A stretch of DNA of 64,000 nucleotides from a virus. Position 1 is the stretch's first letter; every line of letters starts with the position of its first letter. The stretch lies in the IMG/VR virus record IMGVR_UViG_3300025083_000016, positions 9,848 to 73,847 of that record. One strand, written 5' to 3'. The position numbers were made by a program, and so were the translations under genes. Of the stretch, positions 1-64,000 are shown one piece after another. The notes beneath the pieces are model-generated. The model saw only the letters and a program-made list of their open reading frames with translations. It was not told the DNA's origin and searched no databases.

Positions 1-459
1 TACATGTTCAGAAAAGTCCCAAGAGTCTGTTGAATTTGTCCAAAGAATCGTATGATCAGTCGCACCCTTAAGCGTAATACCACCACCGTCAGCAGTTGTA
101 TCTGTTGGTGTATCTACAGTTCCTAATTCTAAATTTTTATCGTCAACTTGTAGTGTTGTAGAATTAACTGTTGTTGTACTACCATTTACTGTTAAGTTTC
201 CTGTTACAGTAAGATTATCTCCAATAGTAACTTCTGAAGTTGAATGTCCAATATTAACTGCAATACCAGATTCCAGAGTTGCAATATTAAGTGCACCTGT
301 TTCGTTTGCTAAAAATGAGTTTGATCCATCATGGTATATTTCTAGATCTTCACCAGCACCAATTTTGATTCTTGAAGTATCACCTATTCTAAGATGATCA
401 CTAGAACTAGGCTTGTGTATTTTTCCGCTTCCATAACCAATTAAGTCGTAATTAGCCAT
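1..459 (-). CDS. Tail fibre / virion structural protein, N-terminal part (runs off the window edge)
   Basis: Not in the ORF track. Hand translation from the ATG at 459 is open to base 1: MANYDLIGYGSGKIHKP...DLEIYHDGSNSF...GDNLTVTGNLTVNGSTTTVNSTTLQVDDKNLELG...TADGGGITLKGATDHTILW. These Gly/Thr beta-repeat segments are typical of phage fibres. Confidence 0.75.
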   Translation of the reverse strand, partial: MANYDLIGYGSGKIHKPSSSDHLRIGDTSRIKIGAGEDLEIYHDGSNSFLANETGALNIATLESGIAVNIGHSTSEVTIGDNLTVTGNLTVNGSTTTVNSTTLQVDDKNLELGTVDTPTDTTADGGGITLKGATDHTILWTNSTDSWDFSEHV

Positions 460-524
460 TTTAAATTTCCTTTCAAATTTTATCTAATATATCTAAGGTT
501 GTTCTTTATTAATTATTATTGACG

Positions 525-552
525 TGTACAAATTAGTTATTCATTTTATAAT
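525..552 (+). promoter_or_regulatory. Candidate sigma70-like promoter for the nuclease/glycosyltransferase genes
   Basis: TGTACA (525-530), 16 nt spacer, perfect TATAAT (547-552) in the divergent intergenic gap. The AT-rich background weakens the call. Confidence 0.35.
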
Positions 553-576
553 ATTGTTGAAAGTAGAGTAATTATA

Positions 577-1425
577 ATGAATAATAATAAACTAATGAAA
601 GAGCACATATCTTTTTCTGAGCTAAAACAGTGGAAAGATTGTTCTTGGCGACACAAACTTTTGTATATCGATCGGTTGCAAACGTTTGAAGAAAGCCCTC
701 ATTTACATTATGGAACGATAATTCATGATGCATGTGAACATTTTTTAAAGACAAAAGAGTTAAAATTAGATGAAGTAAAATCAAAAATCAAAGATGCATG
801 GGAAGAACACGGATTTGATTCTGATGATTTTATTACACTTCAGTCAAATAGAGCGCAGTTGCAAGGATGGAAATATAAGCACAATAAAACAAAAGACTGG
901 TTAGAATGGTCAGAAGCTAGTTTAAGGTCTATTCCAGATTTTTTAGACCAAACTTTTGAAAATTGGGAATTTGTTTCTGCAGAGGATGATTTATATGAAA
1001 GAATAAGTGACAACTTTGATACTAAATTCAAAGGTTTTATTGACTGTATCATTAAAGTACCACAAAAAAGCGGTAAATATAAGTACTGGATTCTAGACTG
1101 GAAAACTTCTTCTGGGAGAGGATGGTCTATGCAAAAACAAAGAGATTTTAACGTTCAAGCTCAAGTTATTTTATATAAATACTTTTGGGGTACAAAGAAT
1201 GAAATACCATTAAAAGATATACAATGTGGGTTTGTTTTGCTTAAAAAAGTAAAAACTTTAGGTAAATCATGCCAATTAATTAAAGTATCTAGTGGTCCTG
1301 TGTCTATTGAGAAAACACAGAAAATGATAAGAAGTATGCTTAAAACAGTAGAAAAAGGAATGTTTCTTAAAAATAGAGACTCCTGTATGTTTTGTGAATT
1401 TAAAAATACAGAATTTTGTAACTAA
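577..1425 (+). CDS. PD-(D/E)XK RecB-family exonuclease, Cas4/AddB-like, probably with an Fe-S cluster
   Basis: Motifs ISFSEL..W..C, G.IIH, GFID, ILDWKT and QVILY. One N-terminal Cys plus a C-terminal CxxC-x7-C (CMFCEFKNTEFC). Confidence 0.85.
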   Translation: MNNNKLMKEHISFSELKQWKDCSWRHKLLYIDRLQTFEESPHLHYGTIIHDACEHFLKTKELKLDEVKSKIKDAWEEHGFDSDDFITLQSNRAQLQGWKYKHNKTKDWLEWSEASLRSIPDFLDQTFENWEFVSAEDDLYERISDNFDTKFKGFIDCIIKVPQKSGKYKYWILDWKTSSGRGWSMQKQRDFNVQAQVILYKYFWGTKNEIPLKDIQCGFVLLKKVKTLGKSCQLIKVSSGPVSIEKTQKMIRSMLKTVEKGMFLKNRDSCMFCEFKNTEFCN

Positions 1426-1438
1426 TTAGAGGTAAAAA

Positions 1439-2680
1439 TTGAGAAAAAAGTTATTAATCATTTCAGATCATGCAATGACAACTAGCGGCGTTGCAACACA
1501 AAGTCGTCACCTTATTGAAGGCTTATTAGAAACACAAAAATATGACATTGTACAGTTAGGTGCAGCAATTCGTCATGAACAATATGCAACACAATCCATT
1601 ACAGACCATTTTAAAATTATTCCATGTAACGGATTTGGTAACAAAGACATCGTTAGGTCTCTACTTGTAAAAGAAAAGCCTGATGTAATGATTATCTTTA
1701 CTGACCCTAGATTTTTTAGTCATATTTTTGAAATGGAAGACGAAATTCATCAAGTATGTCCAATCATGTATTGGCATGTATGGGATAATCGACCTTCACC
1801 TTCATTTAATAAAAAATATTATGATGCAGTTGATAAAGTTGTTGCTATTTCAAAATTAACTGAGGCAGTTTGTAAAGATATTATACCACAAAAAACAGTA
1901 TATATACCTCATACATTACCAGAAGACGTTTATTTCCAGATGGAAAATGAAAGAATTAAGACTTGCAAGTTAAATACCTTAGGTGAAGCAAGAAAAGACA
2001 ACTTTGTTGCATTGTGGCTTAATAGAAACTCCAGGAGAAAGCGTGCTGCTGATGTTTTAAAAGCGTGGCAAATATTTTTGTTTAATCTAGAAGACAAGCA
2101 TAAAAGAAGTGATGCAACACTTATTATGCATACAAATCCAGAAGATAGTCAAGGTACAAATTTGCTAGAAATAGCAAAACATTTAGACATCTTAGGAAAT
2201 GTTTGTTTTTCTGATCAAACTGCATCTTATGAGCAAATTAACGTTCTACACAATATTTCAGATGTCTGTGTTAATATTTCGTACGCTGAAGGTTTTGGTT
2301 TGACAACTTTAGAGTCTATGAAAGTAGGTAACCCAATAATTGCAACTACAACAGGTGGATTAACATCTCAGGTAATTGACTATATAGATGGCTCACATAA
2401 TGGAATACCTTTAACGCCTAAAATAAAAACACTATCTGGGAGTCAAGATGTTCATTATATCTATGAAGACTATGCATCAGTTGAAGATACTGCTTGTGCT
2501 TTATTAAAAATGTATGAAATGAAAGAAGAAGATCGCAAGAAACTAGGTCAAAAATGCAAAAATTATGTTGAAAAAGAGTTTAGTTACAAAAAAATGATTG
2601 AGTCTTGGGATAAAGAAATAGAACATACACATACACACTGGAAAGAAAATTACAGTAGAGTTACGTTGGAGGAAATTTAA
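1439..2680 (+). CDS. GT-B fold glycosyltransferase (GT4-like)
   Basis: N-terminal LLIISDH..TTSGVA, NRNSRRKR, and the EX7E motif YAEGFGLTTLES...PIIAT. TTG start preceded by GAGGT. Confidence 0.9.
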   Translation: MRKKLLIISDHAMTTSGVATQSRHLIEGLLETQKYDIVQLGAAIRHEQYATQSITDHFKIIPCNGFGNKDIVRSLLVKEKPDVMIIFTDPRFFSHIFEMEDEIHQVCPIMYWHVWDNRPSPSFNKKYYDAVDKVVAISKLTEAVCKDIIPQKTVYIPHTLPEDVYFQMENERIKTCKLNTLGEARKDNFVALWLNRNSRRKRAADVLKAWQIFLFNLEDKHKRSDATLIMHTNPEDSQGTNLLEIAKHLDILGNVCFSDQTASYEQINVLHNISDVCVNISYAEGFGLTTLESMKVGNPIIATTTGGLTSQVIDYIDGSHNGIPLTPKIKTLSGSQDVHYIYEDYASVEDTACALLKMYEMKEEDRKKLGQKCKNYVEKEFSYKKMIESWDKEIEHTHTHWKENYSRVTLEEI

Positions 2681-3849
2681 TGAATATTTTAATTAGAGGA
2701 CCACTTTTAAGCATGTCAGGATACGGAAACCATTCCCGTCAAATTTTTGAACTAGTTAAGTCAGCAAAACCAAACGCAAAAATACACTGTGATGTATTAC
2801 CTTGGGGAAGTACATCATGGATTTTGTCACAAGAATTTTGCTCAGACAATAATTTTGATGAAATTATTCAGAAAACAATGATTTCTTACAAATTAAAAGA
2901 AACACAGTTCGATGAAGTTTATCACATTGGTTTGCCTAATGAATGGAAGCCTTTTGTCAATTCAAAAAATATTGGAGTTACTGCAGGAATTGAGTCAGAT
3001 ATTTGCAAGGAATCTTGGATAGATGATTTAAATAAAATGGACCTCGTAATTACACCTTCAGAATTTGCAAAAGAATCTTTTATTAAGGCATCAAGTTTTT
3101 CTAAAAACAGTCTTCAAACAGATATCTGTGTAATCCCAGAATGGTTCTACGTTGAGTTTCAAGAATCACATGATAATAAATACGGACTTTTAAATAAAGT
3201 CAAAACAGATGAAAACGTGTTGATTATTGGGCAGATTACATCAACAAATTCAGAAAGTGATAGAAAAAATATTGCAAGATCTTTAAGAGAAACTGCATCA
3301 TATCTTTCAGGTGTAGATAAAGAAACAGGCATTATCTTAAAAATCTTAACATCTGGTTCTAACGAATTAGCAAAAAAAATAGCAAAAGATATTATAAGAA
3401 ACGAAGTAGAAGGTTTAAGCGTGCCTGTTTATCTTTTGTTTGGTAATATGACACCATATGAACTGAAAAGTTTATATTCTGATCCTAAAGTTACTTGTTT
3501 ACTTACAGGTACTAGAGGTGAATGCTTTGGATTAACAATTTTAGAAGCTGCTGTAAATAAACTTCCGATCATAGCAACAGGTTGGTCTGCACATACTGAA
3601 TTCATAAATTATATGTTTCAGTTAGAGTATGATTTAAAACAAGTACCACCTAGTAACAATACAGTATTTTTTAACAAATGTTCTAGATGGGCTGAGTATA
3701 AAACATCTTCTTTAGAGGAAAATCTTAAAAAAGTGTTTATTGAAAAAGCAGTAGACTGCGAAGAATTAGAAGCTCAATCATCATTTTTAATAAACAATTA
3801 CTCTAAGAATGCAATAATATCAAAATATAGTAGCATTTTGATCGGATAA
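2680..3849 (+). CDS. GT-B fold glycosyltransferase (GT4-like)
   Basis: SGYG at the N-terminus, RKN, and the EX7E motif RGECFGLTILEA...PIIATGWSAH. Start overlaps the upstream stop (TAATG). Confidence 0.88.
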   Translation: MNILIRGPLLSMSGYGNHSRQIFELVKSAKPNAKIHCDVLPWGSTSWILSQEFCSDNNFDEIIQKTMISYKLKETQFDEVYHIGLPNEWKPFVNSKNIGVTAGIESDICKESWIDDLNKMDLVITPSEFAKESFIKASSFSKNSLQTDICVIPEWFYVEFQESHDNKYGLLNKVKTDENVLIIGQITSTNSESDRKNIARSLRETASYLSGVDKETGIILKILTSGSNELAKKIAKDIIRNEVEGLSVPVYLLFGNMTPYELKSLYSDPKVTCLLTGTRGECFGLTILEAAVNKLPIIATGWSAHTEFINYMFQLEYDLKQVPPSNNTVFFNKCSRWAEYKTSSLEENLKKVFIEKAVDCEELEAQSSFLINNYSKNAIISKYSSILIG

Positions 3850-3853
3850 AATT

Positions 3854-4165
3854 ATGATAATAGCAATTGTTTTGCTATCTATTGCACTTATAATATCTAT
3901 GTTTTTTTGTATAAAGTTTGCATTAACTATTTTGCAAGTACAAGAAGCTGTAGAAGAGTCTTTAGATATTATTGATGTAAAATATAGTAGATTAAGCAAA
4001 ATCTTAGAAATACCTATATTTTACAATAGTCCAGAAGTCAAGTCTGCTATTCAAGAAATTGAAGATACAAGAGACGCTTTGCTTTATATAGCAAACCAGC
4101 TAGTCAATAGCGAACAAGAAAACGATATAGAGGAAGACCTTGAGCAAGACGACACAACCATCTAA
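3854..4165 (+). CDS. Small membrane-anchored hypothetical protein
   Basis: Hydrophobic N-terminal ~25 aa followed by a helical, acidic tail. Tightly packed in the operon. Confidence 0.6.
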   Translation: MIIAIVLLSIALIISMFFCIKFALTILQVQEAVEESLDIIDVKYSRLSKILEIPIFYNSPEVKSAIQEIEDTRDALLYIANQLVNSEQENDIEEDLEQDDTTI

Positions 4166-4889
4166 AAAGAGAAAACCTAGAAAAAAGAAAAAAGGTAAAT
4201 CTTATTATTTTGATCTAAACGTTCAGAATAAAATCATAGAGTACCAGAATTCTTCGTGTAGAAGTGAAAGAAATATCCTTTATGAAAAGGACATTTTTCC
4301 TGCATTCGATGATTTAGTACAGAGTTTAGTTTCAGTATATGGTTTTAAATCAACAAATGAAGACATTAATCACTTAAAGTCAGACTGCGTTACATTTTTA
4401 TTTGAAACTTTACACAAATGGAATCCTAACAAAGGCACAAAAGCTTTTTCTTACTTTAATGTAGTTGCTAAAAACTGGTTAACTATTCAAAGTAGACGTC
4501 TTCTTAAAAATCAAAGAAGAAGTGCATTTATTGATGATCCTGATGGTTTAAGTTCTAGCGAGAAGTCCGAGCTTTTTGATCGTGAATATATAGATTCAGA
4601 TACAATAATTGCACAAAAAGAAGAAGCTTTCGGAAAAATCCTAGAAATGATTAATTACGTAGAAGACCAACTAAAAGATTCGCAAGACATTAAGTGTTGC
4701 GTTGCTATTAGACAAGTATTTAATAGTATTGACGAATTAGAGTTTTTTAATAAACGTGCAGTTTTTGTGTATTTAAGAGAAATATCAGGCCTAAACAGTT
4801 CAGAATTAAGTTCTTCTCTTTCTAATATTAGAAAAATATATAGAAAAGTTGTTGGCCCAGATAATATGTTTGACTTCTATGATAACTAA
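4140..4889 (+). CDS. Phage late-transcription sigma factor, T4 gp55-like
   Basis: Basic N-terminus ending in YF; sigma region-2-like segment LHKWNPNKGTKAFSYFNVVAKN. Located directly before the virion genes. Confidence 0.7.
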   Translation: MSKTTQPSKKRKPRKKKKGKSYYFDLNVQNKIIEYQNSSCRSERNILYEKDIFPAFDDLVQSLVSVYGFKSTNEDINHLKSDCVTFLFETLHKWNPNKGTKAFSYFNVVAKNWLTIQSRRLLKNQRRSAFIDDPDGLSSSEKSELFDREYIDSDTIIAQKEEAFGKILEMINYVEDQLKDSQDIKCCVAIRQVFNSIDELEFFNKRAVFVYLREISGLNSSELSSSLSNIRKIYRKVVGPDNMFDFYDN

Positions 4890-4898
4890 AGGAAACTT

Positions 4899-5273
4899 AT
4901 GAGTAAAGATATAGAAAAAGTTTTAGAAAAAAACGAAAAAAACGAAGCAAAAGAGCAAAGAATCAAAAACTTTGCTGACATTCTTGATAACATCGATTCA
5001 CTTGAAGACAAAAAAAAGATGTTATGGAAAGAAATATACGAGAATTCTGTAGAAGATCGTGAAAAAGCAAAAATGTTGTTTAATGATGCCTATATTTCTA
5101 TGACAGGTGGCGTAAACGAGCATATGAATATAGGCGCGATTATGTCGAAGTATCTTGAAAGAATGACGAGGTCTAACGATCAAATTCTTAAATTAGTAGA
5201 ATTAATTTCAAAAGAAGAAGAAAAATCTGAAGCTATTAGTGAAGATGATATTTTTGGAAAGATTAACGGTTAA
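4899..5273 (+). CDS. Hypothetical helical protein
   Basis: 124-aa ORF preceded by an AAGGA RBS. No recognised motif. Confidence 0.6.
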   Translation: MSKDIEKVLEKNEKNEAKEQRIKNFADILDNIDSLEDKKKMLWKEIYENSVEDREKAKMLFNDAYISMTGGVNEHMNIGAIMSKYLERMTRSNDQILKLVELISKEEEKSEAISEDDIFGKING

Positions 5274-5275
5274 AG

Positions 5276-7129
5276 ATGTTTAAAACAGGTATTTCTTTAC
5301 TCTACGTGAGTGAATATTCAAAATCACAATTTGAAAAAAGCTTTAATGTTTTAAAAAAATACAATGATTTAAAAATATTAAATTTAAGTCTAGTTAATGA
5401 TATTGCTTTAAAAAATATTAGCGAAAACTTACCAATTGGAACTATTATTTGCAAAGTTTTAGACACTGTAGATATTATTGAGGTTTGCTTTCCTGTAATG
5501 TCGACACACATTTCAATGCCTGTTAAAACAAACGAATTAATCTGGTTTTTTCAAGATGAAACGCCCTTTTCAAGTACATCAGTAGAAGATGGGCATCCAC
5601 TCTTAGCAATAAAAAGCTATTGGTTAAGTAGAAAAATTGGTGGAAAAATATCTGAAGATTTGAATTTCACACATTTTCAGCGAGATTCATTAATAACAGA
5701 CTTACAATTAAAAGATTCAGAAAAGTACAATCAGGTAAGTAATGACTCATTAGAAATCAAAAAATCAAAAAATTATAAAAAAGAAATTGAAAAAATTGTT
5801 AAGATTCCTGGTTTTGAAAACGAACTTATTTATGTTAATCTATACAATTCAGGTATGCTAGAAAACGCTGAGTCTGTGCTTGAAAAAGAAAAAAATATTA
5901 ATATTTTTCCTGATGCTGTCCCTAGATGGTTTTCTAAACCCTATGAATTAACATTTCAAGGATCAAACAATACACTCATTAATTTAACAACAACTAACAA
6001 TACAGATGAAGAGTTTATAAATAAAGGTGCAATTGATATAGTTTCTGGCAGGTTTTTTCTTGATAAATACATAAGCGAAGAAGAAAATAATCTTCATGTT
6101 TTTGAAAACAAAACGATAAAAAACAAAGACAAAGATAGAGAAAAAACATTTATTTTTAAAAAAAATAGTTTTGCTGCAATTGAAAACACACTAGGCAACT
6201 TAGAGATATTAAAGTCTCAAAAGCATTATTTAAATACAGATATTATTAATGAGTCAAGTGAAGGTAAAATAAACCTTTTTAAAGATGCATCAAGAATATA
6301 CATTTCAGAGGCAGACAATATTGATAATTCTTTGTATTATGATACAACATGGCTTTCAGATCAAGACTTAATACTAACTGATATTGACAAAATATTACTT
6401 TCTAATGAAAGCTTAGAGTTTCAAAAAGAATATTTACCTAACAACAATATAACACTAAATAATTTAACATCAGTGCCACTTGATGAAAATAACTTTATTG
6501 TTCCTAGTGTTTTCATCAAGTCTAACAATATACGTTTAGTAAGCAGAAAACAAATAGAAAACGAAGAAAGTGAATTGTTTTTGAATGAAGGTTCAATTAG
6601 ATTCATAAAAGAAAGTGAAGACTTTTTAAACTATTCTCATATTTGTTTAGAAGATGACGGACAAATATTAGTAGATGGAAACACAATACTACTAGGAAAC
6701 TTCAAGAAAGAAGTTGTTAGACAAAATATTGACAGCATTGAGAACATACAAGATTTATCAAGTGTTAACGAAGATTATGCGTTAATGCATGGTAATGGTA
6801 ACGGGCTGTTAATTGGATACGATGAAAATTTAGCAGAATCTCTCGTTCTAGGTAACACTTTAGAGGCAATGCTAAAAGAGTTGATACAGATCAATTTAGA
6901 TCTAGTAGAAGAAATAAATAAAATATCAAATAATCTATTAAATCATACACATAGTGGTGTAACACCTGGAGGAGCTATTTCACAACCTCCTAATCTTGCA
7001 CTTACTAAGCCTTTAATATTAGATACAGAAAACTTTGTAACGTCAGAAAAGTCTGATATTGATTCTAGATACAAAAACTTACGTGATAATTTAAGACATA
7101 TGCTTTCTAGGTTTGCAAAAACAACTTGA
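5276..7129 (+). CDS. Baseplate central spike/hub protein (gp5/gpV-like)
   Basis: OB-fold-like N-terminus (FP...SMPVKTNELIW), beta-rich body (QGSNNTLI), and C-terminal LVLGN...HTHSG apex motif. Lies directly upstream of gp25 and gp6. Confidence 0.65.
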   Translation: MFKTGISLLYVSEYSKSQFEKSFNVLKKYNDLKILNLSLVNDIALKNISENLPIGTIICKVLDTVDIIEVCFPVMSTHISMPVKTNELIWFFQDETPFSSTSVEDGHPLLAIKSYWLSRKIGGKISEDLNFTHFQRDSLITDLQLKDSEKYNQVSNDSLEIKKSKNYKKEIEKIVKIPGFENELIYVNLYNSGMLENAESVLEKEKNINIFPDAVPRWFSKPYELTFQGSNNTLINLTTTNNTDEEFINKGAIDIVSGRFFLDKYISEEENNLHVFENKTIKNKDKDREKTFIFKKNSFAAIENTLGNLEILKSQKHYLNTDIINESSEGKINLFKDASRIYISEADNIDNSLYYDTTWLSDQDLILTDIDKILLSNESLEFQKEYLPNNNITLNNLTSVPLDENNFIVPSVFIKSNNIRLVSRKQIENEESELFLNEGSIRFIKESEDFLNYSHICLEDDGQILVDGNTILLGNFKKEVVRQNIDSIENIQDLSSVNEDYALMHGNGNGLLIGYDENLAESLVLGNTLEAMLKELIQINLDLVEEINKISNNLLNHTHSGVTPGGAISQPPNLALTKPLILDTENFVTSEKSDIDSRYKNLRDNLRHMLSRFAKTT

Positions 7130-7164
7130 GACATAATTATTCATAACAGTTAAGGAATATAAAA

Positions 7165-7752
7165 ATGTCAGAACTAGGTTTAACTCTAAAACAGCTAAGA
7201 AAAATAAATTCTCATAATGACAGGACTGTAGAAACACCTGTAAACCCTATTGGTATTAAAACTCCTTTAGAAAGAGGAACAAGAGAAAAAGAAACTCTTT
7301 TTAAAATGCATTTTGACATTGCTACACAGATTAAAGACAATCTAAAAAACCTAATTATGACGCAAAAAGGTGAAAGATTAGGTTTTCCAGACTTTGGTAC
7401 AAGTTTAAGGCAGATTTATTCAAATAATACTTTATCTAAAGATGAGATTGTTGATATTGCTTCTGAAGAAATCAAAGAAGTTGTTTTAAAATATATGCCT
7501 TCTATAAGGCTAGAAGAGTTTTATTCTTCAAAGGTAGACAATCAAGATCAAAAAAGCAATTACTCAAATAAAGCGGGTAGAGACTTTTCGTCTTCTTCAA
7601 ATAGTAATTTAAACTTTGAAGAAACAACTTTTAGAGAAATAAATATAAATAACATAGAAATTGACAGTATTTATGAAATTAAAATAAAGTATAGCATACC
7701 AATATTAAACAAAAAACAGGAATTAATTTTAAGAATTAACAGTTCTTTATAG
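7165..7752 (+). CDS. Baseplate wedge / sheath-initiator protein, gp25-like
   Basis: Signature IKDNLKNLIMTQKGERLGFPDFGTSL and a later YMP.I. Confidence 0.9.
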   Translation: MSELGLTLKQLRKINSHNDRTVETPVNPIGIKTPLERGTREKETLFKMHFDIATQIKDNLKNLIMTQKGERLGFPDFGTSLRQIYSNNTLSKDEIVDIASEEIKEVVLKYMPSIRLEEFYSSKVDNQDQKSNYSNKAGRDFSSSSNSNLNFEETTFREININNIEIDSIYEIKIKYSIPILNKKQELILRINSSL

Positions 7753-7766
7753 TTCAGGAGAATAAA

Positions 7767-9641
7767 ATGGCGTTAAGCAAGCTAGAAAATTACTTGACAA
7801 ATCAAAATAATAAACAATTTTCAAATGAAAATTTTACAGACTTTAGGAACGAGCTATTACAATATGCAAATCTTTATTATAAAGATAACATTGTAGACTT
7901 TTCAGAGGTTTCGTTAGGAGGTATGCTTCTAGACTTTGCAGCAATTGTTGGAGATTCTTTGGTTTACTATGCAGAACAACAATTTAACGAATTAGACTAC
8001 ACAACAGCAACAGATCCTGGAAACATTGTAAAACATTTACAAAGAGCAAATATAAAAAACTCTAAAGCATCACCATCATCAGTTGACGTTGTATTTACAA
8101 TTGAAACTGAGAGAGATCCTAGTAGTCCAGATTATGATTTAAAACCTTATCTACAGGAACTCCCTGTAATTAAATCTGGGACAATTCTAGTATCAGATTC
8201 AGGTATATTTTTTACATTACAAGAAGACATAGATTTTACGTCTGGAGGGTACAAAATAGAAACAAGTGAAGAAGACGGAGATGGGACAGTTTTAAGTTTA
8301 TTACTTAAAAAAGAAGGATTATGTGTTTCAGGTATTGTGACAGAAGAAATCATTTCAATCCCAACTGACAATCAAGACTTTTTTACTAAAATATTACTTG
8401 ATAAAGATAACATTACAAATATAATAAGCGTTTTAGATGAAGACAATAACGAGTTTTTTGAAGTTGACTATTTAACACAGACAACTTTGTTTAAAAAAGT
8501 TGAATTTAGTAACGATAACTATATGACAATAATGCCTGTGCCTAGAAGATTCATAAGAGAAGAAGACTACATTACAGGCAAGACTAGCCTTCGATTTGGC
8601 AACGGCAATGGCAAGTCAGTTAGAGGTAATGCATTTGCGAATATTGAAGATTTGATTCTACCAATTAAAAATAAAGACACAGTTTCTAATAGATTAAGCT
8701 TGGATCCTGGTACTCTATTAGAATCAAATACGTTAGGTATCTCACCGTCAGGTAGCACATTAACAATTACATACAAGTATGGCGGAGGAACTAATCATAA
8801 CGTTCCTGCTTTTGCTATTAATAAAATTGTTGGCCAACCTATTGTAGTTTTTCCTGACTTAAATATAGACAGTCAAGATTATGAGTTAGATACAGTTAGA
8901 ATAATTGATTCAATAGCAGTTGAAAATGAAAACAGCTCAGTTGGAGGAATGCAAGCATTATCATTAAATGAATTAAAGCAGCAAATCCCTAACACTATAA
9001 AAGCACAGTCAAGAATAATAACACAAGAAGATTTATTGTCAAGAATTCTTACAATGCCTAGTGATTTTGGAAGAATAAATAAAGCTGTAGCATTAGATAA
9101 TCTATACACGAATACATCTAAAGATCTTTTTATAGTTTGCAAAGATTCAGAAGGTTTTTACACCGAAGCTTCAGATGCTATTAAGTCAAATTTATCGACT
9201 TATTTAAATGAATATAGGTTAATAGGTGATAATTTTAACTTATTAGATGTACCTGTTTATAATTTTGGTATTAGAGCAAAAATTAAAGTTAAATCCGGAT
9301 TCGACATAGAAAGTGTAATATTAGAAATAAATAGCAGAATAATTAATAATATGAGATTTGATTTACTTCAAATAGGCAGTCCTATAAATGTAAGCCAAAT
9401 TTCGCTAATTATTGAAACAACAGACGGCGTTGACTCAATTGTGACACCTAAAAAATCGATAATTGTATCGAAAAACAAAGAAGACGAATTTTTTGACATA
9501 GAAGAATCAAAAACGCTTACATATCAAGACAGTGTATTTAATTCTCAAACACTTTATAGAGACGGTTTAATTCAACCTCCACGAGGAGGTATATTTGAAA
9601 TGAGATATACTTTTAATGACATATTTATTGCTGCTAACTAA
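7767..9641 (+). CDS. Baseplate wedge protein, T4 gp6 / baseplate J-like
   Basis: DFSE.S.GGMLLD.AA.VGD.L.YY, LRFGNG, LTITY..GGG...NV, GG...LS..E.K, and AQSRIIT.ED. Confidence 0.9.
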   Translation: MALSKLENYLTNQNNKQFSNENFTDFRNELLQYANLYYKDNIVDFSEVSLGGMLLDFAAIVGDSLVYYAEQQFNELDYTTATDPGNIVKHLQRANIKNSKASPSSVDVVFTIETERDPSSPDYDLKPYLQELPVIKSGTILVSDSGIFFTLQEDIDFTSGGYKIETSEEDGDGTVLSLLLKKEGLCVSGIVTEEIISIPTDNQDFFTKILLDKDNITNIISVLDEDNNEFFEVDYLTQTTLFKKVEFSNDNYMTIMPVPRRFIREEDYITGKTSLRFGNGNGKSVRGNAFANIEDLILPIKNKDTVSNRLSLDPGTLLESNTLGISPSGSTLTITYKYGGGTNHNVPAFAINKIVGQPIVVFPDLNIDSQDYELDTVRIIDSIAVENENSSVGGMQALSLNELKQQIPNTIKAQSRIITQEDLLSRILTMPSDFGRINKAVALDNLYTNTSKDLFIVCKDSEGFYTEASDAIKSNLSTYLNEYRLIGDNFNLLDVPVYNFGIRAKIKVKSGFDIESVILEINSRIINNMRFDLLQIGSPINVSQISLIIETTDGVDSIVTPKKSIIVSKNKEDEFFDIEESKTLTYQDSVFNSQTLYRDGLIQPPRGGIFEMRYTFNDIFIAAN

Positions 9642-9654
9642 GGAAAACAAATAA

Positions 9655-11793
9655 ATGATTATAATATTGGAACCGCAAAAAGATACATATGTTACGAACT
9701 TAAAGACAGTCAAGAACGATGGTGCAAAAGCAAATGTTGGTCAAGCTGCAACTTTAGATTTATTTAAACTCTATAACGAAAATAAAAATTCACACTCTTG
9801 GGCAGCATTTAAATTTACAGGTTCTATTGCTGATGAAGCACAATTAAGATTGATTGACGCAGATAATAAAACTGTTGATTTTATTTTTAAAACAGATGAA
9901 GATACAGTCGATGGTAGCTTAAATAACAGCAAAGTAATTATTGGTATATCTGAAATTGATGATGAAGGTGATTCTAATCCAAGTACTTACGCTGCTCAAA
10001 TAGCAGCTGCAATTAATAATGTTTCTACGTTTAATAACGATTTAACATTAGGAATAACTGCTTTTAGTAATTCAAACAATGAACTTGTATTAAAACAGAA
10101 CAAAGCAGGATTGTCTGGTGATACTACATTTACAGTTCCTGCTAATATGGTTCATGTTGGTACAACAAATACAGATACAGTAACAAAGTTTACAAGAATA
10201 GATTACAGTGCTGTACTAATTAAGTTTGACTTAGATGACTTTAAAAGTAACTGGATAGAACTAATAGATGATGATGATGGCGATGGTATTGACGATGGCG
10301 GCGCGCCAAAAGACGATTTGCCAGGTGCTTTTAGAAACTTAAAAGCAGAATTGATCTTAAAAGATGTAACTACTGGAACTACTAAGCCAAAAGATTTTAA
10401 TCTTGAAGTTTGTGAGCTCAAAAAAGATTTTTTAGAAGGACTAGGCAAAGATACAGTTCACTTTTCTGATAAATCAAACACAAATTTCCAGTCTTTTGAT
10501 GATACAACTAATTGGGAAATTGAAAGTTATATAACTTTAGGTACAGCTGTAGATGCTGAATTATTTTCACCTACTTCTAGCTTTACAGTTTCTAAAGGAA
10601 ATGAAGATGTTGTTTTTGACATTTCAAACTATATAAAAGAAAAGTTAAAGCAAACAAGTAGTACTATTAATGATAAAGGTTTGTTAATTAAATTTACAAA
10701 CAGCTTTTTATATAATATTAAATCTTACTTTGCTAAAAGATTAGGAAGCAGGCATTTAATTAACAAAGCACTTAGACCTGAATTGCGAATTAAAATAGAC
10801 GATTCTTCATACAACATTCCGATTGATTCTTTTAACAAGAAAAGATACTTAAACAATTTAGAAGAATTTTATCTTTTTAATATTTTAGATGGAGAACTTT
10901 CAGACTTTATAGATCCTGATGATGGTGTTTCTTTTACTTTAAAATTAAAAATTAAAAGTAAAGATAATAAAAAGGTTTTTGCTAATGTTACAGCAAACAG
11001 TACAAGTGGGGCACCTGTTGTTAATTTCAAAGGCAAGAAACTATCAGGTATTAGAAAAGCTCAACTAACAAATACCGATTTGAGTAAATTTAACAATGAA
11101 ATATCTAGTTACATAAAAAATGACAAACTTGAAGCAAACTACGAGTGGTGTTGGTATAAAGAAACTGATCAAACTACAACAATAAATGCTGGAGATTTTA
11201 TTGAAGGCAGAACATATAAAATAAAAACTAAAGGAACGACAGACTTTACACTGATAGGTGCATCTGATAATGTTGTTGGTATAGTTTTTACTGCTACAGG
11301 AGCAGGTACTGGTAATGGTACTGCATACCAAATTGAAAAAGTTATAAAAAACGAAAGAGTAGATTTTTATATTAGCGAAAATGCTAACGAAGAAAGATAC
11401 GAAAACTTAATATCTTCCATCAAAATAAATGAAAATAAATTAATATCAGATAATTCATCATGTTCAGTCGAAGTCTATTTTGTAGATACTAAGAAAGAAT
11501 TTAACGCAGTAAAAGTTCCGTTTGAGCTGCCTAGCGAAAACATAGGAAACGTTTTTTATCAATTAATAGACGTTGAAAGCGGAAAAACTTTAATTGATTA
11601 TGACAAAGGAACGTCAAATACGAGTCAAAATGCAACAAAAATGTTTTTTGATGGAGAAAAGTATAGATTTAATTTTTATGTTCCTAAAAAATACAAAGAC
11701 GCTAGGGTTAACTTTAAATTTATGTACGAAGATCCTATAACAAAAACGAAAAAATACATTTTTAATGAAAAATACTCAGTTAGGATTCTATAA
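9655..11793 (+). CDS. Putative baseplate/tail structural protein with inserted modules
   Basis: Position after gp6; beta-rich sequence; DDDDGDGIDD loop and a Gly/Thr module near residues 510-557. Confidence 0.6.
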   Translation: MIIILEPQKDTYVTNLKTVKNDGAKANVGQAATLDLFKLYNENKNSHSWAAFKFTGSIADEAQLRLIDADNKTVDFIFKTDEDTVDGSLNNSKVIIGISEIDDEGDSNPSTYAAQIAAAINNVSTFNNDLTLGITAFSNSNNELVLKQNKAGLSGDTTFTVPANMVHVGTTNTDTVTKFTRIDYSAVLIKFDLDDFKSNWIELIDDDDGDGIDDGGAPKDDLPGAFRNLKAELILKDVTTGTTKPKDFNLEVCELKKDFLEGLGKDTVHFSDKSNTNFQSFDDTTNWEIESYITLGTAVDAELFSPTSSFTVSKGNEDVVFDISNYIKEKLKQTSSTINDKGLLIKFTNSFLYNIKSYFAKRLGSRHLINKALRPELRIKIDDSSYNIPIDSFNKKRYLNNLEEFYLFNILDGELSDFIDPDDGVSFTLKLKIKSKDNKKVFANVTANSTSGAPVVNFKGKKLSGIRKAQLTNTDLSKFNNEISSYIKNDKLEANYEWCWYKETDQTTTINAGDFIEGRTYKIKTKGTTDFTLIGASDNVVGIVFTATGAGTGNGTAYQIEKVIKNERVDFYISENANEERYENLISSIKINENKLISDNSSCSVEVYFVDTKKEFNAVKVPFELPSENIGNVFYQLIDVESGKTLIDYDKGTSNTSQNATKMFFDGEKYRFNFYVPKKYKDARVNFKFMYEDPITKTKKYIFNEKYSVRIL

Positions 11794-14700
11794 TGGCTTT
11801 TGTAAATTCACCTGAAAATTTGAACGGGTTGTTTTCTTCTACACAAAATAATTTAAATTTTGATGCAAAAAGTTCTAATGATTTAAACACATTAATCAAA
11901 TCTTTAAATATTGTCAATCCAGATGATCTTTCAAAAGAAGATATTTCTTTAATATTAAAAAGAATAGATGACTACGAAGGTCTTTTTTCTACACAACAAT
12001 TAGAAAACATTGATTATAAGAATTTCAAAAACCACGTTTTTTTTGACTCTGCAGTTAATAAACTAACTTCTTCTTTTGAAAGGATTCAGCAGATACCTTA
12101 TGATAAAGATGAGCTAGAAAATATAAAGTTTTTTAATAAAAGTGACGGTTATACTAAATACATCTTGAATAGTTTATATCCTAAGAGTAAAGGATACGTT
12201 AAGTTTAACGGTAATACAGCATTAGCTGTTTTCGATGAACAAGGAAAAATTCTAAATGATACAAAAAATAAAGAAATAGGTTTATTAAATCCAACAAGAT
12301 TTAGATTTTCTTTTGACTTCTGGTTAAAACCTGAAAGTGTTGGATTTGCACAAAATCAAGTTGTTTTTAAAAAAATACAGATTGCGAACAATTCTATTAA
12401 AAACGGATATATCTGCTATTTAAATGAAAGTGGAGGAAATTATTATTTAAATTTCAAATCTATAGTAGATAATGTTGCTTATAACTCAAAAACAAAAATA
12501 ACTTTAGATGCTTGGCATAATATTGTTATAAATGTAAATATAGACAAAAAAGTTTCATTTATAATTGGTGGTGAAAATGTCTTGGAAAGTGACATTGTTA
12601 AAGACACAATAAACAGTATAAAAAAGAAGGCTTTTCCTTTAGAATTTAAATCAAAAAATATCCCTTTTTCTCTAGGCGGGATGTTTTATATAAATAGCGG
12701 AAACATTCAGAATACTTTAACAGATAATGAAAATATTGTTTATACAAACTTAACAGGAAGTATAGACGAATTTAGAATGTTTTTCAAGTTTAGAAGCAGA
12801 AATACAATCAAAAAAGAAATGCATAAAAATATTTATGCACAAAAAGGATTGATGTTGTATTTAAGATTAAACGAACCTGCAGGTAATTATACGAACAGTT
12901 GTTTAACAATAGATTATTCAGGAAACAAACTGCATGGATTAATTTATGATATAAGTCTTCCTAACATTGCTTTATTGACAAATACAAGTAATATCAAAAT
13001 TAATCAAGAACAAGATACATCATGGCACTTAAATCTAGAAAAAAAAGAAGACTCGCCTGTTTTAAATTCAGCGTATATTAATATTACAACATTAAGAGAA
13101 AATTTAATAAATCTAGCAAAAGATTATGATAATAATAACCCAAATTTAATTTTTAATATGTTACCTAAACATTATTTCTTAAACAGCTCTGACTTTCAAA
13201 ATCTTCCTGTGTATAGCAGTGACGATGCGTACACCTCTGGTTTGCAGATAACAGCTAATGATTTACAGATTACAGCAAGTCAATTAAATGCTTCACTTCC
13301 AGCTAATAGTGAGCTAGTAAATATTGTTTTAATATGGGCAAAATTCTTTGATAAGTTAAAAATGTATATTGGTTCAATAACTAATTTGCTAAACGTTGAT
13401 TATGACTCTTTTAATAATAAAAATGTAATTGCAATGCAAATTCCTATACTTTGTAAAATGTATGGTTTTGATTTTAAAGAAATATTTCCAACAATATCAA
13501 AGAGTAAACTAGATAATTTGAATCTTAATTACGATGATATTGTTTCTGAATATAGTATTCGTAAAATTCAAAACTTGTTATGGCAAAGATTTTTAATTAA
13601 CACACAAGACTTTTTAAAATCAAAAGGAACTATAAGAAGTATTGAATCTACATTTAATTCTTTTGGGATAGACTATAAAAAACTAATTGATATTAAAGAA
13701 TATTCTTACAGTAATACAATAACACAAGAAAAGAACTTTTATTTAGAAACAATAGATACTTTTTCGATAAACTTTGGAAACATAACCAGCTTGACGTCAA
13801 GCGGAAATTTCAGTAATGTAGTTGAAGGTCCTTCTAATAATAAATTACTACTAGAGGTACCAAACATAAGATCAAAGCAGACAGATCAGAGACTTGTAGC
13901 TGATACTATAGAAAAAGGTCTAGGTAAGAATGATTGGAGTATTGAATTGTTTTTTAATTTTAATGATTCTGTTAACAAAAAAAGATTTATAAATCAATCA
14001 AAACTTAATCAAATAAACAGCCCAGACTTCTATTACGATAATGTCCAGTATCTTTTTTATTTAGATAGCGGTGTAGAAGATGTTAATGACGATGGTGTTG
14101 TTATATTTGCAAAATATGAAAGAATTAATAGCTTTAATAGTAAACTAGGCACAATCACAATAGAGATACAACCAATTGCAGGTGGTAATTTTAATAGAAC
14201 AATATCATTAGAAAATGTTAATATTTTTGACGTTACAAAACACTTAGTTTTGACTCAAAAAAGAGAGGATAATAAACTTACATATAAAGCAACACTTAAT
14301 GACGTAGGTCAGCAAGTCTTACTAAAAAGTGCAATATCAAAAGAGTCATCTATAACAATAACAGGCGACGACTTAGATACAAGAATCAGTAACAACGAAT
14401 ATCTTTTCTCTAACGTAAATAATAACTTAAACTTAAAAGTAGGTGACTATAAATACTCTACGCTTAACAACTTAAACTCAACAGCTTCAAACAATTTAAT
14501 CTTCGAAGGTGAAGTTTTAAAGATCAGACTCTGGAAACACTGTCTAGTAGAAGAAGAAATTAAATCGCATGCAAGAAACATAAAGAACTTTAGCAAAAAA
14601 AATAATGTGCCACTTAAAACTTTAATTCTAGATACTGAAGTTAAAAATATTGAACGCTCTTTAGATGCTAATGATAACTTCTATAAATGGAACGTAGAAG

Positions 14701-15422
14701 ACATATCAGTAAATTCAGTTTTGAACTCTCTGGAAATTGAATCATTAAATACATGTATAGTTAAAACTAAAAACGTAGTTCAAACAGATAAACTTGTGAT
14801 TAAAAATAATAGTTTAATATGCAAAGTTTTTAATCCAAAGCTTGACGAGATTACTTCTAGTAATAAAGTAAATATTTTAAGTTATAAAGAAGAAGATAAT
14901 AAGAAGAATTTAAATAATTTTACTTCTTTCCCGTCAAACGAAATTCATTCTCATTACGAATATGACTCAGTAAATCGAGTAAGTATTGACATGTCTATTG
15001 TTAAATCAATTAATGAAGACATATCAAAGATAATAACAGACATGAATGATTTTTCATCTAAAATGTCAAATTGTATGTCAAAATATGAGTATCAATATAA
15101 AGATATAAATGATTTAAGAGAAGATTATTTTAGTAAATACAGCGATTCAGACTACATAAATTATGCCTCAGTAGGAAATATATTTAAGTATTTTGACAAT
15201 ATTATGTCTTCTATTCTATATGATATAGTGCCTAGTAGAGTTAGGTTTGAAGGTTTTAATTTTGTTTATGAATCACATGCTTTGGAAAGACATAAGTATC
15301 AGCATAAAAACAAAGACAGTATAAATACAATTATAAGTCACGAACAACGATTTGATTTTTCAAGAAATAGTATTTTATCTAGAAGAAGCAATCAGTATAA
15401 TGTTAATAGAACAAGAGAATAA
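11793..15422 (+). CDS. Baseplate wedge-like protein with LamG/concanavalin-like domains
   Basis: LamG-type motifs (FSFDFW, WHNIVI, GSIDEFRMF, LYLRLNE, DYSGNKLHG, and a second GEVLKIRLW). FLKSKGTIRSIE resembles the conserved segment of gp7/P2 gpI-type wedge proteins. Confidence 0.65.
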   Translation: MAFVNSPENLNGLFSSTQNNLNFDAKSSNDLNTLIKSLNIVNPDDLSKEDISLILKRIDDYEGLFSTQQLENIDYKNFKNHVFFDSAVNKLTSSFERIQQIPYDKDELENIKFFNKSDGYTKYILNSLYPKSKGYVKFNGNTALAVFDEQGKILNDTKNKEIGLLNPTRFRFSFDFWLKPESVGFAQNQVVFKKIQIANNSIKNGYICYLNESGGNYYLNFKSIVDNVAYNSKTKITLDAWHNIVINVNIDKKVSFIIGGENVLESDIVKDTINSIKKKAFPLEFKSKNIPFSLGGMFYINSGNIQNTLTDNENIVYTNLTGSIDEFRMFFKFRSRNTIKKEMHKNIYAQKGLMLYLRLNEPAGNYTNSCLTIDYSGNKLHGLIYDISLPNIALLTNTSNIKINQEQDTSWHLNLEKKEDSPVLNSAYINITTLRENLINLAKDYDNNNPNLIFNMLPKHYFLNSSDFQNLPVYSSDDAYTSGLQITANDLQITASQLNASLPANSELVNIVLIWAKFFDKLKMYIGSITNLLNVDYDSFNNKNVIAMQIPILCKMYGFDFKEIFPTISKSKLDNLNLNYDDIVSEYSIRKIQNLLWQRFLINTQDFLKSKGTIRSIESTFNSFGIDYKKLIDIKEYSYSNTITQEKNFYLETIDTFSINFGNITSLTSSGNFSNVVEGPSNNKLLLEVPNIRSKQTDQRLVADTIEKGLGKNDWSIELFFNFNDSVNKKRFINQSKLNQINSPDFYYDNVQYLFYLDSGVEDVNDDGVVIFAKYERINSFNSKLGTITIEIQPIAGGNFNRTISLENVNIFDVTKHLVLTQKREDNKLTYKATLNDVGQQVLLKSAISKESSITITGDDLDTRISNNEYLFSNVNNNLNLKVGDYKYSTLNNLNSTASNNLIFEGEVLKIRLWKHCLVEEEIKSHARNIKNFSKKNNVPLKTLILDTEVKNIERSLDANDNFYKWNVEDISVNSVLNSLEIESLNTCIVKTKNVVQTDKLVIKNNSLICKVFNPKLDEITSSNKVNILSYKEEDNKKNLNNFTSFPSNEIHSHYEYDSVNRVSIDMSIVKSINEDISKIITDMNDFSSKMSNCMSKYEYQYKDINDLREDYFSKYSDSDYINYASVGNIFKYFDNIMSSILYDIVPSRVRFEGFNFVYESHALERHKYQHKNKDSINTIISHEQRFDFSRNSILSRRSNQYNVNRTRE

Positions 15423-15440
15423 TAAACGAAAGCTTAATAA

Positions 15441-16514
15441 ATGACACTACCTAGACTCGACAGAAACAGTGTGTTCATAGAAAACAGAGAACATTCTATT
15501 GAAAACATTACAAGTGATTTACTAGATGCGACCGAAAAAGAAAAAGTTTTTTATTCTTATAATTTTTTTGACAAATCTATAAACACTCTTGAGATATCTT
15601 TGTTTGTAGGACTAGATTCAAGTTTTACTCAAAATCAAATATTAAATTCAAAATACTATTTAAATGACACAGCAACAAAAAGCCACTTCAATAATCTAAT
15701 TAAAGACTATCAGCCTTTTAACGAAGAAAAAAGCAACTTGTTTAAAAACACACAAATTAACGATGCTTCATCTGACAAGGGTGAGATCGAAGTATTAATG
15801 AATCCTGCTATAGTACCAAAGACTTACGGCTTGTTAACAGATGAAGTTGTTGTTTTAGGTGACTTATTTGAAACTTCTAATGATCCTTTCGAAGAAATGA
15901 TAAACCTTGAAGATATTAACGAATATTTCATGAGCCCAAGAGATCTAGTGTATCCTAGATACTATAATATTCACTCTTTGTCTAGACTTAACTCTAACAT
16001 AAGTGTTTTTGGTACATTAGAGTCTATAGATGGAAATTTAACGACTGAAGTTCCTTTGAAAGGTATGAATGTTGAGATTATAAACAATGGTATAGACTCA
16101 AGAAATAGAGAAATTTTTATATCAAACAAAATAACAATTCGTGAAATGGAAGGCAATGCATCACAGGCAAAAATAGAAGGATTTTCTGATCAGATTGTTG
16201 AAGATTTAGTAACAAACGACTCTTCTATGATTACAGTAAACTATGATTATGAAAATATTATTTTTAATGGTCAAAATATTGTGTCTTTCAATACAGGCGA
16301 AAATGTTTCTAGTACATCTGCTAGATTAACAAATAATGCATATTATTATAATGATGATGAATTAATAATAATACCTTTTGATGATTCTAGAGAAGCAGAA
16401 GTTTCTGATGCTGATTTTGATAATGAAGACGTATTTAGCCCGACAGGACAAACTACAAATAATATAAATGGTGGATCACCTGATTCTTTAGCATTCTTAG
16501 GAGAAAATGATTAA
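15441..16514 (+). CDS. Hypothetical acidic virion protein
   Basis: 357-aa ORF inside the structural operon. No family motif recognised. Confidence 0.55.
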   Translation: MTLPRLDRNSVFIENREHSIENITSDLLDATEKEKVFYSYNFFDKSINTLEISLFVGLDSSFTQNQILNSKYYLNDTATKSHFNNLIKDYQPFNEEKSNLFKNTQINDASSDKGEIEVLMNPAIVPKTYGLLTDEVVVLGDLFETSNDPFEEMINLEDINEYFMSPRDLVYPRYYNIHSLSRLNSNISVFGTLESIDGNLTTEVPLKGMNVEIINNGIDSRNREIFISNKITIREMEGNASQAKIEGFSDQIVEDLVTNDSSMITVNYDYENIIFNGQNIVSFNTGENVSSTSARLTNNAYYYNDDELIIIPFDDSREAEVSDADFDNEDVFSPTGQTTNNINGGSPDSLAFLGEND

Positions 16515-19500
16515 ATGAGTAGAGTCAATAATAGAAAAAATGTTTTTATTGAATCTGTAATCACAAATGCTGTGCCTACTAGAGACGTATCAAATAATAT
16601 TTATAAGTACAGCTTGACTTTTAATGTTATAGCAACTGAAACATGGTATGTAATTTACAAGAATAGTGCAAGAATACTAAGTGCATTTAAAGAAAATCAA
16701 ATTATTTTTTCAAATAGTATTGCTTTTTATGACACTGGAAACTCTAATACCAAAACATTACAAAGTGCACAGTTGAAAATTACAAGTGCTGACTATTCTA
16801 GTTATAATCCAAGCAAAGTAATTACAATAACTGCAGATGTTATTGTTTCACCTGCGTTTATACCTGTTGACGGTTCAAACAATATTACTTTTGTTTTTGG
16901 TGATCCTCCGATAGGTACAAATAGTAATACTATAATTTTTCCAAAAATCGGGGCAAACTCTTTAAAAAGTAATAATAATTCCGGAAGTTTAACAAAGTCT
17001 TTAAAAAAGACAGTAAGAGATGATAATTCTCTTATGGGGACTTTACCTTCTACAAAAATAACAACAGGTAAAATTCTACAAGATTTAAATGATCCTTTTG
17101 ACGAAACTAATATCATAGAATTTTCAAGTAGAGATAATGTTTATGCTTCAATTGGGTTACCTTTAAAACAAACTAATATTGATAATAAATTCTATATTAG
17201 CTCTGTTTTGACAGATGATGTCCCACCTAATTTAGTAACAGATCAAGCTACAATAAGTGTTTCTAATAAATCTTTCAGGAGTGCGTTTGATTTAGATAAT
17301 TCAAAAGTTTTTTCTCAACCCAATAAAATAGATAACTTAATCAAATACACAAGAAAAATAGATCCTGACAATTTGCCTCACATCGTTAAACAAGAATATT
17401 TCCAAGAAGAATATACACCTTTTAAAGAAGAAAGCTTTCATTTTGAATCAGACTTGACAACTGATTTCTATACTGATAGTGTTGACTCAGAAAATGGTTA
17501 TACATTAAGCGATCAAAAACAAATTAAAATTACTCTTGACTTTACAGATTCATTTGATTTACACTTAATGAACACACAACTTTCTTTTGTTTTGCCTAAT
17601 GCATCAAATAATAAAAATAGCTTTCTAGATGATGCAAATAATCTAAATAAGATAATTGATTTAAAATATTTTAATTTTCTTGATGTCAATCATGAAGATT
17701 CAAATTCTGATAATCATTATAGTACTGCATATAGCTGTCATAGCATGCCAACTGCATATTGGAATAATAGTAATAATAGATGGAGTTATTTAGACGCTGC
17801 AGACGAAAATTACTTAGGTTCAAAAATACCTGACACAATGACGTCAGTTCTTCCAAACAATTTTATTTTTGAAAGTGTTAATAATGAGCTAAAGTTAAAA
17901 ACTTCTGACGTTAATCTAAAAAATTATAGAGAATTTAAAAACTATTTTTATAATCGACCTATCCTTACAACACCTTCTTACAGAAGAGAAGGTCTATTTA
18001 AAGAAAAATTTTATAAGTCTGATTATTCTTTTTTTAATAGCGAAGATATTCTGGAAGAAAGAGCATGGAAAGATATTGAAAGTGTTAACAAATCTGCTAT
18101 TTCACAAATATCAGACACTTATGGTTTTCCATATCAAGCAAAGTGGCAGCCAAATGACAGTCATTTAATTGATATGTCAAAGTATATATCAAAAGACTTT
18201 TTGCTTGAAAAAGTTGTTTTTAAAGGTAAGTTTACACATAAAGGAGAATTTCCGACGCGAGAAAGACAAGTCCATAGTGGCTTTAATTCTTATAATGCAT
18301 TATCATTTCCGCAAGGAAGTGTCTTGGACTACAAAATTTCTTTCAATGGAACAAGATATACAGGCCCTTGGGATGAAGACGGTACTAATATTGTTAATAT
18401 TCCACCTTTAAATTACTATGATCCACATGCATATGATAATCCTAGTATAAACTATAAAGAAGATGGGGAAAACTATGCATCGAACTCAATAACTTTTTTC
18501 ATATTAAACGAGAAGAAAGAAAAAAGTTATTTAAAAAGCAAGTCTGAAACTGAAGAGATGCAACATTTTTCTTTTATCTTTACTGATGATTTGAATGTAG
18601 GTATAGAAAACATTTCTTATTTAGTAAAAAGTAGACATGATTTAGACAGGCTTTCAGGAGATTATCACGAGTATATCGATTTCCCGAGTTATTCTTTTAA
18701 ACAAAGTTTTATTTTAAATATTGACAACAGTGACGATAAGATTAGAGTTAAAAATTATTCTTTTGAAAACAACAGACTTAATTCACTTGATAGTTTTAAT
18801 GAAATAAATAAAAATGTTTTAGCAGCAGGATTGGCTAGTTTTAATAAAAGCAGATTTCACTTTATAGATCAACATGATAGTGCTGATGGTGTGAACTTTA
18901 TTGACAATCTATATTACAAAAAACTAGAAAGAGAACCAGTCTACGTCAATGGAAATATCGCATATTATAGAATCAATTATACAGACATTAATGTACCTGA
19001 AAATATTTTTGGAAAAATAAAATCTGAATCTGTGAATGAATTTGATGAAAACAGATCTAGAGAATTAGTTTCTTTTTCAAATCTTTTAATCACAAGAACG
19101 AAAAACAGAAATTATCTTGTTTATGACAACAAAACCAACTCAAATTACCAGAGTGATAATTCTGGAATTATGTTTGATCAAAACGTTCTAAAGACTATTG
19201 ACGAGCATAAAATATTACCACTTTTGAGCAATAATGCTGATGTCAATTTAAATGTAGAAACACCTCAAGAATTTGTTTTAAAAAGCTTGTGTAAAAATGT
19301 TGACAATTCAAATATTGCTTATCTTGATGAGTCAGAATATTCTCTATCATCTAATTTTTTTAACACAGGTGTTGAAAGTATTTTAGACACTGACTATAAT
19401 GCTAAAGTAAAAGACACAATAGTTAGTATACAATACTCAATTATACCTGATGGACTTGTTGATGCAACTTATAGTGTAAGCAACGCTAATAACAAGCTTT

Positions 19501-22500
19501 TAACATTTACAAGCGTGAATCATGGCTTTAACACAGGTGATTATGTATATTTCACAAATGATCAAATAGGTTATTACGGGGAAAGGATCGGGATTCATGA
19601 AAAAGCATATCAAATTACAAGAATTTCTTCAAGTGCATTTACAGTAGACTTGGCAAATGATCCTGATTATAATGCAGGTATAGATTCTGGAATCAATAGA
19701 AGTATTAAACATTCTATTAGTGCTATAGATACAAGTTCAGCTAGTTCTGAACTTGACAATATATTTGCAATAGATCAGGGGACTAACAATGTAGCTTCGA
19801 TACTTGGATATACACTTCCAGGAGGACCACTAGTATCACCTCAAAGTATTACTAAGATTTATATAAATTCAAAAGAAAACAAAGAAGACGTAAAAAGAAT
19901 CATACCTTTTATACAAATAAGTTTTTCTTATAAAAACAATACATCGTTATATGAAGATGATTATTACACAAATACTGTACCAACTAACAACTTAAATATT
20001 TCAGACTTTATAACGTATACAGATACCACTTCTGATTACAATTCAAACTATAATATTACTAACATAGATATTAATCTAAGATTTTTAAATACACACAAAG
20101 ACTTTTCTATTATTCAAAGCTTTCTAGCATTTGGAAAACAAACAGAGTCTGATACATCAGTTGTTTATCGTGCACCTAATGCGTTAAATGAGCTTCCTAA
20201 TTCTTTGACATGGTCACAAAACGCAGATTCTTGGGAAAATCTTACTTTAGAACAAAAAAGTTCAGCATTTTCTTTGCTTCTGTACTATGCTTTAACTTCT
20301 TGTAATTTAATAAGCAACGGTTATAAAAATCCATATTACGCAAATCTAGCAGATCATCCTTTATATGGATTTTTACCAGATTTTATGCTCCAAGAGAGAC
20401 TCGATACAGAAAAGTTTTTTCAGCCTAACATTGTAATATCAGAAAACAATAAAACTTTTAACCTCGTAAAAACAAATCACTGGTTTGATAATACAGAAAA
20501 AGTAGTTCAAATGCAGCTCAAAGTAATATCATATAAGCATTACTTTGAGCTTTTTAATCTAGGTGGGAGTAATGAAACAGGATCAGGATTTGAACATATT
20601 AGTAATACAAATCATGATTTGAGTGGAGTAGGCTTCTTATTTGGCGAGTTGAATAGTAGTATAACATCTAGTTCTTTTATATCTTTTAGAAATTTTACTC
20701 CTATAGAAGACTATGGAAGTTTTTACAAAAAGTCTTTATTAAAATATGAAAACAAATTTGTAATCCCTGAAGGTAAAACAAATGGTGAGAATAGTTTGAA
20801 TTTAGATTCTAATAGAGTGATAAACAAAAGAAGAATATTAGATAAACCGATTAATAAGTTTAAATCTCAGAGTGGAAAATATTTTCATAAAGGAAATGTA
20901 TATAACTCTACTGTATATTCAAATTATCTCTTGAAACCTGAAGATAATTTGGTTTTTGGAGTTACATCAAATTGCAACGGGCAAACAATGCCTACTGTCT
21001 TTTCACTTCATGATAAACTAGAAATAACTTTAATAGGTAGAGATTATGTTGACAATAACAACGAGTATAAAAATAATGAGTCTAAATCTATAAGGAAAGT
21101 TATTTTAGGCGACAATTATTCTGAAAAGCATAGAGCTATTTTAAATGAAACAAACAACTCTTATTTTGATAACATATGGAACAAAAAAAGTGTTGTTAAT
21201 TCCTTGAAAGAATTCAAAGAAGGAAAATTTGTAATTGACAAAAAATCTTCTAGGAAATACGGTTCATATACAGGGACAATCTCTCTTTTTGACGAAAAAA
21301 TCATTAAAAACAATAAAGCTTTATCTGTGTATAGAAAAGATACAGTGCACCCAAGTTTAGGCAAAGTTTATCAAAGCTGTTTAAATCTAAAAGCAGTTAA
21401 GAGCAGAGATATTAATTTTAATAAATCGTTAAAAGTGATAATTAGTGAAAACTTCAGTGATATACAAGGTTCTGTTAACGTAATTAACAAATGGCATAAA
21501 ACATTTCATTTGAATCAGTTTAGTACTTTCTTCAATCAAACTGAAAATATTTCTTTTGATGATACAACTTTTTCTAACATAGAGAATGATGATAATTTAA
21601 AAATAGAAATATGTTATGATACTAATTCATATATTGTTGCGCCTAAAGAAGATGCAATCAAAAATATAATTAAAAACAATGAAGGAAAAAGTTATGTTTC
21701 AAGTATTACAAATGCTGTTGACTCTTTCGATAGATTTACTAAGTCTTTTAAGACTTTCTGTTTGCCTTCTTCGAGCTTGAACAACTATCAAAATGGTATT
21801 CAAATACAAAACGAAGAGAATATTTTTGTATTTAGAGACAATACCAAATCATTCATTAAACATGTTTTAAGTAATAAAAATATTGTACAAAAAATTGACA
21901 AAAATGAAAAAGTCAAAATAGACAATCTTACAAGCTCTTTGCAGTATTTTGATTTAAACAACGTAAATAACGAGTCGCCTAGAAACTATGCAACACCAGG
22001 TGAAACGCAAGCTGTGATTGATGAATACTACAGACTTATTGTGTCTAATAATAAAAATTCAGATAGTATAATAGAATATACAAACAATATAAAACAAGAA
22101 ATATTAAGTAATGCATCAAGTGAGTATTCTTTTTCTCCTCAATGGCATCTAGTTTTAGAAATAAATACAACATCTTTTAAAAGCTTATTAAACGTATCAA
22201 CTCTTAATGATGATATAAGCACATATATTGGTAATACATACCATATATTTATGTTTGAAAACTTAAATGATGCAAATCCAGTAGAAAAATATACAAAAGT
22301 AATAAAAGCAAGTTCAGGTAAAATTACACTTGCAATTCCACTTTACTTCTGGGAGACAGGAGAAATAGATTTAGACTACTTAAATGTGCAAAATAATACA
22401 AAATTTGCCAGACAAGTACAAAAAAACCACTTGTTTGATTCATCCGGGAACGGATATGAAAATCACTGGTATGCAAAACTTTCTGATGGTACTGCCATAA

Positions 22501-23999
22501 TAGATACAAAACATGTATATCATCCTTTTGTAAACCCAGCAGAAAGATCAAATCTAGATTCAGATTATGCAAGCAATAGTAATAAAGCATATCCTGTAAC
22601 TGCTTCTTTAGTTAGTTCTAGTGGGCCAGGGACAGAAAATTTACATGATTATAATTTCGGATATTTACCTTATTCAGTAAGCTTTTTAAGGAATATGGAC
22701 AGCAATTCAAATACATTACCTACCTATCTAGATGTTGTTAATAATGCAAATACATTGTTAACAGATTCTGCTGATGAGCTTACAAATAAATTAGTTTTAG
22801 ATCGAAGTTATTACATTTCTCTATCCTCTTTTAAAACATCTAGCGAAAGCAAAACACCTGTTTATTTAAATAAAGATAGCAGTCTTTCTAATTTAAATAA
22901 TTCTTACAAACTTTTAAATCATAATAGATTTTTAACTCATGAAAAATATTTTGAAAATAATATCGATGAAGTTTTACTTAGACGACAAAATGGTTTAGAA
23001 GTATTAGATAATAATGAAAATTTATGCTTGAATGAAAAAATTTATAGATCTAAAATTTATAAAAAGTCTGGAAATAGTTTTAAAGAAACATCTTACTACT
23101 TGATTTATAAAATTCACCAAATGAACATTAATAGTAATGAATCTGTGGGTACTGTAGACAATCCTATTAACAGGTATAATATTGTAGAGATACTTTCAAC
23201 AGACTCTAATTATTCTTTGTTTGAATTAGATAGACTTTCAAGTAATCAAACAATGTTAGGTTTTAAAAATACTGATATAATAAGAATATATGAAGATAGC
23301 TTACTTGAAAACAAAAGATATCTAGGCGAAAAAGATGATATACCTTACTTTGAAATAGATCTTTCATCGAAAACTGCTTCTTTTACTAATGCACCAAATG
23401 GTATTGTACAAATATTATATTCACATACATCAATAGATAGTAATACTATTGATATCACTAATGATATTAACAGTCTAAGCAACGTTTTTAACATTGAAAA
23501 CAAGCATGATGCTTATTTGGATAATACAAAAATTGTTAAAACAGGAAACTTAGGGGCAGCTATTTTTAATATAGATAGTGGCACAGAAGATACACTTTAC
23601 AGAAAATATGAAAGACAAGAAGATGCAGTTCTTAATTTCTTTTATGGCTTTAGTAGATCAAAAGACAATAGATATCCAATAGACAAACTTGACGGGTTTA
23701 AATACGGTGTTGAAAATGGAAACAAGCAAGCATTACAGTATCATTACAGTAATAAAAGCTATGGCCAATTTTCTGATAAGATTTTAGGTTCTACTAATTG
23801 TGCCCTAATAACACAAGAGACTTCTGGCGCACTTAGTACAACATATACAATTAATAAAACTTTTGTTGATGAAAACTTTATAAAAATTGAGTCAAGTGAG
23901 ACACAACATACTTATAATACAGATACACATGAAAGGAGCACGTATCCTTTTATTGAAAACAGTAGTGATGCTTTATCACAATTTTACGTGCAATCTTAA
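16515..23999 (+). CDS. Giant (2494 aa) putative tail/baseplate structural protein
   Basis: Uninterrupted 7.5-kb Asn/Ser-rich ORF. Contains a small beta module (NHGFNTGDYVYF) seen in phage structural proteins. Confidence 0.6.
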   Translation: MSRVNNRKNVFIESVITNAVPTRDVSNNIYKYSLTFNVIATETWYVIYKNSARILSAFKENQIIFSNSIAFYDTGNSNTKTLQSAQLKITSADYSSYNPSKVITITADVIVSPAFIPVDGSNNITFVFGDPPIGTNSNTIIFPKIGANSLKSNNNSGSLTKSLKKTVRDDNSLMGTLPSTKITTGKILQDLNDPFDETNIIEFSSRDNVYASIGLPLKQTNIDNKFYISSVLTDDVPPNLVTDQATISVSNKSFRSAFDLDNSKVFSQPNKIDNLIKYTRKIDPDNLPHIVKQEYFQEEYTPFKEESFHFESDLTTDFYTDSVDSENGYTLSDQKQIKITLDFTDSFDLHLMNTQLSFVLPNASNNKNSFLDDANNLNKIIDLKYFNFLDVNHEDSNSDNHYSTAYSCHSMPTAYWNNSNNRWSYLDAADENYLGSKIPDTMTSVLPNNFIFESVNNELKLKTSDVNLKNYREFKNYFYNRPILTTPSYRREGLFKEKFYKSDYSFFNSEDILEERAWKDIESVNKSAISQISDTYGFPYQAKWQPNDSHLIDMSKYISKDFLLEKVVFKGKFTHKGEFPTRERQVHSGFNSYNALSFPQGSVLDYKISFNGTRYTGPWDEDGTNIVNIPPLNYYDPHAYDNPSINYKEDGENYASNSITFFILNEKKEKSYLKSKSETEEMQHFSFIFTDDLNVGIENISYLVKSRHDLDRLSGDYHEYIDFPSYSFKQSFILNIDNSDDKIRVKNYSFENNRLNSLDSFNEINKNVLAAGLASFNKSRFHFIDQHDSADGVNFIDNLYYKKLEREPVYVNGNIAYYRINYTDINVPENIFGKIKSESVNEFDENRSRELVSFSNLLITRTKNRNYLVYDNKTNSNYQSDNSGIMFDQNVLKTIDEHKILPLLSNNADVNLNVETPQEFVLKSLCKNVDNSNIAYLDESEYSLSSNFFNTGVESILDTDYNAKVKDTIVSIQYSIIPDGLVDATYSVSNANNKLLTFTSVNHGFNTGDYVYFTNDQIGYYGERIGIHEKAYQITRISSSAFTVDLANDPDYNAGIDSGINRSIKHSISAIDTSSASSELDNIFAIDQGTNNVASILGYTLPGGPLVSPQSITKIYINSKENKEDVKRIIPFIQISFSYKNNTSLYEDDYYTNTVPTNNLNISDFITYTDTTSDYNSNYNITNIDINLRFLNTHKDFSIIQSFLAFGKQTESDTSVVYRAPNALNELPNSLTWSQNADSWENLTLEQKSSAFSLLLYYALTSCNLISNGYKNPYYANLADHPLYGFLPDFMLQERLDTEKFFQPNIVISENNKTFNLVKTNHWFDNTEKVVQMQLKVISYKHYFELFNLGGSNETGSGFEHISNTNHDLSGVGFLFGELNSSITSSSFISFRNFTPIEDYGSFYKKSLLKYENKFVIPEGKTNGENSLNLDSNRVINKRRILDKPINKFKSQSGKYFHKGNVYNSTVYSNYLLKPEDNLVFGVTSNCNGQTMPTVFSLHDKLEITLIGRDYVDNNNEYKNNESKSIRKVILGDNYSEKHRAILNETNNSYFDNIWNKKSVVNSLKEFKEGKFVIDKKSSRKYGSYTGTISLFDEKIIKNNKALSVYRKDTVHPSLGKVYQSCLNLKAVKSRDINFNKSLKVIISENFSDIQGSVNVINKWHKTFHLNQFSTFFNQTENISFDDTTFSNIENDDNLKIEICYDTNSYIVAPKEDAIKNIIKNNEGKSYVSSITNAVDSFDRFTKSFKTFCLPSSSLNNYQNGIQIQNEENIFVFRDNTKSFIKHVLSNKNIVQKIDKNEKVKIDNLTSSLQYFDLNNVNNESPRNYATPGETQAVIDEYYRLIVSNNKNSDSIIEYTNNIKQEILSNASSEYSFSPQWHLVLEINTTSFKSLLNVSTLNDDISTYIGNTYHIFMFENLNDANPVEKYTKVIKASSGKITLAIPLYFWETGEIDLDYLNVQNNTKFARQVQKNHLFDSSGNGYENHWYAKLSDGTAIIDTKHVYHPFVNPAERSNLDSDYASNSNKAYPVTASLVSSSGPGTENLHDYNFGYLPYSVSFLRNMDSNSNTLPTYLDVVNNANTLLTDSADELTNKLVLDRSYYISLSSFKTSSESKTPVYLNKDSSLSNLNNSYKLLNHNRFLTHEKYFENNIDEVLLRRQNGLEVLDNNENLCLNEKIYRSKIYKKSGNSFKETSYYLIYKIHQMNINSNESVGTVDNPINRYNIVEILSTDSNYSLFELDRLSSNQTMLGFKNTDIIRIYEDSLLENKRYLGEKDDIPYFEIDLSSKTASFTNAPNGIVQILYSHTSIDSNTIDITNDINSLSNVFNIENKHDAYLDNTKIVKTGNLGAAIFNIDSGTEDTLYRKYERQEDAVLNFFYGFSRSKDNRYPIDKLDGFKYGVENGNKQALQYHYSNKSYGQFSDKILGSTNCALITQETSGALSTTYTINKTFVDENFIKIESSETQHTYNTDTHERSTYPFIENSSDALSQFYVQS

Positions 24000-24019
24000 A
24001 CATAATTCGAGAGTTATAA

Positions 24020-25144
24020 ATGTCAGGAATATTAGATAAAAAAAGTAGAATTTTTGATTTTGTCATTACTAAGAACGGAAGAGCGCAGCTTGAAGATAAT
24101 GACATTAGATATAAATACGCGACTTTTAGTGATCGTTCAATAGTATATGCTAAAGACTTTGAAGCTTCAAGTATAAAAAAAGCTGATGTAACAAATTCTG
24201 AAATTCATTATGTTCCTTTAGAAGCTACATCAAGTGGTAATGATGAAATAAATCCTGAATTTGATTTAAGGAAATACTTTTTTGGATCAAAGTTAAATCC
24301 CAGAGAAGGAGAAGGAGTCGCACCTTCAGGATTTAACTTTGATGACTCAGTCAATTCTTACATACAACAAAATTCTTTAGGTAGCTATTTACAAAGTTTA
24401 GGTTATTTAAGAACAAAAAGAGACCTAAATAGTGATAAAACTTTAACGTTTTTTAATAACAATACTATAAATAAAGATATTGACTTGTTTAGTAGCACAA
24501 AAAATTACAATACAGTCAAGTTTGTAGAAACAAGAAAAGAAAGACTTCCTGTTGTTGCTTTAGATAGAAGATTTTCTCACAAAAGAAATTTTAGTTATTT
24601 ACCTCCTAAAGATATATCAGGAAACGAGCTTTATCAAAAAGAAGATTTTAATCATGTTGATCATTTATCTAGTGAAAATATTCTAGGATATGTTTTTCCT
24701 AAGTATAGATCTCAGTCTTTAAATAAGTTAGATATTGAAAGCTCAAGAGAAAAAAACATTCTAAAAATCATTAAGGATCTAGAAAGAAATAAGTCAATTC
24801 ATAAAAAAGAGTTTGAGCTAGAAAATCCTACTGAAAATAGTGATTTTATATTTGAATTATATGAGGTTATTAATTCTTATGATAGTTTAACACCGAGAAA
24901 TATAATAAAGTCAGAACTTGAAAAACTACATTTTGTCAATATAGGGGAATTCTATGATAAAGAAAACTTTAAAACAAAAAAATTATATTTAATAGGTAAA
25001 TTTTACAATACTAGAGAAGACACAAAAGAACTAGATGTTTTGTTTAGTATGAATAACGGACAAATAAACTTAAAAAGCAAAGATGCGTTTGCTTTGTGTG
25101 CTTTCTTTTCTTTTGTTTGCCTATTTACTTTAGTTGTAGAATAA
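24020..25144 (+). CDS. Putative baseplate/fibre-attachment protein (N-terminus paralogous to 34790-35545)
   Basis: MSGILD...IFDFVITKNGRAQL...YATFSD aligns by eye with MGFLN...IIDAVLTERGRELL...TFAFGD. Confidence 0.6.
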   Translation: MSGILDKKSRIFDFVITKNGRAQLEDNDIRYKYATFSDRSIVYAKDFEASSIKKADVTNSEIHYVPLEATSSGNDEINPEFDLRKYFFGSKLNPREGEGVAPSGFNFDDSVNSYIQQNSLGSYLQSLGYLRTKRDLNSDKTLTFFNNNTINKDIDLFSSTKNYNTVKFVETRKERLPVVALDRRFSHKRNFSYLPPKDISGNELYQKEDFNHVDHLSSENILGYVFPKYRSQSLNKLDIESSREKNILKIIKDLERNKSIHKKEFELENPTENSDFIFELYEVINSYDSLTPRNIIKSELEKLHFVNIGEFYDKENFKTKKLYLIGKFYNTREDTKELDVLFSMNNGQINLKSKDAFALCAFFSFVCLFTLVVE

Positions 25145-25164
25145 AAAAATATCAGGGTTAAATT

Positions 25165-28100
25165 ATGTTAGTACTATCAAACACAATTAGAAGAGTTTTT
25201 ACAAAAAGATATAATATTGTACCAGAAAGTTTAGCTTCTGAAAATTATACTGTACAACTTGACGTAGAATTAAATAAGAACAAAAATTTAGAAAATATTG
25301 CAAAATATTTTGAAGTTAATTTTTATTCACAAAAATCTTTAAATGACATAAATGTTTCATCTTTTAAACAAGTTTTCCCAAATAGATATTTAAGCAATTC
25401 AGGTAATTTAAAAAGATATCAAGCAAATAAAGAATTTAATCAAAGTTTTAAAAATGATATTAGAAAAAACATTTTTATAGATTATCATACAAAACTATCA
25501 AATGAAAATGAAGTTATAAAGGATTTGATACCTTTTAATAAACAGAACTTTATTGAAGGCAGCAACGTCTATAGAATCACTTTTAGTAATATAATCTCAA
25601 ATATTATCAAAATTAGAAGCGAACAAGAAATTCCTTTTAATAATGTAAGAGTTTTTATACTAGATGAAAGAAAAAATATTATTGCAAAAACTGATTTTTT
25701 GAGTATTGATCTTTCTATAAGTAATATAACTAAAAAAAGAGCTGCGTTTATAGAACAAAGCGGCGAAAATCTACCTGCATATTTAAGCAGTTTACATTTA
25801 AATAATTTAATACAACAACTCAATAAAGACTTTTTTACTTTATCACGTTTAGGTGATCATATTACTTTAAATAATCCTAACAAATTGTCTTATGACTTTG
25901 AAATAAAGCAAATAATTTTAAAATACTTTACTAGTCAAGATAGAGATAGTGTAGAAAGAGTAACTTATAGATCATATCTGCTTAATCCTTTTAACCTGAA
26001 TTCTTCTAGTTTTGACTTTTACAACAATAGTACAAGATCAAACAAAGAAAATTTAGATGAAATTCAAAATAAAATATGTAAGAATATGATAATCGGACAT
26101 AATATTTTTAGATTTGAAATTGATTTCTATCCTATGGAAAGTTCTCTACCAAAGTTTACTAAAGAAATAGTGTTTTCAAACTTAGACCCGTTTATTATTT
26201 ATTGCTTTAACAATAAGAAAGATGTAATTAGTAGTAAAATTCAAGATGCTTTTTCTAATCGTGATGTTATTATCACACCAAGTGAAGAAAATATAGGTTT
26301 ATTAAACTTAAGATTTAAAAACATCCAACTAGAAAGAGAAATTTTAGAAAAAATAAATATATCTAAAATCTACAAAAACGAAGAATTTTATGAAATTAAA
26401 CATCTATACAATACTGAAAATTTTAATTTAAGCAGTAAAGTAGATTATAAAAGTTTAAATTATCTAAACATTTCAAATAAAAGCCTAAATACTAGATTAA
26501 GTTTTAATGATAAAAATATAGCGTTTATCTTTACATTAAAAAACAATTTAATTGATTTTACTCGAAACTGGACAATAGAAAAAGATATTACACATAAATC
26601 TTTAAACCAGAATCAAGACTTTTTAATTTTAAATTCTTTTTTAAAGCAAAACTTAAACTATGAAAATATAAATTTTAATAGAACACTAGATAGTAACAAC
26701 AGCGCTATATTTTCATATGATAGATTTATACTACGTAACTTAGATAATTTAAGGAACTTAGCATATAACTTAGGTTATTCAGCAGCAGACAATGTTTCAG
26801 GTGACGTTGAAAAATTTTTAAAAAATTGTGTTTTTCATATTGAAAACGAAACTATAATTAATGCAAAAAGCACAAAAAGAAGTACATTTAAAAACGTATA
26901 TGCATTTGGTGCTGAGCTTTTTAATTTTGACAACTTTCAAAATAACTTTATAACTTTTGAAGAGACTTATTTGAATAAAATAAAAACAGAAGATTCTACT
27001 CTTTTTGTTTTTTTTGAAAATATTAGAGTATTTTTTAATACTAATACTGAAGATTTGCTTGATGCATATACAAAATTAAGTTTTATCAGTAATGATATGA
27101 GTATAGAGAACAAAATAACAATTAAAAGTTTATGTTTTCCTGAAATAATGACAAAATTTAAGTACCCAAACACTAATATTATTGGTGACGTAATTAAAAT
27201 AAACGAAAGTGTTATTTTTACTCCAGAAGAGGAACAAGCTTTAAATAACGTAACAACATCTTTCTTGTCATCTAAAACAAGAAATGTAATTAATATTAAG
27301 AACTATAAAAATATTTTATTTAAAGATAATGTTAGAAGAGTGAGACAAGATAATTTATCTGCAAGTGACTTTGCATCTTTCTTTAGTTTGCTTAATCAAA
27401 ACACAGTGTCAGAAAATAACAGTAATTCTTTATATTCAAAGACTTATAACATTAACAAGCAACAAATTCTTGATTTAATTAATATTAATAAAAGTTTCCC
27501 AACAGTAATATTAGATGCTGAAGAAAGATCCTTCAATAATGTTTTTTGTGATTTAAGTATAGATGATTCAGGTTATATAAATTACATAGACTTTCCGATA
27601 AATTATAGCTTCCTACAGACATCATATAATCCAGAAATTGATGGATATAATTTTAGAATGATAAATTTTTTAAATGACATTACTAAAGATATAAAACTAG
27701 ATATTCAAAAATTAAGTCCTTTTATAAGTAGTATTAATAGCATAAGTAATTTTAAAACATCAACTCATTTTCTATTTTCAGATCAGAAAAATAATGTAAG
27801 TAAATCATTTAAAGATAAACTTGAGCAAGACCAGTTACTTTCTTTATATTTAAAACTTGTAAGTTACAAAGGAAAAGAATATATTACATATAGCAATAAC
27901 TTTTTACAAGACGCTAACACTGAAAGCAGTCTAAATTTTCCATCATTAAGAAGTGGTCATGATACATCACATGAATACACTGAAGATGTTGGAACATTAG
28001 AGTTTTTTAATATAAATCAAGATAGACTATTTAATGATTTTGTTAGTAACAGCTATTTTTCAAACTTTATAAATCTTTTAATATTACAAAACAGTTTAAA

Positions 28101-28275
28101 TTATTTGCATAAAGTTATAATAAGAAGTACATTAACAATGAATATTAAATTAAAAAATGATGTAGAAAAATCAGTTGATCTATTTTTCAATAATGAAATC
28201 TTACCAATTAATTTAGTTAATCAATATAGAGTTTTTAACAACAATATAAGTATAATCAATGTAAACAGTATATAA
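25165..28275 (+). CDS. Large hypothetical Asn/Ile/Lys/Phe-rich protein
   Basis: 1036-aa ORF in the structural operon. No motif recognised. Confidence 0.55.
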   Translation: MLVLSNTIRRVFTKRYNIVPESLASENYTVQLDVELNKNKNLENIAKYFEVNFYSQKSLNDINVSSFKQVFPNRYLSNSGNLKRYQANKEFNQSFKNDIRKNIFIDYHTKLSNENEVIKDLIPFNKQNFIEGSNVYRITFSNIISNIIKIRSEQEIPFNNVRVFILDERKNIIAKTDFLSIDLSISNITKKRAAFIEQSGENLPAYLSSLHLNNLIQQLNKDFFTLSRLGDHITLNNPNKLSYDFEIKQIILKYFTSQDRDSVERVTYRSYLLNPFNLNSSSFDFYNNSTRSNKENLDEIQNKICKNMIIGHNIFRFEIDFYPMESSLPKFTKEIVFSNLDPFIIYCFNNKKDVISSKIQDAFSNRDVIITPSEENIGLLNLRFKNIQLEREILEKINISKIYKNEEFYEIKHLYNTENFNLSSKVDYKSLNYLNISNKSLNTRLSFNDKNIAFIFTLKNNLIDFTRNWTIEKDITHKSLNQNQDFLILNSFLKQNLNYENINFNRTLDSNNSAIFSYDRFILRNLDNLRNLAYNLGYSAADNVSGDVEKFLKNCVFHIENETIINAKSTKRSTFKNVYAFGAELFNFDNFQNNFITFEETYLNKIKTEDSTLFVFFENIRVFFNTNTEDLLDAYTKLSFISNDMSIENKITIKSLCFPEIMTKFKYPNTNIIGDVIKINESVIFTPEEEQALNNVTTSFLSSKTRNVINIKNYKNILFKDNVRRVRQDNLSASDFASFFSLLNQNTVSENNSNSLYSKTYNINKQQILDLININKSFPTVILDAEERSFNNVFCDLSIDDSGYINYIDFPINYSFLQTSYNPEIDGYNFRMINFLNDITKDIKLDIQKLSPFISSINSISNFKTSTHFLFSDQKNNVSKSFKDKLEQDQLLSLYLKLVSYKGKEYITYSNNFLQDANTESSLNFPSLRSGHDTSHEYTEDVGTLEFFNINQDRLFNDFVSNSYFSNFINLLILQNSLNYLHKVIIRSTLTMNIKLKNDVEKSVDLFFNNEILPINLVNQYRVFNNNISIINVNSI

Positions 28276-28291
28276 AGTAAGGTTTTAATTA

Positions 28292-31200
28292 ATGGCTTTT
28301 ACAATAAACTTAAATAGACTTACGTCTCAAAAAAATAAATTACAAGAAATATTAAATACAAATACAGTTACTATTTCAAACAATAGAGAAAACTTACTCG
28401 AAAAAAGCCTTGAAAATGAAGGTTCTACACAAAAGTCACTAGCAGAAATATTGTCGGAGCTCTCTTCTTCTTTAAAAGAAAACACTTCAAAGGTAAAAAT
28501 TGAAAGAAGCTTGCCTGTAGCACAAAACAACTCAGCAACATCTGAAATACGTAAAGAGAATATCGTAGATAGCTACAGTTTTAGTGATATTATAAAACCT
28601 TTAGAATCTATCACAGTAAACATAAACCCGCAAGAGACAAAAACGTCAGGATTTAACTTAACTTTAGAAGACGTAACTAGACCTAACGCGTTATTAGACT
28701 TAGATGCAACAAGTAACGCTAACGAAAGTATTGAATCTACAGAATCAGTAGTATCTCCTGTTGCATTTTCTCTAGAAGAAACTATTGATGAAGAAGACGC
28801 TGACTTGTCTGATTATGTTAGAGGGGAGTATAATACTGTTAGCAATAGTAATATAAACTTTCTATACTCAATTGAAAACAACTCTTCTATAAATTTAGAT
28901 AGAGACACACTTCATAATGTAATCAATTATAGGAAAGAAGCAAATTTAAAAGAAAGTGAAATTTTAAGCAATAAATTTAATCTATACGCAAGTTCAGAGA
29001 AAAATAAAAATTCTATTCATAGTGTTTTTATTGATAAGTTTGAAAAATACAAAGATTTTCTAGGTTATTTAACAAACGGAATTGATGAAAAAACTGAAAT
29101 TGTAAAAAGAAATTCAATTACTTTTAATCTAAGAAAAGAGATTTATTCAAATAAAGGAATTTATTTCAATAACGTACTTAATACCTTAAACGTAAAAAAT
29201 AAAAAAAAATATAAAGCAAGTGTTTTTAAAAAAGACAATGATATTACTTCATCAGACTTAATAATAAAAGAAAATGCATTTTTAATAGACGAAATTATTA
29301 TTAAAAATAATCTTTTTTATTTAAGTGAGAGTTTTGACTTTGCTTTTCTAGAGCCTATTAAGACAACATCAAATGATATTTTAATACAATCTTTTGTTAA
29401 TCTTTCTAGGTCAATTAATACAATTTCAAGTAACTGTTTTTCAAACAACTACAAGAATGAAAATAAACTATACATTAACGCTGATATAGAAAAGAACAAG
29501 TGTGTATTAACTGAGAGAGAAGGATTTGATGTTTTTCAAAACTTAGGGTTTAAAAATACAAATCTTGTACCTGAAGATCTTTATGTATTTGCAAGTGTAA
29601 TAAAACCATATCAACCTGAAACTGGTAGTTTTGGGATTAATATTAATACAGTAGACTTTTTTAATAAACAAAATGAACTAAACAATAGTCTTTTTAACGT
29701 TTTAAATTTATCTGGAAATTCTTCACCTTTAGAAGTAAGAATAAACTCGTCTTTAAAAGAAATAAACAAGATTTTTAAAGGTTCTATCTTTGAATTAGAT
29801 ATAATTGATGAAAACAGTAAATTGATTTTAGATGAACCTATTTTAAATTTAGATAATATACTAAACAATCCTTCGGGAGTTGCAAGAAATTTCCCAAATA
29901 ATTTTTCTCTGTCTAATCTTGAAAACATACACAGGCTTTACTTGAACTTTGTAGAATTTCAAAACCAAAATACAAAAGCTAGAGTTTATTATAAAGATAA
30001 ACCGATTAGCTTAATAAATTCAAATAACTTTAATGATTTTGATCATGACGCTAATTTAGACATAAATGATTTACTAATAAAATTAAAATTAGATAGTGTT
30101 GTTAAAAGCAGTAAAAAATCATATCTGGAAAATAACAATGTAAATATTGATTTTTTAAATCAGATTATTACAAATATTAATTTGTCAACAAAAACAAACA
30201 AAATGATTTCATATAGTAAAGATAAAAAGCATGATTTTTCTATATTAAACGAAAATTCAAAACTTTATGATTTAATGTTTACTAAAGATGGAAACACGCA
30301 CTATAGTCATTCTGATGTCATTTCAAATCATAAAGTAAATAAACAAAAATATCGAGGATTAGACGAGTTTAAAAGAAAAAATTTAGTAATTAATAATAAT
30401 AGAAATAAAATAGTCAATGAAGTTAACAATTTTATTTCTTATTACTATCCTGACAGTAATTTTATGAGCACATCATTCTTACTTTACTATATAATGTCAC
30501 CTACAGTTATTCCTAATAAACTTTCTAATTTAGTAGGTAATAAAAGTCCATTAACAAATAAAGATGAAACATGTCAAAGTCTGTATTTTAACTTTTATAA
30601 AAACAATCAAATTGATAGTAAAACAAAAGATACTGTAACTAAAAGATTTTTAAAGAGAGTGCTAATGAACTGTAAAAAACACACAGCTTCATCATTACAT
30701 AATAAACCTCTTAATAATTATTCGTATAAAGAAATAAATCCTAACAAATATACAAAAAGCTTGTTATCTAGTACACAAAAATACCTTAATGATATTCTAA
30801 ACTCATCTGAAAATCTTGCAACAATTAGAGACTCTGTGTATTCTTTGAAAAACATCAAAGAAGTTTCAGATATTTGCAACTATAAAGCTTTTACTAATTG
30901 TAATATACAAGATAACAATTCTATTGATTTAATTTCTGAAGAAGAGAAGAGAAAATATTCTATATCGATTACAGGAAACATTCACTATAGTTTATTTCCT
31001 TCACATGTCCTCGTCTATCCTTTTATAATTACTTCTATTGCAAAAGATCAACTTGGTTTTTACTTTGATAAAATAGAAAAAAATGAAATAAAAATGATAG
31101 AATCAGATGACAACATATCAGAGTTTATTGTCAAAAAAGAAGGAAGTCTAGATATAACTAGTAACACAAATATTATATTTAGAATAGTGCCTAAATCAAT

Positions 31201-33109
31201 GTTTACAGACACTATGACAGAAAGAAGAAAGATTTCTAGAGAATTTCCGTATATAGAAATAGAAGACTTGTTTGATTCTGTTTTTTATAATGCTAATTCT
31301 GTTTTTTATAAAATAGGAGTTAATATACTTGAACTTTTATATCTAAACGTAAGAGACTTTAATCTTTCTTATTTTGAAGAAGAAAAAGAAATAGACACAT
31401 TTATAGAAAATAATTCTTTTATTTTATCAAAAATAGAATCTTTATTAGAAGTTTATAGTGACTTACACTTAATAAGATTCGCTAGAAAGCAAAGAAACAT
31501 TGCAAAAAAATATTATAATGAGACGTTAAGGAAAGATTTTGATTTCAGTTATAACTCAGTAATAAATAACAGTGGTCTATCTGTAAATGGTAAAATAATA
31601 GATTTTGACAATGAAGAAAGTCTTAATAACGAAGATGAACCTTTTGAAGAAATCAGCCAAGAGCTTGAAGCTTTTCTAATGAATGAAACTGCATATAATG
31701 TAAATGAGATAAGTTTATCTTCAAGATTTTCAAAAAATGATCATAAAGTTTTTAACATATTTAAAAGTTTTATGATGTCTGATGTATATCAAGCTTTCAA
31801 TATTGATATTGTAAATGGCTTTATAAAGTACCAAGATAAACTTCAAATTATGACTCGAAAACAACTATCTTTTAGCAAGACTTTAGATAAGATTAGAAAT
31901 TACTTGGATGATAAATTTGCATTATTTTATTTAGTTGTAGAAAAATATTTTTATAATTACATGTTTATAAACTCTTTGAGTAAAAAACTTTTCAATAATT
32001 TATATGTTAACAACAAGCTAGAAAACTTTATAAAAGACGGATTTGAAAATACTGGATTAGACTTTTACGAAAAAGACGAATTTTTCCAAATTCAACAATC
32101 TTTAACTGAAAATGATATATTATTGACGGAAAGATTTCCAGATGTCGATAATGGTGAAGAAGTTATTATAAAAAACTATATAAATTCTAGCTTCTATACT
32201 TTTGGAATAAAAGATTTTGAAACAGAAAATATACAGTTTAATAATCTTTTTAAATTTACGGTTTATATAGTTGATGTTTTTAATTTAAATCATATCTATC
32301 TTCCAAAATCTTATATTTTTAGTCCACTCTTTACTAAAAAAGGAAACCTGCTAAGTGAAGACTTCTCTAACGTTTTTAATTTTATTGACAAATCTATTGG
32401 GTATTTTAATTTAGACGAAAATATTGAAAAAAGACTTGGTTTAGATAACTACGAAAATTTAATTGATTTAGATGTTCAAGACAATCCTTTTTATGCTGAG
32501 TTAATTAAGAAAAAGTTTAACATTGAAAATGACGAGCTAGTACAATTGATTTTTAATCAAATCATCAGAAGTCACATTATTTCAGAACAAAATGAGATTT
32601 TTATAAAAAACATTCACGGGATTCAACATATAGATGATTCTGAAGTTATTAGAGATAATGATATAATCAAAAGTTTTTATGAAATAGATGATGCAGAATT
32701 CTTTAATATTTTTGATATAGAAAAAAGAGAAGTTTTTGACAATAAAGGCATCTTGTTTTTTCCTGAAATGTTGTCAAGTCAAAAACAGAAAGATACCTTT
32801 ATATTTTATGAATTAGTTAATAAACTCAGCAAAATAGGCGATTATAAAGAAGTATTCTTAAAAGAATATTATGAAACGTTTACAATTTCAGTTAATCCTA
32901 AAGATTATTACTATTATGATATTACTGGCCAAACTAGTGCATTTGAATCAGATTTTACAAATAATTTTGAAAGTTCTATTTGGGAAGATAGTATGATTAG
33001 TTATATAAAGACAAATATAGTTGATTTACCTACTGAGGTTGGTTTGATTAAGAAGTCAACTCTTAATATCGACAACATTAAAGTTATAATAAAACCAGAG
33101 ATAATATAA
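28292..33109 (+). CDS. Large hypothetical Asn/Ile/Lys-rich protein
   Basis: 1605-aa ORF with a Ser/Glu-rich, probably disordered N-terminus. No motif recognised. Confidence 0.55.
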   Translation: MAFTINLNRLTSQKNKLQEILNTNTVTISNNRENLLEKSLENEGSTQKSLAEILSELSSSLKENTSKVKIERSLPVAQNNSATSEIRKENIVDSYSFSDIIKPLESITVNINPQETKTSGFNLTLEDVTRPNALLDLDATSNANESIESTESVVSPVAFSLEETIDEEDADLSDYVRGEYNTVSNSNINFLYSIENNSSINLDRDTLHNVINYRKEANLKESEILSNKFNLYASSEKNKNSIHSVFIDKFEKYKDFLGYLTNGIDEKTEIVKRNSITFNLRKEIYSNKGIYFNNVLNTLNVKNKKKYKASVFKKDNDITSSDLIIKENAFLIDEIIIKNNLFYLSESFDFAFLEPIKTTSNDILIQSFVNLSRSINTISSNCFSNNYKNENKLYINADIEKNKCVLTEREGFDVFQNLGFKNTNLVPEDLYVFASVIKPYQPETGSFGININTVDFFNKQNELNNSLFNVLNLSGNSSPLEVRINSSLKEINKIFKGSIFELDIIDENSKLILDEPILNLDNILNNPSGVARNFPNNFSLSNLENIHRLYLNFVEFQNQNTKARVYYKDKPISLINSNNFNDFDHDANLDINDLLIKLKLDSVVKSSKKSYLENNNVNIDFLNQIITNINLSTKTNKMISYSKDKKHDFSILNENSKLYDLMFTKDGNTHYSHSDVISNHKVNKQKYRGLDEFKRKNLVINNNRNKIVNEVNNFISYYYPDSNFMSTSFLLYYIMSPTVIPNKLSNLVGNKSPLTNKDETCQSLYFNFYKNNQIDSKTKDTVTKRFLKRVLMNCKKHTASSLHNKPLNNYSYKEINPNKYTKSLLSSTQKYLNDILNSSENLATIRDSVYSLKNIKEVSDICNYKAFTNCNIQDNNSIDLISEEEKRKYSISITGNIHYSLFPSHVLVYPFIITSIAKDQLGFYFDKIEKNEIKMIESDDNISEFIVKKEGSLDITSNTNIIFRIVPKSMFTDTMTERRKISREFPYIEIEDLFDSVFYNANSVFYKIGVNILELLYLNVRDFNLSYFEEEKEIDTFIENNSFILSKIESLLEVYSDLHLIRFARKQRNIAKKYYNETLRKDFDFSYNSVINNSGLSVNGKIIDFDNEESLNNEDEPFEEISQELEAFLMNETAYNVNEISLSSRFSKNDHKVFNIFKSFMMSDVYQAFNIDIVNGFIKYQDKLQIMTRKQLSFSKTLDKIRNYLDDKFALFYLVVEKYFYNYMFINSLSKKLFNNLYVNNKLENFIKDGFENTGLDFYEKDEFFQIQQSLTENDILLTERFPDVDNGEEVIIKNYINSSFYTFGIKDFETENIQFNNLFKFTVYIVDVFNLNHIYLPKSYIFSPLFTKKGNLLSEDFSNVFNFIDKSIGYFNLDENIEKRLGLDNYENLIDLDVQDNPFYAELIKKKFNIENDELVQLIFNQIIRSHIISEQNEIFIKNIHGIQHIDDSEVIRDNDIIKSFYEIDDAEFFNIFDIEKREVFDNKGILFFPEMLSSQKQKDTFIFYELVNKLSKIGDYKEVFLKEYYETFTISVNPKDYYYYDITGQTSAFESDFTNNFESSIWEDSMISYIKTNIVDLPTEVGLIKKSTLNIDNIKVIIKPEII

Positions 33110-33110
33110 A

Positions 33111-34718
33111 ATGACAAATTACAGTTTTTCAAATAACATTGACTTTTCTTTTAATGTTAAAAGCAAATTTACTTATAATTTTTATGACAAAAACGAATCA
33201 TTAGTAAATGACAATGAAATTATAAACAAACTTAATAATCCTCTTAGTTTTATTGAACTAGAAATTGATTATTTAACACAATATGACAAAAGAATAGAAA
33301 AATACTCATCTTTTTATGATCTTTCCTTAAAAGATTCAATACAGGTTCTCAATAATAAAAGTCTTAGGAAAAGTAATCTAAGCCTGTTTAACAAGCTTCA
33401 TGAAGAAAACGAAAGCTTTATTTCGACATCAAGTGATATTAAGATTGAAAACATAGAAGACTACAATAAAAAACTCAATATTTCAAGCTCGGGCTTTGAA
33501 AGTGCTATTAGTTTTATCACAGATAACAAAAAAATAGAAATTAATAGAAACATATTAAAAAAGTATAAAGAGACAAACAGAAAAAACATAATTACTTCTA
33601 AGAACATACTAAATTCAATAAACAAGTTTGAAAAGTTATTTAGAAAAAGTCAATATGAAGATTCTTTTTTCAATTCAATAGAAATTGCAGAAAGTTTTAA
33701 TCCATTTAAAATAAGTTCAATGTCAGAATTTATAGCTTCTACAGAAATGTTTTATTTTAAAAATATTGGTATCATGATAGAAAAATACTTTGTTGAAGAA
33801 GATGATATAGAAACTAATTATATAAAAAAAGATACTAAGTTTTTTAATATTGAGGATGAAAACAATAATAATAAAAAGTCGTTTCTTTTAAGAGATGATT
33901 CAGTAAAATATGGAAAAAAATATGTATATGCAGTTTATCCAGTTTATGTTGTTACATTGCCTTACAAAAATGATTACTATTTGACAAGCAGTTATATTTT
34001 ATGCGACTATCCACATGTGACTGAAGAAATTATTTGTAAAGAATTCAAAAGACCTGTAAGTCCTTCAAGGATATCATTTAGATATTTTGAAAAAGAAAGA
34101 TTCTTAGAAATAAATTGGTCAAAACCGCTAGAAGAGCAAGGTGATGTAAAAGGGTATCAAATATTTAAAAGAAATACGTTAGATGAACCTTATACTTTAA
34201 TTAAACAGATAGAATTTTTTGATACTGAAAATGATGAGCTTTACGAGAAAAATAAAAATGTAAGTTTAGAAATTATTGAAAAAGTTAATTTTGACAAGAA
34301 TTATTGTAATGATAAAGATTTTCTCTTAAATAAAATACAGATTTATACGATATGTTCTATTGATGCTAGAGGATATGTGTCAAATTATAGTATGCAATTA
34401 GCAGTATTTTATGATCAGATAAACAAAGAAATCATTATTGATACAGTAAGTATTTCTGGTGCTCCTTTACACATGCCTAATTTACTCATACCAAGAAAAA
34501 CTAAGTTTTTTGAAAATGATGACAAAATTGTAAACAATACACCATACGAAGAAAATGTTACAAAGTTTACTCTTTACTTAACGCCAGAATGCACTTCAGT
34601 TATCTCTGAAGATGGTGCTGACAATAGAGTGCTTTTAAAAGAAAATTATAAGCTTAATGTACTAAACCTGAATACAGCAGAAAGCTATATTAATAACATA
34701 AACATAAAAAATATTTAA
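33111..34718 (+). CDS. Putative structural protein with a fibronectin type III-like domain
   Basis: FN3 pattern P.SPS.I......LEINWSKP.....DVKGYQIFKR...Y.I.SIDARG..S, preceded by D.SVKYGKKYVYAV. Confidence 0.6.
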   Translation: MTNYSFSNNIDFSFNVKSKFTYNFYDKNESLVNDNEIINKLNNPLSFIELEIDYLTQYDKRIEKYSSFYDLSLKDSIQVLNNKSLRKSNLSLFNKLHEENESFISTSSDIKIENIEDYNKKLNISSSGFESAISFITDNKKIEINRNILKKYKETNRKNIITSKNILNSINKFEKLFRKSQYEDSFFNSIEIAESFNPFKISSMSEFIASTEMFYFKNIGIMIEKYFVEEDDIETNYIKKDTKFFNIEDENNNNKKSFLLRDDSVKYGKKYVYAVYPVYVVTLPYKNDYYLTSSYILCDYPHVTEEIICKEFKRPVSPSRISFRYFEKERFLEINWSKPLEEQGDVKGYQIFKRNTLDEPYTLIKQIEFFDTENDELYEKNKNVSLEIIEKVNFDKNYCNDKDFLLNKIQIYTICSIDARGYVSNYSMQLAVFYDQINKEIIIDTVSISGAPLHMPNLLIPRKTKFFENDDKIVNNTPYEENVTKFTLYLTPECTSVISEDGADNRVLLKENYKLNVLNLNTAESYINNINIKNI

Positions 34719-34789
34719 TTCTTATCGTGTTGATATTTACCTTTAAGAACAAAATGTTATATTTAATAAAAAAGTGAGGTATAATTTAG

Positions 34790-35545
34790 ATGGGATTTTT
34801 AAATCACGCAACAAACAATATAATTATCGACGCAGTTTTGACTGAACGTGGTAGAGAGTTATTAGCTAGAAATGATGGTTCTTTTAATATTACAACTTTT
34901 GCATTTGGCGATGACGAAGTTGATTATAGTTTAATTAAAAAGTATAGCAGAACAATCGGAAAAGAAAAAATCATTAAAAATACTCCTATTTTTGAAGCTA
35001 ATCCAAATGAAAATATTGCTATAAAACATCCTTTAATATCTTTTCCAAATCCTCTGTTGAGAATTCAGCAAATGCCTACTTTAGTAAGAGACGACAGTGT
35101 AGAAAATGCAAATGTATCACTTTTTGATACAAGAGAGTCAGAAAACTCAGATACAGGTGTACTAGCTACATTAAAAATTAAAAATAGTTTAAATGCTACA
35201 GATATTACTGCACTTGATCTTAATATTACTGACGGAGCTTTTTATGTTAAGATGCATAGAGATCTTCTAAGAATGAGTAATGGCCAGTTTATCGATACAG
35301 ACTTAAACGGAATCGATACTTATCAAATATCAACTGAAACTTTACGCGCAGGTCTTAGAGAATGGGATAATCAAAAATTTGCTGATATTTCGATTTTTAG
35401 TAATGGTGTTGTTACATCGTCTGCATTTACAAAATATGCAGCAATAGGAAGCAATGCAACAGTAATAAACACATCAGTACAAGTTGTAGGTGCATCTTCT
35501 GGAGCTTCAATAGTTATTCCATTTACAATTACAAAAAGAAACTAA
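34790..35545 (+). CDS. Conserved tail/baseplate structural protein (tail-collar-like N-terminal motif)
   Basis: DAVLTERGRELLA...NITTFAFGDDEVDY...TPIFEA, a motif set I recognise from large myovirus structural proteins. Confidence 0.65.
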   Translation: MGFLNHATNNIIIDAVLTERGRELLARNDGSFNITTFAFGDDEVDYSLIKKYSRTIGKEKIIKNTPIFEANPNENIAIKHPLISFPNPLLRIQQMPTLVRDDSVENANVSLFDTRESENSDTGVLATLKIKNSLNATDITALDLNITDGAFYVKMHRDLLRMSNGQFIDTDLNGIDTYQISTETLRAGLREWDNQKFADISIFSNGVVTSSAFTKYAAIGSNATVINTSVQVVGASSGASIVIPFTITKRN

Positions 35546-35561
35546 GAAAGAATATTAAATT

Positions 35562-37205
35562 ATGACAGATATAGTAGGATCATATATTACAATTGAGCAA
35601 AGTAATTTAAATACTAGCAAATCTTCAGTGCAACAATTAGTAGATGTTGTTCAAGTAGATATTGCTAGTGCTAATTCAGAAAATACAAGAAAGTCTTATG
35701 AAGTCTTTACAAGCGGTTCAGCTGATACAGCTAATATTACAAGTTCGCTTTTTCAAACTGTCTATGACCAAGATTTTACTTTAGGCACAGCAAATCCTTT
35801 GTTTGATATTTCTATTGGCTCTTTACTTGAAGAAGATTCTAGTGGAAATCTTACTGTTAATAGCATAACTTCACCTGCTATTAGTAGAGATGCTGGTGGT
35901 AAAATCACAGGATTTAGTAATACAAGCGCAATGATGAGAGAAAAAATAAGCATTTATAAGCAATTTGCTCAAAATTTACTTGGTGATTCTAATTCTTCTT
36001 TTTTCTTGCCTCACTCAGCAAATAGTGAAGTTGCTCTATTACAAGACGAATCTAATGCTTTAACTAGAGATAAAAAAATTAGAGCTGCTATTTTTATTTG
36101 TTTTAGACGCTTGTTTACTAGAGATAATATTTTTAAAGGTTCTTTTGGATTAAGGCTTGAAAAAAATGCAGCAAAACTTTTTAGTGATATTACAGTATCA
36201 TCTTCTAGCCCTTTTAGAACAGCAGGAACAAAAATTACAAACTTAGATGTTGAGCTTCCTTCTACTGAGACTAGTTTGTTAGTTGTAGATGATAGTCTAT
36301 CAGTAACAAATTTAACAGTAAGTCCCGTATCAGGAGAAGTTTCAACATTATTACAAGGTGATATAAAAGTTGGAAATATTTTTTATGACTTAGGAATAAT
36401 TGTTCTTGATGCTGAACGTGTTTTGGATGTTGACCAGATTGTTAGAGGATTAATAGATTCGACAAGAACTGGTAGCACATCTAATGATACAACTGGACCT
36501 TTTGCTGTATATGGCAGAATTGATACTAATGCTGCAGCTTCAACAAACAACTACTTTTATCCTGTTTATACAGCAACAAGTGCACAACATAGTTCTGTTC
36601 ACACTAATTTTCAAGTTGTTGGTAATGATGATGCTGATGGTGTTTTAAAAGATTTCTATTATAATGCTAATTCTATACAAGGAGGAGATAATTTTGGTTC
36701 TGATAGTTTAACGCAATCAAAACATCCCGCAGATCATCCTTATTGGGCAAATATACCATATCCACTATGGTCTAGTAATAGTAATTTGTTTTATTCTGGA
36801 AATGCTGTAGAAGAAACTAACGGAAAACTTTTATTTAACAATAAAACTTATCCAAATTTATGGGTAAGTGGTACAATAGATGATGTTTTAGATCACATTT
36901 GTACTACTAGATTTGGCAGAAGTAATTTATCAGCAATTACATTTAGAAATGAAACTACTTTAAATTCATCGCTTATTTTCTGTAGAGCAGCTCCTACACA
37001 ATTAAATTATTCAACTAATCCATCATATACTGATGATGATGGAAATATTATTGCTACTAGTTCTAACGGAGAGCCTTTTAGTTTTATTACTACAGTAGGA
37101 CTATATGATAGTGGTGGAAGTTTATTAGCAGTAGCAAAAACTAGTCGCCCAATAGAAAAAAATCCTGAAACTGATCTTTCAATTAGAATTAGACTAGATT
37201 ACTAA
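35562..37205 (+). CDS. Conserved tail/baseplate structural protein (tail-collar-like C-terminal motif)
   Basis: VGNIFYDLGIIVL, NYSTNPSY, and terminal FITTVGLYDSGGSLLAVAKTSRPIEK...IRLDY. Confidence 0.65.
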   Translation: MTDIVGSYITIEQSNLNTSKSSVQQLVDVVQVDIASANSENTRKSYEVFTSGSADTANITSSLFQTVYDQDFTLGTANPLFDISIGSLLEEDSSGNLTVNSITSPAISRDAGGKITGFSNTSAMMREKISIYKQFAQNLLGDSNSSFFLPHSANSEVALLQDESNALTRDKKIRAAIFICFRRLFTRDNIFKGSFGLRLEKNAAKLFSDITVSSSSPFRTAGTKITNLDVELPSTETSLLVVDDSLSVTNLTVSPVSGEVSTLLQGDIKVGNIFYDLGIIVLDAERVLDVDQIVRGLIDSTRTGSTSNDTTGPFAVYGRIDTNAAASTNNYFYPVYTATSAQHSSVHTNFQVVGNDDADGVLKDFYYNANSIQGGDNFGSDSLTQSKHPADHPYWANIPYPLWSSNSNLFYSGNAVEETNGKLLFNNKTYPNLWVSGTIDDVLDHICTTRFGRSNLSAITFRNETTLNSSLIFCRAAPTQLNYSTNPSYTDDDGNIIATSSNGEPFSFITTVGLYDSGGSLLAVAKTSRPIEKNPETDLSIRIRLDY

Positions 37206-37216
37206 GGTAATATTTT

Positions 37217-40147
37217 ATGACTCTTGTTCCATTAAATTATAAAAATTTTGTTAAAAATAAAGTAAAAAACACAATAAATGTAAAATATAAAGAGTCAGAT
37301 CCGACAACGTATGTTTATGATAACTATTTAAACACAAATGCTGTTTTAAATACAGAAGAACATGATAATTTAACAACAGAAGAACTTAGTCTTGCAAACA
37401 ACAATAATAATGCACTGGATAAAATAAGCGACTTTTTTAGCGTTGTAAATAATACTGAAGGCTTTATGGTTACAGAGGCCAAAAATTATTTTGAATTTAA
37501 AGATAGTAAATTTAGCAATGTGAATGTTACAAACAATAATTTAAAGTCATTTAACTTTAGAAATACACATAAAATTGAAAGAATAGAACAAAAGTTTCTT
37601 CCGCAAAATATTGAAATTCAAAAAAAAAATTATGTTAAAAATAGTTTATACAAAGAATATCAAAAAAATTATTCTTTAGACTATTACAATAATTTAGAAT
37701 ATGGTTTTTGTAACTGGAATTCTATAAACTTCTTTTCTCAAAGATATCAGAATAACAAAAATCACTCAAATGCTATAGTTTGGCCTAATCCAAAAACAAA
37801 AAATGTTGGAAGCAACGTTTACAACAAAAATACATATGATTTTATAGAAAATAGCTTTAATTTGTCTCTTTATTTGAATTTGAGAAAAAATTATAATGAT
37901 TCTTCTAATCCAGAATGTATTTTTCATATTCCAGACTTAATATCTATATACAGTATAAGAGCATATAATTCAAATACAGATCATAAAATCGGTATATGTA
38001 TAGGTGAAAACGCAAAGAAAAAACTTGTTAATATTACGAACTACAATTCGAATACTAATAGTTCACAATTATTAGCCAATAACAGCGTCTATGTTTCATC
38101 AGAATTAAATATTCTAAATAACAGGTGGTATAACTTAAGTTTGAATTTTAGTAAAAACGCAAGCAATTCTAGAGGTGTATCACTTTACATTGATGGTGAA
38201 TTAAAATTTGAAGTAGAAATGACTATTACACAAGATGTAAGTTCTCTAGAAAACAGTTATATATCATTAGGAAACAAACCTGATTATAATGTAACTGATT
38301 TTAATTATGAACATTGCTTTTATCAAATGTTTGCAAGAATTTTTGACAAAGATATATCATTAGGAAAGAACAATAGTTGGCAAGCTACAGGTAATGAATT
38401 AATTGATGTATTAGATCCAAGTTATTACGGTAATATCTCTTACAATGGAAATGCTTTAACAAATTCAGAATCGTTTCATGGAGAAATACATGATATTAGA
38501 ATTTATAATGATGTCTTAGAAGAAGAAAAAATTCTTTTTAATTCCAAAAACGTAATTTTTTCTCTAGAAAATGAAATTAGAGAGTACGCGTTACAATTCT
38601 ATGTCCCAGTTCATTATATACCTTCTTATACACACAAAAAAGAATCATTTAATGCTTCAGCTGGAAAAATAAATCTTCGTTATTCTTGTATATATAATCC
38701 TGTTTTTGCAAATACTTGTGGAGGATTAAATGTTTCTGTTGAAAGCTATTTAATTGATCTAGTAAATCATACTAAACCAAATGTAATAATCGGTGGTGAT
38801 GAGACTTTATATGTTTATAACGATAATTTAGTTAATAGTACTTCTCAATTAATAGATAATTCTCTTGATGTATTAGATATAAAAAAAGGTGTTTTAGCTC
38901 AGTCTATATACAATAAAAATCTTAAAGATGGGACACATCAGAATAGATCTATTAATTTAGACAGCAATTTATCATATAGGAATTTATTAATACTGCCAAA
39001 TGATAATGGAATTCAAAATGTAAGATTTGATATCATTAAAGAATTTTTAGAAAACTATAATAAGATAAATTATGATCAAAGTCAAGTTAATAATAACAAA
39101 TTATATAATATTGAAATAGAAAACATATTCAGTAAAGATTATTTAAATAGATCATGGAGATCTTTTGATATTAGTTTAGTAAATAATATCCCTGACTTGA
39201 TTACAAATTCAACAAGTAAAATAATTATAGTTAACGGTGAAGAAGAGACTTTTGAAAATAGAGTATCTGGAAGAGACTTAGATGCTGATATTTTATTTAC
39301 AGTAAGTAATATAATATTTCATGATTCTAGACTAACAAATATTGAAGACGCAAGCACTGAAATTGTTAATAGTGATTCTTTTAATCTATTAAAGAGAAAC
39401 CATACAAATATATTTAATAAAATTATAGAAAAGTATGATATTACAAAAAGTAATCCAGTGCTTAGAGAATATAAACAAGATGTTAATAGTACTGCTATTA
39501 ATAATACTCATTTAAATACTACAGTTTCTTTAGAATACAAAGAAGAAGATATAAATTATCTAAAATTACCAATTCCATATTCAGTATTTAATGTAGATTA
39601 TGATAGTTTATTTACTACTATCTTTGACATTTCTAGTAAATTGTACAATACAAAGATTAAAAAAAATACATTTTTATTAAAAGATACTGCTTTAGAAACT
39701 ACAAATAGTAATATAAACATATCTTTAAAAGATAATTCAAAAGGTGGTTTATACAGAAATAACTGTTTAACTAAAGTAGCAGAATGGAACTACGTAGGAC
39801 ATGTATTTTATAATGATGGTATCGTTTCACTTAATCGTCCTGAATTGTCCTCTTATTTTGGTAAAGATGATTTTGAATGTGAATTTGAATCAGACTTTAT
39901 GTCATATGTTCATGAAATTAATATTCCTGTTAATAAAGGATTATTTGATGTTTCTTCTAATACTTCTTATAATAAAGATTTAAGGCAAGATGAAAGTGCA
40001 TTTAACTCTGAAGAGAGTTTTGTTTATATTACAGATATAAACTTACATGATGAGAATCTAAATATTGTAGCAAGAGCTAGATTAGCTAGACCTGCTCCAA
40101 AAAAGAAATCTGATTCCATCCTCTTCAGACTTAAAATGGACTATTAA
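37217..40147 (+). CDS. Tail/baseplate structural protein with a LamG-like domain; C-terminus paralogous to 35562-37205
   Basis: LamG motifs WYNLSL, LYIDG, FHGEIHDIRIYN. Also VGHVFYNDGIV, SSNTSY, and YITDINLHDENLNIVARARLARPAPK...LKMDY. Confidence 0.65.
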   Translation: MTLVPLNYKNFVKNKVKNTINVKYKESDPTTYVYDNYLNTNAVLNTEEHDNLTTEELSLANNNNNALDKISDFFSVVNNTEGFMVTEAKNYFEFKDSKFSNVNVTNNNLKSFNFRNTHKIERIEQKFLPQNIEIQKKNYVKNSLYKEYQKNYSLDYYNNLEYGFCNWNSINFFSQRYQNNKNHSNAIVWPNPKTKNVGSNVYNKNTYDFIENSFNLSLYLNLRKNYNDSSNPECIFHIPDLISIYSIRAYNSNTDHKIGICIGENAKKKLVNITNYNSNTNSSQLLANNSVYVSSELNILNNRWYNLSLNFSKNASNSRGVSLYIDGELKFEVEMTITQDVSSLENSYISLGNKPDYNVTDFNYEHCFYQMFARIFDKDISLGKNNSWQATGNELIDVLDPSYYGNISYNGNALTNSESFHGEIHDIRIYNDVLEEEKILFNSKNVIFSLENEIREYALQFYVPVHYIPSYTHKKESFNASAGKINLRYSCIYNPVFANTCGGLNVSVESYLIDLVNHTKPNVIIGGDETLYVYNDNLVNSTSQLIDNSLDVLDIKKGVLAQSIYNKNLKDGTHQNRSINLDSNLSYRNLLILPNDNGIQNVRFDIIKEFLENYNKINYDQSQVNNNKLYNIEIENIFSKDYLNRSWRSFDISLVNNIPDLITNSTSKIIIVNGEEETFENRVSGRDLDADILFTVSNIIFHDSRLTNIEDASTEIVNSDSFNLLKRNHTNIFNKIIEKYDITKSNPVLREYKQDVNSTAINNTHLNTTVSLEYKEEDINYLKLPIPYSVFNVDYDSLFTTIFDISSKLYNTKIKKNTFLLKDTALETTNSNINISLKDNSKGGLYRNNCLTKVAEWNYVGHVFYNDGIVSLNRPELSSYFGKDDFECEFESDFMSYVHEINIPVNKGLFDVSSNTSYNKDLRQDESAFNSEESFVYITDINLHDENLNIVARARLARPAPKKKSDSILFRLKMDY

Positions 40148-40728
40148 TGGTAAAACAACAAGAATATAGTGTAGGACTTGACATATCAACTTCAATCATT
40201 GGAATGTCTCTCTTTTTAGATAATAAACTAGTTAAGTTAATGCATGTCGATTTGACAAAGACGAAATGTATGTTTGACAAAGCAAGTAAGTTTGAAGAAG
40301 AGTTTGAGCAAAAGATATTAAATGATGTATCTACAGACAAAAGTCTAGATATCAAACACATCTATATAGAAGATACACTACAAAGCTTTAGTAGAGGACT
40401 CTCTTCAGCAAGAACATTAATGCAATTATCAAGATTCAACGGGATTGTTTCAAATATAGCCTTTAGAATCACGAGGATTAAACCTGTTTTTATAAATGTT
40501 AACACGGCTAGGAAAACATTGGGAATAAAAATAGATAAAAACAGCAGCATAGATAAAAAAGAACAGGTGATGGCTTGGGTTGGTTTAGATTTAGGCGGAT
40601 ATGACTGGCCTACAAAAATTATTTCACGAGGGCCTAATAAAGGTCGTGTAAAATATGAAAAATATTGTTATGATATAGCAGACGCATATGTAATTTGTAA
40701 AGCTGGTATCATAATAAAAAATGAATAA
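40147..40728 (+). CDS. RuvC-like Holliday junction resolvase
   Basis: RNase H-fold catalytic pattern GLDISTSIIG, IYIED, and DIADAYVI. Confidence 0.85.
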   Translation: MVKQQEYSVGLDISTSIIGMSLFLDNKLVKLMHVDLTKTKCMFDKASKFEEEFEQKILNDVSTDKSLDIKHIYIEDTLQSFSRGLSSARTLMQLSRFNGIVSNIAFRITRIKPVFINVNTARKTLGIKIDKNSSIDKKEQVMAWVGLDLGGYDWPTKIISRGPNKGRVKYEKYCYDIADAYVICKAGIIIKNE

Positions 40729-41689
40729 ACTAAATAAAAGATTAGATTTTTTCGATAGTTTTTTAAAAAATTATCATTTATCCAAGGACGGTGTTAATTT
40801 AAACATCTGGTGTCCTTTTTGTAATAACTCTAACAGAAACAAACTTAAGCTAGTCATACATTTAGAAAAATGCTTTTGGCATTGTTGGGTTTGTGATAAA
40901 AAAGGTTCTAATGTATCTTATCTTGTAAATAAAATAAACAGAAGTATAAGAGTTCCTGACGGTTTGTTTTATAAGCGAAACGAGTCAAAAAGCTTTGATT
41001 TGTTTGGTGAAGAAGAAGAAATAGAAGATATAGATCCTGTTTTTTTGCCTGAAAAATTTGAATTCTTTTTAGATAATTTTAGTCCTTCTTCACCTGATGC
41101 TAAAGATATTTTTAAATACGCATTAAAAAGAGGAACAAACAAACATAAACTTTGTATGTTAAGAATGGGATTTTCTACATCTAACGATTTTAGAAGGTTT
41201 TTGATTTTACCTTCTTACGATGAAAAAGGTGAGTTAAACTATTATGTATCTAGAAACATTGATGTAGATACAAGTTGTGGTTATAAATATAAAAATGCTA
41301 CAGTCCCTAAAAAACACATTATCTTTAATGAAATTAATATAGACTGGAATATTCCACTTACAATTGTTGAAGGTCCACTTGACTTATTAAAGACTAATGA
41401 TAATGCAACTTGCTTATTAGGCTCTTCGCTTACTGAAGATATGTTGCTTTTTAAAAAAATAGTTCAAAACAAGACAGATATAAAATTAGCCTTAGACAGT
41501 GATGCATATTCTAAATCTATAAAAATAGCAAAAACACTTTCAGCATATGATGTAAAAGTAGATATTCTAGATACAAGAGGCCCAAGTGATATTGGTGATA
41601 TGTCTAGAGATCATTTTAACAAAATCTATAGTGAATCTAAAAATTATACTGAAGAAGATTCATTATTATCAAAAATAAGAATGTTATAG
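40721..41689 (+). CDS. DNA primase (zinc-binding + TOPRIM)
   Basis: CPFC...HCWVC zinc domain, KYKN, IVEGPLD, LALDSD, and DIGD. Confidence 0.88.
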   Translation: MNKLNKRLDFFDSFLKNYHLSKDGVNLNIWCPFCNNSNRNKLKLVIHLEKCFWHCWVCDKKGSNVSYLVNKINRSIRVPDGLFYKRNESKSFDLFGEEEEIEDIDPVFLPEKFEFFLDNFSPSSPDAKDIFKYALKRGTNKHKLCMLRMGFSTSNDFRRFLILPSYDEKGELNYYVSRNIDVDTSCGYKYKNATVPKKHIIFNEINIDWNIPLTIVEGPLDLLKTNDNATCLLGSSLTEDMLLFKKIVQNKTDIKLALDSDAYSKSIKIAKTLSAYDVKVDILDTRGPSDIGDMSRDHFNKIYSESKNYTEEDSLLSKIRML

Positions 41690-41698
41690 GGAAATTAA

Positions 41699-44600
41699 AT
41701 GTTTAAATGCGCGCATATAAGCGATGTACACTTTAGAAGCTTAAAAAGACACGATGAGTATAAACAAGTTTTTACAGATTTGTTTTCAAAACTAAAAGAA
41801 ATAGAGTTAGACTGTATTTTTATAGGTGGTGATATTGTGCACTCTAAGACGCAAGGAATTACACCAGAGTTAATAGATGTTTTGACTTGGTGGTTTAATG
41901 GTCTTGCAAGTATAGCACCAACGCACGTCATTCTAGGTAATCATGATGGTCTAATTTTAAACGAAGACAGACAGGATGCTATATCACCTATTTTAACAGC
42001 TATTAACAACCCAGATATCTATCTTTACAAAAAGAGTGGTGTATATCCAACAGGTGTAAACGGGTTTAACTGGTGTGTTTTAAGCTGTTTTGATGAAAAA
42101 GGTTGGGAAGATGTATATCCAGTAGAAGATGAGATTAATATTGCATGTTTTCATGGTGCAGTTTTAGGATCTACAACAGATGTAGGCTGGGAATTAGATG
42201 GGGAAGTTGGTTTATCTTTCTTTGAAGACTATGACTTTGGTTTTCTAGGAGATATTCATAAAACTCAGTATCTTGATGAAGAAAAAAGAATTTGTTATCC
42301 AGGAAGTACGGTCCAACAAAACTATGGTGAAGATATTAAAAAAGGTTTTGTTTATTGGGAAATAAACAGCAAAAATGACTTTAAATCTTCTTTTATTCAG
42401 GTAGAAAACCCATATCCTTTTTTAACTATTGACTGGAAAGGCTCAGTTGAAGATACAATCGATTTTGCTAGACCCGTAAAGAAAGGTGTAAGATATAGAA
42501 TTAGATCAAACTATGGTTTGAGTCAAGCTGAGATTAAAGTTTTACACTATTATTTAAAAAATGACAAAGAAGCACATGAAATTGTATATCAAGTACTAAA
42601 TAGTTCTAAAGATAAAATCAAAGAAAGTAAAACAATACAACAAAATACTCAAATCGATATTAGAGATAAGAGTACAAGATTTAAAATTTTAAATGATTGT
42701 TTTGAAAACTTAGATGAAAGCACTATTGAAGGATTAGACGATTTATTTGCTAAAAACTTAGACAAAATACCCAATACACTATCAGACAATGTTGGTCAAA
42801 AGTGGTCTATTAATTCTTTAAAGTTTAATAATACTTTTTCTTACGGAAAAGATAACTTTATTAATTTTGATAAGTTGTCTGGTGTAATAGGTGTTTTTGG
42901 TAATAATCGTGCAGGTAAGTCTTCAATCCCAGGAACTTTAATGTACACTTTATTTAATTCTACTGATCGTGGTAGTTTAAAAAATCATGATGTAGTTAAT
43001 ATTCGCAAAGGTTCTTGTAATGCTGAAGCTGTTATTACTATCGGTACAGAACAATATCTAGTCTCTAGAGAATCATCTAAAAAAACAAACAATAAAAACA
43101 TCACTTCAGCGACAACAAAGCTTAATTTAACGTCGCTAAATAATAATGTAGATGAAAGTGAAGAGCAAAGAAGAGAGACAGAAAAGATTCTTCGTAACTT
43201 AATTGGTACATCTGAAGATTTTCTTTATACATCTTTTGCTTCTCAAGGTGAGATGAATACATTTATTAAGGAAAAAACAAGTGCTAGAAAAAATGTATTA
43301 TCTAAATTTTTAAACTTAGACATTTATGATATGTTAAGTAAAGAATCTAAAGATGATTACATTGTTTTGAAAAATAAAGTTAAAAACTTAAGTGAAAAAA
43401 GTTGGGATGATTTAATACAAAATAATATTAAAGAAATATCTCAAATTAAAAGTAATCTAAGACTTTTAGAGGAAAAAAGTGAAGAGTTAAGAAAAAAAGA
43501 AGTAGATATTAATATACAATTAGATAGAATATCTAAAAATACTAAAAAACATCCTTCAGGTTATACTAAGACTTCTGCAGAAAGCGAGCTAATTTATTAC
43601 ATTTCAAAACTAGAAAAGCTAGGAAACGAAAAAACAGACCTAGAAAACAAATTAGAAAGCAATAAAGAAGCACTTGGAAAATTTACGTTATTTAAAGAAA
43701 AATATCCAATTGACAGTCTAAATAACGATAAAGAAAAATTAAACGTTTTAAATAAAAAATTACAAACCTTAAAAAGTCATAAAAAAGTAATAAACGTTTC
43801 TGCTAGAAATGCAAAAGATCAACTTAGGATTTTAGATCAAGTGCCTTGTGGAGACGAATATCCTACATGTAAGTTTATAAAAAATGCTCATAGTTCTAAA
43901 GGCGAAATTGAAGATATTAATAAACAGCTTAAAGAAGTAGAAGGTTCTATCTTCGAATATCAGAGTTTAATTGAAAACTTAATACACGAAGGTATTGAAG
44001 AAAAAATAAAAAAATATAACGACATTTTGGCAAAAGAATACAGATATCAAGTTGATCAAAAATCATTAATTGCAAAAATAGAAGCTTCTGAAGAAAAAAT
44101 AAATGCAAACGTAGAAAATATTAAAAAATTCAAAGCTTTATCTGCAGAACTAGAAGATTTCAATAGTGAAGATTTAATCATAAAAGAAAAAGAAATTAAA
44201 ACAGAATTAAAAGAGAATAGCGAGAATATAAGCAATAATAAACACGAGCTGTTTAAAAATCAAAAAATCATTTTTGTATTAGAAGAAGAAATAGTCTCCC
44301 TAGAGAAAGAAAAAGAAGAATATTCAAAATTAAACAAAGAGTATAAACTTCATGACTTGTTTTCTCTAGCTGTTTCTAAAAAAGGTATTCCCACAATGCT
44401 TATTAATTCTTGCCTTCCTTTAATTAATAAGGAAATATCTGATATTCTTAGCGGTGTTACTAATTTTAAAATTGAGATTGATGAAGATGAAAAAGGTAAT
44501 AACTTAGATGTTTTTATTGACTACGGAGATTCTAGACGAGTAATTGAATGTGCAAGTGGTATGGAGAAGATGATGGCATCTATTGCAATCCGGGTTGCTC

Positions 44601-44827
44601 TAATTAACATATCTTCTCTTCCTAAGTCTGACGTCTTTATAATAGATGAAGGTTTTGGTGCATTAGACTCTTCAAATATAGAAGCTTGTGGTAGATTACT
44701 AAGTAGTTTAAAAAAATATTTTAAGTCTATAATGATAATATCACATATCGATGGAATTAAAGATATTGTTGATAAAAATATTGAAATAAGTATCAAAGGT
44801 AAAGACTCACATGTTCGATTTGAATGA
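41699..44827 (+). CDS. Fused Mre11/SbcD (gp47-like) nuclease and Rad50/SbcC (gp46-like) ATPase
   Basis: Phosphoesterase motifs HISDVH, GGDIVH, GNHD, FHG, LGDIH, YPGS. These are followed by Walker A GNNRAGKSS, Q-loop ASQG, coiled coil, signature ASGMEK, Walker B FIIDEGFGALD and H-loop IISH. Confidence 0.92.
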   Translation: MFKCAHISDVHFRSLKRHDEYKQVFTDLFSKLKEIELDCIFIGGDIVHSKTQGITPELIDVLTWWFNGLASIAPTHVILGNHDGLILNEDRQDAISPILTAINNPDIYLYKKSGVYPTGVNGFNWCVLSCFDEKGWEDVYPVEDEINIACFHGAVLGSTTDVGWELDGEVGLSFFEDYDFGFLGDIHKTQYLDEEKRICYPGSTVQQNYGEDIKKGFVYWEINSKNDFKSSFIQVENPYPFLTIDWKGSVEDTIDFARPVKKGVRYRIRSNYGLSQAEIKVLHYYLKNDKEAHEIVYQVLNSSKDKIKESKTIQQNTQIDIRDKSTRFKILNDCFENLDESTIEGLDDLFAKNLDKIPNTLSDNVGQKWSINSLKFNNTFSYGKDNFINFDKLSGVIGVFGNNRAGKSSIPGTLMYTLFNSTDRGSLKNHDVVNIRKGSCNAEAVITIGTEQYLVSRESSKKTNNKNITSATTKLNLTSLNNNVDESEEQRRETEKILRNLIGTSEDFLYTSFASQGEMNTFIKEKTSARKNVLSKFLNLDIYDMLSKESKDDYIVLKNKVKNLSEKSWDDLIQNNIKEISQIKSNLRLLEEKSEELRKKEVDINIQLDRISKNTKKHPSGYTKTSAESELIYYISKLEKLGNEKTDLENKLESNKEALGKFTLFKEKYPIDSLNNDKEKLNVLNKKLQTLKSHKKVINVSARNAKDQLRILDQVPCGDEYPTCKFIKNAHSSKGEIEDINKQLKEVEGSIFEYQSLIENLIHEGIEEKIKKYNDILAKEYRYQVDQKSLIAKIEASEEKINANVENIKKFKALSAELEDFNSEDLIIKEKEIKTELKENSENISNNKHELFKNQKIIFVLEEEIVSLEKEKEEYSKLNKEYKLHDLFSLAVSKKGIPTMLINSCLPLINKEISDILSGVTNFKIEIDEDEKGNNLDVFIDYGDSRRVIECASGMEKMMASIAIRVALINISSLPKSDVFIIDEGFGALDSSNIEACGRLLSSLKKYFKSIMIISHIDGIKDIVDKNIEISIKGKDSHVRFE

Positions 44828-45077
44828 AGGATGGCAGAAGATTGATAATGAAACTGAAGAAAAAATACAGGGCACTACAAGATTTATCAGACCTATTGTT
44901 TTTGATTTTTGTCCTATTAGTTGTAATTCTTGCAAGCAGTCGATTGCAACGATTGAAGATGTTGAAATGATGAAAAAAGAAAAAGTTTGTGAGCAATGCT
45001 ATGAAATGTTTTATTATACAAATAAAGATAAATGGAACAAAGGATGGCGTCCTAAATTAAAAACTATAGATAATTAA
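44811..45077 (+). CDS. Small zinc-finger-like hypothetical protein
   Basis: CNSC...CEQC pair and terminal WNKGWRP. Confidence 0.6.
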   Translation: MFDLNEGWQKIDNETEEKIQGTTRFIRPIVFDFCPISCNSCKQSIATIEDVEMMKKEKVCEQCYEMFYYTNKDKWNKGWRPKLKTIDN

Positions 45078-45105
45078 TATTTATTTCTATACAAAAGGTT
45101 GAAAT

Positions 45106-45477
45106 ATGGAATACGATTTAATAACAAAGCTTGGAAACTGCATTGATAATGTTTATAACAACTATGCAGAGTCTAGTGATAGAAGAACAGTTGCAAAAGT
45201 TCAAGATGATCATCTTATAATTGAATATAGAACTATTTTAAGAGTTGCAAAGGATTGCGAACTTGAAATGCAAATGAATTTAGTGAAATCTGAGTCTAAA
45301 CAAATGATTGAGTCTAGACTTAGAACAATTAAAGAAATATTTAAAGAAAGTGCAGGAAGAGGATTAAAAGTTAAAAAAGTCACAGACTATGACAATATAG
45401 AGACATTAACAGTAAGTCCGTATAATCCATTAAGAACTCTTAAATACACATTTTCAGTAGGTTATGAGGTCTCCTGA
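45106..45477 (+). CDS. Hypothetical protein
   Basis: 123-aa ORF preceded by AAAGGT, immediately upstream of the terminase. Confidence 0.6.
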   Translation: MEYDLITKLGNCIDNVYNNYAESSDRRTVAKVQDDHLIIEYRTILRVAKDCELEMQMNLVKSESKQMIESRLRTIKEIFKESAGRGLKVKKVTDYDNIETLTVSPYNPLRTLKYTFSVGYEVS

Positions 45478-45479
45478 AA

Positions 45480-47105
45480 ATGGCACAAAGATTATCTAGA
45501 AATGGACAAATAAACGAAATTATAAAATGTGGTAAAGACCCAGTTTATTTTATGAACAGGTATCTAAAGATTCAACATCCTGTGAAAGGCTTGATACCTT
45601 TTAAAACGTTTCCTTTTCAAGATGATTGTGTTAAAGAATTTAATGATCATAGATTTAATATAATTCTAAAGTCTAGACAGCTAGGTTTATCAACGTTAGC
45701 TGCTGCTTATGCAGTTTGGCAAGCAATATTCTATAAAGAAAAAAATATTCTTATTATTGCTACAAAACTTGCAGTTGCACAAAACTTTATAAGAAAAGTA
45801 AAGACTTATATGAAGTCTATGCCTAAGTGGCTATTAGTTCCAACAGTTACAGCAAACAATAAGCAGCAAGTTGAATTTTCAAACGGTTCACAAATAAAAG
45901 CAGTACCGACATCAGAAGATGCAGGTCGTTCTGAAGCATTATCATTATTAATTGTTGATGAAGCTGCTTTTGTTAGAAACTTTGACGAATTATGGATGGG
46001 TTTATATCCTACTCTGTCTACTGGTGGGCGTGCTATTCTATTATCTACTCCAAATGGTGTAGGTGGTCAATATCATGAAATATACACTAAAGCAGAACGC
46101 AAAGAAAACAAGTTTAACAATATAAAGCTAATGTGGGATGTTCACCCTGAAAGAGGCGATGAGTGGTTCAATAGAGAAACTAAGAATATGTCGCAAAAAC
46201 AAGTTGCACAAGAGCTTCTTTGTGACTTTGCATCTTCAGGAGATACATTTTTAACAGCTGAAGTATTAGAAAAAATAAGACTAACAACTAAGTCGCCTAT
46301 TGAAAAAAGTGGTCCTGAATATAATGTTTGGTATTGGGAATATCCAATTGAAGGTGTTAATTATATTTGTTCTGCAGATATTGCAAGAGGTGACAGCGGT
46401 GATTATTCTGCTTTCCATATTATAAACACTAAAGATAATTCTATAGCAGTAGAATATAAAGGTAAAATACCGCCAGATCATTTTGCTTCATTAATATATG
46501 ATGTATCTAGAAGATTTAATTCTGCAGTTATTTGTCCAGAGAATAATGCATATGGGTACTCTGTTTTAACAAAACTTCAAGACTTATCATATAAAAATAT
46601 TTATTTCTCTTCTGAAAAAGAAAAATACAAGTTTTTATATGGAGATGGCTCAAATATAGGAAAAGCTGGATTTAATACAAACAAAGACAGTAAAGAGAAA
46701 ATTCTTGCAAATTTTGAAGAATCTTTAAGGAATAATAGACTTAAAACTTATTCTCAAAGGCTTTTCGAAGAGTTAAAAACATTTGTCTGGAACGGCAAAA
46801 AAGTTGGTGCAATGAAAGGATATAATGATGACCTTATTATGTCACTTGCAATAGGCTGTTGGCTTACAGATAGCAATTCAAATACTTATAATGTTGAGCA
46901 AATTAAGCAAGCAGATTCTTTATTAAAAGGAATGGAAGTTAACAATACACAAGCAAAAGATACAATAATATCACCTTTTTATACAAACAAACATAACGTA
47001 GTAAATCCTTTTGTACCTGTTTTTATGTCTAACAACAAATTTTCAGGAAAAGAAATTACAAAATCAAATCCTCTAGGTGACTTATCCTGGCTAATAGGGA
47101 AATAA
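45480..47105 (+). CDS. terL: Terminase large subunit, T4 gp17-like
   Basis: KC.KDPVYF, FQ, KSRQLGLST, LLIVDEAAF, LSTPNG, nuclease SADIARG..DYSA, ENN, and DDLIMSLA. Confidence 0.95.
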   Translation: MAQRLSRNGQINEIIKCGKDPVYFMNRYLKIQHPVKGLIPFKTFPFQDDCVKEFNDHRFNIILKSRQLGLSTLAAAYAVWQAIFYKEKNILIIATKLAVAQNFIRKVKTYMKSMPKWLLVPTVTANNKQQVEFSNGSQIKAVPTSEDAGRSEALSLLIVDEAAFVRNFDELWMGLYPTLSTGGRAILLSTPNGVGGQYHEIYTKAERKENKFNNIKLMWDVHPERGDEWFNRETKNMSQKQVAQELLCDFASSGDTFLTAEVLEKIRLTTKSPIEKSGPEYNVWYWEYPIEGVNYICSADIARGDSGDYSAFHIINTKDNSIAVEYKGKIPPDHFASLIYDVSRRFNSAVICPENNAYGYSVLTKLQDLSYKNIYFSSEKEKYKFLYGDGSNIGKAGFNTNKDSKEKILANFEESLRNNRLKTYSQRLFEELKTFVWNGKKVGAMKGYNDDLIMSLAIGCWLTDSNSNTYNVEQIKQADSLLKGMEVNNTQAKDTIISPFYTNKHNVVNPFVPVFMSNNKFSGKEITKSNPLGDLSWLIGK

Positions 47106-47108
47106 TAG

Positions 47109-49097
47109 ATGGCACAAGAATCAAATTCGACTTTATTTAAAAAATTAACAGATCTTTTTAGATCTGGTCCTGTTGTAAGAAGAAAAGTAAAGAAATTCAA
47201 AGGAAACAGTACTTCTAAATCTTCACTTGAAATCTTTAAAAAAGCTCATAGTGATGTATATAACAGTACACTGTCAGCTTACGGATCTTATGACAGAATG
47301 GCAAGATACTCAGACTTTTCAGAAATGGAAGCTACTCCTGAAATTAACTCTGCGTTAGACATTTATTCAGAAGAATGCGTCTCACCAGATGTTGATGGTC
47401 AAGTATTACATATCAGTTCAGATAACAGAATGATTAAACAAATCTTAGAAGAACTTTTTTATGATGTACTTAATGTTGACTTTAATCTAGTAATGTGGAT
47501 TAGAAACCTCTGTAAGTACGGAGACTTTTTTCTGTTTAATGATATTCACCCAGAGTATGGTGTTATTAATTGTTTTCCAATTCCTATTGCTGAGATTGAA
47601 CGTGAAGAAGGATTTGATCCAGACGATCCAGCTGCAGCGAGATTTAGATGGGTAACACAAGGTAATAGAGTCCTAGAAAATTGGCAAGTATCACATTTTA
47701 GACTTTTAGGCAGCGACGCATTTTTACCATACGGCTCTTCGGTTTTAGAAGGTGCTAGACGTATTTGGCGTCAATTAATTCTTATTGAAGATGCAATGCT
47801 TGTTTATAGAGTTATTCGCTCTCCAGAAAGACGTGTATTTTACATTGACGTTGGTAATATACCACCAGAAAATGTTGCAGACTATTTAGAGCAAGCACAG
47901 ACATCTCTTAAAAGAAATGCAGTTGTAGATAAAACAACTGGACAAGTAGACTTAAGATATAATCCACTTTCAGTAGATGAAGACTATTTCTTGCCTGTTC
48001 GTGGCGGTGATACTGGTACTCGTATTGATACTTTAGCAGGTGGTTCAAACACAACTGCAATTGAAGATGTAGAATATATCCAGAAAAAACTTTTTGCTGC
48101 TCTTAAAATCCCTAAAGCATATCTAGGATATGATGAAGATATTGGAGCTAAGGCTACATTAGCGCAAGAAGATATTAGATTTAGTCGTACAATTCAAAGA
48201 ATTCAAAAGACTATTATTTCTGAGTTAAACAAAGTTGCAATGATTCATCTTTATACGCATGGTTACTCTGAAGAAGATTTGATGCATTTTGAATTAAAGC
48301 TTAGTAATCCTTCTTCTATTGCACAACAGCAAAAACTAGAATTAATTAGAACTAAATTTGAAATATCAGGATCTGCACCAGAAGGTTTATTAGATAGAGA
48401 ATGGATTAGAAAAAATATTTTAGACTTAAATGATGATGAAATTGAAAGAATCGAAAGAGGAAAAGAGAAAGATAAACTTAGAGACATGGAGTTAGAAGGT
48501 GTACAATTACCTAACGATAATCCATTTAGTTTTGGAGATGAAAGCGAAGCTGGTAATGACGATAGTGGAGGTGGTGATGATAGTGGTGGCCTAGGAGGTG
48601 GAGACGAAGGAGGAGGTGATAGTGGTGGAGACGAAGGAGGAGGAGGTGGTCTTGAAGGATTATTTGCAGGCGAAATAAAAAATGGAAAGATAATGTCTGA
48701 AGAAGAGCTTTCTGAGTATGATGAATTAATTGAAGAGCTAGATGAAGTCGACGAAGACAAGAAAAATGAAATAGGTGAATCAGGCGCTAAAGTTTCAAAA
48801 GAAGGTAGTAGAGGTTCTTATAAAACAAAGTCTACAGGTAATAAAACTCACTATAATACTTCAACACATCAAGGATCTTTAACAGCAGGCAAGCCAATTA
48901 CAGTTAAAGACTTAATGGATAGTGTTATGCCTCAAAGTCCAGTTGTAGACAGCTTTATTACTAAGAAACTCGGGTATAGAATGTCTAAGTCTCTTGACAG
49001 TATGTCTAAACAATTAAATATTAACAGTAGTAAACCTAAAATGTTGAACGAAAGTGACATACTTATAGATGATGATATTTTTGAAAATGAGGAATAA
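47109..49097 (+). CDS. Portal protein, T4 gp20-like, with a long acidic/Gly-rich tail
   Basis: LIEDAMLVYRVIRSPERRVFYIDVGNIP, EDYFLPVRG, IDTLAGG, IEDVEY..KKLF.ALKIP. Confidence 0.95.
   Translation: MAQESNSTLFKKLTDLFRSGPVVRRKVKKFKGNSTSKSSLEIFKKAHSDVYNSTLSAYGSYDRMARYSDFSEMEATPEINSALDIYSEECVSPDVDGQVLHISSDNRMIKQILEELFYDVLNVDFNLVMWIRNLCKYGDFFLFNDIHPEYGVINCFPIPIAEIEREEGFDPDDPAAARFRWVTQGNRVLENWQVSHFRLLGSDAFLPYGSSVLEGARRIWRQLILIEDAMLVYRVIRSPERRVFYIDVGNIPPENVADYLEQAQTSLKRNAVVDKTTGQVDLRYNPLSVDEDYFLPVRGGDTGTRIDTLAGGSNTTAIEDVEYIQKKLFAALKIPKAYLGYDEDIGAKATLAQEDIRFSRTIQRIQKTIISELNKVAMIHLYTHGYSEEDLMHFELKLSNPSSIAQQQKLELIRTKFEISGSAPEGLLDREWIRKNILDLNDDEIERIERGKEKDKLRDMELEGVQLPNDNPFSFGDESEAGNDDSGGGDDSGGLGGGDEGGGDSGGDEGGGGGLEGLFAGEIKNGKIMSEEELSEYDELIEELDEVDEDKKNEIGESGAKVSKEGSRGSYKTKSTGNKTHYNTSTHQGSLTAGKPITVKDLMDSVMPQSPVVDSFITKKLGYRMSKSLDSMSKQLNINSSKPKMLNESDILIDDDIFENEE
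48552..48650 (+). repeat. Gly/Asp low-complexity coding repeat in the portal tail
   Basis: GGTGGAGACGAAGGAGGAGG at 48597 and 48624, plus three GATAGTGG units. Confidence 0.8.
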
Positions 49098-49099
49098 AA

Positions 49100-49936
49100 A
49101 TGGCAAAAGTGCATAATAAAAAGAGAAATATCGGCATTATTTATGAGCAAATTATACAATTTGTGTGTAAAAAAATCATGGAAAATGACGAAGTCACTTC
49201 TGAAAAAGCCATCAAAATCATTAAAGAGCATTTTGCTGACGGAACACAATTGAGTAAAGAGTATAAACTTTTTAAAGCACTTTCAGACACGAAAGATGTG
49301 TCTGGACATCTTGCTAATTCAATTATCTTTGAAGCAAAAAAAGCATGCAATAATATGTTTGATGGAAAAAAACTTGAAAGAGAAAAAAGTAAACTGATTA
49401 AAAATCTTAATTACTCTTTTGGAAAAGGTGAGATCTTTAAAGAAAACGTTAAAAACTATAGAATCTATGCTACAGTTCAGACTCTATTAAACGAATGGCG
49501 AGATCCAGAAAATGCAAGCTTTGACTTGACAACAAAATATGAAATCAAACTTCATGAAAGTTTAACACAAAAAGCTGAAATATTGCAAGAAGTAAAAGAT
49601 ATCCCAAGAGTTGATAACTTAACTTATAGTTTAATGAACAATATTTTTGAAAAGAAGTATAGTAATCTTTTAAATAAAAGTCAAAACAGACTTTTAAGTT
49701 GTTATGCAAAAAATGACAAAGAGTCTTTGATAGAAAGCTTTTCTACTTTAAAAGAAGAAACGTTAAGTTATTTAAATGATTATATTTCTAATGCTGATAA
49801 TAAAATTATTTTAGAAAAATATAAAATAGTAAAACAAAATATTACAAACGTCTCTACTGAAAATACCTCTAGAGATAATTTGCAAAGATACTTAACTATT
49901 GCAAAACTTAAAGAAGAATTATTAGGAGGCGAGTAA
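49100..49936 (+). CDS. Conserved head-module hypothetical protein
   Basis: Lies between portal and protease. Begins HNKKRNIGIIYE; helical. Confidence 0.65.
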   Translation: MAKVHNKKRNIGIIYEQIIQFVCKKIMENDEVTSEKAIKIIKEHFADGTQLSKEYKLFKALSDTKDVSGHLANSIIFEAKKACNNMFDGKKLEREKSKLIKNLNYSFGKGEIFKENVKNYRIYATVQTLLNEWRDPENASFDLTTKYEIKLHESLTQKAEILQEVKDIPRVDNLTYSLMNNIFEKKYSNLLNKSQNRLLSCYAKNDKESLIESFSTLKEETLSYLNDYISNADNKIILEKYKIVKQNITNVSTENTSRDNLQRYLTIAKLKEELLGGE

Positions 49937-50538
49937 TGAATACTCCAAGGCTGATTACAGAGTGGACAAATTTTGAATACGACCCAAGCTTAATTAAAGA
50001 ACAAAAAGCAATGGGTAAACCTATGATGATGAAAGGAATTTTGCAAAAAGCAGAAACTTTAAATCAAAATGGCCGTGTTTATCCAAAAATTATTCTTGAA
50101 AGAGAAATTAGAAACTATCAAAAATTTATTAAAGAAAATAGAGCTTTAGGTGAATTAGATCATCCAGATTCTTCTGTTGTTGAACTAAAAAATTCATCTC
50201 ACATTATCAGAGAAGCTCATATAGAAGGAAACATTGTTTATGGCACAGTTGAGATTCTCAACACACCTAGCGGGAAGATTTTGCAATCTTTAGTTGAAAG
50301 TGGTGTGACTTTAGGTATTTCTTCACGTGGTGTAGGCAGTACTAAAACACAAGGTAATATGCAAATTGTACAAGATGACTTTCAGCTTATTTGTTGGGAC
50401 TTTGTAAGTGAGCCTTCAACTCCTGGTGCTTTTATGATGAAAGAAGGAAAAGAAGTAACACCTCAATTTATAAACGAAGTTTTTAACAAATCAGACAGAA
50501 TAGATAGAATATTTAATGACATATTGGAGTGGAAGTAA
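49936..50538 (+). CDS. Prohead maturation protease, T4 gp21-like
   Basis: NQNGRVYP, ALGELDHP, SH, TPSG, LGISSRGVGS, and DFVSEPSTPGA. Confidence 0.95.
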   Translation: MNTPRLITEWTNFEYDPSLIKEQKAMGKPMMMKGILQKAETLNQNGRVYPKIILEREIRNYQKFIKENRALGELDHPDSSVVELKNSSHIIREAHIEGNIVYGTVEILNTPSGKILQSLVESGVTLGISSRGVGSTKTQGNMQIVQDDFQLICWDFVSEPSTPGAFMMKEGKEVTPQFINEVFNKSDRIDRIFNDILEWK

Positions 50539-51098
50539 TGGCAATATCACATATACCAGGATCAATCGGACATAACTTTGTACCAGAATATCAAATTAGT
50601 GCTGTACCAAGAGTTGTCGACATATCAGTTTCAACTAAAGTAATAGTTAGAAAGTCTGATGGTTTGATTGTAGGAACTGCACCTGCTGGAGCTGCAGGGC
50701 AAGCTGTAACTTTAAATTCAAGCGGGACAGCAATTGGCGCAGCTGTAATTTTTGCTAATGTAGGCTCTCAAGTTGATGATGCATTACATGCAGGAGGCGC
50801 TTTTGTTTCTTTAAAAGTTGTAAAATTAGATAAAGTTTCACAATGGATTCAAGTGCAAAGTCCAGAAAATTCTGCTATGAGTTTAGCATTTTCTAGAAAA
50901 GATGCTGCAAATGGAAATCTAGTTGTTATAAATCAAGATACTAATTCATATCCACTTAGATTAAGATGTGTCAACATATATTTGCCAGATACAACAACTG
51001 CAGGAATAATTTTAGCAGGTCTTACTGTAATAGATAGAAAAGAATTTGATAATATAGTTGAAAAGTTTAGTGGCGACGATATTACAGTCAGCGTATAG
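50538..51098 (+). CDS. Putative virion (head decoration-like) protein
   Basis: Ala/Val/Gly-rich beta protein. The likely start is the ATG at 50538 overlapping the protease stop (TAATG), not the GTG at 50529. Confidence 0.5.
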   Translation: MAISHIPGSIGHNFVPEYQISAVPRVVDISVSTKVIVRKSDGLIVGTAPAGAAGQAVTLNSSGTAIGAAVIFANVGSQVDDALHAGGAFVSLKVVKLDKVSQWIQVQSPENSAMSLAFSRKDAANGNLVVINQDTNSYPLRLRCVNIYLPDTTTAGIILAGLTVIDRKEFDNIVEKFSGDDITVSV

Positions 51099-51106
51099 GA
51101 AAAACA

Positions 51107-51556
51107 ATGGCAAAAGTAACAAAAGAATTATTAAAGGAAATAGTAAAAGAGTGTCTTGTTGAGATTCTTGCAGAAGGTATAACAGGCGGAAATGTTGAAT
51201 CGTTAAGTGAAAGCATTGAAACACATATACCTCAAAAAAGACAGAAAAGAAGTGCACAGTCTCGTTTAATGAAAAACATACTTCCTCCAAAAGAAAAAGT
51301 AAGAAATGAAAGTTTTGAAAAGAAGTTAAATGAAACTATTTCTCAAACAACAAAAGACCCAGTAATGGCTGCAATTTTAGCAGACACAGCGAAAACTACA
51401 TTACAAGAACAGAATGGTGCAGACTCAGCAAATAGATTTGCTGCGAGACCAACTGATGATGCATCACAAATTGTTGCAAATACAGATCCGACAGAATTGT
51501 TTGCAGAATCAGCTTCTAATTGGGCACAGTTAGCTTTTTCTGATCGTAATAGGTAA
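51107..51556 (+). CDS. Putative prohead core/internal protein
   Basis: N-terminal LLKEIVKECLVEILAE and head-module position. Confidence 0.55.
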   Translation: MAKVTKELLKEIVKECLVEILAEGITGGNVESLSESIETHIPQKRQKRSAQSRLMKNILPPKEKVRNESFEKKLNETISQTTKDPVMAAILADTAKTTLQEQNGADSANRFAARPTDDASQIVANTDPTELFAESASNWAQLAFSDRNR

Positions 51557-51641
51557 TTTATCATAGACACGATAAAAATTTAACTGACAGTCATATAATT
51601 ATTATTAGACACAAACTAATTAAGTATATGGAGTCAACAAC

Positions 51642-51920
51642 ATGTCTAGTAAAAAACTTACCCCTAGCGTTTTAAGAAAAATTATTGCTGAAGAGCGTGC
51701 ACGTTTAAATGAGACTTTAGAAATGGGACTAAAACATCCTTCAGAGGCACCTAAAAGAACACGTGAAGTTGATGCTGATAAATATGCTAGCTCTTTAGAG
51801 CAGTGCTGCAACTGGTATCAAATGTGTAAACTAAAAGAATCAAAACTTGAAAGAGAACTACAACTTGTTAAAGAAGCAAAGAAAAGACTTAAAACAAGAA
51901 TTCTCAAAAGTGTGAAATAA
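51642..51920 (+). CDS. Putative small prohead core/internal protein
   Basis: N-terminal LTPSVLRKIIAEERARLNE; GGAG RBS. Confidence 0.55.
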   Translation: MSSKKLTPSVLRKIIAEERARLNETLEMGLKHPSEAPKRTREVDADKYASSLEQCCNWYQMCKLKESKLERELQLVKEAKKRLKTRILKSVK

Positions 51921-51958
51921 GCATATTTATTATTATACTACAATAAAAGGAGCAAAAA

Positions 51959-52648
51959 ATGGCTAAAGGCGCAAATGGTACAATTGATTTAGCAAGCTTT
52001 ACACAGTTGCAAAGGCAAAGAGAAGCTTTTGGTAATAGAAATCCAGCTGGAAAATCTTACGGGGTTGCAAGTAATAGACTTACTGAGGTCGACGGTGCAT
52101 TGTTTCCTAAAAGTCCTTTACTTGCAACCAATAGAAGTGGTCGACTTTCTGGCGATCGAGCAGGCATTTTTCCTGACAACGGAGACATATACAAAGCTTT
52201 TGCAAATGTTGTAGATAATAGTGAATCAATCAACGGTTTTGGATTTGATGATGCAGATCAAGTTAATCTAAACTATCAACATGCAGACAACCCTTTAAGT
52301 TCTGATGTTAATTCTTTAACAACAGGAAAACCAGCAGAAGAAATAGATAATTTTGGATCTAAAAAAAGATATGTAGGTTTTCCTGACTTAAAACCAGTAA
52401 GTGATTTATCTGTTCCTCAAGAAACTGCAAACACTGAAGCAACTCCAGGTCTAAAAAAGGTTCCTAACGAAAATTATGGTAGTAGTGTAGTTCAAGATAG
52501 AGATGCACTTAACCAGATTTATTCAGTTGTAGGATCTGGTAACAATGAAATGCAAGACCAAAGAGGTACTTACGAGTCTGATAGATTCTCATCTGATAAT
52601 GGTGATAAAATTGGAAAATATTTTAAAAATGTAATGGCTGGAGAATAA
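51959..52648 (+). CDS. Hypothetical head-module protein
   Basis: AAGGAG RBS; hydrophilic Gly/Asn/Asp-rich sequence. Confidence 0.6.
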   Translation: MAKGANGTIDLASFTQLQRQREAFGNRNPAGKSYGVASNRLTEVDGALFPKSPLLATNRSGRLSGDRAGIFPDNGDIYKAFANVVDNSESINGFGFDDADQVNLNYQHADNPLSSDVNSLTTGKPAEEIDNFGSKKRYVGFPDLKPVSDLSVPQETANTEATPGLKKVPNENYGSSVVQDRDALNQIYSVVGSGNNEMQDQRGTYESDRFSSDNGDKIGKYFKNVMAGE

Positions 52649-52651
52649 ATT

Positions 52652-53404
52652 ATGACAAAGTCAACTTTAAATAAAGAAATTAGTGATTTACCAAACAGAC
52701 ATGGTTATATTACAAAAAATTTAGAAGTTCATTCGTCTGATGAAAATCCTAGAAATTATTCTGAAGGTAAAGGTGAAGGAAATCATAACACTTTACAAAG
52801 TATATTTTCAAGTCATCCAGACTCTGTAGTTAATGTTTTACCTGACTCGACTGCAGCTAAAGATGCATCAGACTTTAAAATTGCAGCTTCAGTTTTTAAA
52901 GGAAGATCTGCTTTACAAGGTCTAGATATTTCTGGAGAGCATGAATTAGCTTTGAGACAAGTTGCAACAAGCTTAAGAAACTCTAGTTTGCAAATTAATA
53001 GAGAAAATGTAAGTAGTGCAATAAATGATTTTTTCGGCCAGCAAGAATCTGTTATAGTTAGTCAAAGTGAAGCATATGATCGGATTTTAGAAATTATAAG
53101 TGAACAAAATCAAGCTGAGTCTATAGCATACAATCCAGACTTTCCTTTAAACGATGTAAACTTTATGTATACACAAAGTGGTGTATCTAGAGCTAACGAT
53201 TTAGGTGATTTTGAAGAATCTCATTCGCCAAACGTAGCTTTTGGAAATCAGTCCAATTTTGATCCAACTCATGTATCTTCAAATCCTTTACAAGGTACTA
53301 AAGGATCAAGTGACGGTGGTTTTGGTGTTTCACCATTATCAGCATTTACTTCTAGAAATGTCTTAAAAGACGTTGTTAATAAATACAGAAACTCTGAAGA
53401 TTAA
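52652..53404 (+). CDS. Hypothetical head-module protein
   Basis: 250-aa hydrophilic Ser/Asn-rich ORF, tightly packed. Confidence 0.6.
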   Translation: MTKSTLNKEISDLPNRHGYITKNLEVHSSDENPRNYSEGKGEGNHNTLQSIFSSHPDSVVNVLPDSTAAKDASDFKIAASVFKGRSALQGLDISGEHELALRQVATSLRNSSLQINRENVSSAINDFFGQQESVIVSQSEAYDRILEIISEQNQAESIAYNPDFPLNDVNFMYTQSGVSRANDLGDFEESHSPNVAFGNQSNFDPTHVSSNPLQGTKGSSDGGFGVSPLSAFTSRNVLKDVVNKYRNSED

Positions 53405-54183
53405 TGACTGGTTTTTATCAAGGAACACTAAGCGGCCCAGGATCTGGTTTTGCAACAGGCGACACTCGAAGAGGTCTCGGTTATGCCAAAACTACAGGTG
53501 ACAGTAAATCTGGGCTAGGTGGTAACTGGGACATGGGTGATGCTTTAAGTTCTCCTATTGGACCTTACGACGATGTAGAAAATAGAATGTTTCCCGAACA
53601 AGGTGAAGACGAAGATTTGTCATATGACGAAATATTGTTTTACGCAAAGCAATCAAATGCTGTAGGCGGGAAAAATAACTTTGACATAGACTCATATTCA
53701 CATTATTCCAAACATGATATCGGAAGTTTTGTGCCTCACGCAAATACAGCAGCTGCAGTTCTTGCACAAGGATATGATAGAGGCAATGAAAAAATATTAA
53801 GAGAATTTATTAGAGAATCGCTAAGCGAAGTAACGTCAATGAGTGTTAGAGTAATGGTTAGAGGAAGTTTAGGAGACACTTATAAAAGTAGTAAAGCTAA
53901 TGTATCGAATGTAAATCAGATGTCGCCTGGTGACCCTTCTATAAAACAAAAAGGATATGGGCAAAGTGTTGGGACGCAAGACATGTATCCTTATGTTAAA
54001 GCAGGAAAGCCTACAACAGATGGTGCAGAGACTATGAGAAGAGTAAGTGCTCATATTGAAAACGACGACGAATTTGATTGGAACAATCCTAATTACTCAT
54101 CTTCAGATCATCTTATAGACACTACTGAAAAAGACTATTTAGACTGGGAAAACGTAAGAAGTCATAATAGAAAATTTAAATAA
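53404..54183 (+). CDS. Hypothetical head-module (internal) protein
   Basis: Gly/Ser/Asp-rich with an internal ILREFIRESLSE motif. Confidence 0.6.
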   Translation: MTGFYQGTLSGPGSGFATGDTRRGLGYAKTTGDSKSGLGGNWDMGDALSSPIGPYDDVENRMFPEQGEDEDLSYDEILFYAKQSNAVGGKNNFDIDSYSHYSKHDIGSFVPHANTAAAVLAQGYDRGNEKILREFIRESLSEVTSMSVRVMVRGSLGDTYKSSKANVSNVNQMSPGDPSIKQKGYGQSVGTQDMYPYVKAGKPTTDGAETMRRVSAHIENDDEFDWNNPNYSSSDHLIDTTEKDYLDWENVRSHNRKFK

Positions 54184-54253
54184 ATTTAAAATTAAAAAAA
54201 ATAGTCATAATTAAAATATATACTAATAACAAATAAAATGGCGAGAGTATAAC

Positions 54254-55777
54254 ATGTCTAATAATTTATATGAAGAAGCAATTAATGCTGCTGAACAAAT
54301 AAAAGAAGCAGCTGAGAGTCGTGTAAAGCAACAATTAGTGGAAGCAATGTCTCCTAAGATTAAACAATTGATAGAAAATAGTTTAATGGAAGAGCCAGAT
54401 GAGTGTGGTAAGAGTATTGAAGAAAAAGAATGTGGTGAAGGTATTGATGAGGGCGAAGTAGAAGAATGTGGTGAAGGTATTGAAGAAGAAGAAGGACAAA
54501 TTGAAATTTCATCTGAATCTGTCGATATTTTAAAGAAAATGTTAGGTCAAAAACAAAAAAGAAGTGCAATTTCAGAAAGTCTAGCGACAGTTAGAAAAGG
54601 AATTAATGCTCTTAAAAAAGCAATGATTCTAGCTGAAAATAACAAAAATTCTGCAAAAATTAAAAGAAAATTTGTTTATGCATATAATAATTTGTTGCAG
54701 GAATTAAAAAATATCAAATCTAGCAGCATAATTAAAACTGATAAAACACTATTAAAAGAATTTTTACAATTATCTAAGGAGTTAAACAATATGTCAAGAA
54801 GCAGATCTAGAAGTAGATACTTGAATGAAAACCTAGAAGACCTTCTAGAAATGAACCTTTTCGAAGAAGATGAAGACGAAGAAACTGAAGAAACTGAAGA
54901 AACTGAAGAAATGATGGATTCAGAAGAAGAATCTGATAAACCCGGTTCAGAAGGCGTTGATCTTGGGCCTCTTGAAGATATGTCTTTCAGAGAAGTTGTT
55001 GATGCTGCACTAAGTGGAGCTGATTCAGGTGCAGAAGAAATGGATCTTTCTTCACTCGATGATGAAGACGAAGACGAAATGGAAGAAGGCGTTGATGAAG
55101 TATATGAGGTTGAAGAGAATTTAGAGGGTCTAGAAGGCAAAGAAGAAATCGAAGCGGAAGGGTTGGAAGAAGGTCTCTTCTTAGAAATTGATGAAAATAT
55201 GCTTAAACGAGAAATTAAAAATATGAGAAGACTCCGTGAAGGTGAAGCTAAAGATATGGCATCACACTTTGGTGGAGGAAGTTTAGACAAAGAAATGTTT
55301 ATTGACGGTGTTGATCTTAATGTACATGCAGACCATTTAGGTCGCGAGGATGTACCTACACCTAAAGTTGAAGCTGCTCTTAGAAATGCTGTACGGAAAA
55401 ATCGTATTGTTGAGAGTAAGAACAAACAATATAAAAATGCTCTTCGAGGAATGAAGAAGCAATTAACAGAAATGAACCTTTTCAACGCAAAGCTTCTTTA
55501 TGCCAATAAGTTAATGCAAAATAGAGATCTTTCTATTAAGCAACAAAAACATATCGTAGAATCATTAGACGAAGCAGGAACTTTAAATGAAGCTAAGCTT
55601 CTTTTTGAAAGTCTTTCTAAATCTCTAAGCCGACCATCTAGAAAAGGTGGAAATCTTAATGAGAGTTCAAGTAGACGTGTTCTAAGCTCTTCATCACGTT
55701 CAGTGAAAAGTGCACAACCAATTAATGAAAACGTTGCACTTGATCGATGGGCTACTTTAGCAGGAATCAAAAAATAA
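54254..55777 (+). CDS. Prohead scaffolding/core protein (gp22-like role)
   Basis: Directly upstream of the MCP. Very acidic centre, coiled coil LTEMNLFNAKLLYANKL, terminal RWATLAGIKK. Confidence 0.8.
   Translation: MSNNLYEEAINAAEQIKEAAESRVKQQLVEAMSPKIKQLIENSLMEEPDECGKSIEEKECGEGIDEGEVEECGEGIEEEEGQIEISSESVDILKKMLGQKQKRSAISESLATVRKGINALKKAMILAENNKNSAKIKRKFVYAYNNLLQELKNIKSSSIIKTDKTLLKEFLQLSKELNNMSRSRSRSRYLNENLEDLLEMNLFEEDEDEETEETEETEEMMDSEEESDKPGSEGVDLGPLEDMSFREVVDAALSGADSGAEEMDLSSLDDEDEDEMEEGVDEVYEVEENLEGLEGKEEIEAEGLEEGLFLEIDENMLKREIKNMRRLREGEAKDMASHFGGGSLDKEMFIDGVDLNVHADHLGREDVPTPKVEAALRNAVRKNRIVESKNKQYKNALRGMKKQLTEMNLFNAKLLYANKLMQNRDLSIKQQKHIVESLDEAGTLNEAKLLFESLSKSLSRPSRKGGNLNESSSRRVLSSSSRSVKSAQPINENVALDRWATLAGIKK
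54401..54487 (+). repeat. Three coding repeats of E-C-G-[KE]-[SG]-I-[ED]-E
   Basis: Copies at 54401, 54428 and 54464. The last two share GAATGTGGTGAAGGTATTGA exactly. Confidence 0.85.
54791..55777 (+). CDS. Probable nested in-frame short scaffold isoform (328 aa, from Met180)
   Basis: TAAGGAG at 54775-54781, 9 nt before an in-frame ATG. CATAATTAAAA at 54727-54737 is identical to the motif at 54206-54216 upstream of the full ORF. Confidence 0.6.
   Translation: MSRSRSRSRYLNENLEDLLEMNLFEEDEDEETEETEETEEMMDSEEESDKPGSEGVDLGPLEDMSFREVVDAALSGADSGAEEMDLSSLDDEDEDEMEEGVDEVYEVEENLEGLEGKEEIEAEGLEEGLFLEIDENMLKREIKNMRRLREGEAKDMASHFGGGSLDKEMFIDGVDLNVHADHLGREDVPTPKVEAALRNAVRKNRIVESKNKQYKNALRGMKKQLTEMNLFNAKLLYANKLMQNRDLSIKQQKHIVESLDEAGTLNEAKLLFESLSKSLSRPSRKGGNLNESSSRRVLSSSSRSVKSAQPINENVALDRWATLAGIKK
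54878..54910 (+). repeat. 9-bp tandem repeat (GAAGAAACT x3 + partial) encoding EET
   Basis: Read directly from the sequence. Confidence 0.85.
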
Positions 55778-55826
55778 TTTTAATTTTAAACAAACTTAAT
55801 AATAAAACAAAAAGGAATTAAAAACT

Positions 55827-57803
55827 ATGAGTTTTTCATTACAAACTTTAACTGAAGGCATTCGTGATCGTCACGTAGGTCAACAAAACAAGAGATTGGT
55901 CGAGAAGTGGTCTCGTACTGGTCTTCTTCGTGGAATGGATGATGTAAACCGAGAAGTTATGGCTACTCTTTTAGAGAATCAAGCTGCTCAAGTTTTACGT
56001 GAATCTAATACTATGGGTTCCGGTGATGTTGGTGGTTTTACTAACATTGCTTTCCCAATCGTTCGTCGTGTATTCGGTGGACTCGTTGCAAATGAATTGG
56101 TTTCTATCCAACCTATGTCTCTTCCAAGTGGACTTCTTTTCTACTTAGATTACACCTATGGAAACGATGCAGGCGGTTATGCTAGTGGATCTTCAATTTA
56201 TGGTCAACCTAGCGGAAAAGATATTCAAAATGGTGCTGACGCTGTTGGTGGTCAATATGATCTTGCTGGAAGTGGATTTTCAAAAGTTCACGTAAAAGCA
56301 GCTTCAGCTGCTTCAAATCGTGACGGTGGTTTTGCGGTTGTTAGAACTAATGCAGCTGATGTTGCAGCTGATGTAGATGAAAATAAGGTTCAATTTGTAG
56401 TAGCAGCAGGAGCTTTTAGAGCATCAGACGCAGCTTTACAAGCAGATGGTGAAATTGCATTAGATTCTGTAGAAGATATGCGTCTTATTCAACATGATCC
56501 GCAACTTATTGAAAGAATTACTTCTGTAGCAGATGGTGGCAAAGGCGAGAATTATGCATTTTTACTATTACCTCTCTCGGCTACACAAGTAGGCGGACAA
56601 ACAAGTGGAGTTGCTAACTCTACAGTAAAACCACTTTCTTCAATGGATAAAACTTTAATTAAAGACTTAGTTTTACTTTCTGACACGACTGCTGTAGCTG
56701 ATAACTTGGACAGAATTCCTTCAGCAATGCAAAGTGGAAATGCAGTAAACCTTAAAAGATTAACACAATTAGGCGATTGGGATGGAACTAAATTTACTCC
56801 TGATGCAAATGCTTCACTTGACGCATCTTCTACAAGAGTATTACTTATTGTAAAGAAAGATGATGCTGCAACTCTTGCATCTAAAGATTTTGGAGATACA
56901 CTTAGAGTTTCTTTTGTAAAGGCAGACAATGTAACTGTTGGAACTGGTGGCGAAGCTGATGGAACTCCAGCATTTGAAAGTGGCATGCAAGAGCAAAGTA
57001 CTGCTATTAGCCCAACAATCCCAGAAATTGATATCAAGATCGAATCAATTCCAGTAACAGCTCAAACACGTAAGTTAAGAGCACGTTGGAGCCCAGAGTT
57101 GGCACAAGACCTTAACGCATACCATTCAATGGATGCAGAGGTTGAGCTTACTCAAATTCTTTCAGAGCAGATTGCTTTGGAAATCGATCGTGAGATTCTT
57201 GGAGATCTCCTTAGCGGTGCTAAGGGAGCTAACTTCTTCTGGAGTCGTTCACCTGGTAAATTTGTAAATAAGAGAACTGGTGCAGCTGTAGAACGTGCAA
57301 ACACATTACAACCTGGGCCAGCTTTCACTGGTACTGTTCGTGAATGGTATGAGACTTTAACTGAGACTGTTATTGACGTAGCAAATGAAATCCATAGAAA
57401 AACTCTTCGTGGATCTGCTAACTTTATCGTAGTATCTCCAGACGTTGCTACTATTCTAGAAGCTTCTGTATTATATCGTCCTTCTTATAGCCTTGATGGT
57501 GACGGACAAGTTGGTGCTCCATTTACTATGGGTGCTGAAAAGATTGGATCTCTTTCTAATCGTTTCACAGTTTACAAAGATCCTTACTTCCCTCGTAACA
57601 AAATCCTTGTTGGATACAAAGGTGGTTCTTATCTTGAAACTGGTTTCGTTTATGCTCCATATGTACCCCTCATCGTTACACCGACCATTTTCCAACCAGA
57701 AGATTTCACACCACGTAAGGGTGTTATGACTCGTTATGGTAAAAAGATGGTACGTGCTGACTTCTACGGAACTGTAACTTGTTTGGACATGAACATTATC
57801 TAA
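55827..57803 (+). CDS. Major capsid protein, T4 gp23-like, with a large insertion
   Basis: LLENQA, PIVRRVF..LVANELVSIQPMSLPSGLLFYLD, TRKLRARWSPELAQDLNAYH..DAEVEL, EIDREI, GYKG, YAPYVPL, and PRKGVMTRYG. Confidence 0.97.
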   Translation: MSFSLQTLTEGIRDRHVGQQNKRLVEKWSRTGLLRGMDDVNREVMATLLENQAAQVLRESNTMGSGDVGGFTNIAFPIVRRVFGGLVANELVSIQPMSLPSGLLFYLDYTYGNDAGGYASGSSIYGQPSGKDIQNGADAVGGQYDLAGSGFSKVHVKAASAASNRDGGFAVVRTNAADVAADVDENKVQFVVAAGAFRASDAALQADGEIALDSVEDMRLIQHDPQLIERITSVADGGKGENYAFLLLPLSATQVGGQTSGVANSTVKPLSSMDKTLIKDLVLLSDTTAVADNLDRIPSAMQSGNAVNLKRLTQLGDWDGTKFTPDANASLDASSTRVLLIVKKDDAATLASKDFGDTLRVSFVKADNVTVGTGGEADGTPAFESGMQEQSTAISPTIPEIDIKIESIPVTAQTRKLRARWSPELAQDLNAYHSMDAEVELTQILSEQIALEIDREILGDLLSGAKGANFFWSRSPGKFVNKRTGAAVERANTLQPGPAFTGTVREWYETLTETVIDVANEIHRKTLRGSANFIVVSPDVATILEASVLYRPSYSLDGDGQVGAPFTMGAEKIGSLSNRFTVYKDPYFPRNKILVGYKGGSYLETGFVYAPYVPLIVTPTIFQPEDFTPRKGVMTRYGKKMVRADFYGTVTCLDMNII

Positions 57804-57839
57804 TAATTAGTTCAATCACAACCTCGAAGTGACAATATA

Positions 57840-57877
57840 GAAAACTGCTTCATTTTTAAAATGTTGTGGTTTTTTTT
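57840..57877 (+). terminator. Probable intrinsic terminator after the major capsid gene
   Basis: Imperfect hairpin AAAACTGC-TT-CATTT...AAATG-TT-GTGGTTTT running into a T-tract. Confidence 0.5.
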
Positions 57878-57941
57878 GTGTGTAAAATATGCATAATCAT
57901 AATAATATATATATGTATATACCACGAAAAGGAGTAACAAC

Positions 57942-59321
57942 ATGAAATGTCAATTATGTGATTTTGAAGGTGAAGGAAAAAACTTTAGTAATCATTTACA
58001 AAAAGTGCACAAGCTAAAAAGTAAAGAATACACAAAACAATATATCTGTAAAGATTATAATGGATGTTTGAATTGTGGTAAAGAGACAAGATATGTTGCA
58101 TATACATTTAAGAAATATTGTAAAGATTGCGCAAAAGTTGGAATGTCTATAGGCGGAAGGAAAGGCGGAAAGCATGAAGCTTGGAATAAAGGAAAGACAA
58201 AAGAAACAGACTGTAGGATAAAAGGCAGTTCAGGAAAAGACAATCCTTTTTGGGGTAAGAATCATTCTGAAGAAACTTTAAATAGAATAAGTTTGACAAA
58301 AAGATTAGGTGGAAAAGAAGTATTAGAAAGAATTTTAAAGAGAAACAAAGAATTTGAAATTTTAACCCCTGTAGATGAGTATTTTAGTCGTCAAAGACAA
58401 TATCTAGATTTCAAATGTAAGAAATGTGGATTTGAGTGTAAAAAAACTTTACAAGCATTTGAAAGAGGATCATTGTGTCCTAAATGTTATCCTGTGACAA
58501 GGTCTAAAGCAGAAATTGAAATATATGAATATATTGTTAACTTGAGGATAGACGACGTTTTATCTAATGATAGAAGTCTAATAAAACCTAAGGAAATCGA
58601 TATTCTGTCAAAACAGAATAACTTCGGGATAGAATTTAATGGTTTGTATTGGCATAGTGACGTTATTGATAAAACAACTAAGTACGATTTGTTAAATAAG
58701 ACAAAATTATGTAAAGATTTAGGTGTAAAGTTAATGCACATCTATTCAGATGAATGGGAATACAAAAGAAATATCTGTCAGAGTATGATTAAAAATAGAC
58801 TTGGATTGTGCAATAAGGTTTTTGCAAGAAAGTGTAAGCTAAAAGAAATAGATAAAAAAGATTTTAGCAGATTTATGAATGATAATCATATAAGTGGAAG
58901 TGTGAATAGTAGTGTAAGGTTAGGATTATACTTTAATGAAGAGTTAATCTTAGCAATTGGTTTTAGGAAGCCTAGACAGAAAAAGTGGAGTGGCTACTAT
59001 GAAATAAGCAGATTTGCTACAAAATTAGACTATGTTGTTGTAGGTGGATTAAGTAAATTATTAAAATTTTTTAAAAATCAAGTATCGAGAAAGATAATGA
59101 CATACGCAGACCGTCGTTTTGGTGAAGGTTTAGGTTATGAAAAAGCTGGTTTTAAATATTACGGAGATTCCGGAATCGACTATTGGTATTCAGATGGAAG
59201 AAACAGATATGATAGATTTATCATAAAAACTGATGATAAAATGACAGAAAGAGAGAAAGCTGCAGATATGGGTTTATATAAGGTTTGGGGTTGCGGAAGC
59301 AATATCTGGGTTCTCGATTGA
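57942..59321 (+). CDS. Free-standing Hef-like homing endonuclease (Zn fingers, NUMOD3, Vsr/PD-(D/E)XK-like core, GNAT-like C-terminus)
   Basis: CQLC...H...H, CLNC/CKDC, AWNKG, NPFWGKNHSEET, CKKC/CPKC, EIDI...GIEFNGLYWHS, EISRFA...VVGGLSKLL, and TYADRRF..G..Y...GF. Confidence 0.75.
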   Translation: MKCQLCDFEGEGKNFSNHLQKVHKLKSKEYTKQYICKDYNGCLNCGKETRYVAYTFKKYCKDCAKVGMSIGGRKGGKHEAWNKGKTKETDCRIKGSSGKDNPFWGKNHSEETLNRISLTKRLGGKEVLERILKRNKEFEILTPVDEYFSRQRQYLDFKCKKCGFECKKTLQAFERGSLCPKCYPVTRSKAEIEIYEYIVNLRIDDVLSNDRSLIKPKEIDILSKQNNFGIEFNGLYWHSDVIDKTTKYDLLNKTKLCKDLGVKLMHIYSDEWEYKRNICQSMIKNRLGLCNKVFARKCKLKEIDKKDFSRFMNDNHISGSVNSSVRLGLYFNEELILAIGFRKPRQKKWSGYYEISRFATKLDYVVVGGLSKLLKFFKNQVSRKIMTYADRRFGEGLGYEKAGFKYYGDSGIDYWYSDGRNRYDRFIIKTDDKMTEREKAADMGLYKVWGCGSNIWVLD

Positions 59322-59394
59322 ATCTGTTAAAAAGTTCATTATTTTAAAAGGTGATCGTATTTAATATAATTATAAAAAAATATAAGGAAATCAA

Positions 59395-62361
59395 ATGAAA
59401 CATTATGTACCATTATTATTAATAGTTTTTTCTCTTTTTGGCTGTGAAGAACAGGTAATTAATCAAGAAGATTTAAGACCTGATTTTGAAAGCATTCCAG
59501 CACCAACAAGACCTAGTCAAGATCAATTAATTGAAGAAGATATAGAGATAATTGATGATTATTTAACTGATGACTTATCAGTAGAAGATATGTTTGTACA
59601 AGAAGATTATGATATGACAATTGACCAAAACGTTCAACCTGTAGCTTTGGAAAGTTGTATGTCATGTCATAATAGCGCAACTGCAACAAATTATGATGGT
59701 TCAGGTATTGAAAACCCACATCCATTCCCTCCAGCAGATAATATAAAATGTACAACATGTCATGGAGGTAACGGTAGTGTAAATGGTAGATTAAATGCAC
59801 ATGTATCACCACCTCCTGAAATTGGTGACGATCAATATCAAGTGTTAAACCCAAAAGCTTTCTTTAATAGAACAACACTTTCAGGTATTGATAAATTACA
59901 GCCAGAAGTTTATACAGACGCAAATGGCAACACATATTCAAATTTAGATTATTTGCAGTTTATTAATCCAGGAGACCTAAGAGTAGTTAAAGAAGGAAGA
60001 GGATGTGGTACTAGTGGGTGTCACGGTGACCAACATGGTGACTGGGTAACAAAATCAACAATAGGCACAACAAATGGAATATTCAGTTCTACAAGATTTA
60101 TTGTAGGATTAGACAACGATATTCCAGAATATAGAATTGATGAAGAAGGAAATGCTTTAAGTGATTATGCGCCAAGAAGCGTAGAAAACGCATTATTTAG
60201 CTGGTTAGTTAGAAATGTTGGTGAAGTAGGTATGTTGCTAGAGCAAAGAGAATGGGCACAATATGATGGCTTTATGAGGCAAAACAATGGGTTTGATGCA
60301 AACTCACTAGCAAATGATATTGATAATACAGATTTACAAAGGCCTAATAGAATAAGAAACGGTTCTAATTTAGAAAAACTAGTAACAGAAGCTATTTCTA
60401 TAACTTGTGGTGACTGTCATTTATATAGTGCAGGTGCAAACAATAGATACGGAGACTTTAGATCATCTGGCTGTAGTTCATGTCATATGGAATATAGTTT
60501 AGACGGAAAAAGTAGATCTAGGGACCCAAACATAAACAAATTAGAGCCTGCTAATCCCGATCAGATTGCTCCTGGCGAAAGGTCTCATCCATCTGATCAT
60601 GTTATTAGAAACATAAGTAAAACTATTAACAACGTTCAAGTAAGAGGTATTACAGACAACGCATGTGTAGGTTGTCATCAAGGTTCAAATAGAACGGTTT
60701 TACAATTCTGGGGAATTAGACTAGATCAAAATAAAGATTTAACAAATAATACACAATATCCAGATAATCCTGAAAACTTTACAAATACAGCAAATGATAG
60801 AAGACTTTTTGATCCTGCAGTAAATAATAACACTTTCAATGGAAGAGATGCTGACCAATATATATTATTTGAAGACTATGATGGCGACGGATTAGATGAC
60901 ACACCTCCTGATATTCATTATGAAAGAGGTTTAGGTTGCATTGATTGTCATAGCAGCAGAGATTTACACGGTGGCACTGCTGGAGACGTAACTAATGGTA
61001 AAATACAAAGTAGACAAGATCAGAGCACGTTTATTACTTGTGAAAGCTGTCATGGGACAATAGAGGAATACGCAACAACTTCAGAGTGTAAAGACTACAG
61101 TAATCAAGATTCACAATGTGCACAAGATAGACTCGGAAATTCACTTAGAAATGTAACTGTAGATCCGTCAGGAAACTATTGGCTAAAGAGTAAAGTTTTT
61201 GGAACAACTCATTATATAAGTCAAATTAAAGATATTACGAGACAAACAAACAAAGCACATCCAAGAACAGGACAACTTATTTATAATCCTAATGCTGCAT
61301 ATGCAATGGGTCGAATAGGTACAGCTCCTGGAAATGGTCCTATTCAAGCAGATCCTTTAAAATATTCTCAAAACTTCAGTCATACAGATGATATGGATTG
61401 TGCATCTTGTCATTCTTCTTGGACAAATAATTGTATAGGTTGTCATTTAAGAACAGACTATAATGATAATCCAAATGAATATTTCTTTAGTAATATAACA
61501 GGAGAAAGAATATTATTAGCAGAAGGCGCAGCAGACTTTGTCTACCAGAGTCCAGTGCTTTCATACTTAGGGATTAATAGTAAAGGAAAGATTACACAGA
61601 TTGATCCAGCAGAGAAAATGTTTTATAGATATGTGGATTTAAATGGCAACGAATCTCAAGTTTTTGCATTTGGTGATCGATTGGGTGAAGGTAATAATCC
61701 AAATGTAGGCGGAAGAAACCAATTCCCAGCATTAGCAATGAATCAAATGGCACCACATAGCATAAGAGGAAGACTTTCACCTAATCAAAATGCTGAGCCT
61801 TTGAAGTATTGTGTTGCATGTCACTTAACAGAAAATGCAATTGATAATTTTGGTGATGAATATGCTTTATTTAAAGATTTGTACTTTAATAATGACATTC
61901 AAGGCTTGTTTGACAATGGGTTCTTTGATTTAATGCAAGAACATATTGGTAGGAATACAAATAATCAAATAGACTCACCTTTCTATGTTCATATGACAAC
62001 AGGACTAGGAACATCTTTATTTATGTTTGATCAAAATGGTTGTCCAGTTAATCCGTTAGATAATAATGCAAATCGAGAATACTGTGATGGTAATGCACCT
62101 GCTAATAATTTTGATCCTAATAATGTTTTTTATGACTTAGATAGAATTGTAGAGATAACTGGACAAACAAATAGCTCTAGCTCACATACAAGAATAAACA
62201 ATCTAGGGCCAAGAAGAGATGGAAACAATTACAACATGTCAGGACCTTTAAATAGACAGTTAATTGAAAAGCTTTCAGATCCAAATCAAGGTTTAATATT
62301 AGATTCTTGGTTAGATGCTAATGGTAATGCACAAGGTAATGCAGCAGACTTTATTCAATAG
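59395..62361 (+). CDS. Multiheme c-type cytochrome lipoprotein (11 predicted hemes)
   Basis: Signal peptide with lipobox LFG-C17. Heme motifs in order: CMSCH, CTTCH, CGTSGCH, CGDCH, CSSCH, CVGCH, CIDCH, CESCH, CASCH, CIGCH, CVACH. AAGGA RBS. Confidence 0.93.
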   Translation: MKHYVPLLLIVFSLFGCEEQVINQEDLRPDFESIPAPTRPSQDQLIEEDIEIIDDYLTDDLSVEDMFVQEDYDMTIDQNVQPVALESCMSCHNSATATNYDGSGIENPHPFPPADNIKCTTCHGGNGSVNGRLNAHVSPPPEIGDDQYQVLNPKAFFNRTTLSGIDKLQPEVYTDANGNTYSNLDYLQFINPGDLRVVKEGRGCGTSGCHGDQHGDWVTKSTIGTTNGIFSSTRFIVGLDNDIPEYRIDEEGNALSDYAPRSVENALFSWLVRNVGEVGMLLEQREWAQYDGFMRQNNGFDANSLANDIDNTDLQRPNRIRNGSNLEKLVTEAISITCGDCHLYSAGANNRYGDFRSSGCSSCHMEYSLDGKSRSRDPNINKLEPANPDQIAPGERSHPSDHVIRNISKTINNVQVRGITDNACVGCHQGSNRTVLQFWGIRLDQNKDLTNNTQYPDNPENFTNTANDRRLFDPAVNNNTFNGRDADQYILFEDYDGDGLDDTPPDIHYERGLGCIDCHSSRDLHGGTAGDVTNGKIQSRQDQSTFITCESCHGTIEEYATTSECKDYSNQDSQCAQDRLGNSLRNVTVDPSGNYWLKSKVFGTTHYISQIKDITRQTNKAHPRTGQLIYNPNAAYAMGRIGTAPGNGPIQADPLKYSQNFSHTDDMDCASCHSSWTNNCIGCHLRTDYNDNPNEYFFSNITGERILLAEGAADFVYQSPVLSYLGINSKGKITQIDPAEKMFYRYVDLNGNESQVFAFGDRLGEGNNPNVGGRNQFPALAMNQMAPHSIRGRLSPNQNAEPLKYCVACHLTENAIDNFGDEYALFKDLYFNNDIQGLFDNGFFDLMQEHIGRNTNNQIDSPFYVHMTTGLGTSLFMFDQNGCPVNPLDNNANREYCDGNAPANNFDPNNVFYDLDRIVEITGQTNSSSSHTRINNLGPRRDGNNYNMSGPLNRQLIEKLSDPNQGLILDSWLDANGNAQGNAADFIQ

Positions 62362-62467
62362 CTGATTTAAACTGTTTCGTTTTGCTTCTGTTTTATGTGT
62401 TTAAATTATGATATTTTACACTTATTATATATAATTAATACAAAACAGAGAAGGAACAAGAACAATT

Positions 62468-62797
62468 ATGAAAAGAAAAGAAACAAGTAAACTTTTAAAT
62501 GAGTGGAAAAGCTTTTTAAATGAAAGTCAATTAGACACTGATGCTCTTGAAAATTTTGATGATGCTAATGCTTTAAACGCACCATATGAAGAGCCTAGAG
62601 GAGTGGATGAAGACAAAGAAGCAATATTTTGGGCACTTTCTCAAATGGGTCTTAATGAAAAAAATATTTCTGATGTTTTAAATATGCTGAGTGGAATGAA
62701 GTCATCAAGTATTGCTGAGTTAGCTGAAGAGTTTGATGAGCAAGCATTTGGTAGTCGTGAAGAACTAGAAAAAGACATACATTTATCAGAAAGATAA
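62468..62797 (+). CDS. Small acidic protein, putative internal head protein
   Basis: N-terminal KLLNEWKSFLNE; preceded by ATAATTA and AAGGA. Confidence 0.6.
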   Translation: MKRKETSKLLNEWKSFLNESQLDTDALENFDDANALNAPYEEPRGVDEDKEAIFWALSQMGLNEKNISDVLNMLSGMKSSSIAELAEEFDEQAFGSREELEKDIHLSER

Positions 62798-62800
62798 TTT

Positions 62801-63175
62801 ATGAAATTTCCAATTTTTATAGAGAATTCAAGAATACCTGTCTGGTTAAGTAAATTTTCTCCGATTAATATAAATGCAATTACATTAGGACCTATTGTCT
62901 TAAGTCGTTCAACACTGTCAGAAAGAGTGAAGAGACATGAAACTATTCATTTCATGCAGTATAAAGAACTCTTTTTTATTGGCTTTTTGTTAGTATATCT
63001 ATTTGATTATTTATATGCAGCGATAATTAAGAGAAAAGGTTTTTCTCGTGAGTCTTATTTGTCAATTCGGTTTGAGCAAGAAGCTTATGATAACGATCAT
63101 GATATTGATTATCTAAAAAGAAGAAAAAAGTTTCGATGGAAAGACTATCCATTGGGCGGAAAAAACAAGGAATAG
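62801..63175 (+). CDS. HExxH-motif (zincin-like) small protein
   Basis: AITLGP...RHETIHFMQ, a hydrophobic helix, then FEQEAY. Confidence 0.65.
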   Translation: MKFPIFIENSRIPVWLSKFSPININAITLGPIVLSRSTLSERVKRHETIHFMQYKELFFIGFLLVYLFDYLYAAIIKRKGFSRESYLSIRFEQEAYDNDHDIDYLKRRKKFRWKDYPLGGKNKE

Positions 63176-63178
63176 ATT

Positions 63179-63700
63179 ATGCCATTTTCATATCAAGGAA
63201 AGAAACAACAAATAAAGCAAATAAACACATCACCTTCAAAATCTGAAGTTGCTGCTGCAAAAGAGCTAGGAATAGATCTTGCTAAAAATTGGAGAGCATA
63301 TTCTAAAGAAGCACGTCTTCATGTTTATGTTTCCAATATGAAAGAAATGGTTAGATTTTATAATCAAATATTAGAGTTTCCAGTTGTACGATATTGGAGA
63401 TACTCTGACGGTGATGGGACAATGTTAGATATTGGTGGGAATGCAATAGAACTCTTTTCAAAAGGAAGACGAAATTTTTCTGATAAGAATTTTTATGGAA
63501 GTGTTTCGTTATCTATTAAAGTTCAAGATGTTTGCAAGCTATATGAAAAGTTTTGTAAAAAAAATATAAAGCTAGGAGAACTAGTTAGTCACGAGTGGGG
63601 AGACACATCTTTTAAAGTAATTGACCCTGAAGGTAATCGTTTAGTATTCTTCAGTCCTGATATTTCAAAAGAGAAATATTATAAGGTTAGAAGAGGATAG
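63179..63700 (+). CDS. VOC/glyoxalase/bleomycin-resistance fold protein with an N-terminal extension
   Basis: LHVYVSNM....RFY..ILEF, IELF, LSIKVQDV..LY, and WGDTSFKVIDPEGNRLVF. Confidence 0.85.
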   Translation: MPFSYQGKKQQIKQINTSPSKSEVAAAKELGIDLAKNWRAYSKEARLHVYVSNMKEMVRFYNQILEFPVVRYWRYSDGDGTMLDIGGNAIELFSKGRRNFSDKNFYGSVSLSIKVQDVCKLYEKFCKKNIKLGELVSHEWGDTSFKVIDPEGNRLVFFSPDISKEKYYKVRRG

Positions 63701-63721
63701 ACTGCAAAGGAGATAATATCT

Positions 63722-63991
63722 ATGTCATGGGATGTTTACGTTGTTGTCTGTTTTGACAATTCTTTTTACTGTGGTATTACAACAGATATCGAAAGAAGAA
63801 TAAAACAGCATAACGGAGAGTTATCTGGTGGCGCAAAGTATACAAGAGGACGACGTCCTTGTCGTTTAGCGTATAAAGAAAAAGCCGAGAATAGATCCTC
63901 GGCTTTAAAAAAAGAGTATTGGTTTAAAAAACTCTCAAGAAGAGAGAAAGAAAAATATATTTCTTATCCTTCTGAACCTTCTGAACTTTGA
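63722..63991 (+). CDS. Small GIY-YIG nuclease (UPF0213/YhbQ-like)
   Basis: VYVV.C.D.SFYCGITTDIERR..QHN...GAKYTRGRRP...E...RSSALKKE..FKKLSR.EK; AAGGAG RBS. Confidence 0.9.
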   Translation: MSWDVYVVVCFDNSFYCGITTDIERRIKQHNGELSGGAKYTRGRRPCRLAYKEKAENRSSALKKEYWFKKLSRREKEKYISYPSEPSEL

Positions 63992-64000
63992 GATTCTGAA

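What the first reader, a model, noticed from the sequence alone, without database searches (positions are those of the whole stretch)
59395..62361. Phage-encoded 11-heme cytochrome c lipoprotein
SEEN: a 988-aa intact ORF with a lipoprotein signal (MKHYVPLLLIVFSLFG-C). It has 10 CXXCH motifs plus one CX4CH, spread from 59656 to 61824, several isolated His residues that could be distal ligands (ENPHP, NAHV, PPDIHY, RDLHG, FSHTD, MAPHS), two extra Cys pairs, and a DYDGDGLDD calcium-loop-like stretch. It lies two genes after the major capsid gene, with phage-type genes on both sides, and has the same A/T-ending codon bias. KNOWN: CXXCH in an exported protein marks covalent heme c attachment, which needs a Ccm or Ccs maturation system; none is encoded in this window. 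Large multiheme cytochromes act as electron wires or anaerobic redox enzymes in bacteria and archaea and are not a standard phage auxiliary gene class. INFERENCE: the phage installs its own membrane-anchored electron conduit or redox enzyme in the host envelope. Possible roles are sustaining or rerouting respiration during infection, exchanging electrons with extracellular acceptors, draining host heme/iron, or masking a cytochrome receptor. This is the best candidate for an undescribed system.
Basis: partly seen in the sequence, partly recalled or inferred. Interest (0 to 1): 0.95.

Follow-up and report, generated by a model that had tools for sequence, protein, structure and literature searches.

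The report
Marine phage carries 11-heme cytochrome
A widespread marine T4-like phage carries an intact, strongly conserved copy of a large 11-heme lipoprotein cytochrome taken from Myxococcota bacteria, a kind of host-derived metabolic gene almost unreported in phages, though its exact job is still unknown.

Summary
Window 59395-62361 (+) encodes an intact 988-aa protein with a lipoprotein signal, 10 CXXCH motifs and one CX4CH motif; shuffled sequence gives 0.02.

It is truly phage-borne. It lies between a T4-type Gp23 capsid gene and further phage genes. Two independent metagenome assemblies and two DNA runs of different years reproduce the linkage. Its codon usage matches the phage (GC3 0.17; RSCU r 0.96).

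It belongs to a large, uncharacterised family of ~1000-aa 11-heme lipoproteins in Myxococcota, Planctomycetota and Gammaproteobacteria, distantly ExtM-like. The phage copies form a clade nested within Myxococcota. They evolve under strong purifying selection (dN/dS 0.07-0.08), keep every heme motif in all 19 full-length copies, and have lost the cellular Cys-rich N-terminal module.

No partner cytochrome, barrel or heme-attachment gene lies on the 73.8-kb contig, which is only ~23% of the genome.

Best reading: a host-derived auxiliary gene whose product is matured by host machinery and plugs into the host's envelope electron-transfer chain. Whether it acts as a wire or an enzyme is unresolved.

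This scan had already noted the cellular family on other DNA (Planctomycetota). No tool or library search found this family in another phage; one 2026 preprint reports a NapC/NirT multiheme cytochrome in phages.

The parts
59395..62361 (+). Gene for a 988-aa 11-heme c-type cytochrome lipoprotein (P0001)
   Evidence: Open frame. 10 CXXCH + 1 CX4CH. Pfam Cytochrom_c3_2 at 47.5 bits. All motifs invariant in 76 homologues. AF2 pLDDT 85.7, pTM 0.84.
59395..59445 (+). Signal peptide and lipobox ending in Cys17
   Evidence: MKHYVPLLLIVFSLFG-C. C17 at least 90% conserved in the family. Kept in all 12 full-length copies of the phage cluster.
59446..59631 (+). Acidic disordered tether (residues 18-79) that replaces the Cys-rich N-terminal module of cellular homologues
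   Evidence: pLDDT below 50 over residues 14-79. N-termini compared: cellular homologues carry a Cys-rich CxxY...DC...CDDGxDND module; P0001 and P0005 do not.
59656..61824 (+). Span holding the 11 heme-attachment motifs
   Evidence: Positions listed; invariant in alignments A1 and A2.
60871..60900 (+). Invariant acidic loop E493-D502 (EDYDGDGLDD), a possible Ca2+ site just before heme 7
   Evidence: E493, D494, Y495, D496, D498, D501 and D502 are invariant in 76 sequences. Metal binding is inference only.
59322..59394 (+). Upstream intergenic region with ATAATTAT (59366-59373) and an AAGGA ribosome-binding site (59384-59388)
   Evidence: Sequence. ATA[AT]TTA occurs at 4.96 per kb in intergenic DNA against 0.52 per kb in coding DNA, and also precedes the genes starting at 7165, 34790, 45106, 51959, 54254 and 62468.
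55827..57803 (+). T4-type major capsid protein gene (context)
   Evidence: Pfam Gp23 E 3e-78; phrog_138 E 2e-75. Its 3' end is linked to the cytochrome gene in the independent contig L098.
57942..59321 (+). HNH/NUMOD3 homing endonuclease gene, a variable insert between the capsid and cytochrome genes
   Evidence: phrog_3339 E 8e-80. Replaced by an unrelated 267-aa ORF in L098. A DNA contig in run X1 joins 57834 to 59338.
62468..63991 (+). Downstream phage genes (109-aa ORF, phrog_15610, glyoxalase-like, GIY-YIG), syntenic in the related phage contig L082
   Evidence: blastn of L082 against the window gives 76-93% identity in the same order. L082 annotation.

Best explanation
This is a host-derived auxiliary metabolic gene of a marine T4-like phage, probably a jumbo phage. 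The phage lineage captured, from a Myxococcota (Bradymonadia-like) lineage that is probably its host group, the gene for a lipid-anchored, exported 11-heme c-type cytochrome. It shed the Cys-rich N-terminal module, recoded the gene to phage codon usage and placed it behind a phage-type intergenic motif. During infection the pre-protein would be exported by Sec, lipidated at Cys17 and loaded with 11 hemes by the host Ccm system in the periplasm. It would then join the host's own envelope electron-transfer chain as an extra or replacement copy of the host orthologue, keeping that redox pathway running while host gene expression declines. Shown here: the gene's integrity, its phage location, its origin, selection on it, and the presence of maturation genes in donor-clade genomes. 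Inferred: export, heme loading, the partners, and the benefit to the phage.
For: Phage location: Gp23 capsid, terminase, portal, prohead protease, baseplate wedge and primase genes lie on the same strand. Not a chimera: L098 joins the capsid gene end to the cytochrome start, and L082 joins the cytochrome end to the same downstream genes. DNA contigs of runs X1 (2017) and X6 (2025) cover 57.6-64 kb and bridge the 3' junction. Long residence in phages: GC3 0.173 against 0.189 +/- 0.032 for phage genes; RSCU r 0.957 with the phage against -0.61 to 0.29 with cellular homologues. Selection: dN/dS is 0.067 (dS 0.80) and 0.081 (dS 0.47) between phage copies. All 12 full-length copies of the phage's own 90% cluster and all 7 full-length P0005-type copies keep 10+1 motifs and the lipobox. 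Origin: the clade (window, L082)+P0005 has support 97-98 and is nested in a Myxococcota clade with support 100, in both FastTree and IQ-TREE. Maturation: three donor-clade genomes each carry three PF01578 genes. Cellular context is redox: Planctomycetota operons hold a CcsA-like gene, an FAD/4Fe-4S oxidoreductase and multiheme cytochromes before the 11-heme gene; Sandaracinaceae have DUF3570 directly downstream; the closest Myxococcota have a lipoprotein with two CX4CH motifs directly downstream. Twelve conserved non-motif His residues are available for 11 hemes, which fits mostly bis-His electron-transfer hemes. A phage-type intergenic motif precedes the gene. Contigs from two RNA libraries of separate studies lie on the gene at 96-98% identity; the tool warns that this does not prove transcription.
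Against: No partner cytochrome, barrel or Ccm/Ccs gene lies on the contig. The host is not identified directly, and the phage's 29% GC is far below the 43-53% of the nearest cellular loci. The cellular family has no experimentally known function. The loss of the N-terminal module might alter docking to host partners. Eleven iron atoms per molecule is a high cost in seawater. No heme attachment, localisation or expression has been shown.
Confidence: 0.6

Rival explanations
1. It is a self-sufficient periplasmic or surface redox enzyme rather than a wire. An octaheme-reductase-like core with one catalytic heme would reduce or detoxify a soluble substrate such as tetrathionate, nitrite, hydroxylamine, sulfite or selenite for the infected cell.
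For: The only cytochrome in two structure searches is the Shewanella octaheme tetrathionate reductase 1sp3: Z 4.0, rmsd 4.7 over 280 residues with the whole model, and Z 3.3 over 171 residues with the excised core. Faint sequence matches lie in the same register: TIGR04315 at 506-556 and NrfA PF02335 at 507-561, and PDB NrfA chains at E 0.19-0.58. Heme density is low (1 per ~82 aa of the mature protein, from the motif positions). An invariant acidic loop and an invariant basic stretch follow heme 5. The gene travels alone in the phage.
Against: All of these scores are below curated cut-offs or in the noise range (Z below 5). There is no CXXCK or other known catalytic motif. Twelve conserved His residues could make all 11 hemes six-coordinate. 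In cells the gene is embedded among other cytochromes.
Confidence: 0.22
2. It has a non-redox role. The lipoprotein would mask or mimic a surface cytochrome that serves as the phage receptor (superinfection exclusion), or act as a heme/iron sink.
For: From general knowledge, phage-encoded lipoproteins such as T5 Llp and Cor act in exclusion. The phage copy lacks the N-terminal module of cellular homologues.
Against: Purifying selection covers the whole 988 aa, and all 11 heme motifs and 8 invariant distal-type His residues are kept. A mere decoy would not need this. No receptor information exists.
Confidence: 0.1
3. It is an assembly chimera, or a recently captured and decaying passenger gene with no function for the phage.
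For: The gene lies 1.6 kb from the contig end. Its GC (34%) is slightly above the window's 29%.
Against: Two independent contigs and two DNA runs reproduce both junctions. Codon usage is fully phage-like. dN/dS is 0.07-0.08 with dS up to 0.8. Twelve intact full-length copies come from several sources, with a fragment from the Global Ocean Sampling set.
Confidence: 0.03
4. It is a virion protein: a head-module product targeted to the capsid and processed by the prohead protease.
For: The gene sits in the head-gene module. An earlier first-reader note proposed (L/I)-x-E capsid-targeting tags across 49100-62797. The acidic tether contains LIE and IEE.
Against: The signal peptide and lipobox are conserved in the phage copies and are shared with cellular homologues. 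From established knowledge, heme c attachment occurs only after export, whereas heads assemble in the cytoplasm. Conserved heme motifs would be pointless inside a capsid.
Confidence: 0.03

Closest known systems
Uncharacterised ~1000-aa 11-heme lipoprotein cytochrome family of Myxococcota, Planctomycetota and Gammaproteobacteria (annotated 'hypothetical protein' or 'cytochrome c3 family protein')
   Same: 48-73% identity over about 900 residues. All 11 motifs, 8 invariant His, 2 Cys pairs and the acidic loop are shared. The phage copy branches inside the family's Myxococcota clade.
   Different: The phage copies lack the Cys-rich N-terminal module, have phage codon usage, and have none of the cellular neighbours.
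ExtM (GSU2935) of Geobacter sulfurreducens, NCBIfam NF040943; a 12-heme, 68-kDa cytochrome of the extHIJKLMNOPQS cluster (PMC5877670)
   Same: Best named sequence relative: 82.9 bits in three stretches. ExtM-named clusters are the next nearest in the ESM Atlas at 0.89. Both are large multiheme proteins of envelope electron-transfer clusters.
   Different: The score is a tenth of the equivalog cut-off (800). This protein has 11 hemes, not 12, is 988 aa against ~600, and is a lipoprotein. ExtM's own function is untested.
Octaheme tetrathionate reductase of Shewanella oneidensis (PDB 1sp3) and the NrfA/HAO multiheme superfamily
   Same: It is the only cytochrome found by structure (Z 4.0 and 3.3), and faint sequence matches lie in a consistent register.
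   Different: Z is below 5 and the scores are far below cut-offs. No Lys-ligated or CXXCK site is evident. Three extra N-terminal hemes and large beta-rich insertions are present.
[quoted passage not shown]
   Same: A host-derived redox protein gene carried by large phages and grouping with host homologues.
   Different: It belongs to a different cytochrome family and is far larger than the NapC/NirT type (from my own knowledge, usually tetraheme). It is a lipoprotein rather than a quinol dehydrogenase, and is marine with Myxococcota affinity.
MtrC/OmcA/UndA outer-surface deca- and undecaheme cytochromes
   Same: A lipoprotein with 10-11 hemes. Some cellular relatives have a possible outer-membrane partner gene beside them: DUF3570, whose barrel fold I recall but did not test.
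   Different: TIGR03507 scores 17.3 bits against a cut-off of 209. Neither fold search listed these structures, which is inconclusive.

Membership tests
c-type multiheme cytochrome | Multiple CXXCH heme-attachment motifs, more than chance gives | tested here: met
   10 CXXCH + 1 CX4CH against 0.02 in shuffles; invariant in 76 homologues.
c-type multiheme cytochrome | Export signal, since heme c is attached outside the cytoplasm | tested here: met
   Signal peptide plus lipobox by sequence pattern, conserved in the family and in the phage copies. No SignalP/LipoP tool was available.
c-type multiheme cytochrome | Covalent heme actually attached | not testable with these tools
   Needs expression with a Ccm system, heme staining and mass spectrometry.
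Bacterial lipoprotein | Lipobox [LVI][ASTVI][GAS]C after a hydrophobic stretch | tested here: met
   L-F-G-C17. Phe at position -2 is atypical. Relatives have LIGC, ALGC and FFGC.
ExtM equivalog (NF040943) | Score at or above the curated cut-off of 800 bits | tested here: not met
   82.9 bits.
OmcA/MtrC/UndA family (TIGR03507) | Score at or above the cut-off of 209.3 bits | tested here: not met
   17.3 bits. PF22113 scores 30.4 against a cut-off of 30, but only over one heme-motif stretch, residues 77-127.
Octaheme tetrathionate reductase family (TIGR04315) | Score at or above the cut-off of 375 bits | tested here: not met
   13.8 bits.
Octaheme tetrathionate reductase / NrfA superfamily fold | Shared heme-core fold | tested here: inconclusive
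   1sp3 at Z 4.0 (280 residues aligned) and Z 3.3 (171 aligned).
NrfA (PF02335) | Gathering score of 24.1 bits and a CXXCK active-site motif | tested here: not met
   15.3 bits; no CXXCK.
Phage auxiliary metabolic gene | Located inside a genuine phage genome with phage genes on both sides | tested here: met
   independent assemblies and runs.
Phage auxiliary metabolic gene | Cellular homologues, with the phage copy nested among them | tested here: met
Phage auxiliary metabolic gene | Maintained by purifying selection in the phage lineage | tested here: met
   dN/dS 0.067 and 0.081; motifs intact in 19 full-length copies.
Phage auxiliary metabolic gene | Expressed during infection | tested here: inconclusive
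   Contigs from RNA libraries lie on the gene in runs X15 and X16, but contigs cannot prove transcription.
Porin-cytochrome conduit | Adjacent outer-membrane barrel and periplasmic cytochrome genes | tested here: not met
   None found in the window, the 73.8-kb contig or the 6.5 kb downstream in L082. The contig is only about 23% of the genome. In cells the partners vary, and their barrel folds were not tested here.

The most novel reading that the evidence does not exclude
A widespread marine T4-like jumbo phage of Myxococcota equips its infected host with a phage-made, surface-exposed 11-heme terminal cytochrome. This would change the cell's extracellular redox chemistry during infection, for example reductive iron or manganese mobilisation or electron disposal in low-oxygen water. 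If so, viruses would take a direct part in extracellular electron transfer and marine metal cycling.
Probability: 0.25. Interest if true: 0.85.

Novelty: new variant of a known kind. Interest (0 to 1): 0.7.

Why it matters
Known phage auxiliary genes for electron transfer are small carriers or single subunits, such as plastocyanin, ferredoxin and PTOX (from my own knowledge), and recently a NapC/NirT cytochrome. A 988-aa, 11-heme lipoprotein kept under strong selection in a phage found in marine metagenomes of at least a dozen studies would widen that class to large envelope cytochromes. It costs 11 iron atoms per molecule in seawater, so the benefit must be real. It also points to marine Myxococcota as hosts of T4-like jumbo phages. 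Finally, it gives a compact, module-trimmed natural variant with which to study an abundant but wholly uncharacterised cytochrome family.

Tried and rejected
The genomic contexts of P0003-P0011, and of P0005 (the putative second phage lineage), could therefore not be fetched. That P0005 is phage-borne rests only on its tree position, its missing N-terminal module and its AT-type amino-acid composition.

**Searches that found nothing.**
- Phage records (tblastn) and IMG/VR, searched with one sequence and with a profile, gave no relative. The window's own record may be hidden there by design.
- Foldseek against PDB and BFVD gave nothing at E <= 0.001.
- The PDB sequence profile gave only NrfA chains at E 0.19-0.58.

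**Excised core.** Folding hemes 4-11 (residues 325-835) alone gave a poor model, pLDDT 63.6. Its search tied 1sp3 with unrelated kinases, so it did not settle enzyme versus wire.

**Ligand geometry.** Model coordinates are not exposed to scripts, so distal ligands could not be assigned.

**Cluster 6.** I expected the gene downstream in the closest Myxococcota to be a barrel. Instead it is a lipoprotein with two conserved CX4CH motifs and no Pfam match.

**Other negatives.**
- Sigma-70-like and terminator scans around the gene were not above chance.
- No tRNA gene lies in the window, so that gave no host clue.
- RNA contigs: depth over the cytochrome was low, and some neighbouring parts had no cover.
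- A joint 60656->62464 in X1 has only 21 letters on its shorter side and was disregarded.
- A CRISPR-spacer search of donor-clade genomes was considered and not run, as the odds were low.
- Complex prediction was not used: the protein alone nearly fills the size limit.

**Unverified recollection.** The Ga0098048 sample (source of L082) may come from an oxygen-minimum-zone virome series. I could not check this and did not use it.
Full report
**Observation.** Window 59395-62361 (+) is an uninterrupted 988-codon frame.
- It has ten CXXCH motifs and one CX4CH motif (Cys204-Cys209-His210), spanning nt 59656-61824. Shuffles of the same protein give 0.02 CXXCH on average.
- The N-terminus is a signal peptide ending in a lipobox Cys17.
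Four more His are at least 90% conserved.

**Is it really in a phage?**
- The window is a T4-like myophage segment. On the same strand lie baseplate wedge, primase, SbcC-like nuclease, large terminase, portal, prohead protease and Gp23 capsid genes.
- It is part of a 73,847-b IMG/VR record rated about 23% complete, so the genome is probably jumbo-sized.
- The gene lies 1.6 kb from the contig end, which makes the chimera test matter. Three lines of evidence exclude a chimera.
- First, metagenome contig L098 (93% aa identity) joins the capsid gene's 3' end to the cytochrome's 5' end. Contig L082 (92%) joins the cytochrome's 3' end to the same downstream genes and continues for 6.5 kb of AT-rich phage-like ORFs.
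- Second, contigs of DNA runs from different studies and years (X1 from 2017, X6 from 2025) cover 57.6-64 kb. They bridge the 3' junction at 60976-62577 and 61573-62967.
- Third, the stretch is held by marine runs of at least a dozen studies.
- The homing endonuclease between the capsid and cytochrome genes is a variable insert. L098 has an unrelated 267-aa ORF there, and one X1 contig joins 57834 to 59338.

**Residence and selection.**
- GC3 of the gene is 0.173, inside the phage distribution of 0.189 +/- 0.032. Its RSCU correlates 0.957 with the other phage genes, against -0.61 to 0.29 with cellular homologues, whose GC3 is 0.34-0.93.
- Between phage copies dN/dS is 0.067 (dS 0.80, 664 codons) and 0.081 (dS 0.47, 500 codons).
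- The window's own 90% cluster has 18 members from JGI, ENA and the Global Ocean Sampling set. All 12 full-length members keep the 10+1 motifs and the lipobox.
- A second cluster (P0005, 67% identical, 10 members) also keeps everything. It also lacks the cellular N-terminal module, and its AT-type amino-acid bias equals the phage's (1.16 against a family median of 0.84).

**What family is it?**
- More than 1100 proteins match, and 265 loci were found in species-representative genomes. All are about 1000 aa and nearly all are annotated as hypothetical. They come mainly from Myxococcota (Bradymonadia, Sandaracinaceae, Polyangia), Planctomycetota and Gammaproteobacteria.
- FastTree on 82 rows and IQ-TREE (LG+C20 PMSF) on 38 rows agree. 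The pair (window, L082) joins P0005 with support 97-98. This group lies within a 12-row clade (96-97) that includes an 'uncultured Myxococcales' MAG (L003). The whole is nested in a Myxococcota clade with support 100.
- The best cellular identities are 69-73%. Acquisition from a Myxococcota lineage is therefore well supported. That this lineage is the host is an inference.
- Three donor-clade genomes each have three PF01578 cytochrome c assembly genes, so such hosts can mature the protein. The phage contig has none.

**Named relatives are all distant.**
- ExtM scores 82.9 bits against a cut-off of 800. OmcA/MtrC scores 17.3 against 209, octaheme tetrathionate reductase 13.8 against 375, and NrfA 15.3 against 24.1.
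- The ESM Atlas lists the protein's own family first and ExtM-named clusters next.
- ExtM is a 12-heme, 68-kDa cytochrome of a Geobacter cluster that also holds a porin and a bc-like pair. The cluster is implicated in selenite and tellurite reduction and is induced by Fe(III). ExtM itself is untested (PMC5877670).

**Structure.**
- AlphaFold2 with 76 sequences gives pLDDT 85.7 and pTM 0.84, with a disordered tether over residues 14-79.
- Foldseek finds nothing in PDB or BFVD.
- VIA-align against 48,161 chains finds one cytochrome, the Shewanella octaheme tetrathionate reductase 1sp3, at Z 4.0 (rmsd 4.7, 280 residues). The excised core finds it again at Z 3.3, but that model is poor and the hit is tied with noise.
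- This is a lead, not a fold assignment.

**Cellular context.**
- I clustered the ORFs around 160 loci and annotated representatives.
- **Planctomycetota:** a conserved operon precedes the gene. It holds a CcsA-like protein, DUF2959, a 745-aa FAD/4Fe-4S oxidoreductase, a ~720-aa multiheme cytochrome, an unannotated ~600-aa protein and a small c7-type cytochrome. This agrees with earlier notes of this scan on other genomes, which read the 11-heme protein as the terminal lipoprotein of a trans-envelope wire.
- **Sandaracinaceae:** a DUF3570 protein follows directly.
- **Closest Myxococcota:** a 320-390-aa lipoprotein with two invariant CX4CH motifs and no Pfam match follows, and lgt lies divergently upstream. 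The remaining neighbours are housekeeping genes.
- The family thus works with other cytochromes in the envelope, but with different partners in different phyla. The phage carries none of them.

**Mechanism.**
- The most likely reading (0.6) is a classic auxiliary gene: a host-type envelope cytochrome made from the phage genome, matured by host Sec, Lgt and Ccm, and inserted into the host's chain.
- Twelve conserved non-motif His for 11 hemes fits a mainly bis-His wire.
- The faint reductase similarity, the low heme density, the invariant acidic loop and the solitary carriage keep an enzyme reading alive (0.22).
- Exclusion or decoy roles (0.1), an artefact or decaying passenger (0.03) and a virion protein (0.03) are less likely, for the reasons given under the rivals.
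- ATA[AT]TTA is ten times denser in intergenic than in coding DNA at similar AT content (4.96 against 0.52 per kb). It precedes the cytochrome gene as it precedes several virion genes. This suggests that the gene is read by the phage's own programme; the timing is unknown.

**Novelty.**
- Full-text searches found a NapC/NirT multiheme cytochrome in amoC-phages and multiheme cytochromes on Borgs and other archaeal extrachromosomal elements. They found no large multiheme lipoprotein in a phage.
- I rate this a new variant of a known kind (phage auxiliary electron-transfer genes), with interest 0.7.

Noticed in passing
window 56282-57021 (inside the capsid gene 55827-57803): The 658-aa Gp23 homologue carries an in-frame insert of about 246 aa between its two Gp23-matching parts (Pfam matches at 31-100 and 371-648). 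One DNA contig (X1) and several RNA-library contigs (X15) join across it (56260-56282 to 57012-57021), so relatives lack it or have it replaced. The joints have short sides (27-36 letters) and are weak evidence.
   Followed up: partly
window 57834-59338; L098:212-1155: The slot between the capsid and cytochrome genes is a swap site. The window holds a 459-aa HNH/NUMOD3 homing endonuclease, L098 holds an unrelated 267-aa ORF without Pfam match, and a GIY-YIG endonuclease gene sits at 63722.
   Followed up: partly
window 62391-62449; L098:256-314: A ~59-bp intergenic element downstream of the cytochrome gene recurs (83% identity) just after the capsid gene in the related contig L098. It may be a mobile or regulatory intergenic module.
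   Followed up: no
window intergenic sites 7133, 34733, 34759, 45070, 45077, 51595, 51923, 54207, 59366, 62431: ATA[AT]TTA is about 10 times enriched in intergenic DNA (4.96 against 0.52 per kb) at similar AT content, which makes it a candidate phage promoter element. The T4 late consensus TATAAATA is absent from intergenic DNA.
   Followed up: partly
L002:12877-14043, L003:12955-14100 and 7 more (alignment A3): In the closest Myxococcota, the gene directly downstream of the 11-heme cytochrome encodes a 320-390-aa lipoprotein with two invariant CX4CH motifs in a duplicated domain and no Pfam match. It is a likely unrecognised diheme partner.
   Followed up: partly
L002:8112-9011 (-) and 8 other Myxococcota loci: Prolipoprotein diacylglyceryl transferase (lgt) lies divergently next to the lipoprotein cytochrome gene in nine loci.
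   Followed up: no
L149:133-9735 and about 40 Planctomycetota loci: A conserved operon lies upstream of the 11-heme gene: a CcsA-like gene, DUF2959, an FAD/4Fe-4S oxidoreductase, a ~720-aa multiheme cytochrome, an unannotated ~600-aa protein and a small c7 cytochrome. Other reports of this scan had already noted it.
   Followed up: partly
N-termini of cellular homologues (e.g. L002, L003, L004 proteins, residues ~60-150): Cellular family members carry a Cys-rich module (CxxY..DC...CxEC...CDDGxDNDxDGxxDCxDxDC) between the lipobox and the first heme. The phage copies replace it with an acidic linker.
   Followed up: partly
window 54860-55080 (inside ORF 54254-55777): The acidic repeat region of the scaffold-like ORF varies in length between populations: several contigs skip 91-174 bases or carry other GAA-rich letters there.
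   Followed up: no
window 41699-44827: A 1042-aa ORF matches the SbcC-like nuclease subunit only over residues 289-1039. An earlier first-reader note reads it as a fused Mre11-Rad50. I did not examine it.
   Followed up: no
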